Made by a program: the position numbers and the translations under genes | Source of the DNA: Candidatus Methylomirabilis oxygeniifera | GTDB taxonomy: Bacteria; Methylomirabilota; Methylomirabilia; Methylomirabilales; Methylomirabilaceae | Length of the DNA stretch: 32,000 nt | Reading direction: 5' to 3' | Assembly: GCA_000091165.1 (NCBI GenBank) | Contig: FP565575.1 | Coordinates: forward strand, 2,430,001-2,462,000 | The notes under the pieces: model-generated | The model's database searches: none | Told to the model about the DNA's origin: nothing | What the model saw: only the letters and a program-made list of their open reading frames with translations | Shown here: piece by piece, positions 1-32,000 of the stretch | Layout of the letters: every line of letters begins with the position of its first letter | How positions within the stretch are numbered: position 1 is the stretch's first letter

Positions 1-1
1 G

Positions 2-346
2 AGTAACTTCAAGGCCGATTTCTTCAAGGCGCTGGCGCATCCGCTGAGGATCTCGATCCTGGATGCGTTGCGCACCGGAGAGCTGACGGTGAATGAGATC
101 AGTCGGCAATTTGGCGTCGAGCCAGCCAATGCCTCGCAGCAGCTTGCAGTCCTTCGCAATAAGGGGATTGTGGTGGCCCGTAAGGAGGGGTCGAGCGTCT
201 ACTACTCCGTGAGCGACCCGGCCATCTTTAAGCTGCTTGATGCGGCGAGAGAAATCTTTAACAACCATCTGATCGGCGTTCGCGGGATGCTTGAAGAGAT
301 ACGACTCGAACAGACGCAGACGCCCAAGCGCCGCGGAGAGAGATAG
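2..346 (+). CDS. ArsR/SmtB-family transcriptional regulator (5' partial; the frame is open to the window edge)
   Basis: Translation from nt 2 reads SNFKADFFKALAHPLRISILDAL..GELTVNEI...ANASQQLAVLRNKGIV..RKEGSSVYYS. This is the classic ArsR winged-HTH signature (HPxRxxIL, QHLxxL-like recognition helix, VYY wing). Confidence 0.85.
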   Translation, partial: SNFKADFFKALAHPLRISILDALRTGELTVNEISRQFGVEPANASQQLAVLRNKGIVVARKEGSSVYYSVSDPAIFKLLDAAREIFNNHLIGVRGMLEEIRLEQTQTPKRRGER

Positions 347-387
347 AAACATCGCCGCAGTAAGGTTATAGGAGAACTCAGACTGAG

Positions 388-906
388 ATGTTGGCACTGC
401 TGAGAAAGATCTGGACCACACCGGTGGTGGCTGAGCCGCTGGCACCGACAGATGACGACAGACAGATCGAGGCCATCGCGCGGCAGGTCGATGATCGCGC
501 AAGACGACTCTTCGGCCGCTCGCTCCACATCCGGGAAGTGGATGCGGGCTCGTGCAACGGGTGCGAGCTGGAGATCGGGGCGCTGAATAATCCCTACTAT
601 GACTTAGAGCGGTTTGGAATGCATTTCGTCGCCTCACCGCGCCATGCGGATTGCCTGCTGGTCACGGGCCCGGTCACACGCAATATGGCCGACCCCCTCA
701 AACGGACCTATGACGCAACCCCCGACCCAAAGATCGTCGTCGCCGTCGGTGACTGCGCCAGGGATTGCGGAATCTTTGCAGGCGGCTATGGAGTAGTAGG
801 ACCGGTGTCAGCCATTGTGCCGGTCGATGTGGTCGTCGGCGGCTGCCCGCCGTCCCCGTCGATGATCCTGGCCGGGATCCTGGCAGCGCTCGAAAGGCGC
901 ATGTAA
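388..906 (+). CDS. NuoB/HycG-HyfI-like small subunit of a group-4 hydrogenase-related complex
   Basis: Motifs GSCNGCELEI, ASPRHADCLLVTGPVT, VAVGDCA and GGCPPSP are present. This is the four-Cys pattern that binds the N2-type [4Fe-4S] cluster in NuoB/HycG homologues. Confidence 0.85.
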   Translation: MLALLRKIWTTPVVAEPLAPTDDDRQIEAIARQVDDRARRLFGRSLHIREVDAGSCNGCELEIGALNNPYYDLERFGMHFVASPRHADCLLVTGPVTRNMADPLKRTYDATPDPKIVVAVGDCARDCGIFAGGYGVVGPVSAIVPVDVVVGGCPPSPSMILAGILAALERRM

Positions 907-911
907 ATAAG

Positions 912-1060
912 TATTAACAATCTCATTATTGAATCGACTTCCATTGAGAAAATCTCCCCTCGCCCCTCTTTTTCAAAGAGGGGTTAACCCTCCCTTTGGC
1001 AAAGGGAGGTGAGGAGGGTTTGTTTGATAATGTAAAACTATTATGGCGAGACTGTTAATA
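912..1060. repeat. MITE/REP-like insertion in the gap between the small-subunit gene and the hyfB-like gene
   Basis: Imperfect terminal inverted repeats: TATTAACAATCTC (912-924) versus the reverse complement of GAGACTGTTAATA (1048-1060), 12/13 identical. They enclose two G/C-rich hairpins (CCCCTCTTT-ttc-AAAGAGGGG and CCCTCCCTTT-ggc-AAAGGGAGG). The outer flanks are AT-rich. Confidence 0.5.
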
Positions 1061-1082
1061 TGTTCAGCACAAGGATGGCTCG

Positions 1083-3122
1083 GTGACAATGGCGCTCAGT
1101 GAAGCGGTGACGCTGAATTTACTGCTCCTGACGCTCGGGGGCTTTGGCGTCGGCGCGGCAGGGGCGGTGCTGGCAGCGCGCCACCCGCGCGTCTCGCGAT
1201 TAGCGGGGCACGCGTGCGCGCTTATCGGCGCCGTGGGCGCCCTGGCGCTCGGCGCGGCAGGCCTGGCAGGCAGTACACTGGACGTGATGGTCCCAGCGCT
1301 CCTCCCTGTTGGCGGACTCTCTCTCGGCATGGATCGCCTTAGCGCGTTCTTTGTCCTGGTAATCGCGGTCGCAGCGATCCCATCTACAGTCTATGCCATC
1401 ACCTATACCCGCGCCTATGAAGGAAAATCGTCACTGGCGGGGATGGGGCTCGGGTTCAACGCCTTCCTCGCCGGGATGGTGCTCGTCGTGTTGGCCCGCA
1501 ACGTACTGACGTTCCTGGTCATGTGGGAGGCGATGTCGCTGGCGTCGTATTTCCTCGTAATGACAGAGGCTGAGCATAGGGACACGCAGGATGCGGGCTG
1601 GCTCTATCTGGTGACAACGCATGCAGGCTTCGCGTGTCTGCTGATCGGCTTTCTCGTTATGGCGCATGGGACCGATACGATGAACCTGAGTGAATGGCGC
1701 GCCGCATCAGCGACATTAAGCGGCCCAATGCGCCATGCGGTCTTCGTCCTGCTGGCGCTCGGCTTTGGGGCAAAGGCAGGCGTGGTGCCCTTGCATATCT
1801 GGCTCCCTAAGGCCCATCCGGCAGCGCCCAGTCACGTCTCTGCCATGATGTCAGGGGTGATGATCAAACTTGGTATCTACGGGCTTATTCGGATCGGGTT
1901 CGATTGGCTCGGGGTCGGCGCATCCTGGTGGGGCGGTGCAATACTGGTCGTCGCGGCGGTGAGCGCGGTACTCGGCGTCCTGTATGCGTTGGTAGAGTCC
2001 GACCTCAAATGCCTGCTCGCGTATTCCAGCGTCGAGAATATCGGCATCATTCTGCTCGGGGTGGGGGCTGGGATGCTGTTCCAGAGTTACCACCTCGACA
2101 CCCTGGCCTCGCTGGCGCTGGTTGCGAGTCTGTACCACACCGTGAATCACGCCATATTTAAACCCCTCCTCTTCATGGGCGCCGGCGCCGTTGTGCATGC
2201 GACCGGAACCCGCAATATAGAGGAGATGGGCGGCCTTATCAAGCGGATGCCGCAGACTGCCGCCTATTTCCTTGTCGGATCGGTGGCGATTGCGGCGCTG
2301 CCGCCGTTCAACGGCTTTATCAGCGAATGGCTGATATTTCAGTCGCTGCTCCTCAGCTTCCAGATCTCGGCAACAGGAACCAATCTGCTCTTCGCGCTGT
2401 CGATCGCCGCGCTCGCGCTCACCAGTGGGCTCGCGGCGGCTTGCTTCGTGAAGGCCTTCGGGATTACCTTTCTGGCGCTCCCGCGCAGTGAACGGGCCGA
2501 GCAGGCGCGGGAGGCGCCGCGGATGATGCGCGGAGCGATGGGGATATCGGCGGTCGCATGCCTGGCGCTCGGGGTCGCGCCGGTGGGCATTGTGCGCCTC
2601 CTAAATACGACAGTAGCCGATCTGACAGGCGCGCAGGCGGATGTGCACTTCAACTGGAACGTCATTGTCGCGAATGATGCGTTCGCCGTCGTATCGCCGC
2701 TGTGGATTGCGGTCGCATTAATCTTGTTGCTCGCGCTGATTCCGATGGTCTTGCGCGTCCTCGGCGCGACCGCGGCGCGGCGCGCGTACGAGACATGGGG
2801 GTGCGGGCGCGCACTGCAGACGTCGCGCTTTGAATATACCGCGACGGCGTTCGCCAATCCGTTCAAGCGCGTGTTTGGTCTGTTGTACCGTCCGGTGAAG
2901 GAGCTGGACATACAGTTCCATCCGGAATCCCGAATGTTCGTAGAAACCATCGCCTACCGCAATGAGACGCGCTCCATATTCGAGGAGGCGCTGTATGGCC
3001 CGATGTCCAGGCTGGTACAGCGCGGCGCGCAGCGGGCGCGTATTGTCCAGTCGGGGAACGTGCATCTGTATTTATTGTATATCTTTGTGGCGCTGGTGGT
3101 CCTGCTGGCGCTGGCGGGTTAA
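1083..3122 (+). CDS. HyfB/NuoL-like antiporter-type membrane subunit (proton-conducting membrane transporter family)
   Basis: 679-aa polytopic protein with WEAMSLASYFLV, GAKAGVVPLHIWLPKAHPAAPSHVSAMMSGVMIKLGIYG and LAYSSVENIGIIL, typical of the NuoL/M/N-HyfB family. GTG start at 1083 lies 7 nt after AAGGA; an alternative ATG is at 1089. Confidence 0.85.
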   Translation: MTMALSEAVTLNLLLLTLGGFGVGAAGAVLAARHPRVSRLAGHACALIGAVGALALGAAGLAGSTLDVMVPALLPVGGLSLGMDRLSAFFVLVIAVAAIPSTVYAITYTRAYEGKSSLAGMGLGFNAFLAGMVLVVLARNVLTFLVMWEAMSLASYFLVMTEAEHRDTQDAGWLYLVTTHAGFACLLIGFLVMAHGTDTMNLSEWRAASATLSGPMRHAVFVLLALGFGAKAGVVPLHIWLPKAHPAAPSHVSAMMSGVMIKLGIYGLIRIGFDWLGVGASWWGGAILVVAAVSAVLGVLYALVESDLKCLLAYSSVENIGIILLGVGAGMLFQSYHLDTLASLALVASLYHTVNHAIFKPLLFMGAGAVVHATGTRNIEEMGGLIKRMPQTAAYFLVGSVAIAALPPFNGFISEWLIFQSLLLSFQISATGTNLLFALSIAALALTSGLAAACFVKAFGITFLALPRSERAEQAREAPRMMRGAMGISAVACLALGVAPVGIVRLLNTTVADLTGAQADVHFNWNVIVANDAFAVVSPLWIAVALILLLALIPMVLRVLGATAARRAYETWGCGRALQTSRFEYTATAFANPFKRVFGLLYRPVKELDIQFHPESRMFVETIAYRNETRSIFEEALYGPMSRLVQRGAQRARIVQSGNVHLYLLYIFVALVVLLALAG

Positions 3123-3128
3123 GGGCGG

Positions 3129-4073
3129 ATGCTCACACAGATTCTGATCGAAACGATCCAATTACTCATCGTCGGACTTGGCGCACCGCTCCTGGTGGGG
3201 CTGGTTCGGCGGGTGAAAGCCAGACTCCAGGGTCGGCGAGGGGCCGGCCTGCTGCAGCCATACGCCGATCTCCGCAAGCTTCTGGCAAAAGAGGCGGTCG
3301 TGTCGGAGACCACCTCGTGGATCTTTCGGTTTACTCCGTACCTGCTTGCGGCCACGATGCTGCTCTCCGCGCTTCTTGTCCCGCTGCTCACAACCCGGAC
3401 ACCGCTCGGCTTTCTCGGCAACATCATCGTGCTGATGTACCTGTTCCTGCTGGGCACCTTCTTTCTGGCCCTGGCGGGTCTGGATGCCGGCAGTGCGTTC
3501 GGCGGTATGGGATCGAGCCGTGAGATGGCCGTGGCCGCGCTGGCTGAGCCGACCGTAATGATTGCGATCTTCGCGATAGCCTTACGGGCCGGCAATACCG
3601 GTCTCGATGAGATCATCAGGCGCGGCGCAGCCGATTCGCTGTTGCTGCTGACCCCCGGGCATCTGCTGGCATTTATGGCGTTCTTCATCGTGGCGATTGC
3701 AGAGACTGGACGATTGCCGGTTGACAATCCTGCGACGCACCTGGAGCTGACGATGATTCATGAGGCGATGGTGCTGGAGTACTCGGGGCGGCACCTCATG
3801 CTGATCGAGTGGGCGGCAGGGATGAAGCTGCTGATCTTCCTGGCGCTGCTCTCGAACTTATTCTTTCCGTGGGGCGTTGCGCTGACGGTGACGCCGCCGG
3901 CGCTGGCGGTGGCCTTCGTCGCGTTGGTCGCGAAGGTGAGCGTGCTCGCAGTGGGGATCGCGGTGCTCGAAACGGCGGTGGCCAAGTTGCGGCTGTTCCG
4001 CCTGCCGGCGCTGCTGAGCGGATCGTTTGCGCTCGCCCTGTTGGCCGTCATCTCGTTTTTATTCGTCAAATAG
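3129..4073 (+). CDS. HyfC/HycD/NuoH-like membrane subunit
   Basis: 314-aa polytopic protein. It has the RRVKARLQGRRGAGLLQPYADLRKLLAKE loop, GSSREM, and IAETGRLPVDNPATHLELTMIHEAMVLEYSG (the NuoH/HycD E..P.D..E.E.EL signature). Confidence 0.85.
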   Translation: MLTQILIETIQLLIVGLGAPLLVGLVRRVKARLQGRRGAGLLQPYADLRKLLAKEAVVSETTSWIFRFTPYLLAATMLLSALLVPLLTTRTPLGFLGNIIVLMYLFLLGTFFLALAGLDAGSAFGGMGSSREMAVAALAEPTVMIAIFAIALRAGNTGLDEIIRRGAADSLLLLTPGHLLAFMAFFIVAIAETGRLPVDNPATHLELTMIHEAMVLEYSGRHLMLIEWAAGMKLLIFLALLSNLFFPWGVALTVTPPALAVAFVALVAKVSVLAVGIAVLETAVAKLRLFRLPALLSGSFALALLAVISFLFVK

Positions 4074-4082
4074 GTTGGGTGA

Positions 4083-4742
4083 ATGGTGACCGAACTCTTT
4101 CCAAGGCTGGTGACGTTACTCTCGTTCGCAACGCTGGGCGCGGCGTTTCTGCTGATCGTGCGCCGGGACCTCGCCGGACAGGTCCGGATATTCGCGGGGC
4201 AATCGTTGATCCTGGCCATTACCGCGGGGGTCGTCGCCGCATTCACGAGAAGCGTTGCATTGGCCAGTGTCGCGCTGGCGCTGGCGCTCTTAAAGGTAGT
4301 CGTCATTCCGCGCGTACTCAATCGCGCGGTGGCCAAGATCGGGTTACAACGGGCCGCCTTGCCGTATCTGGGCACGCCCGCGACGCTGGTGGTGTGCGGA
4401 GGCCTGGTGGTGATCGCATTTTACGTGATGGCCCCTGTCGCTGCGTCAAATCCGCTCCCTACCGCGGAGGCTATTCCGATCGCCTTTGCCGGCGTACTCA
4501 TCGGCTTTTTTGTAATGGTGAATCGCCGACGCGCACTGACGCAGATCCTCGGCTTCTTAATGCTGGAGAACGGCATATTTCTGCTTGCGCTGCTGGCCAC
4601 CTATGGGGTGCCGTTCATCGTGGAAATGGGCGTATTCCTTGATGTGCTGGTGGCCGTGCTGATCATGGAGGTATTCATCTATCGCATCAAAGAGAATTTT
4701 GATTCGACTGAGGTGGACCGATTGGGGAGGCTGAAGGGGTAA
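4083..4742 (+). CDS. HyfE-like small membrane subunit (NuoK-related)
   Basis: 219-aa hydrophobic protein containing LTQILGFLMLENGIFLLAL. Its position between the HyfC-like and HyfF-like genes matches hyf-type clusters. The stop overlaps the next start (TAATG). Confidence 0.7.
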   Translation: MVTELFPRLVTLLSFATLGAAFLLIVRRDLAGQVRIFAGQSLILAITAGVVAAFTRSVALASVALALALLKVVVIPRVLNRAVAKIGLQRAALPYLGTPATLVVCGGLVVIAFYVMAPVAASNPLPTAEAIPIAFAGVLIGFFVMVNRRRALTQILGFLMLENGIFLLALLATYGVPFIVEMGVFLDVLVAVLIMEVFIYRIKENFDSTEVDRLGRLKG

Positions 4743-6199
4743 TGCTTATCGCGCTGGTGCTGATGCCGCTGGCCGCTGCGGCCATCCTGATGCTGGTACG
4801 CCCACGGGCGTGGCTCGAGTGTATCCACGCGCTCGCGGCGCTTAGTGGACTGGCCGCCGGTCTCATGGTTGCTGCGCGGGTATGGGGGGGCGAGATGCCC
4901 ACTGCCGTCGGGGGACTGCTTCGCGCGGATGGGCTCTCGGCGTTGATGGTCGTCGTGATCACCCTGGTGGGGGCGATCGCCGCGCTGTACGGAATTGGCT
5001 ATATCCGGGCGGAATATGACGACACCCATCTGACACGCGTACGCAGTTTCTTCGCGCTGTTTCACGTCTTCATCTTTACCATGCTCCTGGCAGTCACAAC
5101 CGATAACCTCGGTATCATGTGGGTGGCAATTGAAGGAACGACATTAGCGACAGCCTTTCTGGTGAACCTGCATAACACGCCCAAGTCGTTGGAGGCAGCC
5201 TATAAATACCTCATCCTCTCTTCGGTGGGCATTGCGCTCGCCTTTATCGGTACGGCGCTGATGTATTACGCCGGCGCCTCGCGCGCCGGCGAGATTGCGG
5301 TGAATTGGACCTCTCTCCGAGCCGCCGCATCATCGCTGAATCCCCAGGTCGTCCGGCTCGCCTTCGCCTTCATCCTCATCGGCTACGGGACAAAGGCCGG
5401 CCTGGCGCCGATGCATACGTGGCTGCCGGATGCCCACAGTGAGGCGCCTGCCCCGATCAGCGCATTGATGTCCGGCGTCCTGCTCAACGTGGGACTCTAC
5501 GCAGTAATGCGTTTCAAGGTGGTGACAGACATCGCGGTCGGCGCACACTTCGCCGGCCCCTGGCTGTTAGGCATCGGGCTGCTCTCACTTACAGTGGCCG
5601 CAATCTTTCTTATTGTACCGCGCAATTACAAGCGCATGCTGGCCTATTCAAGCGTCGAACACGTGGGCGTGATCTGCTTGGGATTAGGATTTGGGGGCTA
5701 CTGGGGCGTACTGGGCGCGCTCCTGCACGTGATCAATCATGCGCTGTCAAAGTCGTTGCTGTTTATCCTGTCGGGAAATATCCTGCTGAAATATCAGACC
5801 ACCGACCTTCGCCGGGTGCGCGGACTGTTGCGGGCGTCGCCGTTGACGGCCGGCGCATTTGCAGCGGGCACGCTTGCGCTGCTGGGCCTGCCCCCCTTCG
5901 GGCTGTTCATCAGTGAGTTTCTGATCTTTCGCGCGGGCGTGGAGAGCGGACCTCTGTGGGTCGTCATTCTGGGGGTGGCGCTGCTCGCCGTCATATTCGC
6001 CGGCATGCTCGGCAGCGTGAACCAGATGCTCTACGGAGCGCCCCCGGACAATATGGAACACGGGGATCCGCTCAGGTGGTCGCTGGCGCCGCTGGTAGTC
6101 AATTTCTCCTTATTGCTTGTACTCGGGCTGACGTTCCCGCACGCAGTGGCTGAGGCCCTCGAACAGGCGCTGAGGGTGCTCGGGGTGTCCCATGCCTGA
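4742..6199 (+). CDS. HyfF/NuoM-N-like antiporter-type membrane subunit
   Basis: GTKAGLAPMHTWLPDAHSEAPAPISALMSGVLLNVGLYA and LAYSSVEHVGVI motifs. Overlaps the downstream gene by 8 nt. Confidence 0.85.
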   Translation: MLIALVLMPLAAAAILMLVRPRAWLECIHALAALSGLAAGLMVAARVWGGEMPTAVGGLLRADGLSALMVVVITLVGAIAALYGIGYIRAEYDDTHLTRVRSFFALFHVFIFTMLLAVTTDNLGIMWVAIEGTTLATAFLVNLHNTPKSLEAAYKYLILSSVGIALAFIGTALMYYAGASRAGEIAVNWTSLRAAASSLNPQVVRLAFAFILIGYGTKAGLAPMHTWLPDAHSEAPAPISALMSGVLLNVGLYAVMRFKVVTDIAVGAHFAGPWLLGIGLLSLTVAAIFLIVPRNYKRMLAYSSVEHVGVICLGLGFGGYWGVLGALLHVINHALSKSLLFILSGNILLKYQTTDLRRVRGLLRASPLTAGAFAAGTLALLGLPPFGLFISEFLIFRAGVESGPLWVVILGVALLAVIFAGMLGSVNQMLYGAPPDNMEHGDPLRWSLAPLVVNFSLLLVLGLTFPHAVAEALEQALRVLGVSHA

Positions 6200-7775
6200 T
6201 CTGAACGGTGTCGCCCGGCAGCTTCGCGCGACGGCGCTGAAGCTGACCGACCTTCGGGTGTACCCTCCGCGGGAGGTGCGAGTCAACATCGAACGGGATG
6301 AGCTACCTCCGTTTGCCGATTATGTGCGTGACAGGTTTTGCGCGAAGCCTGAACTGATCGTGGCGGAGGATACACGCGCAGAGCGCGGGGCCTTTACGTT
6401 GCGCTACCTCTTCGAACTCGAAGGCGTGGATCTGTTCATCGTCGCGTCGGCGGCAGTCCTGGAGAACGACCGTCGATTTCCGTCGCTTGCAACGCGCTGG
6501 TATCTGGCCAGTCGCTTCGAGCGCGAGATGCATGATCTGTTCGGCCTTCTACCGACCGGTCACCCCGACCTGCGTCGTCTGCCGTTGCATCAGTTCTGGC
6601 CCGCAGCCTATCACCCGCTGCTGAAGGACGCCCCATCGCCCCCTGCATTTGCGGATGATGGTACGCCCTTCCCGTTTCGCCGCGTGGAGGGCGAGGGGAT
6701 CCATGAGATCACCGTCGGCCCGGTGCATGCAGGCATTATCGAGCCGGGCCATTTCCGGTTCAGTGTCGAGGGCGAGACCATCGTGAATCTCGAGTCCCGG
6801 CTCTATTTCGTGCACAAGGGGATCGAGCGGCTCTTTGAGACAGTCCCGCTCATCCGCGGGGTGGAGCTGGCTGAACGGATTTCCGGCGACAGCAGCGTGG
6901 CGCACGCGCTCGCGTTCTGCCAGGCGCTCGAATCGCTGACGGCGCTACAGATCCCGCCTCGCGCGGCCTACCTGCGTGTGGCGCTGCTTGAATTGGAACG
7001 GCTCTACAATCACATCGCGGATGTCGGCGCGATCTGCACGGATACCGGCTTTGCGGTCGCAAATACGCATGCCATGAGGATTCGTGAAGATATACTGCGT
7101 CTGAATGCCCGATTAGCCGGCCATCGTCTGCTTCGCGGAACGCTGATCGCGGGCGGTGTGAGGTGTGACTTCACGGCAGAGCAGATCGCCGATGCGCGGG
7201 AGACGGTGAGGCGCGCAGTCAGTGACTTCGACGAGGTGGTGGAGATCGCGCTGAATAACGGTCTGGTGCTGGACCGCCTGCACGGGACAGGGCACCTGTC
7301 GAATCAGACCGCGCGCGAGCTGCAGGTCGTCGGGCCGGCGGCGCGCGCCAGCGGGATCGATCGGGATGCCAGACGGGATCATCCCTTTGCCGCGTATGCG
7401 GATCTGCCGCCGCATGTGCCGGTGTACAGTGAAGGCGATGTCTGGGCGCGACTGATGGTGCGGGTAGAGGAGGCGCGCGAGGCCGCTCATCTGATCATGC
7501 GCGCATTGGGCGAGATCCCCGAGGGTAAGGTCTCGGCGCCGCTCCCGGCATTGCCGGCGGGCGCGAGCGGGTTCGGTCTGGTTGAGGGGTGGCGCGGGCC
7601 GATCTGGCACTGGCTTGTCGCCGGCGAGCAGAATCGGCTTACGCGCGCGAAGATCAAAGATCCGTCATTCGCCAACTGGCCGGCGCTTCATTACGCCATC
7701 CTGAAAAACATCGTGCCGGATTTTCCGCTCGTCAATAAAAGCTTCAACCTGTCGTACGCGGGCAACGATTTGTAG
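6192..7775 (+). CDS. Fused NuoC-NuoD / HycE-HyfG-like large subunit lacking the [NiFe] cysteine ligands
   Basis: The N-terminal part carries FEREMHDLFGL..GHPDLRRL, as in the NuoC 30-kDa domain. The C-terminal part carries ITVGPVHAGIIEPGHFRF and LERLYNHI, as in the NuoD/large-subunit fold. SGDSSVAH (6882-6905) sits where CGxCxxxH is expected. The C-terminus NLSYAGNDL (7746-7772) sits where DPCxxCxxR is expected. Confidence 0.85.
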   Translation: MPDLNGVARQLRATALKLTDLRVYPPREVRVNIERDELPPFADYVRDRFCAKPELIVAEDTRAERGAFTLRYLFELEGVDLFIVASAAVLENDRRFPSLATRWYLASRFEREMHDLFGLLPTGHPDLRRLPLHQFWPAAYHPLLKDAPSPPAFADDGTPFPFRRVEGEGIHEITVGPVHAGIIEPGHFRFSVEGETIVNLESRLYFVHKGIERLFETVPLIRGVELAERISGDSSVAHALAFCQALESLTALQIPPRAAYLRVALLELERLYNHIADVGAICTDTGFAVANTHAMRIREDILRLNARLAGHRLLRGTLIAGGVRCDFTAEQIADARETVRRAVSDFDEVVEIALNNGLVLDRLHGTGHLSNQTARELQVVGPAARASGIDRDARRDHPFAAYADLPPHVPVYSEGDVWARLMVRVEEAREAAHLIMRALGEIPEGKVSAPLPALPAGASGFGLVEGWRGPIWHWLVAGEQNRLTRAKIKDPSFANWPALHYAILKNIVPDFPLVNKSFNLSYAGNDL

Positions 7776-7822
7776 GCTCGTGTGTCCCGAACCTTTCACT
7801 CCTTTCAAGTTCTGTTCTGACC

Positions 7823-8215
7823 CGTCATTCCGCCTGCCTGTGCGTCTCTGCACGCAGACAGGTGCTTGACACGCCTGCCCCGTACTGGATACGGGGGAAT
7901 CCAGTCGAGCCCTCTGCATACCGGCGCCTGCCCCGGACTCCGATCCGGGGTCCGCCGGGTATGACGCACTCGCGGCAAGCCGCGGGGAATGAACCCTCTG
8001 AGGATTTAAGCCTGCTGGAGGAAGTACCATCGGCTAACAACCCTTTTTCACACATCATTGCAAGCCGAAGGCGAAGCAATCTCACCGTTCTTCATGACCC
8101 GCAGAGCAAAACGGGTGGATTGCCACGCTCCCGTTGGTCGCTCGCAATGACGACGCTACCGGGCCGATCTCTCGGCGAGGACTGCAAGTACATGGGGACA
8201 CTCCCCCGGAGCCCC
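7823..8215. repeat. Array of REP-like palindromic units in the intergenic tract
   Basis: Several independent stem-loops. CCCCGTA-ctgga-TACGGGG. CCCCGGA-ctccga-TCCGGGG, nested inside CATACCGGCG...CGCCGGGTATG. The ATTGCAAGC..GCAATCTC / GGATTGC..CTCGCAATGACG unit (8057-8152). GGACACT..AGTGTCC (8196-8225). ORFs across this tract translate to typical REP junk such as ...SQ*/AMT-like endings. Confidence 0.6.
8057..8152 (+). repeat. ATTGCRAGC...GCAATCTC / GGATTGC...CTCGCAATGACG element, copy 1
   Basis: Same bipartite box arrangement and orientation as 17381-17454. Four ATTGC/GCAAT boxes form two small hairpins. Confidence 0.6.
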
Positions 8216-8236
8216 GGTAGTGTCCTAATTTGAAAG
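8216..8236 (+). repeat. Left 21-bp direct repeat flanking the low-GC island
   Basis: GGTAGTGTCCTAATTTGAAAG versus GGTAGTATCCTGATTTGGAAG at 17172-17192. 18/21 are identical and all three differences are G/A transitions. Confidence 0.6.
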
Positions 8237-8304
8237 GGCCTCCCCTGCGGGCGGCATAGGAATTGCTTGACAAGTCATGAGTTCTCGTCATGTCATGATT
8301 TTGC

Positions 8305-8334
8305 TTGACAGGGTAGCAAGAACATATATATAAA
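8305..8334 (+). promoter_or_regulatory. sigma70-like promoter candidate upstream of pyrF
   Basis: TTGACA (8305-8310), then a 17-18 nt spacer, then ATATAA/TATAAA (8328-8334). It lies about 65 nt upstream of the first ATG. TTGCTTGACA occurs twice (8263-8272 and 8301-8310). Confidence 0.45.
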
Positions 8335-8397
8335 TATCCCCAACGTGTGTGACTATATTGATTCAATATACGTGATGCCTAATTTGGAAAGGGGTGA

Positions 8398-9222
8398 ATG
8401 ATGAGTGTCAAATTAGCGTCTCCCCCATTATCCACCGAATCCGATACGGCACACAAAGAGGTCTACCGTTCCAACAAGGTCAACATGCATATCAAAGCCA
8501 ACGAGCGTTTGATCCTCGCCCTCGATGTTCCACTAGGAAGGCCGCATGGGTTAATTGAACTGTCCGATGCTCGTGCGCTCGTGGAGCAATTAGACGGTGT
8601 CGTGTCATTCTTCAAGATCGGCTGGCCGCTCTATATGGCTGGAGGGCAGGCGCTTATTCCAGAGCTCGTTAATAAAGGCAAACGGGTCTTCTTGGATCTG
8701 AAGTTCGGTGACATTCCTGAAACGATCAAGAGACTCGTGCTTGTAGCTAGAGATCATGGCGTCAGTTTTATTACAGTGAACACCAGCTTTGATGCCGTGC
8801 GGGCTGCCGTGGCAGTGCGAGGCGAATCCGATCTGAAGATTCTGACGGTAACTGTTCTCACAAGCCTAGCAGATGCGGACTTGCGGGAAATGGGCGTTGA
8901 TACCGATGTTGAGACGTTGGCTCTATACAAAGCCAAGAAGGCGAGTGAATTTTGTGATGGCGTCATTGCTTCTGGAAAGGAAGCTGCGCTCATTCGTCAG
9001 AACGTACGCAAGGATTTCTTAATTGTGACGCCCGGCATTCGGCCTGTTGGGCGTGCACACGACGATCACAAAAGGGCGACAACGCCAACTGAAGCAATCA
9101 GTGCAGGGGCCGACTACTTGGTCGTTGGACGACCCATTACGCAAGCTGAGAATCCCCGGAATGCCGCCGCTAAGATCATCACAGAGATGCAAGACGCCTT
9201 CGATGCTCTCGCCAAGCCGTGA
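8398..9222 (+). CDS. pyrF: Orotidine 5'-phosphate decarboxylase
   Basis: LILALDV, FFKIGWPLY, FLDLKFGDIPETI, TVTVLTS, FLIVTPGIRP and GADYLVVGRPI are the catalytic and phosphate-binding motifs of the PyrF family. The N-terminal 29 aa look non-homologous, so ATG 8485 (MHIKANERLILALDV) is a plausible true start. Confidence 0.9.
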   Translation: MMSVKLASPPLSTESDTAHKEVYRSNKVNMHIKANERLILALDVPLGRPHGLIELSDARALVEQLDGVVSFFKIGWPLYMAGGQALIPELVNKGKRVFLDLKFGDIPETIKRLVLVARDHGVSFITVNTSFDAVRAAVAVRGESDLKILTVTVLTSLADADLREMGVDTDVETLALYKAKKASEFCDGVIASGKEAALIRQNVRKDFLIVTPGIRPVGRAHDDHKRATTPTEAISAGADYLVVGRPITQAENPRNAAAKIITEMQDAFDALAKP

Positions 9223-9313
9223 TAAGTTGTAGCTTTATCGTCGCATTGGTTGCGGTCTAGCGAGATAAGGTTGCCACAACATCTCCTGGTTCTCTACCTC
9301 TGTAGTGGAATCC

Positions 9314-9553
9314 TTACAGCAACTCCTCCAAAGCCCATATTCTACTAGCCACCCCTGCCGCCATCGCTGGCGTCACCCGCAGGCTCCCATGAATCCGCAC
9401 AAAATTGTAGTGGGCAAAATGCAAGGCTAACGCATCCTTGAGATTTCGCAGGGACTTTGAAAACGCATTCGTCAGTCTTGTGAACCGCCGCATCTGCATC
9501 CGCATGGTCAAGTTCTGCCGCTCGATATACGACGTTGACACATAGCGAGGATC
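9314..9553 (-). pseudogene. IS1-family transposase, C-terminal fragment only
   Basis: DPRYVSTSYIERQNLTMRMQMRRFTRLTNAFSKSLRNLKDALALHFAHYNFVRIHGSLRVTPAMAAG matches the conserved C-terminus of IS1-type (InsB-like) transposases (ERxNLxxRxxxxRxxRxxxxFSKS). No N-terminal or catalytic part is found upstream in any frame. Confidence 0.65.
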
Positions 9554-9730
9554 GCGGGGGTCCCGTTGATTGGCGTGGATACCACCTCCGCGACTCGTTG
9601 GGGAGAGTAACGGCCCGGACCTGGATTCTCGGCCTGGCAATGCTGGTCGATACGCGGGGCGCCATGAGGGCGGCTGCTAGCGTTTGATGTTTCCATTCGT
9701 CAAGGCTCTGCATAGTGACCTCACGCGAGT

Positions 9731-12271
9731 CTATTCCAGCAATACCTCGTTCAGCTTGGCTTCCCATTCGTCCTCGTCCAGAACCTCGAAGCGGAGCACC
9801 TTGTCTTTCATCTCAAGCCCGAGTTCGTTCCAGTTCCGGGACTTCGCCTGCCGGGTGCAAATGTCGAACACCTTGCGGATGTAATTGGTCTTGGCGTTGT
9901 CCTTCAGGTGCAGACCCTTGGTTTCAACCACGTAAACGCGCTCGTAATCCGTGTGAGTGGTCCTGTCGGTTGCCGTGAAAATAAAGTCTGGATAAATCCG
10001 GTGCTCCCGCCATCCCTGGATCGAGTAGTCATGCCTTGCGCGATTTCGGAACCAGAAGAAAAGCCGATGCTGGTTCTCTAGATACCAGGCAACCGCTTTC
10101 TCGGTCTCGTTGAAGTCATCCTCCGGTACCGCCTCGTAAAGACTGAACTCAAGCTGCCCACCCTTCTCCCTTGTCAGACGCTTTGAAGTTGGCTTGATAG
10201 CAATAGATTTCGGGAAAGACCAATCGAGGTTGTTGCCGATGATCAGGAAACGAAGCTCGTCCTTTTCCAGCATCGAACAGAAAACCCGCTCGGCCAGTCG
10301 GTCTTTCTCGGCTTCAAGTTGCTTCCGCAGTTCTTCGATCAGGAAAACAAAGTTATTGGCAATAAGCCGCTCAGTATCCAGCTTGCCGCCTATCTTACGG
10401 AAATGGTTCAAGACCTGCTGGGCGAATTCGTGTGCTTGCCAGGGGTTCGGCACGACGTCACCGATCTGTCGCGTCATAAAGACCGGATCAACGCGGATAC
10501 CGCCTTCCCTCAAATCGTGAATGCCTCTGGCTTCAATCACTCGATGCCTGTCATCGGTCAGCGTGACGCCGATTTCAACGTCTTTCTCCTCGTACTCGGA
10601 AAGCGTCAATTGCAAGACCGGCGTCAACGTCACTTCATCCCACGGAATCCGAGCCGCAATATCCATGTCGTAGTTGACGGGCCTCCAGCCGTGGCTGTTC
10701 CTGACCATGAAAACTGGGAGAATCGCTCGACCGGCAGCCATCTTGAAGCGTTCGCGCATGTCGAAAAGCTGGTCCATGCCGTCGCCGGGCATACCGCCGT
10801 ATTCGTCTTCTGTGGCGATATGTCCGCGCAAATCGCCCAAACCTTCCTGGGCAAAGCCGTCACGAATGCTTTCCAACAATGCATTGGCGCGTTGCTGAAA
10901 GCAAAACACATAGCTTTCGTCGAGATCCCGGACTTGGGTCTTTCGCGCGTAGGGTTGTCTCAGAATACGACCGACAAGCTGGGTCAAGGCGTTCTGTGAG
11001 GATGGATTCGTCAGAATCGCGAGCACGTAAGCGAACGAGCAGTCCCAACCCTCTTGAAGGGCCTGCTTGGTGATGATGTAGCGGATTTTGCAGTCCCGAC
11101 CGAGCAGCCCGCCTATATCGTCAACTTCCTTGAGTTCATCCTTTTCGCTCGTTTTGACCGCGATCTGTTCCGCCGGGACGCCCATAACCTTCGTCAAATG
11201 TTCCCGGACTTGCTCCGAATGAATGTACCGTCCGCCCTCTTGATTCTTCCCTGTGCGCTCCACTTGAATCAGGCAGATCGGGCGGATGTATATGCCCGTG
11301 TTCGCCTCGTATTCCTTGGCCTTTTCCTCCAGCACGTTCCGCTTGTTCACTCCGGCAAGCAGGGTGTCTTTCCAGTCCGGGCTTGCCTTGTTTACGACGT
11401 GGAGATCCAACTTGATCATTTCCTCATGGTGCAATTCTCGGCCTGCGATGTCCACGAGGATATTGCTTTGAACCGGCGTCGCCGAAAGTTCGGCAACTAG
11501 GCAAGGATTAAACCCGCGCAAGGTCTCCTGTGCCCCATCACTGTAAGCCTTGTGCCCTTCGTCGAGTATAATAACCGGCGAAAGTGTTCTGAGAGTGTTC
11601 CCCAATGACGTTTTGATTTGCCGACCCCAAAAGCCGCTTTGCTTCTCGTAGGTGTCCAGATTTGGGAAGCGTGTGAGCGTGGCCTCTTGCGCGATGATGT
11701 CATCCTCTGGCGGAAAAAAGTCCTGAAAACCGCCGCTGTCCTTGAAGACCTTCAAGGTCTCTTTCGTCTTCCGGTTGGCCGATGGAAGCATGAGCATCAG
11801 TACGATAAGATTTTCCTGCACATCCAGCGGGGCAAAGTGGTCCGTCTTTTCGAGAATCAGCGTGTGCCCACCGCTTGCCAGGTCCAGATGTTGGCGGTAC
11901 GGGTGATCCCGGTCTTTCAGGCACTGAATCGTCTGGCGGTAAATCTGTGTTGTCGGGACAATCCAGAGCACAAGCCCCGTCTGGCGTTTCCGGTAGATCG
12001 TATTCACGAGGTCAATCGTCTTGACCGCCAGCAGCGTTTTGCCACCCCCGGTCGGAAGTTTAAGACAGAATGTCGGTAATGCCTGGCCTAGTCCATTTTT
12101 GTGCGGCAGATACCGGCGCGGAAGTTTAGCCTTCTCCCATGCCTTCGCCGCAAAGTCAAAGGCCATGTCGGGATCAGTTATGCCTTCGGCCTTCTTCTTC
12201 AGATCGGCCAGAAGTTCAAGGTAACTCCTAATCCCGGCTAACGCTCTTTGCTGGTATTCCTTCAGTCGCAT
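9731..12271 (-). CDS. Type III restriction enzyme Res-like subunit (SF2 helicase plus C-terminal PD-(D/E)xK-like nuclease)
   Basis: Helicase motif I LPTGGGKT (aa 72-79), motif II ILDEGH (aa 235-240), motif III LSATP, motif V-like QEGWDC, and motif VI QLVGRILRQ. The C-terminal YPDFIF...VVETKG is a PD...ExK nuclease-like motif. The start lies 3 nt downstream of the mod stop. Confidence 0.8.
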   Translation of the reverse strand: MRLKEYQQRALAGIRSYLELLADLKKKAEGITDPDMAFDFAAKAWEKAKLPRRYLPHKNGLGQALPTFCLKLPTGGGKTLLAVKTIDLVNTIYRKRQTGLVLWIVPTTQIYRQTIQCLKDRDHPYRQHLDLASGGHTLILEKTDHFAPLDVQENLIVLMLMLPSANRKTKETLKVFKDSGGFQDFFPPEDDIIAQEATLTRFPNLDTYEKQSGFWGRQIKTSLGNTLRTLSPVIILDEGHKAYSDGAQETLRGFNPCLVAELSATPVQSNILVDIAGRELHHEEMIKLDLHVVNKASPDWKDTLLAGVNKRNVLEEKAKEYEANTGIYIRPICLIQVERTGKNQEGGRYIHSEQVREHLTKVMGVPAEQIAVKTSEKDELKEVDDIGGLLGRDCKIRYIITKQALQEGWDCSFAYVLAILTNPSSQNALTQLVGRILRQPYARKTQVRDLDESYVFCFQQRANALLESIRDGFAQEGLGDLRGHIATEDEYGGMPGDGMDQLFDMRERFKMAAGRAILPVFMVRNSHGWRPVNYDMDIAARIPWDEVTLTPVLQLTLSEYEEKDVEIGVTLTDDRHRVIEARGIHDLREGGIRVDPVFMTRQIGDVVPNPWQAHEFAQQVLNHFRKIGGKLDTERLIANNFVFLIEELRKQLEAEKDRLAERVFCSMLEKDELRFLIIGNNLDWSFPKSIAIKPTSKRLTREKGGQLEFSLYEAVPEDDFNETEKAVAWYLENQHRLFFWFRNRARHDYSIQGWREHRIYPDFIFTATDRTTHTDYERVYVVETKGLHLKDNAKTNYIRKVFDICTRQAKSRNWNELGLEMKDKVLRFEVLDEDEWEAKLNEVLLE

Positions 12272-12274
12272 CCG

Positions 12275-14041
12275 TCACCGCGTGAGTTCGTAAATCTCAT
12301 AGGGCAACTGCGCAAAATCAATCCGAAACTGGTCAAGGTGTTCTTGGTCCAGATACTTGGTCGGTGCGAAGACCAGCCGACGTTTGTCCTTCTTTAGGGG
12401 CGGCAGACTCTTCGCCATGTCCAGCGTCAATGCCAAATTTTTCAACTTCGCAACGTCGGGCTCATAGAAAAGGAAAACCTGGTAATTCCGACTCTCGCCG
12501 ATGAAGCGCCTCTTTTCGTTAATTGCCCTCTCGTCGAATTCCTCGCCGGTCGCCGTGTAGAAAACGTAACGGGCAAGTTCTTCGTAGGTCGGCAAGCCGT
12601 TGCCATCGAGGATGCTTTCAAGTTCGATGGCCTTGCCGAGCTTGAAGAAGCTGAACGAACCGCCGAGGCCCTTTCTCAGAGCCTCGTCCTTCGATATCGG
12701 CACACCCTTGATTACGCGCCGAACACGCTCCGCTGTAATGGAATCCGCATAGTCTTCGCACTCAACCAGAATGAAGCGGCGAGAGCCCTTGTCGGACTCA
12801 TTCAAAGCAAGGACGGCGTGGCCGGTAGTGCCAGTGCCAGCGAAGGAGTCAAGAACAAGGGCGCGTTGGTTTCCTTGAGTGACATATCGAATCAGACGAG
12901 CAAGAACCTCATGGTCTTTGGGATTCTCGAACACTTTCTTGCCGAAAATGCTGACAAGCACGTTTGTTGCCTGCAAAGCGCTCCTGTAAAAGTAACTCCC
13001 CGCAACCTGGATGCCGATATCCGATGCGTCCTCTTCTTCGCCATTTCCGTTACTCTCAGGAGACAAAGAGCGCACGAGATACGTTTTCCGAATGGGTGGT
13101 TCTGTGTGATCCTCGCGGAAGACGACAACGCCAGCGGCAATCATCTCATTCATCTTCTCAATCGTGGCATATCGCCAGCCACCTTCCGGCACCACACAAG
13201 GTTTGCGTGTCTTGGGATGGATTACATCGTAAGAAGGACCGCCGCCGCCCGGCCATGACATATTGTCATCACGCCACACGCCATTATCATCGACATTTCC
13301 GTACCGCGAATGCTTCTTCGATGGGTGGTTCTTGGGGAGTTGTTTGTAGAAGTCACGTAATCCTTCCTGAATAGCATTGCTGTCGCTGCCATGTAGCGCA
13401 CGAAGGCGAAGGTATTCGTCCTGAATCTCTTTCGCGCCCGGCTTGTCTTCGCGCCAAATGGTTTTGCGCTGTTTAAGCGTGTCCATCGACCGGGCATAAA
13501 TCAGGATGTACTCATGGCCCACGGAAAACAGTTTGGCATCGTTTTTTCGGCCCTTCTCGCAGACCAATTGGGCAATGAAATTCTCCTCGCCGAAAACCTC
13601 GTCCATGAGACAACGAAAATGGTGCGCCTCGTTGTCGTCAATCGAAACCATAATGACACCTTCGCTCTTCAGTAGGTCTTTAAGAATCTTCAGCCGGGGC
13701 ATCATCATGCAGAGCCACTTGTCATGTCGGGTCAGGTCCTCTCGGTCAACGACCTTGCCCAGCCAGTCCTGCATCATGGGCGAATTAACGCTGTCATTAT
13801 AGGCCCACTTTTCATTGCCCGTGTTGTACGGGGGATCAATGTAGATACAGTCGATCTTCCCGGCGTAAAGCGGAAGGAGCGCCTTCAGTGCCTTAAGGTT
13901 ATCGCCGTAGATAATCAGGTTGTCATGCAGAGTCACCTTGTCCGTCAGGCTCTTGGCCTTGACCGGGACAAGTTCGTGATACTTCACTAGCAAATGATGA
14001 TTCTGCACGAACGTTTTGCCCTTAAACTGTAGTTGCGCCAT
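12275..14041 (-). CDS. Type III-like Mod DNA methyltransferase (beta-class N6A/N4C)
   Basis: Motif IV DPPY (aa 69-72, IYIDPPYNTG) precedes motif I FAGTGTT (aa 400-406), which is the beta permutation. A long variable region between them is consistent with a target-recognition domain. The mod-then-res gene order is typical of type III systems. Confidence 0.8.
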   Translation of the reverse strand: MAQLQFKGKTFVQNHHLLVKYHELVPVKAKSLTDKVTLHDNLIIYGDNLKALKALLPLYAGKIDCIYIDPPYNTGNEKWAYNDSVNSPMMQDWLGKVVDREDLTRHDKWLCMMMPRLKILKDLLKSEGVIMVSIDDNEAHHFRCLMDEVFGEENFIAQLVCEKGRKNDAKLFSVGHEYILIYARSMDTLKQRKTIWREDKPGAKEIQDEYLRLRALHGSDSNAIQEGLRDFYKQLPKNHPSKKHSRYGNVDDNGVWRDDNMSWPGGGGPSYDVIHPKTRKPCVVPEGGWRYATIEKMNEMIAAGVVVFREDHTEPPIRKTYLVRSLSPESNGNGEEEDASDIGIQVAGSYFYRSALQATNVLVSIFGKKVFENPKDHEVLARLIRYVTQGNQRALVLDSFAGTGTTGHAVLALNESDKGSRRFILVECEDYADSITAERVRRVIKGVPISKDEALRKGLGGSFSFFKLGKAIELESILDGNGLPTYEELARYVFYTATGEEFDERAINEKRRFIGESRNYQVFLFYEPDVAKLKNLALTLDMAKSLPPLKKDKRRLVFAPTKYLDQEHLDQFRIDFAQLPYEIYELTR

Positions 14042-14052
14042 GAAGACCTCGC

Positions 14053-17000
14053 TTAATCATTGTGGGCAAACCGGTATTTGCGCTCCCGCGCAAGAAATGC
14101 ATCCTTCCCGCCTTCAAGAATCTTGGTTACCCGTTCGCGCACGCTCTCATTATCGATGCCACCTTCCCCGGCAATGTGTCCCCTGATTTGAGGAAGCCCA
14201 TCTTCGGGGCTTTCTCTGGGTTCAGTGTCCAGAACGACGATTTTTTCACTTTCGGCGTTGACCAGCATATTGGCGTTATGGGTTGCAAAAATGATCTGTT
14301 GCTGGTGCTTCAGCTCTTGAATGGCCGGCAGAATGTCATTTGTGATGAATGCGTTGTCGAGGTCGTCTTCAGGTTGGTCAATCACCAGCAACCCATCGGT
14401 CTGCGCGAGCAAAATCAGGAAAAGTGCCGTTGCCTTTTGCCCAACGGATGCTTGCTGAATCGAGATGTAGTCTTCGGTATCAACTTTACGCCGCAATTCC
14501 ATGTTCACCGAGTCCGGGACGTACTGACATAGCAGCCGGCCGATTTGTTTGTCATCAAAGCTCGTCATCAAGTCCACCACTTTGGCAAGGATCGGCCCGG
14601 CCCACGAGCATGCCGTCGGTCCCTTGTCGGGGACGGTTCGTCCCAGGGTCTTGTCTTGGCCGTGCTCAAAAACAGCAAGCATGTAGTCCGCAAGTTCGGT
14701 CCACAATTCCGCGGGATGCGAGGACAAGGAACGAGCGGGCACTTCCTTTCGGATAGCTATCTCAAGCTGCTCTGCGTCTCGGCTGTTGAACTTGCGGCCA
14801 TCCTTGACGTACCCCTGAAAGTCCGAAATTGCCCGCCGGATGTCACCGGCATGGACAACCCTCATTCGCACGCGCTGCTTTGTGCTCGTTGTCAGGGCAT
14901 CGGCTAAGTTCACGTAGATCTCGCCCTCCTCGGATCGGCATTGCCGCAAACGGGAGACCAATTCGCGTCGCTGTGTACGTGCTTGGTTCAGCCGGGTATC
15001 CAGTTCGTCAAAGTGCGAGATGCGCGAGTCAATTTCCTGCAGCCGGGCCTGAAGAGGCTCAAGAAGAGTGAGGTTGATCTTATTGGCCTCCATCTCTTTC
15101 TTGGCTTCGCCGTATGCCACGGAATGCTCGGCGATTCGTTCGGTTATCAGCGCGTTCTCTGTGCTCTGCGCCAGAGCATCGGTATTTTTCAGCCAGGAAG
15201 TTGCCACGCCTCTGAGGGCAGCAATTAGGTCATCCACCTGCTTGAGAGCGGCGGTGCGCACGGTCAAAAGAGAGGATTCCGCGCCCGTTTGAGTATCAGG
15301 CAACGTCTTTGATGCGCGCCTCTTCTTATCCTCTATCGCTTTGACGGCCTTAGTCTGTTCGGCGTGGATGTCGCTCAGGGCAGCAAACAGATCGTTTCGT
15401 GCCGTTTCAAGAAGCGTGAACTGCTGATGTGACTGAAATGCCGGATGTGCAGCGCGACTCTTAATCTTAAGAAGTTCCTCGTTGAGGCGTGCGCGCTCCG
15501 CTACCAAACGCGGCTTCTGGATGAGTTCCAGTGCCCATGATGCCATATCCACAGAGAGTTTTTCGATTTCGTCCGCGAGTTGACGCGCTTGGCGCTCCTT
15601 CGCGTCCACCTGTGAGAGCTGGTCGGACTTCAGAAAGGAAAAGAGGTTGACTCCGCCCCGCCGTTCCGGGTCGAGCGAGAAAAATGACTCGTCACGGACT
15701 ATGTTGGCAAGTTCGCGTTGACCGAAAAATCTGAGATTCAACAGAGCCGACGGAGATCGCGTCGAGACCGGAACCCCGCCTTCGCAGCGTTCGTCCGCGC
15801 ATTCGAGGATTTCTGGTGGACCTTCTCCTTTTCGCCGGATGCGGTAGAACTTCTGACCGCCTTTAACGGAAAGGTCGATTTCTGTTTCGGGCAAGAGTGT
15901 GCCATCGGTCTTGTCCTCTTTCCGAAGCCATAAAATACCTTTATTTGGGCGGTCATACGTTTCACCGGCGCGCTGGTATTGGCAAGCGTGGGAAACGTAT
16001 TCGAGGAGGCAGGATTTGCCAGTGCCTCGTCCCCCTATGAGGCATGTCATGTGTGGGTTGAAGTCCAGTTGAAGATCGTCAAAGAAAACGGTTTTTCGGA
16101 CCCGCATACGGAGAATGGTCCAGTCTGGATCATGAAATATTGCTGGGGAAAGGAATGTCTTGTTGTTGAGGAGTGCCTGCCGAACTCCTTCAATCGTGAA
16201 ACTACCGAGTTTCACATAAGAAAGCATCGCAGGCTGGAGAGCGTCAAAGGTGCGCGCGTCTGAGGTCTGCAACCATGCAACGGGTGCGTCGGTGTAGTCT
16301 TCGAGCTCACCGTTGAGAACACGCTTAGTAAAATCATCCAGCTCAGTGTATGGCTTGCTTATTATGAAGCCATCGGCTAGTCCGACAACTTGACGGAAAA
16401 TGTTGCGGAGTCGGGTTGCCGTGTCTCGGTCTTCAAGGATGCCTTTGTGGCCAGTAGCAACAACAAGGGCAATGAGTCGAGAGCGGAAGCGGTCATGCGC
16501 TCGGTCCAACAGGCTACAGAGGTTCAATCTGCTTTCATGCCATCGCCCCTGTTGAAGTTCCAGACTCTCGTGGACACGGGTGTCCAGGTCATTGACCTCG
16601 TTGTCGTCCGGGTTTGCCAAAAGGATGACTTGGATTTGGTCGGATGAGGTTAGCTCATAACCGGGGAATACAACCGGGACATCTTGTCGTCCTGCTGCCA
16701 ACATGCGGCGCGCAACATCCCGTACGGTCTTTGCGCCACCGTGAAAGATGCTGTTGTGCTGTGGTATGCCAATAACCTGTCGACCCGACTGGAAAACTCG
16801 GGGCAAGTAATCCTCTTCAATGAACTGATCCAATGGCTTGTTGCCGGTCGGGTCTTGCCAGTCTGGGTGAGCGTGCAGGTGAAAATCACAGGCATAAGGG
16901 CGAGCGCCCAGCTTTTCCCGGTCACTGTCCCGAAATGAAACTCTCGAGTTATTCCTTGTCACTGCAAGACTCCTCATGGTCAAAATGTTAAGTCCACAGT

Positions 17001-17064
17001 GTAACCGGTCTTTCGCACAAGTGAAAAACCAGAGAGCCGAATGAAGCAAAACCCTGTGGGCCAC
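14053..17064 (-). CDS. PHP-domain phosphoesterase fused to an ABC/SMC-like ATPase with a long coiled-coil insertion
   Basis: N-terminal DFHLHAHPDW (HxH at aa 62-64), IPQHNS, FPGYELTS and ATGHKG resemble the PHP metal-ligand pattern. Walker A is GGRGTGKS (aa 344-351, nt 16012-16035). A heptad-rich, charged region spans roughly aa 480-720. A signature-like SVGQKATALFLILLA is followed by Walker B LLVIDQPEDDLDN (aa 892-903) and IIFATHNANMLV. The GTG at 17064 opens the ORF; ATG 16977 (MRSLAVT...) is an equally plausible start. Confidence 0.75.
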   Translation of the reverse strand: MAHRVLLHSALWFFTCAKDRLHCGLNILTMRSLAVTRNNSRVSFRDSDREKLGARPYACDFHLHAHPDWQDPTGNKPLDQFIEEDYLPRVFQSGRQVIGIPQHNSIFHGGAKTVRDVARRMLAAGRQDVPVVFPGYELTSSDQIQVILLANPDDNEVNDLDTRVHESLELQQGRWHESRLNLCSLLDRAHDRFRSRLIALVVATGHKGILEDRDTATRLRNIFRQVVGLADGFIISKPYTELDDFTKRVLNGELEDYTDAPVAWLQTSDARTFDALQPAMLSYVKLGSFTIEGVRQALLNNKTFLSPAIFHDPDWTILRMRVRKTVFFDDLQLDFNPHMTCLIGGRGTGKSCLLEYVSHACQYQRAGETYDRPNKGILWLRKEDKTDGTLLPETEIDLSVKGGQKFYRIRRKGEGPPEILECADERCEGGVPVSTRSPSALLNLRFFGQRELANIVRDESFFSLDPERRGGVNLFSFLKSDQLSQVDAKERQARQLADEIEKLSVDMASWALELIQKPRLVAERARLNEELLKIKSRAAHPAFQSHQQFTLLETARNDLFAALSDIHAEQTKAVKAIEDKKRRASKTLPDTQTGAESSLLTVRTAALKQVDDLIAALRGVATSWLKNTDALAQSTENALITERIAEHSVAYGEAKKEMEANKINLTLLEPLQARLQEIDSRISHFDELDTRLNQARTQRRELVSRLRQCRSEEGEIYVNLADALTTSTKQRVRMRVVHAGDIRRAISDFQGYVKDGRKFNSRDAEQLEIAIRKEVPARSLSSHPAELWTELADYMLAVFEHGQDKTLGRTVPDKGPTACSWAGPILAKVVDLMTSFDDKQIGRLLCQYVPDSVNMELRRKVDTEDYISIQQASVGQKATALFLILLAQTDGLLVIDQPEDDLDNAFITNDILPAIQELKHQQQIIFATHNANMLVNAESEKIVVLDTEPRESPEDGLPQIRGHIAGEGGIDNESVRERVTKILEGGKDAFLARERKYRFAHND

Positions 17065-17171
17065 CTGAGAAGCGTATATAAAAGGAGTGGACGGCGGGAG
17101 ACCCTTTCGCCCACAAGATGAGGATAATGATACGTCAAACGATACTCCCCTTCAAGCTGGAACAGGCGGAT

Positions 17172-17192
17172 GGTAGTATCCTGATTTGGAAG
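17172..17192 (+). repeat. Right 21-bp direct repeat flanking the low-GC island
   Basis: GGTAGTATCCTGATTTGGAAG, 18/21 identical to 8216-8236. Confidence 0.6.
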
Positions 17193-17230
17193 TAGGTGCA
17201 CTCACGAGATCTTCAAGTTAGGATACTACC
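17172..17230. repeat. Perfect 11-bp inverted repeat / long hairpin at the island's right edge
   Basis: GGTAGTATCCT (17172-17182) and AGGATACTACC (17220-17230) are exact reverse complements separated by 37 nt. The stem can extend imperfectly (TTGGAAG / CTTCAAG). Confidence 0.7.
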
Positions 17231-17285
17231 CTGAACCCCGAGCATAGTGATTGATCGCGCAACTCATTTATCTGTCTGCCGTTGG

Positions 17286-17345
17286 TTAGAACACCCCCTC
17301 ACCCACACCCTCTCCCCGAAATGGGGGCGAGGGGAAGGGAGGGAT
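17286..17345. repeat. G/C-rich REP-like unit
   Basis: CCCTCACCCACACCCTCTCCCCGAAATGGGGGCGAGGGGAAGGGAGGG. It contains GGGGCGAGGGG, the reverse complement of CCCCTCGCCCC in the 912-1060 element. Confidence 0.5.
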
Positions 17346-17380
17346 TTCATGCTCATGGGTGTGCCGCAGGCGCATAGGAT

Positions 17381-17454
17381 ATTGCGAGCACCCAAGGGTT
17401 CGCGGCAATCTCGGTGCAGAACGGCGGGATTGCTTCGCTACACTCGCAATGACG
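17381..17454 (+). repeat. ATTGCRAGC...GCAATCTC / GGATTGC...CTCGCAATGACG element, copy 2
   Basis: ATTGCGAGC (17381-17389), GCAATCTC (17405-17412), GGATTGC (17427-17433) and CTCGCAATGACG (17443-17454). Box order and orientation are the same as in 8057-8152. Confidence 0.6.
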
Positions 17455-17577
17455 CATCCCAATGTCCATTCCCCGGTGAGCCCCTATCAGCTTTACAAGA
17501 TTCAGCGTTTCCGATAAGATGAATATTTTCGTTGCAGCGGTCGGCTGCGCTGTCTGGAGTCCGGGGAGAGTTCGAGT

Positions 17578-19059
17578 GTGAAAGGGTTGTTCGATAATCT
17601 TGGGCTGAGGGCGAAACTGCTCCTGATGATGTTCTCCCTCCTGCTGCTGACGTTCGCCTCGCTGTTCGCGTTGTATTGGCACGCAGAGCTGGCGCTGATC
17701 GAGCAGGTGGAGAAACACACGATGGATCTGTCCACCGCGATTCAGATCAGCGTCGAGCGCCTCACCTCCCAGGAGCGGACCGATGAGGCGCGTCTCCAGG
17801 ACTATGTCAACCGCCTGCAACGAAAAGGCGTGAATGAGATCTCTATCGTCAGCAATGAGGAGGAGGTCATCGCCAGCAGCAACCCGAAGAGAGTGGGCGC
17901 GATGATTGACCCAAGCCACCGGGATCTGTTCATTACGGCCAGGCTGGGAGACACCCTGAAAACCGAGCACGGGCAAAAGAACTATAATCTGATTGTACCG
18001 ATCGTAGTCGGGAATCAGCGGATGGGTTACGCCCTGATCAGCATGGTGTTGGACGATTTCGCCCAGATCTCGCAACTGAACTTCATCAAGCGTCTGATTG
18101 CCACCGTACTGGTCTTTGGCCTTGGGATGGCCGCCTCCCTCGTTCTGTCATGGAAATACACTAGACCGATCGATCAGGTGGTCCAGGCGGCGCGTCGAGT
18201 GGCCCAGGGTGATCTCCGGGATACCTTACCGGTCGAGGGGCACGATGAGATCGGTGAGCTGACCGCGAGTTTCAACGATATGGTGCAAAAGCTGCGGGCA
18301 AACAAGGAGTTGGAGCAACGCCTACACCAGGCTGAGCGCCTCTCCAGCATCGGCCAGTTGGCCTCGGGCATTGCGCACGAAATCCGCAATCCGTTGAACT
18401 TCATCAACCTGAGCATCGATCATCTGCAAAGCCGGTTTTCACCCGCCGATCCCGGCTCGCGCGAGGAGTTCACCTATCTGGTCTCGTGGGTGAAAAGCGA
18501 GATCCACCGCCTGAATACGATGATTACCAATTTCCTGACCTACGGGAAGCCGCTCAAGCTTCAGCCGCGCCCATCCGATCTGACCTCGCTGCTCCATGAT
18601 GTGGTGAAGATGGTCAGCGGTAAGGCCGAAGAACAGGGGATCGAAATCGATTGCGGCTCCCTGGAAGCATTGCCGATACTGTCGGTAGATGGGGAGCAGA
18701 TCAGGACCTGTTTCGTCAACGTCCTGGTGAATGCTCTCCAGGCTATGCCTCAGGGGGGGAAGCTGGCGATCGCAACCAGGCTGGTGAACGAGACCGATTC
18801 GTCCGGGGGTCCATCGCCACTCGCCGCGAGCAGGCGCTGGATCGAGGTCAGTTTTCAGGATACCGGGCATGGGATCGCCACGGCAGACCTGCCGAGGGTG
18901 TTCGAGCCGTACTTTACGACCAAGGAGGTCGGGATCGGATTGGGATTGGCCCTGACGAAGAAGATTGTGGAAGAGCATGGAGGGACGATTGCGTTGGAGA
19001 GTATTCCAAACCGGGGCACTACGGTGAGCATCCGGCTACCGGTGGAGGAGCAGGTCTGA
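17578..19059 (+). CDS. Sensor histidine kinase (two TM segments, HAMP, HisKA, HATPase_c)
   Basis: N-terminal hydrophobic segment, then a periplasmic-like region of about 150 aa, then a second TM. HAMP region PIDQVVQAARRVAQGDL..EIGELTASFNDMV. H-box SGIAHEIRNPLN. N/G boxes NVLVNALQAM, DTGHGI and GIGLGLALTKKIVEEHGG. GTG start. Confidence 0.85.
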   Translation: MKGLFDNLGLRAKLLLMMFSLLLLTFASLFALYWHAELALIEQVEKHTMDLSTAIQISVERLTSQERTDEARLQDYVNRLQRKGVNEISIVSNEEEVIASSNPKRVGAMIDPSHRDLFITARLGDTLKTEHGQKNYNLIVPIVVGNQRMGYALISMVLDDFAQISQLNFIKRLIATVLVFGLGMAASLVLSWKYTRPIDQVVQAARRVAQGDLRDTLPVEGHDEIGELTASFNDMVQKLRANKELEQRLHQAERLSSIGQLASGIAHEIRNPLNFINLSIDHLQSRFSPADPGSREEFTYLVSWVKSEIHRLNTMITNFLTYGKPLKLQPRPSDLTSLLHDVVKMVSGKAEEQGIEIDCGSLEALPILSVDGEQIRTCFVNVLVNALQAMPQGGKLAIATRLVNETDSSGGPSPLAASRRWIEVSFQDTGHGIATADLPRVFEPYFTTKEVGIGLGLALTKKIVEEHGGTIALESIPNRGTTVSIRLPVEEQV

Positions 19060-20522
19060 TGCGTGAGGGACGGATCCTGGTAGTCGACGACGAGGGTCCC
19101 CAGCGAGAGATCCTTCGGACCATCCTATCGGCTGAAGGCTATTCGGTTGAAACGGCACCGGGAGGGACGGAGGCCTTACGGCGCTGCCAGGAGAAATCGT
19201 ATGACCTGGTGCTGACCGATCTTCGAATGCCGGGAACCGACGGCCTCTCCCTTGTGGAGCGGCTGATCCGAGACGACCCCCCCACCCTAGTCGTTCTGAT
19301 GACCGCCTACGGCTCGCTGGATTCGGCCGAGCAGGCGTTGAAAAAGGGGGCCTTCGATTATCTGACCAAACCGCTGGAGCGGGAGGAGCTGCTCCTGACG
19401 GTAAAAAGGGCCTTCGAGCGCATCCAGTTGAGCCGGGAGAATCGGTTGTTGCGACAGCAGGCAGAGGAGCGTTTTCGCATCGAAGGGATCGTGGGCAGCC
19501 ATTTCCGGATGCAGGAGGTCTTTGAGAAGATCCAAAAGGTCTCAAACAGCAACACGACCGTGCTCCTCATAGGAGAGAGCGGGACCGGGAAAGAACTGAT
19601 CGCCAGAACCATCCATCGACAGAGTCCACGCAAAGATCGCCCGTTTATTGCCGTCAACTGCGCGGCCATCCCTGAGAGTCTGCTGGAAAGTGAGATCTTC
19701 GGCCATGAACGGGGCGCGTTTACGGGGGCCGTAGACCGACGGGCCGGCTGCTTTGAGCTGGCGAACGGCGGGACGATTTTCCTGGATGAGGTCGTCGAGA
19801 TGCAACTGCCGACCCAGCCGAAATTCCTACGTGTCCTGCAGGGAGAGACGTTCAGAAGGCTGGGAGGAAAAAGTGAGATCGACGTTGACGTTCGCGTCAT
19901 CGCCGCAACCAATCGGGATCCTGTCGAAGCGGTCAAAGACGGGCTTCTCCGGGAGGACCTGTTCTATCGACTGAACGTGGTCTCCATTGGAATCCCACCT
20001 CTCCGCGAGCGAAGCACCGACATCCCTCAACTCGTCGACTATTTCATCATAAAGCACGGTGGGAGCGCGGGAAAGCCGATCCGGGGGATCAGCAACGGAG
20101 CCATGCGGCTCCTGATGAACTATCACTGGCCCGGTAATGTCCGACAACTGGAGGCGGTGATCGAGCGGGCAAGCCTGCTCTCTGAAGGGCCTGAGATTCA
20201 GCATTATGATCTGCCTATCGAGGTTCGGTTCTTTGACCTTCCGGTCCTGTCTGCCTCATCGAGTATACCCGGCAGTAAGTTCGCCATCGAGATTCCCGAG
20301 CAGGGGATTCACTTTGAGGCGCTGGAGCGCGACTTGATCCTGCAGGCTATGGAGAAGTCCGACTGGGTGATCACGAAGGCGGCGCGCCTCCTGGGGTTGA
20401 GTTACCGGACCCTGCAGTATCGTCTGGAGAAATTTCAGATCAAACGGGACACAAAGGCCGCCTCCATAACTTCGGAGAGCGGATTCACTGAGCAAGGAGA
20501 ACAACGGAAAGGGGGGATGTGA
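19059..20522 (+). CDS. sigma54-dependent response regulator (NtrC family)
   Basis: Receiver domain ILVVDDE...LVLTDLRMPG. AAA+ domain GESGTGKELIAR, ERGAFTGA (GAFTGA motif) and GGTIFLDEV. C-terminal Fis-type HTH ITKAARLLGLSYRTLQYRLEKF. ATG 19059 overlaps the kinase stop (TGATG). The part of ORF 18651 upstream of this is a read-through artefact. Confidence 0.9.
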   Translation: MREGRILVVDDEGPQREILRTILSAEGYSVETAPGGTEALRRCQEKSYDLVLTDLRMPGTDGLSLVERLIRDDPPTLVVLMTAYGSLDSAEQALKKGAFDYLTKPLEREELLLTVKRAFERIQLSRENRLLRQQAEERFRIEGIVGSHFRMQEVFEKIQKVSNSNTTVLLIGESGTGKELIARTIHRQSPRKDRPFIAVNCAAIPESLLESEIFGHERGAFTGAVDRRAGCFELANGGTIFLDEVVEMQLPTQPKFLRVLQGETFRRLGGKSEIDVDVRVIAATNRDPVEAVKDGLLREDLFYRLNVVSIGIPPLRERSTDIPQLVDYFIIKHGGSAGKPIRGISNGAMRLLMNYHWPGNVRQLEAVIERASLLSEGPEIQHYDLPIEVRFFDLPVLSASSSIPGSKFAIEIPEQGIHFEALERDLILQAMEKSDWVITKAARLLGLSYRTLQYRLEKFQIKRDTKAASITSESGFTEQGEQRKGGM

Positions 20523-20618
20523 GTGGGAAGCGTGGTCAAGAAGCGGCGGCAAAAGATGAGCAAGCATAAGCATAAGAAACTGCTGAAGCGGACCAGGCAC
20601 CAGCGTCGGAAGAAGTAA
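20523..20618 (+). CDS. bS22-like (AURKAIP1/COX24-domain) small basic protein, 31 aa
   Basis: GTG GGA AGC GTG... translates to (M)GSVVKKRRQKMSKHKHKKLLKRTRHQRRKK. This closely resembles, from memory, actinobacterial ribosomal protein bS22 ([24 protein letters not shown].QRR..). The purine-rich AAAGGGGGG lies a few nt upstream. It is not in the ORF track because it is shorter than 60 aa. Confidence 0.65.
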   Translation: MGSVVKKRRQKMSKHKHKKLLKRTRHQRRKK

Positions 20619-20749
20619 AGCCGGGCATTAAACGTTCGAGCGGCCAGGCTGTTCTAAGGAATAGATTTGAGGTAATGTGCCCTGCAAGAATACCGTTGCT
20701 GGGCTGGGCCGATCGGACGGGGGATGACTCTCGGTGAGAGACAAAGGCC

Positions 20750-21301
20750 TTGCGCGAGGCGGATTTCGAACTGATCGATCGATTCTTGCAGGGCGATGGG
20801 ACGGCGTTCGACGAACTAGTCCGGAAGCGCCAACGGGAGGTGTACAACCTGGCCTACCGGATGACCCGGAATGCCGACGACGCGCGGGACGTTTCGCAGG
20901 AGGCCTTCTTGCAGGTATATCGGAACTTAAGTCGATTTGATCGCCGTTCCAGCCTTTCTACCTGGCTGTACCGGATCGTCGTCAACCTGTGCCTCAACCA
21001 TTTGAATCGGGGCTCGCGAGCCCTCTACGCGACGGTCGACCAGCATCCTGATCCGGCCGATTTGGCGAAGGGGTCGCTTGCTCGGCTGGAGGAAAGGGAG
21101 CAAGCGGACGCGCTTACCCGCGCCATCGAGACCCTTCCACCGCAACAGCGGGCAAGCCTGACGTTGCGGGTTCATCATCACCTCGCGCACCGGGAGATCG
21201 CAGAAATTCTGGGGGTCTCCGAGGCAACCGCTAAGGTGCACTATTTTCATGCCGTACAGACGTTGCGGCGTAAGCTGGCACACTGGCGCGAAGGTGCGTG
21301 A
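20750..21301 (+). CDS. ECF-type RNA polymerase sigma-70 family factor
   Basis: Region 2 is DDARDVSQEAFLQVYRNLSRFD..STWLYRIVVNLCLNHL. Region 4 is LPPQQRASLTLRVHHHLAHREIAEILGVSEATAKVHYFHAVQTLR. TTG start; an in-frame stop at 20735-20737 leaves this TTG as the only conventional start codon (ATG/GTG/TTG) upstream of the conserved domain. Confidence 0.85.
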   Translation: MREADFELIDRFLQGDGTAFDELVRKRQREVYNLAYRMTRNADDARDVSQEAFLQVYRNLSRFDRRSSLSTWLYRIVVNLCLNHLNRGSRALYATVDQHPDPADLAKGSLARLEEREQADALTRAIETLPPQQRASLTLRVHHHLAHREIAEILGVSEATAKVHYFHAVQTLRRKLAHWREGA

Positions 21302-21319
21302 GGAGGGAAGGCTGCTGCC

Positions 21320-22027
21320 ATGAGATGCGAAGACGTTAAGTTCGATCTGTTGGAGTTGATCGAGGGGGAACTGCCGAAGGCGCGTCGCTCTGAGGTCCTT
21401 ATCCATCTTGATGACTGCGCGGCGTGTGCGGCCGAGTTTTCTGCGTATCATGATCTCCTGACGCTTGTGCAGGTCGACCCGGTTCCTGAGCCGTCGCCAG
21501 GCTTTTGGGAAGAGTTTCTGCCTTCGGTGAAACAGCGAATTGGGCAGGAGGCCTCCAGGCGCAAGCCGACACCCGCCGCCTGGTTGACCGGCGTAAGATC
21601 GTGGTTGACGTTCCGGCCACGCCTCATCGCCGGCCTGGCGGTGGCGGCCGTATCAATGTTCATCGTCGTTCGGTTACCGGGCGTGTTGCCCGTGAGGGTG
21701 AATCGACAGGCAGCACCGGTTTTGACGGAAAAGCTCATCGGGCAGACTGGCGCGGCGCACACTGTGGCAGTGATACCTCGTTCCGATCGCAGGAACCAAC
21801 AATCCGGCGAAACGTTTGTGGTGGCCGGAGAGGTCGTCGAGGAGCCTTCGATCCTGATGGCGGCAATTCGGCGGCTCGGCGGGGTGGATGAAATTGCGGA
21901 TCGACTCGAAACAGCCTGGGTTCTGCGCCCGGAGGCCGATCTGGCAGACTCACTCGCCTCGCTCAACGAGGAGGAGCGCCAAGTCCTGCTGAATCACCTG
22001 AGTCATCTGAGAATGTCAGAGTCATGA
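21320..22027 (+). CDS. Anti-sigma factor (zf-HC2, single-pass membrane)
   Basis: N-terminal HLDDCAACAAEF (HxxxCxxC), a central hydrophobic helix LIAGLAVAAVSMFIVV, and a position immediately downstream of the ECF sigma gene. Confidence 0.75.
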   Translation: MRCEDVKFDLLELIEGELPKARRSEVLIHLDDCAACAAEFSAYHDLLTLVQVDPVPEPSPGFWEEFLPSVKQRIGQEASRRKPTPAAWLTGVRSWLTFRPRLIAGLAVAAVSMFIVVRLPGVLPVRVNRQAAPVLTEKLIGQTGAAHTVAVIPRSDRRNQQSGETFVVAGEVVEEPSILMAAIRRLGGVDEIADRLETAWVLRPEADLADSLASLNEEERQVLLNHLSHLRMSES

Positions 22028-22641
22028 CACAATTACGGGAGCAATGCTCGGTCCGGTCTTGGCCTGTGACGGTAGCCGTCGTGGGGCTACTCTGGTTGTG
22101 CGGTCCGGTCTCAGAAGTCATGGCACAACCGCTTGTACCTGCCGCTCCGAAGGCGCCTGGGATGCCGGAGGGGAGACGCTTGATCGAAACGATCAAGATA
22201 TGGAAGATGACTGAGGCACTCAATTTGGACGAAGATCAAGCCGCCAAGCTGTTCCCAAGACTGGCCCAGTTGGAGGCTTCACGACGTGAATTTCACAGGC
22301 AACAGCGTATGTTGCGTGATGAGCTGACCGAACTTCTGAAGCAGCAGCCCTTACGCGACCAGGAGGTCAAGGCGAGACTCGAACGGTTAGAGCGCGCTGA
22401 AATCGACTTCAGAGGGCGAGAGCAAGTCATTAGGGGGGGGCTCCGGTCGATCTTGAGTGTAGAACAGCAGGCCCGGCTCGCCCTGTTCGAAGATCGATTT
22501 GAGAGTGAGATGCGCCGCGCCATCCAGGACCTTCGGCAGCGTCATCGGGGATTGCCCCCAGGTCCCGGCCAAGGCATCGAAGCGCCCGGCCCGAAGGATC
22601 AGCCTCCGACCCCTATGGAGAGCGAGTTGCCGCGCAGATAA
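22024..22641 (+). CDS. Spy/CpxP-family (LTXXQ-motif) periplasmic protein
   Basis: Signal-peptide-like N-terminus, two LTXXQ-like motifs (LNLDEDQAAKL and LSVEQQARL), and a helical charged body. ATG overlaps the anti-sigma stop (ATGA). Confidence 0.65.
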   Translation: MTQLREQCSVRSWPVTVAVVGLLWLCGPVSEVMAQPLVPAAPKAPGMPEGRRLIETIKIWKMTEALNLDEDQAAKLFPRLAQLEASRREFHRQQRMLRDELTELLKQQPLRDQEVKARLERLERAEIDFRGREQVIRGGLRSILSVEQQARLALFEDRFESEMRRAIQDLRQRHRGLPPGPGQGIEAPGPKDQPPTPMESELPRR

Positions 22642-22723
22642 CGATCCGATTCGTTGACCGTGGCAATACGTCATGCCAGCCCGTTCGACCCATGAGGACG
22701 AAAGGATCGAGCGGACCCCGTGA

Positions 22724-22761
22724 GGCAGCGGAGCAATCTTCCGCTGCCGTTTTTGTTTTCG
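22724..22761 (+). terminator. Rho-independent terminator of the ECF sigma / anti-sigma / Spy-like operon
   Basis: GGCAGCGGA-gcaatct-TCCGCTGCC is a perfect 9-bp stem with a 7-nt loop. It is followed by GTTTTTGTTTTCG and lies 83 nt after the stop at 22641. Confidence 0.75.
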
Positions 22762-22789
22762 CCTATCTGCGTGCCTCGCACAGGCAGAG

Positions 22790-23169
22790 AGGCCCAGGGT
22801 GTCGTGGAATCCAGACTGACGAGCCTGTTCTTGAACCGGAACTTCGTGCCGAACGGCCCCGTCTCGCGACATCGCTCCAGGAGACGGAAGAAGAGCTGCT
22901 GATAGAGTTTCCCATGGACGATGTGCATTGGCATAGGAGAGGGAGGAGCGCTTCGGAGCCGAGATGCCCAGATGGACGAGCTTGCCTTCGCAGGTCTGCA
23001 GTCCTTGGCAGATCTCTTGTAAGGAGTGCGCTCGGCCGAGCTGGCAGAAGAGCATGGCGACGAACTGGCCCCAACTGTTAAAGCCCTTGGCATGCCGCTC
23101 GGCCCTGGTTGCTCGAACCAATTGTTCACACTCGAGCCTGGGAAAGAGTTGCAGGATTTGGCTGAACAT
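22790..23169 (-). pseudogene. IS4-family (DUF4372-type N-terminus) transposase, frameshifted and 3'-truncated
   Basis: MFSQILQLFPRLECEQLV....AKGFNSWGQFVAMLFCQLGRAHSLQEICQGLQTCEGKLVHLGISAPKRSSLSYANAHRPWE continues in another frame as LYQQLFFRLLERC...KFRFKNRLVSLDSTT. The frame changes at the A-run GGGAAACTC (about 22903-22906). Similarity is lost by about 22790, and the DDE catalytic domain is absent. Confidence 0.65.
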
Positions 23170-23276
23170 GCTACAGACCTTTATGGTTGGGTCCTCCTTG
23201 GTTGGGGGTGATTGCCCGGGCGAACATGCACACCTTATCGTACCGTCGAGGGCTTAACCCTCGAAAGCTATTTTGG

Positions 23277-24569
23277 ATGAGAGTGCTGCAACTTCCTCGA
23301 TTCCGGGAACTTGTCCCGCTTAGCCGTAGCATACTGGAGGCGGCACGCAGAGCTGCCGCCCCTTCGCCGATCTATGCCGTCGGCGGCTATGTGCGGGATC
23401 TCCTCCTTGGTCGAGAAAATGCCGACATCGATTTGGTGGTTGAGGGCGATGCCATCGCCATAGCCGGACGCCTGGCGCACTCCCTCAAGGCGGTGGTCGC
23501 GTCTCACCCCAGGTTCGGAACCGCCCATCTGCGGCTTCCTGGAGGCGGAAAGCTCGATCTCGCCACCGCCAGGCGGGAACGATACCCGCACGCTGCCGCG
23601 CTGCCGGAGGTTCAGCCCGCCCCCCTCCTTGCCGATCTGTTTCGACGCGATTTCAGCATTAATGCCATGGCTGCCCGCATCGACCGTCATCGGTTCGGGC
23701 CGCTAATCGATCCGTTGGGAGGACTCCGGAACCTGGAGCATGGTCGGATCAGAGCCTTGCACGAGCAGAGCTTCATCGACGATCCTACCCGGCTTTTCCG
23801 GACAGCCCGATTTGAGGGTCGATACCGATTTCTTATTGCTCGCTGTACTCTGCGACTGATGAAGGCCGCAGTGAAGGAGGGGGCGGTCGGGCATCTTGCC
23901 GGCTCGAGAATCTTCAGGGAGCTCTACTTGATCGCGCAGGAACCATCGGCACCCCACATTATCTGGCGGCTCAGGGATCTGGGCGTATTGACGGCTATTC
24001 ATCCGGGACTGGCCCTCCCTGGGACCGCCTTTGGTCTGCTCGATCGGGTGCGGCAGGTTCTCGATCAGGCTCTGCCGATACCGTTGGCGGGGAAAGTCGA
24101 TGTAAGTCAGACGGTTTTCCTTGGGATGTTGTATTTTCTTCATCCGAAGACGTTTATCGCGGTTCTTAAAAGGCTCGCGCCGCCCCACCGGGTCGCCGAA
24201 AAGCTTGCGATTGATTACAAGGCATGTCGAAATACCGCACGGGCGCTGACGCGCGCCGTTGATCTTCGCCAAAGCCGGATCGCCAGGCTTCTCGATTCTT
24301 TGTCACCGGAGGCGAAGGTCGTCCTGCTGGCTATTCTTGCGAAGGGACCGGCACGGGAGGCGGTGTTCCACTACCTCACGACGTCATGGCAAATCGTTCC
24401 GCTGCTCAAAGGTCACGACCTGCGCCAGTTGGGGCTGAAGCCTGGCCCCATCTACCGGCAGGCCTTGGCTGCGCTGCGCTCGGCTAAGCTGGATGGGCGT
24501 CTCCACACCAGAGAGGACGAGACGTCGTTTGTCCTTCAGCGCTTCGCCGGAGGGCGCCTTCAAGATTGA
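23277..24569 (+). CDS. cca: tRNA nucleotidyltransferase / poly(A) polymerase family protein (CCA-adding-like)
   Basis: IYAVGGYVRDLLLGRENADIDLVVEG (GGxVRD...DxD), DLATARRE and RRDFSINAMA head-domain motifs. In-frame alternative starts are at 23187 (TTG) and 23226 (ATG). 23277 was chosen because it clears the IS remnant. Confidence 0.75.
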   Translation: MRVLQLPRFRELVPLSRSILEAARRAAAPSPIYAVGGYVRDLLLGRENADIDLVVEGDAIAIAGRLAHSLKAVVASHPRFGTAHLRLPGGGKLDLATARRERYPHAAALPEVQPAPLLADLFRRDFSINAMAARIDRHRFGPLIDPLGGLRNLEHGRIRALHEQSFIDDPTRLFRTARFEGRYRFLIARCTLRLMKAAVKEGAVGHLAGSRIFRELYLIAQEPSAPHIIWRLRDLGVLTAIHPGLALPGTAFGLLDRVRQVLDQALPIPLAGKVDVSQTVFLGMLYFLHPKTFIAVLKRLAPPHRVAEKLAIDYKACRNTARALTRAVDLRQSRIARLLDSLSPEAKVVLLAILAKGPAREAVFHYLTTSWQIVPLLKGHDLRQLGLKPGPIYRQALAALRSAKLDGRLHTREDETSFVLQRFAGGRLQD

Positions 24570-24670
24570 CAAGGGTGTGTCCCTCTGTTACGGTTACTCA
24601 TAGTAATAGCCATGGTCCTCGGTGGCCCGAGACGCAACAGACTCGATGGACATTTTTCGAGCACAAAGGC

Positions 24671-25315
24671 ATGTCTGATCTGACACAGTTCATTCTGAAT
24701 TTGAGCGTGAGGCTGCCGGCCATCCTGGCAGCCTTGACGTTTCACGAGTATGCCCACGGGTGGGTGGCCGACAAACGGGGCGATTCGACGGCAAGGTTGT
24801 TAGGCCGCCTCACCTGGAACCCCCTCAGCCACCTGGATCCCATCGGGACTCTGGCCCTGATCTTCACGCCGGTGGGTTGGGCCAAGCCGGTTCCGGTAAA
24901 TTTCAACAACCTCCGACATCCGAGGCGCGATATGGTCTTGGTGGCAGCAGCAGGGCCGGGCGCGAACCTCATACTCGCCTCCGTGTGTGCCGGGTTGCTT
25001 CGACAATTCGACGGGACTGAGGGGATGGATGAATCTGCTGCCTGGTTGCTTTCATGGTTTACTCCGGTCTATCACATGTTGCGCTGGAGTGTATTAATCA
25101 ACGTCGCGCTGGCTGTCTTTAACTTGATTCCGGTGCTGCCGCTTGATGGCGGTCGCGTCATGGCCGGGCTTTTGCCCCCGCGGCAGGCGGCCTCATATGG
25201 CAGGCTGGAGCGGTACGGCTTTGTAATTCTCATCGTGCTGATCTTCAGCGGCGTGGTCGATCGATTGATCTGGCCGCCTATTGCGCTTGTCGCCGGGTTG
25301 TTGCTCGGCGCGTAG
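24671..25315 (+). CDS. Site-2 protease family (M50) zinc metalloprotease
   Basis: HEYAHGWVA (HExxH) in the first TM region, NLIPVLPLDGGRV (the NxxPxxxLDG motif), and a polytopic profile. The ORF opens at 24566, but ATG 24671 precedes the conserved part. Confidence 0.8.
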   Translation: MSDLTQFILNLSVRLPAILAALTFHEYAHGWVADKRGDSTARLLGRLTWNPLSHLDPIGTLALIFTPVGWAKPVPVNFNNLRHPRRDMVLVAAAGPGANLILASVCAGLLRQFDGTEGMDESAAWLLSWFTPVYHMLRWSVLINVALAVFNLIPVLPLDGGRVMAGLLPPRQAASYGRLERYGFVILIVLIFSGVVDRLIWPPIALVAGLLLGA

Positions 25316-25338
25316 GTCCGAGAGGAGTACGGCAGTCG

Positions 25339-26325
25339 ATGCCGAAGGATCGGGTTTTGAGCGGGATGAGACCGACGGGTCGGCTCCACCTGGGCCATCT
25401 GTTCGGGGCGTTAGACAACTGGCGCCGACTACAGGAAGCGTATGAATGCTTCTTTTTCGTAGCCGACTGGCATGCACTGACGACTGAGTACGCAGACACA
25501 AAGAGCATTCGGGACAATATCTGCGAGATGGCCCTGGATATGCTGGCAGCCGGGATCGATCCCTCGAAGGCAACCCTTTTTCTACAATCTCGGCTTCACG
25601 AACATGCGGAGCTGTACCTGTTGCTGTCGATGATTACACCGGTCCCCTGGCTGGAGCGAAATCCGACGTACAAGGAGCAACAGCAAGAGCTCACCACGAA
25701 AGATCTCAGTACCCATGGGTTTCTGGGGTACCCGGTTCTCATGGCCTCGGACATACTCATTTACAAGGCCAATCATGTGCCGGTCGGGATCGATCAGGTG
25801 CCCCATCTGGAGTTGGCCAGAGAGATCGCGCGCCGATTCAATGCGCTGTACGGTGAGGTGCTCGTTGAGCCGCAGCCCCTTCTGACAGAGTTTGCGAAGG
25901 TTCCCGGCACCGACGGCCGCAAGATGAGCAAGAGTTACGGGAACGCCGTCTTTCTGTCCGATTCGCCCGAGCAGGTGGCCGCAAAGATCAAGCCGATGGT
26001 GACGGACCCGGCTCGGGTGCGCCGGCGTGATCCCGGTAATCCTGATGTCTGCCCGGTCTTCGACCTGCACAAGATCTTCACTCCAAAGGCGGAGCGGGAC
26101 ACCGTCATCGATCCCGGCTGTCGGACGGCAGGGATCGGATGTCTGGACTGCAAGGGCGTCTTGCTCCAGCATATGCTTCCCGCACTACGTCCTATCTACG
26201 AGCGGCGTCAGGATCTGGCGGCTCGCCCGGAGATTGTCCAGGAGGTCCTGGAGGACGGGTGGGCCAGGGCCAAGAAGGTGGCAGGAGAGACCTTGTCAGA
26301 GGTCAGGGCTGCGATGCATATGTAA
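25339..26325 (+). CDS. trpS: Tryptophan--tRNA ligase
   Basis: SGMRPTGRLHLGHLFG (HIGH-type motif), VPVGIDQVPHLELAREIARRFN and KMSKS. Length 328 aa. Confidence 0.9.
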   Translation: MPKDRVLSGMRPTGRLHLGHLFGALDNWRRLQEAYECFFFVADWHALTTEYADTKSIRDNICEMALDMLAAGIDPSKATLFLQSRLHEHAELYLLLSMITPVPWLERNPTYKEQQQELTTKDLSTHGFLGYPVLMASDILIYKANHVPVGIDQVPHLELAREIARRFNALYGEVLVEPQPLLTEFAKVPGTDGRKMSKSYGNAVFLSDSPEQVAAKIKPMVTDPARVRRRDPGNPDVCPVFDLHKIFTPKAERDTVIDPGCRTAGIGCLDCKGVLLQHMLPALRPIYERRQDLAARPEIVQEVLEDGWARAKKVAGETLSEVRAAMHM

Positions 26326-26371
26326 CATCAGCATTCAGCTAATACCTGATGGCTGATAGCTGATCTCTTGA

Positions 26372-27844
<1,473 letters not shown>

Positions 27845-28000
27845 CGCGCGTTTATCGCGTCATTGCGTTGACGCGTTTATATACTTCTGGTAGCTACTCC
27901 ACCTCACACTCGAATGGGTCGTTAGACTCCCCGCAAACACAACAAACGCAATAGACGCAAGAAATACAAGAAACGTAGTACGTAACCAACGCATGAGTGT

Positions 28001-29533
28001 ATGAATAAAATTCTCATCCTCGATTTCGGTTCGCAGTACACGCAGTTGATCGCCCGACGCGTCCGTGAACTGGGTGTCTACTGCGAGATCCATCCGTTCG
28101 ACCTGCCGCTAGACAACATCAAGGCGTTTAATCCAAAGGGGATCATTCTTTCCGGTAGTCCGGCCAGTGTCTACCAGCCGGACGCTCCCCTGTGCCGGCG
28201 CGAGATCATCGAGCAGGGCGTACCGGTCCTCGGGATCTGCTACGGGATGGGGGTGCTTGGACACTTCTATGGTGCCGTCTCGACCCGGGCAGCCAACCGA
28301 GAATATGGCCGGGCATCTCTGACGATCGACGACGATTCCGATCTCTTTGCCGGCCTCAACAATGGGCTCACTGTCTGGATGAGCCACGGCGACAAGCTTG
28401 AGGCGATGCCAGACACGTTTCGTCGCCTGGCCCACACGGCGAACGCGCCGTTTGCCGCGATTCGCCATCGAACCCAGCCGCTCTTTGCGGTCCAGTTTCA
28501 CCCGGAAGTTGCTCATACTGACAGCGGGAAGGCGATCCTCGGGAATTTTCTGTTCAAGGTCTGCGGCTGCGCCCACGATTGGGAGATGCATTCCTTCGCC
28601 GAGATGGCCATCGATCGGATTCGGCGTCGGGTGGGGGATCAGAGGGTGCTCTGCGCCCTGAGCGGGGGCGTCGACTCTTCGGTTGTCGCGCTGTTGGTTC
28701 ACCGGGCGATCGGTCCGAAGCTCACCTGCGTCTTCGTCGATAACGGTCTGCTCCGAAAGGGGGAAGCCGCCCAGGTGGAACAGGCCATGGGCGAGCACTT
28801 GGGCGTTCACCTGGTCTCGGTTGACGCGAGAGAACGATTCCTGACCCGGCTCAAAGGGATCATCGATCCGGAAGAGAAGCGGAAGATTATCGGTGCGGAG
28901 TTCATCGCCGTCTTTGAGGAAGAGTCCCGGCGGCTGGGGCGGTTCGACTTCCTCGCCCAAGGGACCCTCTACCCGGATGTCATCGAGAGCGTGTCGGTCA
29001 AGGGGCCTTCAGTCACCATCAAATCCCATCACAACGTGGGAGGCCTGCCGGAGCAGTTCGATTTTGAGTTGCTGGAGCCTTTGCGAGAGCTGTTCAAGGA
29101 TGAGGTGCGAGAGCTTGGACGAGAGCTCGGGCTGCCGGATGCCATTCTCTGGCGCCAGCCGTTCCCGGGGCCTGGCCTGGCTGTCAGAATTATCGACGAG
29201 ATAACGCAGGCGCGGCTGGACCTGCTCAGAGAGGCCGATGCCATCGTCGAGGCGGAGATCACTCGAGCGAAGCTGAATCGCGAATTATGGCAAGCGTTTG
29301 CCGTCCTGTTACCGATCAAAACGGTGGGGGTCATGGGCGATGAGCGGACATATGAGCATGTCGTCGCCATCCGGGCCGTCACCAGCCTCGACGGGATGAC
29401 GGCTGATTGGGCGCGGTTGCCGCATGACCTGCTCCAGGCGATCAGTAGCCGGATCATAAGTGAGGTCAAGGGGGTCAACCGCGTCGTCTACGACATCTCC
29501 TCCAAGCCCCCCAGCACCATCGAGTGGGAATAA
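28001..29533 (+). CDS. guaA: GMP synthase (glutamine-hydrolysing)
   Basis: [25 protein letters not shown] (GATase catalytic Cys), VQFHPEV, the ATP-PPase P-loop [10 protein letters not shown], and the C-terminal [10 protein letters not shown]. Confidence 0.95.
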
Positions 29534-29593
29534 AAATAGGGTCTAGGGTTTAGGGTACAGGTCATAAGAGGCAACGCCGAGGCAGGGCAGAAG

Positions 29594-29913
29594 ATGATTA
29601 GCGAGCAGGTATTGAATCAAGCCCGGATCGTCTGGTCGCTCAATTTAAGCCCCACCGGATCATTCTCTTTGGCTCACAAGCGCGGGGGACTGCGGATGAG
29701 CGGAGTGACGTCGATCTCTTGGTGGTCTGCCAGTTTACGGGCAGCCGCCGGTCACTGATGGTAGCCATGGACCGGGCGCTTTCCGGGTTAGAGTTTGCGC
29801 GCGACGTGGTGATCCTTACCCCTGAGGAGTTTGAGCGTGACCGCTATATTCCTGGTACCGTGGCTCGCCCAGCCTTCCTGGAAGGAAGGGTGCTGTATGA
29901 GCATCCCGGATGA
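29594..29913 (+). pseudogene. Nucleotidyltransferase-domain (MNT-type antitoxin) gene with a frameshift
   Basis: ATG 29594 gives MISEQVLNQARIV. The homologous sequence then continues in the +2 frame (one nucleotide missing) from about 29632 as LVAQFKPHRIILFGSQARGTADERSDVDLLVVCQFTG...VILTPEEFERDR...RVLYE. That frame has an upstream stop at 29599-29601 and no ATG/GTG/TTG start upstream of the GS..D.D motif (nearest: TTG 29719). Confidence 0.6.
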
Positions 29914-30068
29914 AGAGATTCGTCAAAAGGTGAACCAATGAAAGAGAGCGATTAGCATCATAAATGGGTCGAGTGGAGCGAAGAGGATCACACGCATATT
30001 GGGAAGTACCCTGATTTGATTTCTGTCGGCCAGCGCCTCGCAACGCTACCATGGGTACGGGGTTACCG

Positions 30069-30386
30069 ATGCACGAGATCGTACAAAACCGGAAGGAAGT
30101 CCTCGAACGCCTGAAATCAGCCGAGGCCGCAATCCGTGCGCTGGGAGTTCGGCGACTGGCGCTCTTTGGATCGTTTGTTCGAGAAACGGCGTCGCTCGAA
30201 AGCGATGTCGATGTTTTGGTCGAGTTCGAGCCAGAACGCAAAACATATGACCGATTTCTCGATCTCTCGGAACTCCTGGAGCGCCTGCTTGGACGTCGGG
30301 TTGAGATCGTGACGACCGAGTCGCTGAGTCCTTATCTTGGTGCTTACATCCTTTCCGAGGCCAGAGATGTCATTCGAGCCGCTTGA
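30069..30386 (+). CDS. MntA-type nucleotidyltransferase antitoxin
   Basis: [25 protein letters not shown] (GSxxR...SDxDxLV). Size about 105 aa, paired with the downstream DUF86 gene. Confidence 0.8.
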
Positions 30387-30729
30387 GTACCTGCGTCACA
30401 TCCTGATCGAGGCAGACTATCTGGTCGAGCAGTGCGTATCGCTCAGCAAGGAGCAATTACTGGCCGACGAGACCTTACGCCGGGCGTTTGTACGCAGTCT
30501 GGAGATCATTGGTGAGGCTGCTAAGAAAGTGCCCGATGCGTTTCGTGAGCAACATCCGGAGGTAGAATGGCGGGCAATGGCCGGCATGCGCGACCGGCTG
30601 ATTCACGGGTACTTCGGTGTGGATTACGAGCTTGTGTGGGATGCCGTAAAGAACAAAGTGCCCGCGTTAAGGGGGCAAATCGGAAACATCCTCCGCGATG
30701 CGGATAGCCGTTCCACTTCTTCAGGCTGA
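30367..30729 (+). CDS. HepT-type (DUF86, HEPN-fold) toxin
   Basis: [25 protein letters not shown], and the Rx4HxY motif in [20 protein letters not shown] 30367 overlaps the MntA gene by 20 nt. Confidence 0.8.
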
Positions 30730-30803
30730 CGCAGAAACGACGCAGCTGAGCTTAGGCAAGAACACTACTCCCTAGACCATACGCCCTGATTTTCGGAGGC
30801 ATA

Positions 30804-32000
30804 ATGCACCATTCCGATTTCGTCCATCTGCACGTTCATACTCAGTATAGCCTCCTGGATGGGGCCTGCTCCCTGGAGACGCTGGTGGCCAAGGCGAAGG
30901 AGTATAAGATGCCCGCCTTGGCCATGACCGATCACGGCAACCTCTTCGGGGCGATCGACTTTTACACCCTGGCGATGAAGGAAGGGATAAAGCCGATCAT
31001 CGGCAGTGAGGTGTATATTGCCCCCGGCAGCCGTTTCGAGAAGTCCAATCAGGACAGCGGCTACGAAGGTGCCAGCCACATCACCCTGCTGGCCAAGGAC
31101 CAGGTCGGCTATCGGAATTTGATGAAGCTGGTGTCGGCCGGCTATCTGGAGGGGTTCTACTATAAGCCGCGAATCGACCGGGAGCTGTTCGCCCAACATT
31201 GTCAAGGCCTCATTGCCCTCTCCGGCTGCCTGAACAGCGAGGCGGCCAAAGCGCTGCTGGATGGGGACGAGGCGCGGGCCAAGGAGACTGTCGGTTGGTA
31301 CATGGATGCGCTGGGGCGCGAGAACTACTTTTTGGAGGTTCAGAACCACGGGATAGCGGAGCAGAAGACAGTCACTGACGGAGTCCTGCGGCTCGCCAAA
31401 GCATTCGACCTGCCGATTGTCGCCACCAACGACCTGCACTATCCCAGCAAAGAAGACGCGCGCGCCCATGAGGTGCTGCTCTGCATCCAGACCGGGAAGA
31501 CGATTCAGGACAAGGATCGCTGGCGCTTTTCCACCGATCAGTTCTACTTCAAATCGGCGGCGGAGATGAAGCAGATCTTTGCCGAGCTGCCGGAGGCGGT
31601 CAGGAACACCATTACTGTGGCCGAGCGGTGCAACCTCCAGCTCCAGTTCGGGCAGCTTCGCCTGCCCCGGTATCAGGTACCCGAAGGCCAGACCCTCGAG
31701 TCCTACCTGGCCCATCTGGCCTGGGAGGGACTGAAGATCCGATACCCGGACGCGAATGTCGAGGTTGAAGCGCGCCTGAAGTACGAGCTGGACGTTATCC
31801 AGAAGACCGGTTTCTCCGGTTACTTCCTGGTGGTCTGGGACTTCATCAAGTTCGCCAAAGATCGAGGGATCTCGGTCGGCCCCGGCCGTGGCTCCGCGGC
31901 CGCCTCGCTGGTCGCCTATTGCCTCAACATTACAAATATCGATCCGCTCCGGTACGGCCTGATCTTTGAGCGATTCCTGAACCCCGAACGGATTAGTATG
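30804..32000 (+). CDS. dnaE: DNA polymerase III alpha subunit, N-terminal part (3' partial; runs off the window)
   Basis: [54 protein letters not shown]... is the PHP domain typical of DnaE. GGAGG lies 4 nt upstream of the ATG. The frame is open for 399 codons to the window end, which is why it is missing from the ORF track. Confidence 0.9.

Follow-up and report, generated by a model that had tools for sequence, protein, structure and literature searches.

The gene ehrL of Candidatus Methylomirabilis oxyfera (6192..7775, + strand; all positions are those of the window, meaning the whole 32,000-nt stretch of DNA analysed) encodes a HycE/HyfG-like large subunit, a NuoC-NuoD fusion without [NiFe] ligands. 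Its product belongs, as the HycE/HyfG-type large subunit, to a six-subunit Ehr (energy-converting hydrogenase-related) complex, which we propose to act as an ion-translocating redox converter; the reading as a whole, identity and mechanism together, has a probability of about 0.55. Judged by sequence, EhrL has every hallmark of an Ehr large subunit, namely homology to group 4 [NiFe]-hydrogenases (E. coli HycE, E=1.8e-77; TM 0.84), absence of all four [NiFe] Cys ligands (S231, S234, S521 and G524 take their places), and NuoB-like, NuoH-like and antiporter-like partner genes (ehrS, ehrA, ehrB, ehrC and ehrD). The locus is a typical member of this already known family, not a new kind of system: described Ehr complexes likewise join a group-4-type large subunit lacking Cys ligands to NuoB-, NuoH- and antiporter-like partners, and nothing essential differs, although the subclade found here has the small-subunit gene first, with arsR before it, whereas Ehr loci of Nitrospirota, Thaumarchaeota and Acidobacteria have the order A-B-C-D-L-S. 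Ehr (2013) has been reported in Geobacter, Nitrospira, ammonia-oxidising archaea, Margulisbacteria and CPR, and papers up to 2025 still call its function unknown, in agreement with the original prediction, which had taken the locus for an Ehr whose role was unsolved. We found no paper on an ehr operon in Methylomirabilis, and likewise no expression data for M. oxyfera.

The ehrL ORF runs from an ATG start to a TGA stop and specifies 527 aa. Its Pfam matches (Complex1_30kDa, aa 31-149, 2.3e-17; Complex1_49kDa, aa 284-449, 3.5e-43) and its top solved relative, HycE (7z0s_E, aligned over aa 84-524), bear out the earlier description of a fused NuoC-NuoD / HycE-type large subunit, and E-values of 1e-77 together with homologues numbering in the thousands show that this is no chance feature. 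An AF2 model (pLDDT 81.9) has HycE 7z0s_E as its top fold match, with complex I NuoCD / Nqo4-Nqo5 at TM 0.72-0.78; in this model aa 157-199 and 506-527, both pocket-forming elements, have pLDDT <50. An earlier model built from an 18-sequence alignment, which was too shallow (pLDDT 61.5), was set aside. The two Pfam domains, NCBIfam matches of NuoD type (every one under its curated cut-off) and public annotation of EhrL-type proteins as 'NADH-quinone oxidoreductase subunit C' could suggest an ordinary NuoCD subunit of respiratory complex I, and EhrL does share with that complex its fold, the lack of a NiFe site, an Asp (Asp284, matching Nqo4 Asp139) and a P491-S-F stretch resembling the APSF motif. 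The chance that it is such a subunit is nevertheless next to nil: similarity to HycE is far stronger than that to NuoCD/Nqo4 (~1e-36 to 1e-39; NuoD/Nqo4 ~1e-39), MbhL (7.5e-38) or MbsL (1e-29); the partner genes match HyfB/C/E/F and HycD/HycG, with just six structural genes and no nuoA, E, F, G, I or J in the cluster; and the quinone ligands of complex I have no counterpart in EhrL, Nqo4 Tyr87 being replaced by Gly232 and His38 by Ile183/Glu184. Sequence and operon content together refute a NuoCD from a canonical nuo operon, and the Ehr reading stands.

Among HycE, MbhL and NuoD/Nqo4, HycE aligned most closely with EhrL, and the Cys ligands proved to be replaced. HycE 'DRVCGICGFAH' pairs with 'ERISGDSSVAH' (aa 228-238, nt 6873-6905), S231-G232-D233-S234 (6882..6893, +) standing in place of the N-terminal CGxC ligand pair, while 'SLDPCYSC' pairs with 'SFNLSYAG', within N519-L-S521-Y-A-G524-N-D-L527 (aa 519-527; 7746..7772, +), which occupies the position of DPCxxCxxR. 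Neither the group 4 L1 motif RxCGxCxxxH nor the L2 motif [DE][PL]CxxCxx[RH] is present, EhrL reading ERISGDSSVAH and NLSYAGNDL, respectively. Ser/Ser/Ser/Gly at the four metal-binding positions had been claimed in the original prediction and is confirmed; the coordinates it gave for NLSYAGNDL were also right, whereas nt 6882 is the start of the first Ser and the string RISGDSSVAH begins at nt 6876. EhrL contains only four Cys (50, 243, 282 and 325), none in a CxxC pair, and therefore no shifted ligand motifs. By this alignment a cysteine-ligated [NiFe] centre cannot be held. The protein terminates at NLSYAGNDL, with no C-terminal extension that an endopeptidase could cleave.

The former active site is predicted to be a polar, acidic pocket made up of S231, G232, D233, D284, D490, S521, Y522, G524 and D526. 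It adjoins the retained E184/H187 loop, IEPGHFRF (beta1-beta2 loop, aa 183-190; 6738..6761, +), in which the proton-relay Glu184 of group 4 hydrogenases is kept. D284 (7041..7043, +) is an Asp typical of the Cys-less family, being Gly in Cys-containing sisters and Phe in HycE. That it might be a complex-I-specific feature was rejected, as it lines up not only with Nqo4 Asp139 but with an Asp in MbhL.

Conservation of the rebuilt site is extensive. LAERISGDSS.AH and NKSFNLSYAGND are invariant in 18 homologues (72-96% identity, several phyla), and the Cys-less signature is present in ~70/80 genome loci, bacterial and archaeal, and in most of 91 Cys-less representatives (50%-identity clusters). 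Of the 150 cluster representatives (50% identity) nearest to EhrL, about 70% are Cys-less, SSSG being the commonest ligand class among the representatives. Across the 91 diverse Cys-less sequences, site residues score 0.82-0.99 (G232 0.93, D233 0.82, E184 0.96, S521 0.86, Y522 0.85, G524 0.90, D526 0.99), compared with a protein mean of 0.47; IEPGHFRF is identical in 80/80 related loci, Cys-less and Cys-containing alike. "ER[IV]SGD..H" and "NKSFNLSY[AS]GNDL-COOH" are kept from NC10 to Actinobacteria, Nitrospirota, CPR and archaea, the SGD motif being common to several phyla. With signature and site residues conserved across phyla, the replaced site is not decaying, and the complex is predicted to be functional. 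A 2026 Geobacter paper assumes or states that Ehr is 'nonfunctional', and the loss of every catalytic ligand might indeed be expected of a hydrogenase-operon remnant drifting under relaxed selection, but the 80 loci with complete six-gene operons whose length is conserved, identities of 72-75% between phyla and the ranking of the replaced positions among the best-conserved residues contradict a pseudogene or remnant and make this extremely improbable.

Located at the end of a seven-gene unit (arsR, ehrS, ehrA, ehrB, ehrC, ehrD, ehrL), ehrL is directly preceded by ehrS, A, B, C and D, with overlapping or close-spaced junctions. The arsR-like regulator gene (1..346, +; Pfam HTH_5/HTH_20 on the called gene) is cut by the window start; the full gene begins 13 nt upstream and encodes 119 aa without Cys, and an ArsR homologue adjoins the ehr cluster in 32 related loci. 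The small subunit, EhrS (388..906, +; 172 aa), is NuoB/HycG/MbhJ-like (Pfam Oxidored_q6 2.7e-31; MbhJ 2.9e-39, HycG 4.9e-36) and, with its Cys columns aligned to those of MbhJ and HycG, carries all four ligands (C56, C59, C123 and C153) of the proximal [4Fe-4S] cluster typical of group 4 [NiFe]-hydrogenase small subunits. These four Cys are kept in nearly all related loci; five loci (CPR, Thermoleophilia and Bdellovibrionales) lack 3-4 of the 4 and keep the EhrL motifs (SGD../..SY.GNDL).

The membrane arm is encoded by four genes. ehrA (1083..3122, +, with the gene caller's start at the ATG at 1089) specifies a HyfB/NuoL-like antiporter-like subunit with a C-terminal extension (Pfam Proton_antipo_M 3.4e-55; NCBIfam 'hydrogenase 4 subunit B', 705 bits, over cut-off), in which the charged motifs MWE, FGAKAG..HIWLPKAH, GVMIKLG and NHAIFKPLLF can be read. 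EhrB (3129..4073, +; Pfam NADHdh 2.4e-45) is HycD/HyfC/NuoH-like, matching HycD 7z0s_D over its full length (1.8e-50) and possessing an acidic NuoH-type loop, and EhrC (4083..4742, +) is HyfE-like (NCBIfam 'hydrogenase 4 membrane subunit' 1.3e-26, under cut-off), its C-terminal half being NuoK-like with membrane Glu residues (Pfam Oxidored_q2 5e-5, under cut-off). EhrD (4742..6199, +; Pfam Proton_antipo_M 2e-57) is a HyfF/MbhH/NuoN-like antiporter-like subunit, aligned with MbhH (5.2e-43) at the TM5 Glu, TM7 Lys and TM12 Lys, the TM8 position being Asn; TM5 Glu, TM7 Lys and TM12 Lys are present in EhrA/EhrD. As aligned, the NuoH-like, the NuoK-like and both antiporter-like subunits retain the canonical charged residues.

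By gene content the operon is a self-contained module. No NuoI/HycF ferredoxin, formate dehydrogenase or hyp genes lie near the cluster, no hyp maturation or endopeptidase genes were found in the 32 kb window or in 10 kb flanks, and the CxxCxxCxxxC ferredoxin motif is absent from every frame of the window. When ORFs of at least 80 aa in the ±10 kb flanks of 80 loci were clustered and searched for partners (formate dehydrogenase, NuoEFG, HycF, hyp, ferredoxin), only arsR recurred; the flanks of Cys-containing sister hydrogenases held no informative partner gene, and neither a NuoI-like two-[4Fe-4S] subunit nor additional Mrp subunits occur in the window or the 80 related loci.

In a rough NJ tree, the EhrL family branches next to Cys-containing six-subunit (group 4f-like) hydrogenases and away from complex I. 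The Cys-less radiation lies beside, or within, this Cys-containing grade, which agrees with the NiFe site having been lost as a derived change. The original prediction had placed such proteins as evolutionary intermediates between hydrogenases and complex I; the present data do not show this for the EhrL clade, which is nearer to HycE, lacks the Nqo4 quinone ligands and sits beside the hydrogenases. The 4f/Ehf-like hydrogenases (Thermincola L027, Desulfotomaculum L073 and Ectobacillus L036; 40-44% identity) share with it six subunits, the IEPGHFRF loop, the NKSF..Y..D C-terminal frame and the lack of an adjacent electron-input module, but keep ERICGxCS..H and ELCYxCxDR; from these to the EhrL type, the changes are 231 C>S, with D at 233, 284 G>D and 490-491 SA>DP and, at the C-terminus, 521 C>S, 524 C>G and 527 R>L. 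With E. coli formate hydrogenlyase and hydrogenase-3 and -4 (HycE/HyfG; 7Z0S), EhrL has the NuoC-NuoD fusion in common, whereas NiFe ligands, the cleavable C-terminal extension, HycF/HycB ferredoxin-like subunits and FdhF are missing here. Complex I differs not only in its much weaker similarity but in its NuoI, NuoEFG and NuoA/J genes, which are absent here. Pyrococcus furiosus MBS/Mbx (6U8Y) is likewise a respiratory complex that descends from hydrogenases and lacks a NiFe site, its chemistry being proposed to take place at the NuoB-type cluster, but it is distant (MbsL 1e-29) and contains additional Mrp subunits and a NuoI-like subunit with two clusters, none of which is seen here.

We propose that the Ehr complex is still an ion-translocating energy converter, with the EhrS cluster as its sole redox cofactor. 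An off-operon electron carrier, most plausibly ferredoxin docked directly on EhrS, would exchange electrons with this cluster, and where EhrL, EhrS and EhrB meet, a second substrate would react instead of H+/H2, either a membrane quinone where the host has one or another small polar acceptor. The conserved beta1-beta2 loop and the membrane arm would then be set in motion by changes of protonation within the Asp/Ser/Glu/His pocket; operation in reverse may also occur, the proton-motive force pushing electrons to a low-potential carrier. Taken alone, this mechanism is tentative, and we give it somewhat less than even odds: the EhrS cluster Cys and membrane-arm charged residues are kept and all six subunits match FHL/Hyf/MBH, but the pocket lacks the quinone ligands of complex I and the gene neighbourhood holds no pointer to an electron donor or acceptor. 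Moreover, quinone cannot be the universal partner, since family members occur in hosts regarded as quinone-free, for example an Acetobacterium MAG (L040); going by A. woodii, Acetobacterium is not known to contain quinones.

The five loci that have lost EhrS Cys yet kept the EhrL motifs imply that the pocket can matter without electron transfer. They lend some weight to the possibility, which we consider unlikely though worth entertaining, that the complex is a redox-independent, Mrp-like cation/proton translocator whose EhrL/EhrS cap serves as gate, ion-loading site or ligand sensor and whose Fe-S cluster is structural or a redox/O2 sensor. A single cofactor with no input module, an oxygen-rich pocket (Ser, Asp, Asn, Tyr, Glu) suited to cation or proton binding and a membrane arm like Mrp/MBH modules are all consistent with such a device. 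However, the four cluster ligands are kept here and in the large majority of loci, even phylogenetically very distant ones, and Mrp functions without NuoB/D/H homologues, so a conserved peripheral module needs a reason. More speculative still, and rather improbable, is that the Ser-Gly-Asp...Asp284...Asp-Pro-Ser...Ser-Tyr-x-Gly-x-Asp-COOH pocket forms a new functional centre inside the NiFe-site shell, be it a metal site without cysteine ligation or a site for loading cations or protons. Either form would be a new class of energy converter, could work without Fe-S, as it would in the variants from CPR, Thermoleophilia and Bdellovibrionales, and might account for the H2 phenotypes of the CxxC-less Hyq.

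No Cys-less [NiFe]-type hydrogenase is known from biochemistry, and there is little likelihood that EhrL is a cryptic one whose rebuilt pocket, strongly conserved and rich in carboxylates and His, activates H2 through a metal bound without cysteine or in some other way. The precedent for such activity is the Azorhizobium caulinodans 'endo-hydrogenase' Hyq (hyqRBCEFGI), claimed on genetic grounds to be an H2:quinone oxidoreductase: deletion of hyqRBCEFGI alters H2 recycling and evolution in vivo, and its authors note that HyqG is without both CxxC. As published, Hyq resembles the present complex in having homologues of HyfB, C, E, F, G and I as its six structural subunits, in a large subunit lacking either CxxC and in a small subunit with four Cys for an N2-type cluster, but its small subunit comes last, its regulator is another one and HyqG has family-specific Cys-258/491/497, absent from EhrL. 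NiFe maturation genes are reported to be missing from M. tuberculosis, host of a putatively orthologous locus, H2 reportedly does not induce Ehr in Nitrospira, and both, like the absence of hyp and endopeptidase genes from the window and of a cleavable extension from EhrL, argue against a hydrogenase.

The gene order arsR-S-A-B-C-D-L is shared with Rv0081-type loci of mycobacteria (L065, L074 and L077-L079), whose large subunit is likewise Cys-less (AERISGD..H / NKSFNLSYAGNDL) and 47-50% identical to EhrL; a Cys-free ArsR/SmtB as first gene, followed by S-A-B-C-D-L, is common to the window and the Rv0081-type locus. The H37Rv locus is likened through the literature, the nearest named EhrL matches being the 'HycE' of M. 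kansasii, M. marinum and M. kiyosense. The M. tuberculosis Rv0081-Rv0087(88) 'formate hydrogenlyase-like' locus (hycD/P/Q/E) belongs to the DosR/hypoxia regulon and has been called an EHR homologue, and Rv0081 is described as a Cys-free, metal-free ArsR repressor of the hypoxia-linked Rv0081-Rv0087 operon. Control by a Cys-free ArsR and this mycobacterial DosR/hypoxia precedent (Rv0081-Rv0088) suggest a possible role for Ehr under electron-acceptor limitation. Differences are that pyrF, not an Rv0088-like gene, follows ehrL here, and that hosts and physiology are unrelated.

Ehr complexes are very widespread, with hosts that include drivers of methane and nitrogen cycling (NC10, Nitrospira and ammonia-oxidising archaea) as well as mycobacteria, in which the presumed orthologous operon is part of a hypoxia/dormancy programme, and learning what even one of them does would fill a gap in bioenergetics and in the picture of how complex I evolved. 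The M. oxyfera locus, a clean and typical example, might be used as a model, with the comparative signature offering concrete residues for mutation in the invariant rebuilt pocket and the retained Fe-S cluster, together with the cluster-less variants.

Between ehrS and ehrA lies a structured intergenic element (958..1025, +), consisting of two perfect hairpins inside a longer stem (inverted repeats I1-I3). Positions 1-9300, this element included, gave no Rfam match; it occurs once in the window, and its RNA fold has an energy of -39.6 kcal/mol (z=-3.4).

EhrL (6192–7775, +; ATG start, TGA stop, 527 aa) joins an N-terminal Complex1_30kDa (NuoC) domain to a C-terminal Complex1_49kDa (NuoD/hydrogenase large subunit) domain, as detected with Pfam. 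Searched against all PDB sequences, it matched E. coli HycE best by far (7z0s_E, E = 1.8e-77, aa 84–524, 30% identity), with weaker matches to NuoCD/Nqo4 (~1e-36 to 1e-39), MbhL (7.5e-38) and MbsL (1e-29), which bears out the original prediction of a fused NuoC-NuoD/HycE-type protein. The top fold match of an AlphaFold2 model (54-sequence alignment, mean pLDDT 81.9, pTM 0.86) was again HycE (Foldseek E = 4.9e-36, TM 0.84), followed by fused NuoCD (TM 0.72–0.78); the PDB copy searched contained no Ehr structure. That EhrL is an ordinary NuoCD could draw on the shared domain pair and fold, set against the far closer similarity to HycE, and we consider it very improbable.

HycE ‘DRVCGICGFAH’ aligned with EhrL ‘ERISGDSSVAH’ (aa 228–238, nt 6873–6905) and ‘SLDPCYSC’ with ‘SFNLSYAG’, the terminal NLSYAGNDL lying at nt 7746–7772. 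The residues at the four [NiFe] ligand positions are S231, S234, S521 and G524, precisely the Ser/Ser/Ser/Gly replacement proposed beforehand; of the coordinates then given for the N-terminal string, the end (6905) stands, whereas the string begins upstream of the stated start (6882), which marks the first Ser codon. None of the four Cys in the whole protein (50, 243, 282 and 325) belongs to a CxxC pair, and the ligand motifs are therefore not shifted, an eventuality that had been raised at the outset. EhrL has no Cys-ligated NiFe site.

ehrL closes a compact plus-strand unit, arsR-ehrS-ehrA-ehrB-ehrC-ehrD-ehrL, whose genes overlap or lie at most 10 nt apart, except for 177 nt between ehrS and ehrA. 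An arsR-like gene (1–346, +), cut by the window start, precedes ehrS (388–906, +; NuoB/HycG/MbhJ-like), ehrA (1083–3122, +; HyfB-like, NCBIfam ‘hydrogenase 4 subunit B’, 705 bits), ehrB (3129–4073, +; HycD/NuoH-like, HycD match 1.8e-50), ehrC (4083–4742, +; HyfE-like) and ehrD (4742–6199, +; HyfF/MbhH-like). EhrS has the full set of four [4Fe-4S] ligands (C56, C59, C123, C153), which fall on the ligand columns of MbhJ and HycG. The antiporter-like subunits EhrA and EhrD both retain the characteristic Glu in TM5 and Lys in TM7 and TM12, and EhrB the acidic NuoH-type loop. The complex has kept one Fe-S cluster and its pumping residues. All frames of the 32 kb window were free of a NuoI/HycF-type ferredoxin motif, and formate dehydrogenase, NuoEFG and hyp genes were likewise not found there.

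A HycE-type large subunit devoid of CxxC, the six-subunit operon and the much greater similarity to HycE than to NuoD uphold the assignment to the Ehr complexes, to which we give a probability of about 0.95. The definition of these complexes goes back, as cited in later papers, to Coppi (2005) and to Marreiros et al. (2013). EhrL typifies this known family, and its presence in M. oxyfera would not surprise a specialist. A protein identical to EhrL was found on contigs carrying the label Methylomirabilis oxyfera, among them the original enrichment run SRR023516, and its close homologues are NC10 MAGs. Within the operon, the AT-rich ehrS–ehrA spacer carries two perfect hairpins nested in a longer stem at 958–1025 (+), with arms CCCCTCTTT/AAAGAGGGG and CCTCCCTTTG/CAAAGGGAGG (RNA fold −39.6 kcal/mol, z = −3.4). 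This element has a sequence unique within the window and no Rfam match. In the two genome loci most closely related to this one, the spacer measures only 81 nt (L001) or is nearly absent (L002). The element may act as an attenuator or mRNA-processing site, or be a REP-like insertion, and in that way set S:membrane-subunit stoichiometry.

Among 80 loci (one genome per species), about 70 encode a Cys-less large subunit with the common signature ER[IV]SGD[ST/E/N]..H and, as its exact C-terminus, NKSFN[LQ]SY[AS]GNDL. They span bacteria (NC10, Rokubacteria, Chloroflexi, Acidobacteria, Nitrospirota, Firmicutes, CPR phyla and the Actinobacteria Mycobacterium, Streptomyces and Nonomuraea) and archaea (Thaumarchaeota, Methanomassiliicoccales, Methanosarcinales). 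In seven loci (Thermincola, Desulfotomaculum, Ectobacillus and others), the corresponding motifs instead contain Cys (ERICGxCS..H and NKSFELCYxCxDR), and the set of six subunits is unchanged; among the 150 best 50%-identity cluster representatives, ~105 were Cys-less and 27 had all four Cys. The two classes are separated at positions 231 (C>S), 233 (D), 284 (G>D), 490–491 (SA>DP), 521 (C>S), 524 (C>G) and 527 (R>L). In a rough NJ tree, indicative only, made with the ligand regions removed and carrying no bootstrap support, Cys-containing sequences formed a basal grade to a single large Cys-less radiation that includes EhrL. The notion of Ehr as an intermediate between hydrogenases and complex I fared less well, the same indicative tree placing EhrL beside Cys-containing six-subunit hydrogenases. 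Three loci (L049, L019 and L056) have tandem Ehr-type six-gene clusters, or an Ehr cluster adjoining a second, more distant NuoB/D/H-type cluster, which suggests paralogous specialisation; in L049 (Nitrospirota) the two clusters lie at 4826–12142 and 12409–19874.

One paper views Ehr as a dead hydrogenase. Loss of the ligands is what such a remnant would display, but site conservation contradicts it: 18 homologues drawn from several phyla (72–96% identity) show no variation in LAERISGDSS.AH or NKSFNLSYAGND, and across 91 diverse Cys-less representatives, with mean column conservation 0.47, values reach 0.93 for G232, 0.82 for D233, 0.86 for S521, 0.85 for Y522, 0.90 for G524, 0.99 for D526 and 0.96 for E184. 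Because the motifs are invariant and these residues stand far above the mean, the former [NiFe] site is not decaying, and a hydrogenase remnant can be practically discounted. A rebuilt, conserved polar pocket adjoins the retained IEPGHFRF loop of EhrL.

A redox-driven pump is the mechanism that we tentatively favour, although we hold it somewhat less probable than not. The EhrS cluster would be the sole cofactor of the six-subunit machine, and because of this an external electron partner would be needed, plausibly a ferredoxin bound at the position that HycF has in FHL. A second substrate would bind at the L/S/B interface, and the Asp/Ser/Glu/His pocket would power the membrane arm by changing its protonation state, perhaps reversibly. 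In M. oxyfera this second substrate may be quinone. Quinone cannot be the universal Ehr partner: EhrL lacks the quinone ligands of complex I (Nqo4 Tyr87 aligns with Gly232, His38 with Ile183/Glu184), and family members occur in an Acetobacterium MAG; acetobacteria, on the example of A. woodii, are not known to have quinones. EhrL Asp284 aligns with Nqo4 Asp139, and MbhL also has Asp there. A serious rival, though an unlikely one, is a redox-independent role. Alongside the complete ligand set of EhrS stand five loci in which 3–4 EhrS Cys are lost to Thr, Asp or Gly while the large subunit keeps SGD.. and ..SY.GNDL (Daviesbacteria L026, L035, Thermoleophilia L041, Saccharibacteria L044, Bdellovibrionales L046); these complexes would be without any recognisable redox cofactor.

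Papers from 2019–2025 (Margulisbacteria, CPR, comammox Nitrospira, ammonia-oxidising archaea, Nitrospirales) describe Ehr without CxxC motifs and call its function unknown, so that on this point the original prediction remains current. Only one functional claim was found in the literature. It comes from Azorhizobium caulinodans and its six-subunit Hyq complex, the large subunit of which also lacks both CxxC motifs. There, strains deleted for the hyq operon recycled and evolved H2 differently in vivo; the authors proposed an H2:quinone oxidoreductase but conceded that they did not know its catalytic site. The Hyq phenotype would favour a cryptic hydrogenase, and the lack of hyp genes in the window weighs the other way; we think such a hydrogenase quite improbable.

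Gene order is [arsR]-S-A-B-C-D-L in the query, Rokubacteria, Chloroflexi, Actinobacteria and CPR, and A-B-C-D-L-S in the Cys-containing hydrogenases, Nitrospirota, archaea and some Acidobacteria and Firmicutes. When all flanking ORFs of the 80 loci were clustered, no electron-input module recurred, and the ArsR family was the only recurrent neighbour; because it accompanies the cluster in 32/80 loci across distant phyla, its signal is probably tied to complex function. The operon-heading regulator (full length 119 aa, at 3796–4155 of contig L081) has no Cys and no obvious metal site, as in M. tuberculosis Rv0081, which the literature describes as an ArsR repressor free of Cys and metal that heads a hypoxia-linked operon; Rv0081–Rv0087 are reported there as EHR homologues. 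The mycobacterial loci compared (L065, L074, L077–L079) have exactly the window's gene order and a Cys-less large subunit, and the ArsR-first order is common to the query and the mycobacterial hypoxia operon; named mycobacterial relatives of EhrL are annotated ‘formate hydrogenase HycE’. The pocket signature, this shared order, the tree placement and the cluster-less variants go beyond the first reading and may be useful.

Downstream of ehrL lie pyrF and, directly after it, an unrelated defence island (9731–17064, −). ORFs 7862–8233 (+), 17353–18075 (−) and 30765–31715 (−) had no Pfam match, nor did a 205-aa ORF within 17578–22641 (+), a region encoding a HAMP histidine kinase and sigma-54-dependent response regulator, followed by an ECF sigma factor and a zf-HC2 anti-sigma factor. 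The island contains a type III restriction enzyme (PADLOC REase_III, 5e-174) as well as a type III methyltransferase (2e-151), and also encodes a 1003-aa ABC/SMC-like ATPase with a partial PADLOC ‘Ppl’ match (4.6e-34) and weak GajA/AriA/PtuA ATPase matches.

What the first reader, a model, noticed from the sequence alone, without database searches (positions are those of the whole stretch)
9731..17064. Three-gene operon coupling a PHP/ABC-ATPase to a type III-like Mod-Res pair: candidate composite defence system
Three minus-strand genes are separated by only 11 nt and 3 nt, in the order PHP-ATPase, then Mod, then Res. Canonical type III R-M systems need only Mod and Res. Here a 1003-aa protein with a predicted phosphoesterase (PHP) head and an SMC/RecN-like ATPase is apparently co-transcribed as the first gene. 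As I recall, a stand-alone PHP+ATPase protein was reported as a single-gene antiphage system (ppl, Gao et al. 2020). I am not aware of a description of a fixed operonic fusion of such a protein with a type III-like R-M module. The module could be a back-up nuclease or sensor, or the three proteins could form one modification-dependent machine, analogous to BREX or DISARM adding ATPases to methylases.
Basis: partly seen in the sequence, partly recalled or inferred. Interest (0 to 1): 0.85.

Follow-up and report, generated by a model that had tools for sequence, protein, structure and literature searches.

The report
Type III restriction operon with add-on nuclease
A normal-looking type III restriction-modification gene pair in Candidatus Methylomirabilis oxyfera is probably co-transcribed with a separate PHP-nuclease/SMC-like ATPase defence gene, and this is a loose, swappable combination of two known modules rather than a fixed new three-protein machine.

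Summary
Three minus-strand genes are separated by 11 nt and 3 nt: a PHP + SMC/Rad50-like ABC ATPase, a type III Mod and a type III Res. They sit alone between pyrF and a two-component system. Gene 1 more likely starts at 16962 (969 aa) than at 17064 (1003 aa).

The interpretation as a fixed composite system is not supported. Seven other neighbourhoods of close homologues of the ATPase (54-81% identity) contain no Mod-Res. Thirty-eight loci with close relatives of this Res (mostly 55-87% identity) contain no such ATPase, although many of those contigs are short. Those Mod-Res pairs often carry other cassettes instead, or none. Mod and Res keep all canonical motifs.

The ATPase belongs to the Ppl/TrlF superfamily. 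It scores 345.7 bits against a TrlF cut-off of 350.

Across 85 other TrlF-family loci, about 24-28 have the gene on the same strand as, and next to or inside, a methylation-based system (type I, IIG, III, BREX or Hma/BR-like). The position and strand bias is strong, and these contexts are scattered across the tree.

Best reading: a stacked two-layer defence operon, and a new example of the known habit of restriction operons to host accessory effectors. Looser functional coupling remains possible. Interest is moderate.

The parts
14053..16962 (-). PHP-nuclease + SMC/Rad50-like ABC ATPase gene (969 aa; the longest ORF extends to the GTG at 17064, giving 1003 aa). It belongs to the Ppl/TrlF superfamily, in a clade that lacks the TrlG partner.
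   Evidence: ORF. GAGGAG Shine-Dalgarno-like site before the GTG at 16962. P0001 is 100% identical and 969 aa. NCBIfam TrlF gives 345.7 bits against a cut-off of 350, and Ppl 130 against 1000. PADLOC Ppl 4.6e-34. AlphaFold pLDDT 86.7.
16138..16962 (-). PHP (polymerase/histidinol-phosphatase) phosphoesterase domain, residues 1-275. Candidate metal ligands are H28/H30 (16873-16881), H69, E103, H172 and D235.
   Evidence: Alignment A1 shows H69, E103 and D235 invariant. The domain model has pLDDT 94.6. Foldseek matches EndoQ, RNase AM and PsfC at probability 1.00.
16012..16035 (-). Walker A / P-loop GGRGTGKS (residues 310-317).
   Evidence: Invariant in 30 sequences of A1. Coordinates.
14884..15621 (-). 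Long antiparallel coiled-coil insertion between the two ATPase half-heads (about residues 448-693).
   Evidence: DSSP helices 448-693 in the model. SMC, MukB, JetC and Rad50 matches.
14269..14448 (-). ABC signature SVGQKATA (14425-14448), Walker B / D-loop IDQPEDDLD (14356-14382) and H-loop ATHNAN (14269-14286).
   Evidence: Invariant columns S839, G841, Q842, D862, Q863, E865, D869 and H895. Coordinates.
14042..14052 (-). 11-nt junction gcGAGGtcttc, carrying a ribosome-binding site for mod.
12275..14041 (-). Type III Mod (588 aa), a beta-class N6-adenine methyltransferase with DPPY at residue 69 and FAGTG at residue 400.
   Evidence: Pfam N6_N4_Mtase 9.8e-28. PADLOC MTase_III 1.9e-151. Motifs.
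12272..12274 (-). 3-nt junction (TGA-cgg-ATG) between mod and res.
9731..12271 (-). Type III Res (846 aa), an SF2 helicase with PTGGGKT at residue 75, DEGH 237, SAT 263 and GRILR 434, plus a C-terminal PD...ExK nuclease motif (YPDF 760, ETKG 783).
   Evidence: Pfam ResIII 7.7e-13. PADLOC REase_III 5.4e-174 over residues 50-839. Motifs.
17127..17155 (-). Promoter-like site TTGAAG-17-TATCAT upstream of gene 1. This is a consensus match only.
   Evidence: The number of such sites in the region is not above the shuffle expectation.
17172..17230 (.). 17-nt inverted repeat (88% complementary, 25-nt spacer) immediately upstream of the promoter-like site. It may be an operator.
   Evidence: I8

Best explanation
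The block is a two-layer defence operon built from two separable, already known modules.

Layer 1 is a canonical type III restriction-modification system. Mod methylates its site on host DNA. The Mod-Res complex uses ATP to find unmodified sites and cuts with the Res PD-ExK nuclease.

Layer 2 is a stand-alone PHP-nuclease fused to an SMC/Rad50-like ABC ATPase, from the Ppl/TrlF superfamily. By analogy with Ppl, it would act on DNA ends as a metal-dependent nuclease gated by nucleotide binding.

The genes are probably transcribed together from a promoter upstream of gene 1, so the cell acquires and expresses both layers as one unit. The partnership is evolutionarily labile. It is specific to this M. 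oxyfera locus and is one instance of a family-wide tendency of TrlF-like genes to lodge in operons of methylation-based restriction systems.

Shown: gene structure, domains, motifs, folds, and the lack of conservation of the trio. Inferred: co-transcription, nuclease activity, and independence of the two layers.
For: - Tight junctions with a ribosome-binding site, and no terminator-like site between the genes on the minus strand.
- Mod and Res carry every canonical motif and match type III models nearly end to end.
- Gene 1 has a PHP fold plus an SMC-like head and coiled coil, and it sits in the Ppl/TrlF superfamily.
- Close ATPase homologues occur without Mod-Res: next to unknown genes (81% identity), Zorya ZorAB (76%), a type IIG enzyme in an integrase-bearing element (65%), or alone (54-56%).
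- No TrlF-family ORF was found in 38 loci with close Res relatives. About half of the informative ones carry other cassettes between mod and res (HTH-Peptidase_M78 + DUF4411, or NYN), and the rest carry none.
- In the NJ tree of 86 TrlF-family proteins, restriction contexts are scattered over all three clades, which implies many independent insertions.
- The trio is the only cargo between pyrF and a histidine kinase. Its GC is 0.52-0.54 against about 0.58-0.63 in most flanking genes.
- A review reports Ppl as a single-gene, NTP-inhibited, 3'-OH-end-dependent ssDNA exonuclease (PMC12904381).
Against: - The 11-nt spacing and shared strand could reflect more than co-carriage.
- Across the family, restriction components make up 13 of 77 immediately upstream genes, all on the same strand, and none was found at seven or more genes away on either side. 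That is more ordered than random clustering in a defence island and hints at selection for linkage.
- A distant TrlF gene (with TrlG and a HEPN gene) lies between close homologues of this very Mod and Res in L069.
- No expression or activity data exist for this locus.
- Many metagenomic contigs in the reciprocal test are short.
Confidence: 0.62

Rival explanations
1. Functionally coupled second stage or guardian. The PHP-ATPase is not part of the restriction enzyme but depends on it in one of two ways. Either it loads on the DNA ends that Res cleavage creates and degrades restricted phage DNA, preventing repair or recombination escape. Or it fires as a back-up when the R-M system is blocked, as PrrC does with EcoprrI and PARIS does with Ocr.
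For: - Strong same-strand, immediately adjacent placement of TrlF-family genes beside or inside type I, IIG, III, BREX and DUF1156/DUF499 systems in about 24-28 of 85 loci, from many independent insertions.
- Examples: hsdM-hsdS-TrlF-TrlG-hsdR (L074), hsdR-TrlF-TrlG-hsdS-AAA-hsdM on IncC plasmids, and Mod-TrlF-TrlG-HEPN-Res (L069).
- Ppl is reported to need 3'-OH ends (PMC12904381). Restriction would supply such ends.
- Guardians embedded in R-M loci are an established concept (PMC12707154; PMC12839542).
Against: - Close homologues of this ATPase clade occur with no restriction system nearby, so any coupling is facultative.
- I ran no matched control with other defence genes to show that the enrichment exceeds ordinary defence-island clustering.
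- BREX is described as restricting without cleavage (section title in PMC12707154), which does not fit an end-supply model.
- There is no experimental evidence.
Confidence: 0.27
2. One reading: the three proteins form one obligate, modification-dependent machine, a BREX- or DISARM-like composite in which the PHP-ATPase is a core subunit.
For: Operonic arrangement with 11-nt and 3-nt gaps. The same TrlF-Mod-Res order recurs in Arthrobacter L050.
Against: - The trio is absent from all close relatives of either partner.
- L050 has a 151-nt gap, its Mod is only distantly related (E 2.4e-33), and its TrlF belongs to a different clade.
- Gene orders differ in every type III case: Mod-TrlF-TrlG-x-Res, Mod-Res-TrlF, TrlF-Mod-Res.
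- Mod and Res are complete on their own.
- No BREX or DISARM core gene is present in the island.
Confidence: 0.05
3. Gene 1 is a housekeeping SbcCD/Rad50-like DNA-repair enzyme that merely happens to lie next to an R-M system.
For: SMC/Rad50/RecN-like head and coiled coil, fused to a nuclease domain.
Against: - Patchy distribution.
- Lower GC3 than the flanking nuo, kinase and regulator genes.
- Presence on many plasmids and in integrase- or Tn7-linked elements.
- Neighbours are Zorya, BREX, type I/IIG/III R-M, and Schlafen-like TrlG.
- The best family matches are defence families, Ppl and TrlF.
Confidence: 0.04

Closest known systems
Classical type III restriction-modification systems (EcoP15I/EcoP1I type; Mod + Res)
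   Same: mod lies directly upstream of res. Mod is beta-class, with DPPY before FxGxG. Res is an SF2 helicase with a C-terminal PD-ExK motif. Both match PADLOC type III models nearly full-length.
   Different: An extra 969-aa gene lies 11 nt upstream in the same apparent operon. The recognition site and cleavage behaviour are unknown.
Ppl (Gao et al. 2020 single-gene PHP + ATPase antiphage protein)
   Same: Same architecture of an N-terminal PHP nuclease with an ABC-type ATPase. It is the best PADLOC hit (4.6e-34). Close homologues of the window protein also occur as solitary genes.
   Different: Not an orthologue: NCBIfam Ppl_antiphage scores 130 bits against a cut-off of 1000, and the best-scoring stretch lies in the C-terminal ATPase region. 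Here the gene is operonic with an R-M pair.
TrlF of the Photorhabdus temperature-restriction locus trlR-trlF-trlG (PMC7554251); NCBIfam NF045780
   Same: End-to-end match to the TrlF model (residues 59-998, E 9e-103). About 25% identity to annotated TrlF proteins along the whole length.
   Different: The score is just under the curated cut-off (345.7 against 350). The window clade never has the Schlafen/AlbA_2-HATPase_c_4 partner TrlG, which follows TrlF in 36 of 85 other loci. The window clade keeps an HxH first PHP motif where most aligned TrlF-like sequences have Q/L-V-H or lack it.
Accessory or back-up effectors embedded in restriction-type operons (PrrC in EcoprrI; OLD-ABC/TOPRIM, HEPN and Schlafen modules in BREX/BR loci; PARIS as an R-M guardian)
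   Same: A nuclease-plus-ABC-ATPase defence gene sits on the same strand in or at the edge of a methylation-based restriction operon. Relatives of this Mod-Res pair host other such cassettes. The concept is described in PMC12707154 and PMC12839542.
   Different: Here the effector is a PHP nuclease on an SMC-like ATPase, the host system is type III, and the gene sits upstream rather than between the subunits. No triggering mechanism is known. I found no paper naming this pairing.

Membership tests
Type III restriction-modification system | Mod: N6-adenine methyltransferase of the beta class (motif IV DPPY N-terminal to motif I FxGxG, with the target-recognition region between them) | tested here: met
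   DPPY at residue 69 and FAGTG at residue 400. Pfam N6_N4_Mtase 9.8e-28. PADLOC MTase_III 1.9e-151.
Type III restriction-modification system | Res: SF2 helicase motifs plus a C-terminal PD-(D/E)xK endonuclease | tested here: met
   GGGKT 75, DEGH 237, SAT 263, GRILR 434, YPDF 760 and ETKG 783. PADLOC REase_III 5.4e-174 over residues 50-839.
Type III restriction-modification system | mod immediately upstream of res, co-oriented | tested here: met
   3-nt gap, TGA-cgg-ATG.
Type III restriction-modification system | ATP-dependent cleavage requiring unmethylated, inversely oriented sites; hemimethylation by Mod | not testable with these tools
   Needs enzymology and methylome data.
Ppl (anti-phage protein Ppl, NF042955) | Score above the curated equivalog cut-off | tested here: not met
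   130.4 bits against a cut-off of 1000; the best stretch covers residues 833-993.
Ppl (anti-phage protein Ppl, NF042955) | PHP nuclease domain fused to an ABC-type NTPase in one polypeptide | tested here: met
   Fold matches to the PHP nucleases EndoQ and RNase AM and to SMC/Rad50 heads. Motifs.
TrlF family AAA-like ATPase (NF045780) | Score above the curated equivalog cut-off | tested here: inconclusive
   345.7 bits against a cut-off of 350, E 8.9e-103, aligned over model positions 8-944 of 944.
TrlF family AAA-like ATPase (NF045780) | Operon partner TrlG (SLFN_AlbA_2 + HATPase_c_4), as in the Photorhabdus TRL locus | tested here: not met
   No such gene is present in the window. TrlG is absent from all seven contexts of the window clade, but present at +1 in 36 of 85 other loci.
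BREX / DISARM-type multi-gene methylation-dependent systems | Core genes (PglZ, BrxC, BrxL; or DrmA, DrmB, DrmC) next to the methylase | tested here: not met
   The island holds only the three genes between pyrF and a histidine kinase. There are no PADLOC hits to these cores.
R-M-embedded guardian / back-up effector (PrrC-like logic) | Effector gene located within or directly abutting the R-M operon on the same strand | tested here: met
   11-nt gap on the same strand. Family-wide bias in position and strand.
R-M-embedded guardian / back-up effector (PrrC-like logic) | Effector kept silent by the R-M complex and activated when restriction is inhibited or has acted | not testable with these tools
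   Requires genetics and biochemistry.

The most novel reading that the evidence does not exclude
PHP-SMC-like nucleases of the TrlF/Ppl superfamily, with or without the Schlafen-like TrlG, are dedicated second-stage partners of methylation-based restriction systems of many types (I, IIG, III, BREX, Hma/BR). They would either feed on the DNA ends that restriction creates or fire when restriction is blocked. On this reading, the M. oxyfera operon is a minimal, TrlG-free version of that partnership in which Res cleavage licenses the PHP exonuclease.
Probability: 0.25. Interest if true: 0.7.

Novelty: new member of a known kind. Interest (0 to 1): 0.4.

Why it matters
As a single locus it is a modest result: a type III R-M system and a Ppl/TrlF-like gene, both recognisable with current databases, sharing an apparent operon.

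The broader pattern found while checking it is more useful. Roughly a quarter to a third of the sampled TrlF-family genes sit on the same strand beside or inside restriction-type operons of at least five kinds. This includes type I systems on widespread IncC resistance plasmids. In the papers I could search, nobody has tested TrlF as a defence gene or asked why it travels with restriction systems.

The M. oxyfera trio is compact: three genes, no TrlG, and complete motif sets. That makes it a convenient construct for testing whether an end-dependent PHP nuclease cooperates with, or backs up, a restriction enzyme.

Tried and rejected
- Pfam alone did not detect the PHP domain. This was resolved with the family alignment and structure prediction.
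- A sequence search of the PDB with gene 1 found nothing. The full-length fold search returned only SMC-like heads, so the N-terminal domain was modelled separately.
- Literature: 'TrlF' returns only the Photorhabdus paper. The bacterial Schlafen preprint does not mention TrlF, TrlG or PHP. The BREX survey reports Schlafen and OLD-ABC back-up modules but no PHP. The ABC-ATPase classification by Krishnan et al. 2020, which may describe such operons, is not held.
- A mobile-element origin for the island was considered. No tRNA gene, no flanking direct repeats and no integrase were found, so the insertion mechanism is unknown.
- All M. oxyfera assemblies carry the identical arrangement, so there is no within-species variation to exploit.
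- GC3 differs only mildly between gene 1 (0.60) and Mod/Res (0.64/0.67). This cannot decide between joint and separate acquisition.
- My gene calls in GC-rich loci are crude. In L053, for example, the TrlF ORF runs on upstream. Context counts are therefore approximate.


Full report
**Observation**

The window carries three consecutive minus-strand ORFs: 14053..17064 (1003 aa, GTG), 12275..14041 (588 aa) and 9731..12271 (846 aa). The junctions read TAA-gcGAGGtcttc-ATG (11 nt, with a ribosome-binding site) and TGA-cgg-ATG (3 nt). The consensus scan finds no terminator-like site on the minus strand between the genes. It finds one promoter-like site (TTGAAG-17-TATCAT, 17155-17127) upstream of gene 1, but such sites are no more frequent here than in shuffled sequence.

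The most likely start of gene 1 is the GTG at 16962. It is preceded by GAGGAG. It gives the 969 aa of the identical NCBI protein from a Candidatus Methylomirabilis MAG, and it matches the 964-971 aa of the homologues.

The block is the only cargo between pyrF and a histidine kinase / sigma-54 regulator pair. Its GC is 0.52-0.54, against about 0.58-0.63 in most flanking genes. No tRNA gene, integrase or flanking direct repeat marks the insertion.

**What the three proteins are**

Mod and Res are an ordinary type III pair.
- Mod matches PADLOC MTase_III at 1.9e-151. It has DPPY at residue 69 and FAGTG at residue 400.
- Res matches REase_III at 5.4e-174. It has all SF2 motifs (GGGKT, DEGH, SAT, GRILR) and a C-terminal PD...ExK motif (YPDF 760, ETKG 783).

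For gene 1, Pfam sees only ABC/SMC ATPase pieces. NCBIfam aligns the protein end to end with the TrlF family AAA-like ATPase model: E 8.9e-103, 345.7 bits against a cut-off of 350. The related Spaf_1101 and Ppl models score more weakly (Ppl 130 against 1000). The best PADLOC hit is Ppl at 4.6e-34.

A 30-sequence alignment shows invariant PHP-type ligands (H69, E103, D235), and the window clade has an HLH first motif. It also shows the invariant Walker A, signature, Walker B/D-loop and H-loop motifs of an ABC ATPase.

AlphaFold models are confident. The full-length model (pLDDT 86.7) resembles MukB, Smc, JetC and Rad50 heads with a long coiled coil. The first 275 residues (pLDDT 94.6) match the PHP-fold nucleases EndoQ, RNase AM and PsfC at probability 1.00.

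**Is the trio a conserved unit? ATPase side**

The closest homologues form a small clade. Their neighbourhoods are:
- 81% identity: followed by three unknown genes.
- 76%: followed by Zorya ZorA/ZorB.
- 65%: followed by two small ORFs and a type IIG Eco57I-like enzyme, in an integrase-bearing element.
- 56%: alone, next to an IS110.
- 55%: next gene on the opposite strand.
- 54%: alone.
- 54-55%: two contigs too short to be informative.

None has Mod-Res.

**Is the trio a conserved unit? Res side**

A metagenome scan returned 38 loci encoding relatives of this Res, mostly at 55-87% identity. An HMM of the ATPase family finds no hit in any of them. This includes about a dozen loci with at least 2 kb upstream of mod.

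About half of the informative loci instead carry other cassettes between mod and res. These are an HTH-Peptidase_M78 protein with a DUF4411 protein, or a small ORF with a NYN-domain protein. The rest have mod abutting res.

**Family-level pattern**

A scan of one genome per species returned 80 more TrlF-family loci at about 25% identity. I called ORFs, clustered the neighbours and annotated representatives.
- In 36 of 85 other (non-redundant, non-window) loci, the gene is followed by TrlG (SLFN_AlbA_2 + HATPase_c_4). This is the partner known from the Photorhabdus temperature-restriction locus (PMC7554251).
- Whether or not TrlG is present, about 24-28 loci have the ATPase gene on the same strand as a methylation-based restriction system, within four genes of it.

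| System type | Loci | Identifiers |
|---|---|---|
| Type III-like Mod | 7 | L019, L046, L050, L053, L069, L072, L080 |
| Type I | about 10 | for example hsdM-hsdS-TrlF-TrlG-hsdR in L074 |
| BREX / PglX / type IIG | about 7 | for example PglX...TrlF-TrlG-PglZ-BrxL in L067 |
| DUF1156/DUF499 (Hma/BR-like) | at least 2 | L091, L092 |

Annotated IncC plasmids show hsdR-TrlF-TrlG-hsdS-AAA-hsdM beside Tn7-like genes.

Restriction components make up 13 of 77 immediately upstream genes. All but one of those found anywhere are on the same strand, and none lies seven or more genes away on either side. In an NJ tree, these contexts are scattered through all three clades.

The type III cases have different orders:
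- TrlF-Mod-Res in the window and in Arthrobacter L050. L050 has a 151-nt gap, a distant Mod and a different TrlF clade.
- Mod-TrlF-TrlG-HEPN-Res in L069.
- Mod-Res-TrlF in L053 and L080.

The association is therefore recurrent and polyphyletic. It is not tied to type III, and it is not obligatory.

**Mechanism**

The best-supported reading (about 0.6) is a stacked operon of two self-sufficient layers. One is a standard type III enzyme. The other is a Ppl-like nuclease-ATPase. [quoted passage not shown]

The main rival (about 0.27) is facultative coupling. Either restriction cuts supply the ends the PHP nuclease needs, or the ATPase acts as a back-up when restriction fails. The second option follows the PrrC/EcoprrI and PARIS precedents, and the back-up effector layers described for BREX (PMC12707154; PMC12839542). 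The bias in position and strand favours some selective linkage. The many restriction-free homologues show it cannot be obligatory.

An obligate three-subunit machine (about 0.05) and a housekeeping repair role (about 0.04) are poorly supported.

**Comparison and novelty**

Each part is recognisable with current resources, and restriction operons hosting accessory effectors is an established theme. I found no paper describing a PHP-ATPase with a type III system, or testing TrlF in defence. One potentially relevant survey could not be read. PADLOC 2.0 has no TrlF-TrlG system; canonical TrlF also hits only Ppl, and only partially.

I therefore rate the locus a new member of a known kind. Interest is moderate (0.4), mainly because the compact trio offers a clean test bed for the family-wide link between restriction systems and TrlF-like genes.

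**Limits**

- Context counts rest on my own crude ORF calls and small HMMs.
- Metagenomic contigs are often short.
- No matched control with other defence genes was run.
- Co-transcription and all activities are inferred from sequence.

Noticed in passing
window 17172-17230: A 17-nt inverted repeat (GGTAGTATCCTGATTTG / CAAGTTAGGATACTACC; 88% complementary, 25-nt spacer) lies just upstream of the promoter-like site of the three-gene block. It may be an operator for a regulator.
   Followed up: no
window about 17290-17345: A G/C-rich imperfect palindrome (cccttcccctcgccccc...ggggagagggtgtgggtgaggggg) lies in the divergent intergenic region between gene 1 and the histidine kinase gene.
   Followed up: no
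window 8398-9222: pyrF has GC 0.52 and GC3 0.55. This is as low as, or lower than, the defence genes, and far below the neighbouring nuo, kinase and regulator genes (GC3 0.71-0.76). The low-GC stretch therefore extends beyond the three genes.
   Followed up: partly
The GTG at 16962 has a GAGGAG Shine-Dalgarno-like site and matches the length of all homologues.
   Followed up: yes
L093 3602-5286; L098, L099, L114 and L128 likewise; L116 1752-2681, L117: Close relatives of this Mod-Res pair often carry a cassette between mod and res. It is either an HTH + Peptidase_M78 (IrrE/ImmA-like, PADLOC RmrA-like) protein with a DUF4411 protein, or a small ORF with a NYN-domain protein. The mod-res junction of this lineage looks like an insertion hot spot.
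   Followed up: partly
L136 (NZ_CP099750.1, IncC plasmid) 4011-14781: On clinical IncC plasmids of Klebsiella and E. coli, a TrlF gene and a TrlG-like 'RNA-binding' gene lie inside a type I R-M operon (hsdR-TrlF-TrlG-hsdS-AAA-hsdM), next to Tn7-like transposition genes.
   Followed up: partly
L091 6508-17377; L092 likewise: TrlF-TrlG is inserted between a DUF1156 methyltransferase and a DUF499 protein, which looks like an Hma/BREX-related system.
   Followed up: partly
L072 7261-17458: A type III-like Mod is followed by TrlF, then an 880-aa TPR + VRR-NUC protein and a 915-aa helicase-like protein. This is an unusual variant in which the nuclease seems to be separate from the helicase.
   Followed up: no
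L005 5156-10968 (and L006, L007): The 76%-identical homologue of the window ATPase lies 266 nt upstream of ZorA/ZorB (Zorya) genes.
   Followed up: no
L001 10956-15006: The 65%-identical homologue is followed by two small ORFs with no family match (151 and 119 aa) and a 1065-aa type IIG Eco57I-like enzyme. The element also carries an integrase, HTH_17 and AAA_25 genes.
   Followed up: partly

What the first reader, a model, noticed from the sequence alone, without database searches (positions are those of the whole stretch)
14053..17064. 1003-aa PHP-domain / coiled-coil ABC ATPase of unclear function
A predicted metal-dependent phosphoesterase head (DFHLHAHPDW, QHNS, GYELTS, ATGHKG) is fused to an ATPase. 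The Walker A motif (GGRGTGKS, aa 344-351) is separated by more than 500 residues from the signature-like motif, Walker B and the H-loop (SVGQK, IDQPEDDLD, FATHN, aa 873-930). The spacer is rich in heptad-like charged helices, which is the SMC/Rad50/RecN topology. A nuclease or phosphatase attached to a DNA-clamping ATPase suggests a DNA-end or foreign-DNA sensor-effector. The start codon is ambiguous (GTG 17064 or ATG 16977), and neither has a clear Shine-Dalgarno sequence.
Basis: partly seen in the sequence, partly recalled or inferred. Interest (0 to 1): 0.65.

Follow-up and report, generated by a model that had tools for sequence, protein, structure and literature searches.

The report
TrlF/Ppl-type PHP–SMC-like defence ATPase
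The gene encodes a divergent member of the already named TrlF/Ppl family, in which a nuclease-like PHP domain is fused to a Rad50/SMC-like ATPase; here it heads a small operon with an intact type III restriction-modification system, so it is an ordinary though unusual-looking anti-phage island gene.

Summary
A long minus-strand ORF encodes an N-terminal PHP-fold domain fused to an ABC ATPase. The Walker A motif and the signature, Walker B and H-loop motifs are separated by an antiparallel coiled coil of about 250 residues.

It is most likely GTG 16962, which gives a 969-aa protein, has an AGGAG Shine-Dalgarno 7 nt upstream, and matches the N-termini of the orthologues.

The architecture is already named. 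NCBIfam TrlF family scores 345.7 bits against a cut-off of 350. The experimentally characterised single-gene defence protein Ppl is a weaker match.

The window protein belongs to a rare outlying clade nearest the TrlF "type C" lineage. This lineage lacks the TrlG partner gene and has a remodelled PHP site: Q111, V168 and R237 replace three canonical His ligands, while H28, H30, H69, E103 and D235 are kept.

Orthologues at 54-81% identity sit beside type III R-M, type IIG R-M or Zorya systems, or stand alone. The protein is therefore a self-contained defence module rather than a type III subunit.

The most likely mechanism is an NTP-gated, DNA-end-directed nuclease. Catalysis by the altered PHP site is unproven.

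Verdict: a new member of a known kind, of moderate to low interest.

The parts
14053..16962 (-). TrlF-like PHP-ABC/coiled-coil ATPase gene (969 aa plus stop), with the start revised to GTG 16962
   Evidence: ORF. The database gene call P0001 is 969 aa and begins MTRNNSRV. NCBIfam TrlF scores 345.7 bits over the full length.
16970..16974 (-). Shine-Dalgarno AGGAG, 7 nt upstream of GTG 16962
   Evidence: Read directly from the sequence ...ATGAGGAGTCTTGCAGTG....
17127..17155 (-). Sigma-70-like promoter candidate (TTGAAG-17-TATCAT) upstream of the operon
   Evidence: Consensus scan only. The number of hits in the region does not exceed shuffles. This is weak evidence.
16108..16905 (-). PHP-fold domain (aa 20-285). 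Kept ligand positions are H28, H30, D34, H69, E103 and D235. Replaced positions are Q68, Q111, V168 (with H172 nearby) and R237.
   Evidence: Alignment with homologues, 18 of 41 of which hit Pfam PHP. Profile against PDB sequences. AF2 model and Foldseek.
15628..16107 (-). ABC ATPase N-lobe (aa 286-445), with Walker A GGRGTGKS at aa 310-317 (nt 16012-16035) and Q-loop Q415
   Evidence: Invariant columns G310, R312, G315 and K316; Q415 is conserved in at least 90%. Pfam AAA_23.
14878..15627 (-). Antiparallel coiled coil (aa 446-695). The apex loop at about aa 551-561 carries a clade-conserved TxTGxExS motif and no CxxC zinc hook.
   Evidence: AF2 secondary structure. Apex alignment. Heptad check. 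SMC/Rad50/RecN fold hits.
14518..14877 (-). Helical insert between the returning coiled coil and the C-lobe (aa 696-815)
   Evidence: AF2 model. This is the least conserved region, with 52% identity within the clade.
14056..14517 (-). ABC ATPase C-lobe (aa 816-969), with signature SVGQK (839-843), Walker B LLVIDQPEDDLD (Q863 follows the Walker B Asp) and H-loop H895
   Evidence: Pfam AAA_21 and SMC_N. Gln at Walker B+1 in 130 of 131 representatives.
12275..14041 (-). Type III R-M Mod methyltransferase (588 aa; DPPY and FAGTG motifs). It starts 11 nt after the TrlF-like stop and has its own GAGG.
   Evidence: PADLOC MTase_III 1.9e-151. Pfam N6_N4_Mtase. Sequence.
9731..12271 (-). Type III R-M Res helicase-nuclease (846 aa; GGGKT, DEGH and PD...ETK motifs), starting 3 nt after the mod stop
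   Evidence: PADLOC REase_III 5.4e-174. Pfam ResIII. Sequence.
9317..9640 (-). IS1-family transposase C-terminal remnant at the res-distal edge of the island
   Evidence: tblastn gives 65% identity to annotated IS1-family transposases.

Best explanation
The gene encodes a self-contained anti-phage or anti-plasmid effector of the TrlF/Ppl superfamily.

Shown here:
- Two halves of an ABC ATPase head are separated by an antiparallel coiled coil of about 15 nm, as in Rad50, RecN and SMC.
- A PHP-fold domain is fused to the N-terminus.
- The gene is the first of a tightly packed three-gene operon with an intact type III Mod/Res system. The operon lies in a small island between pyrF and a two-component system.

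Inferred:
- The protein dimerises through nucleotide-sandwiching heads.
- It recognises DNA ends or other aberrant DNA with the head and coiled coil.
- It uses the PHP domain as a metal-dependent phosphodiesterase, most likely a 3'-5' exonuclease as reported for Ppl, to degrade invading DNA.
- NTP binding acts mainly as a switch or sensor rather than a motor. The residue after the Walker B Asp is a family-wide Gln (DQPE), which is the position of the catalytic Glu in canonical ABC ATPases.
- Its position next to a restriction enzyme may supply it with DNA ends, or let it act as a second line when restriction fails.

The PHP site is remodelled. The first metal site (H28, H30, E103, D235) is intact. 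Q111 and V168 replace the two His of the second site, and R237 replaces a His of the third. Any catalysis would therefore use fewer metals, or different ones, than canonical trinuclear PHP enzymes.
For: Family assignment:
- NCBIfam TrlF gives a full-length match of 345.7 bits. Ppl and Spaf_1101 give partial matches. PADLOC Ppl scores 4.6e-34.

Fold:
- AF2 pLDDT is 86.6. Foldseek finds SMC, MukB, JetC, Rad50, RecN and LmuB heads.
- The PHP domain is supported by the profile search and by Foldseek hits to EndoQ, RNase AM and PsfC.
- All ATPase motifs are intact and clade-invariant.

Defence context:
- An intact type III Mod and Res lie 11 nt and 3 nt downstream. An IS1 remnant marks the island edge.
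- Orthologues at 54-81% identity lie next to a type IIG R-M system within an integrase-bearing stretch, next to ZorA/ZorB, or alone.
- Wider relatives sit on 899 plasmid records. They are also nested inside type I, type III-like, BREX-1 and DUF1156/DUF499 operons.

Constraint on the PHP domain:
- Within the clade it is 62% identical, between the ATPase lobes (69-79%) and the coiled coil (52%).
- The substituted residues Q111 and R237 are conserved between the window clade and type C relatives that are only about 25% identical overall.

Mechanistic precedent:
- Ppl is described as an ssDNA 3'-5' exonuclease that requires 3'-OH ends and is inhibited by NTPs bound to its PHP and NTPase domains (PMC12904381).
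- Ppl protects against T7 and is countered by Bas63 gp130 (PMC11482910).
Against: - No experiment exists for this clade or for TrlF itself. In Photorhabdus the temperature-restriction phenotype mapped to TrlG, not TrlF (PMC7554251).
- Pfam PHP does not hit the window protein directly.
- Three of nine canonical metal-ligand positions are substituted. From my own knowledge, not tested here, loss of such ligands inactivates the PHP exonuclease in some DnaE polymerases.
- Similarity to Ppl is weak: 130 bits against a cut-off of 1000, mostly in the C-terminal part.
- Model coordinates could not be inspected, so the geometry of H172, Q111 and R237 is unknown.
- Co-transcription with mod and res is inferred only from the 11-nt and 3-nt gaps.
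Confidence: 0.6

Rival explanations
1. Restriction-linked guard or helper. The protein is functionally coupled to the adjacent type III enzyme. One possibility is that it processes the DNA ends that Res creates. The other is that it is held silent by the R-M complex and released when a phage anti-restriction factor disables it, which is the PrrC/EcoprrI logic and is also proposed for the Rad50-like RloC.
For: - The gene starts the same operon, with an 11-nt gap to mod and a 3-nt gap from mod to res.
- TrlF-family genes are repeatedly nested inside methylation-based defence operons. Examples are hsdM-hsdS-trlF-trlG-hsdR, pglX-trlF-trlG-pglZ, mod-trlF-trlG-res and SNF2-DUF1156-trlF-trlG-DUF499.
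- Type C relatives lie directly beside HsdR (L018) or a restriction endonuclease (L097).
- Precedents are PrrC and RloC, ABC or Rad50-like ATPase-nuclease fusions linked to R-M loci (PMC2610378 and PMC3458546).
Against: - Close orthologues at 54-81% identity occur without any R-M neighbour or beside unrelated systems such as Zorya. An obligate partnership with type III enzymes is therefore excluded.
- Clustering in defence islands alone produces many such adjacencies.
- Enrichment over a null model was not computed.
Confidence: 0.2
2. Pseudo-enzyme sensor. The remodelled PHP domain no longer hydrolyses phosphodiesters. It binds a ligand (nucleotide, DNA end or metal) and regulates the ATPase. 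The protein then acts by DNA clamping or sequestration, or by recruiting a host nuclease.
For: - Three canonical His ligands are replaced by Q111, V168 and R237, and motif II D is replaced by Q68.
- There is no direct Pfam PHP hit.
- Ppl's PHP domain is reported to bind inhibitory NTPs (PMC12904381).
Against: - The first metal site (H28, H30, E103, D235) is complete in the window protein. E103 and D235 are invariant in all 41 aligned homologues.
- The lineage has no conserved partner gene that could serve as effector.
- The best structural matches are active nucleic-acid phosphodiesterases, EndoQ and RNase AM.
Confidence: 0.15
3. Housekeeping DNA double-strand-break repair factor, of the RecN or SbcC/Rad50 type with a PolX-like PHP end-cleaning domain. 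The automatic GO term on relatives suggests this role.
For: - The fold resembles Rad50, RecN and SMC.
- RefSeq records tag TrlF proteins with 'double-strand break repair'.
Against: - The distribution is sporadic. The window clade forms only one full-length 50%-identity cluster among 1.84 billion representatives.
- Relatives sit on conjugative plasmids and beside integrases, transposases, toxin-antitoxin systems, R-M, BREX and Zorya.
- No conserved repair-gene neighbourhood was seen.
Confidence: 0.05

Closest known systems
TrlF family AAA-like ATPase (NCBIfam NF045780), named after trlF of the Photorhabdus temperature-restriction locus trlR-trlF-trlG
   Same: - The architecture matches over the full length: PHP domain, ABC N-lobe, coiled coil, ABC C-lobe.
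- It shares the DQPEDDLD Walker B, the SxGQK signature and the THNAN H-loop.
- The nearest relatives, type C at about 28% identity, share Q111, D34 and R237 and also lack TrlG.
   Different: - It scores just under the curated cut-off: 345.7 bits here and 309-346 across the clade, against 350. Other subgroups score 424-632.
- It has no TrlG (Schlafen AlbA_2 + HATPase_c_4) partner. TrlG follows 35 of 48 type A/B genes.
- It has its own changes: Q68, V168 and an invariant GHKG loop with H172.
- No TrlR-like regulator was detected upstream.
Ppl (polymerase/histidinol-phosphatase-like) single-gene anti-phage system (PADLOC PDLC02208, NCBIfam NF042955)
   Same: - It is a single polypeptide with a PHP domain plus an ATPase and no obligate partner.
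- There is a significant HMM match, PADLOC 4.6e-34.
- The reported mechanism, a DNA-end-dependent 3'-5' ssDNA exonuclease gated by NTPs (PMC12904381), fits this anatomy.
   Different: - It is far below the Ppl equivalog cut-off, 130 against 1000 bits, and the match is mostly C-terminal.
- The ligand set of Ppl's PHP domain was not compared here.
- No functional data exist for this clade.
RloC / PrrC anticodon nucleases
   Same: - Each is an ABC ATPase fused in one chain to a nuclease effector. RloC carries a Rad50-like coiled-coil insert.
- Both are genetically linked to R-M loci, always for PrrC and sometimes for RloC.
- For RloC a role as a DNA-damage or anti-restriction sensor has been proposed (PMC2610378, PMC3458546, PMC3874168).
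   Different: - Here the effector is an N-terminal PHP fold, not a C-terminal anticodon nuclease.
- There is no CxxC zinc hook at the coiled-coil apex.
- No sequence match to these families appeared in any scan.
- The resemblance is an analogy of logic, not family membership.
SMC-like defence ATPases: Lamassu LmuB, Wadjet JetC, and Rad50/RecN
   Same: The head and coiled-coil fold match (Foldseek E 1e-11 to 1e-6). DNA-end or DNA-shape sensing is the established role of these proteins (PMC12663957; PMC12904381).
   Different: - Those systems carry their nuclease and kleisin-like parts on separate subunits. Here the putative nuclease is fused and no partner genes are conserved.
- The coiled coil is short, about 100-130 residues per arm.
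- There is no hinge or zinc hook.
PHP-fold nucleic-acid phosphodiesterases: EndoQ, RNase AM (YciV/TrpH) and PolX/PolC PHP exonucleases
   Same: The fold matches. Motif I HxH, motif II H, motif III E and motif V D are present.
   Different: - TM-scores are only 0.4-0.5.
- Canonical His residues are replaced by Q111, V168 and R237.
- The Pfam PHP model does not reach significance on this sequence.

Membership tests
TrlF family (NCBIfam NF045780) | Full-length HMM score at or above the curated cut-off of 350 bits | tested here: not met
   The score is 345.7 bits over model positions 8-944 of 944. Clade members P0005 and P0009 score 344 and 309. This is a borderline miss and marks an outlying sister clade.
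TrlF family (NCBIfam NF045780) | Architecture of N-terminal PHP-like domain, split ABC ATPase and coiled-coil insert, with a DQPE Walker B | tested here: met
TrlF-TrlG two-gene cassette (Photorhabdus TRL type) | A TrlG gene (Schlafen AlbA_2 + HATPase_c_4, about 410 aa) immediately downstream | tested here: not met
   tblastn with two TrlG proteins finds nothing in the window. The downstream gene is Mod. For the Q111/R237 lineage, 0 of 17 loci have TrlG.
Ppl anti-phage protein (NF042955 / PADLOC Ppl) | Equivalog-level HMM score (cut-off 1000 bits) | tested here: not met
   The score is 130.4 bits and the best stretch is C-terminal. The PADLOC Ppl value of 4.6e-34 shows relatedness only.
Ppl anti-phage protein (NF042955 / PADLOC Ppl) | Single-gene system that confers phage resistance through 3'-5' exonuclease activity | not testable with these tools
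   Single-gene status is supported by the variable neighbourhoods. Activity requires experiments.
PHP superfamily (Pfam PF02811) | PHP fold (distorted alpha/beta barrel) recognisable by profile or structure | tested here: met
   There is no direct Pfam hit. However, 18 of 41 aligned homologues hit PF02811. The N-terminal profile finds PHP structures at E values down to 7e-8. The seven significant Foldseek hits are all PHP-fold proteins.
PHP superfamily (Pfam PF02811) | Complete set of nine metal-ligand residues for a trinuclear site | tested here: not met
   H28, H30, H69, E103 and D235 are kept, and D34 possibly. Q111, V168 and R237 replace canonical His. The assignment of positions to individual metal sites rests on my memory of YcdX and PolX structures.
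SMC/Rad50/RecN-type ABC ATPases | Walker A, Q-loop, signature, Walker B/D-loop and H-loop, with a coiled coil inserted between the N- and C-lobes | tested here: met
   One deviation is Gln instead of Glu directly after the Walker B Asp.
SMC/Rad50/RecN-type ABC ATPases | Apical dimerisation element (Rad50 CxxC zinc hook or SMC hinge) | tested here: not met
   The apex loop at aa 551-561 has no Cys. It carries a clade-conserved TxTGxExS motif instead.
Type III restriction-modification system (as an integral third subunit) | Obligate co-occurrence with Mod and Res | tested here: not met
   Orthologues at 54-81% identity lack type III neighbours. No Res homologue lies near any of the 80 wider relatives, and Mod-like genes lie near only 6.

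The most novel reading that the evidence does not exclude
The TrlG-less 'Q111/R237' lineage of TrlF proteins, including this clade, may use a PHP active site rebuilt around fewer metals. In this reading an arginine stands in for the third metal and Gln for a His ligand. The site is paired with an ATPase that is naturally 'EQ-like' (DQPE).

Together they would form a nucleotide-level sensor coupled to a DNA-end nuclease. TrlF modules are repeatedly planted inside or at the head of methylation-based defence operons: type I, type III, BREX and DUF1156/DUF499. This placement would suggest that they exploit the DNA ends those systems make, or fire when phages disable those systems.

If true, this would define a general 'restriction-backup' class with new PHP chemistry.
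Probability: 0.2. Interest if true: 0.6.

Novelty: new member of a known kind. Interest (0 to 1): 0.35.

Why it matters
The finding itself is a correct first-principles recognition of a protein family that annotation databases already name (TrlF) and that has one characterised relative (Ppl). It does not open a new category.

It still adds four things:
1. A corrected gene start.
2. A rare, deeply diverged clade that current NCBIfam thresholds just miss.
3. A typing of PHP active-site variants across the family that predicts whether the TrlG partner is present: 0 of 17 loci against 35 of 48.
4. Documentation that TrlF modules are nested within four kinds of methylation-based defence operons.

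TrlF proteins are common on conjugative enterobacterial plasmids, with 899 plasmid records. Knowing whether they are nucleases, how NTPs gate them and whether they cooperate with R-M or BREX would bear on plasmid and phage biology. This window offers a compact three-gene test case.

Tried and rejected
- **Direct Pfam scan for PHP:** no hit. The fold was established instead through homologues, a profile and structure prediction.
- **Single-sequence search of PDB sequences:** no hit.
- **Solved Ppl or TrlF structure:** none appeared among the top 50 full-length or N-terminal Foldseek hits.
- **Obligatory type III R-M accessory subunit:** rejected, because close orthologues sit in other contexts.
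- **TrlG or TrlR in the window:** no TrlG by tblastn. The small upstream ORFs 16980-17201(-) and 17247-17522(+) match no family.
- **Zinc hook or hinge at the coiled-coil apex:** absent.
- **H172 ('GHKG') as a general substitute for the motif IV His:** it is invariant only in the window clade and variable in type C, so this stays speculative.
- **Phage-encoded homologues:** only 7 partial hits.
- **Literature:** searches for a TrlF mechanism, for the primary Ppl mechanism paper, and for a named PHP+Schlafen system in R-M/BREX loci found only the Photorhabdus paper and secondary mentions. Two searches failed on the server.
- **Ppl-annotated sequence for comparing PHP ligands:** a plasmid tblastn returned only TrlF-labelled genes.
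- **GC content:** it does not clearly delimit the island.
- **Promoter and terminator scans:** uninformative, with hits no more frequent than in shuffles.
- **Infrastructure:** several sandbox and remote calls failed and were repeated.


Full report
**1. The observation**

The minus-strand ORF 14053..17064 is present.

The start needs correcting. The upstream sequence reads ...GACC ATG AGGAG TCTTGCA GTG ACA.... A third candidate, GTG 16962, therefore sits 7 nt downstream of a perfect AGGAG. This is the start of the 969-aa gene product held in the protein database (P0001, MTRNNSRVSF...). Eight orthologues of 943-971 aa begin 12-22 residues before the conserved LGARPY...DFHLH block, and none has a counterpart of the 34-codon extension to GTG 17064. 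All residue numbers below refer to the 969-aa protein.

**2. What the protein is**

*Family scans*
- Pfam finds only ABC/SMC-type ATPase pieces (AAA_21, SMC_N, AAA_23) and no PHP domain.
- NCBIfam gives a full-length match to 'TrlF family AAA-like ATPase': 345.7 bits against a cut-off of 350, over model positions 8-944 of 944. It gives weaker, mainly C-terminal matches to the Spaf_1101 family and to the anti-phage protein Ppl.
- PADLOC's best hit is Ppl at 4.6e-34.
- The name TrlF comes from the Photorhabdus temperature-restriction locus trlR-trlF-trlG. There, mutations in trlG, not trlF, relieved growth restriction at 36 °C, and TrlF was annotated as a histidinol phosphatase (PMC7554251).

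*Whole-protein structure*
- An AlphaFold2 model built on 41 homologues is confident (pLDDT 86.6, pTM 0.71).
- It shows an alpha/beta domain at 20-285, an ABC N-lobe at 286-445 and long antiparallel helices at 446-550 and 562-693.
- A helical insert follows at 708-812, then the ABC C-lobe at 816-964.
- Foldseek against the PDB returns MukB, JetC, SMC heads, Rad50, Lamassu LmuB and RecN at E values of 1e-11 to 1e-6.

*ATPase motifs*
- Walker A is at G310-S317, the Q-loop at Q415, the signature at S839-K843, Walker B at D862 and the H-loop at H895.
- All are invariant or nearly so.
- The apex of the coiled coil has no CxxC hook. It carries a clade-conserved TxTGxExS loop.
- One family-wide peculiarity is that the residue after the Walker B Asp is Gln (DQPE) in 130 of 131 representatives. 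In canonical ABC, SMC and Rad50 ATPases this position holds the catalytic Glu, and E-to-Q mutants bind ATP but hydrolyse it poorly (established knowledge). Whether E865 compensates is unknown.

*The N-terminal domain*
- 18 of the 41 aligned homologues hit Pfam PHP.
- A profile of the N-terminal 282 residues finds PHP-family structures: TM0559 at 7e-8, RNase AM, a 5'-3' exoribonuclease, the PolC PHP domain, YcdX and EndoQ.
- A separate model of the domain alone has pLDDT 90.9 and pTM 0.90.
- Its only significant Foldseek hits are PsfC, EndoQ and RNase AM, with probability 1.00 and TM-scores of 0.4-0.5.
- The PHP fold is therefore supported, although this is a divergent version.

**3. The PHP active site is remodelled, not simply conserved**

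The alignment gives the state of the canonical motifs in the window protein.

| Motif | Window residue(s) | Note |
|---|---|---|
| I (HxH) | H28, H30 | H28 is Q in part of the clade |
| after motif I | D34 | clade-invariant; a possible additional ligand position (mapping from memory) |
| II (DH) | Q68-H69 | D replaced by Q |
| III | E103 | invariant in 41 of 41 |
| next His | Q111 | canonical His replaced |
| IV His | V168 | an invariant GHKG loop places H172 four residues later |
| V (DxH) | D235-x-R237 | D235 invariant in 41 of 41; His replaced by Arg |

From my memory of YcdX and PolX structures, the first metal site (two motif I His, Glu, Asp) is intact. The second and third sites have each lost His ligands.

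This gave three recurrent signatures:
- **Type A** has the canonical ligand set.
- **Type B** has lost both motif I His and the motif V His. It includes Photorhabdus TrlF.
- **Type C** reads D-Q-H-D / DH / E / Q / (H or N) / D-R.

The window clade is an offshoot of type C. It shares D34, Q111 and R237, and 20 of its 25 nearest representatives are type C. Q111 and R237 are maintained between lineages that are only about 25-28% identical overall. Within the clade the PHP domain is 62% identical, between the ATPase lobes (69-79%) and the coiled coil (52%). The site therefore looks constrained rather than decaying. Whether it catalyses hydrolysis cannot be decided here.

**4. Genomic context**

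*In the window*
- The gene is followed after 11 nt, which include a GAGG, by a type III Mod methyltransferase with DPPY and FAGTG motifs.
- After 3 more nt comes a type III Res with GGGKT, DEGH and PD...ETK motifs.
- Both give very strong PADLOC matches, 1.9e-151 and 5.4e-174.
- Beyond res lies an IS1-family transposase remnant.
- The flanks are pyrF on one side and a histidine kinase with a sigma-54 response regulator on the other.

*Close orthologues (54-81% identity)*
- One lies beside a type IIG R-M enzyme, within a stretch that also carries an integrase gene.
- One lies beside ZorA/ZorB.
- The others are alone or next to unannotated genes.
- The protein is therefore a self-contained module, not a type III subunit.
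- The clade is rare. In a library of 1.84 billion representatives it forms one full-length 50% cluster. The score then drops from 1153 to about 180 bits.

*The wider family*
- The family is large, with 233 representatives at E<=1e-30 and 899 plasmid records.
- In 40 of 80 genomic loci a gene of about 410 aa lies next to the relative, in nearly all cases 5-25 nt downstream. It has Schlafen AlbA_2 and HATPase_c_4 domains and is TrlG.
- The PHP signature predicts this partner. None of 17 type C or window-clade loci with enough downstream sequence has TrlG, against 35 of 48 type A/B loci. Fisher's exact test gives p = 6e-8, without phylogenetic correction and with some redundancy among loci.
- TrlF or TrlF-TrlG is repeatedly nested inside methylation-based defence operons:
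  - hsdM-hsdS-trlF-trlG-hsdR on a Citrobacter IncC plasmid
  - pglX-trlF-trlG-pglZ-brxL on a Vibrio plasmid
  - mod-trlF-trlG-res
  - SNF2-DUF1156-trlF-trlG-DUF499
  - further type I and BREX cases
- Type C relatives have no conserved neighbour. They lie beside integrases, a transposase, a methylase, HsdR or a restriction endonuclease.

**5. Most likely mechanism**

*Shown here*
- The domain anatomy and the intact ATPase motifs.
- A partly canonical PHP site.
- An operon-like arrangement with an intact type III system.
- Mobile and defence contexts for orthologues.

*Taken from the literature*
- Ppl, the characterised single-gene relative, is summarised as an ssDNA 3'-5' exonuclease. It needs 3'-OH ends and is inhibited by NTPs bound to both its PHP and NTPase domains (PMC12904381).
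- Ppl restricts T7 and is countered by phage Bas63 gp130 (PMC11482910).
- SMC-like defence proteins such as Lamassu sense DNA ends (PMC12663957).

*Inferred*
- The window protein dimerises through its heads and recognises DNA ends or abnormal DNA.
- It degrades that DNA with the PHP domain.
- Nucleotide binding acts as a gate, which is consistent with the DQPE motif.
- Restriction cleavage by Res would be an obvious local source of ends. Alternatively the module may back up restriction when a phage blocks it, as PrrC does and as RloC may do (PMC2610378, PMC3458546).

I put about 0.85 on 'TrlF/Ppl-superfamily defence protein'. I put about 0.6 on the combined statement that includes nuclease action.

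The rivals, in order of confidence, are functional coupling to the R-M system (0.2), a non-catalytic sensor PHP domain (0.15) and housekeeping repair (0.05).

**6. Comparison with known families, and novelty**

- The protein works like Ppl/TrlF and shares their architecture.
- It narrowly fails the curated TrlF threshold and clearly fails the Ppl threshold.
- It lacks TrlG.
- It lacks three canonical PHP ligands.
- It resembles RloC and PrrC only in logic.
- It is best filed as a new, outlying member of a known kind.

**7. Limits**

- No coordinates of the models could be inspected.
- No experimental data exist for TrlF proteins.
- The genome-locus sample was retrieved with the patterns DQPE[DE][DNH]LD and [IV]GGRG[TS]GKS[TCS], so it is biased towards conserved motifs. 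The Gln count is therefore taken from the unbiased phmmer representatives.
- Adjacency statistics are descriptive.
- The primary Ppl mechanism paper was not found in the library, so that mechanism is cited from a review.

Noticed in passing
window 9317-9640 (-): A C-terminal remnant of an IS1-family transposase lies just beyond the res gene. It is 65% identical to annotated IS1 transposases. It probably marks the mobile origin of the three-gene island.
   Followed up: partly
window 17294-17333: A GC-rich palindromic element (CCCTCGCCCCCATTTCGGGGAGAGGGTGTGGGTGAGGGGG) lies in the intergenic region between the histidine-kinase gene and the island. It occurs once in the window. It resembles REP-type repeats.
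   Followed up: partly
window 9731-14041 (-): This is a complete type III restriction-modification system. Mod has DPPY and FAGTG motifs. Res has GGGKT, DEGH and a C-terminal PD...ETK nuclease motif. It is tightly packed behind the TrlF-like gene, with gaps of 11 nt and 3 nt.
   Followed up: yes
L098 (Citrobacter IncC plasmid) 2086-13053; L100 (Vibrio plasmid) 323-11620; L041, L037, L083, L023: TrlF-TrlG cassettes are inserted in the middle of type I (hsdM-hsdS-[trlF-trlG]-hsdR), BREX-1 (pglX-[trlF-trlG]-pglZ), type III-like and DUF1156/DUF499 operons. This recurrent nesting was not found described in the searched literature.
   Followed up: partly
loci L011-L102 and representatives P0052-P0193: The TrlF superfamily splits into three PHP active-site signatures. 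The Q111/R237 'type C' lineage never has TrlG downstream (0 of 17), against 35 of 48 for the other types. This suggests that type C proteins carry their own effector function.
   Followed up: partly
window protein aa 862-865 (nt about 14368-14379) and family-wide: Walker B is followed by Gln-Pro-Glu (DQPE) in 130 of 131 representatives. This is a natural 'E-to-Q-like' state at the usual catalytic-base position of ABC ATPases.
   Followed up: partly
window 17578-20522 (+): A histidine kinase (HAMP-HisKA-HATPase) and a sigma-54-dependent response regulator flank the island. The listed 623-aa TTG ORF for the regulator overlaps the kinase gene by about 400 nt, so its true start is probably near 19060. 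The same genomic stretch in related assemblies has a 487-aa call for this gene.
   Followed up: no
window 1083-7775 (+): This is a cluster of membrane-bound hydrogenase or complex-I-like subunits (Proton_antipo_M, Complex1_30kDa/49kDa fusion). It is unrelated housekeeping context, with a higher GC content (0.63) than the island (0.52-0.55).
   Followed up: no
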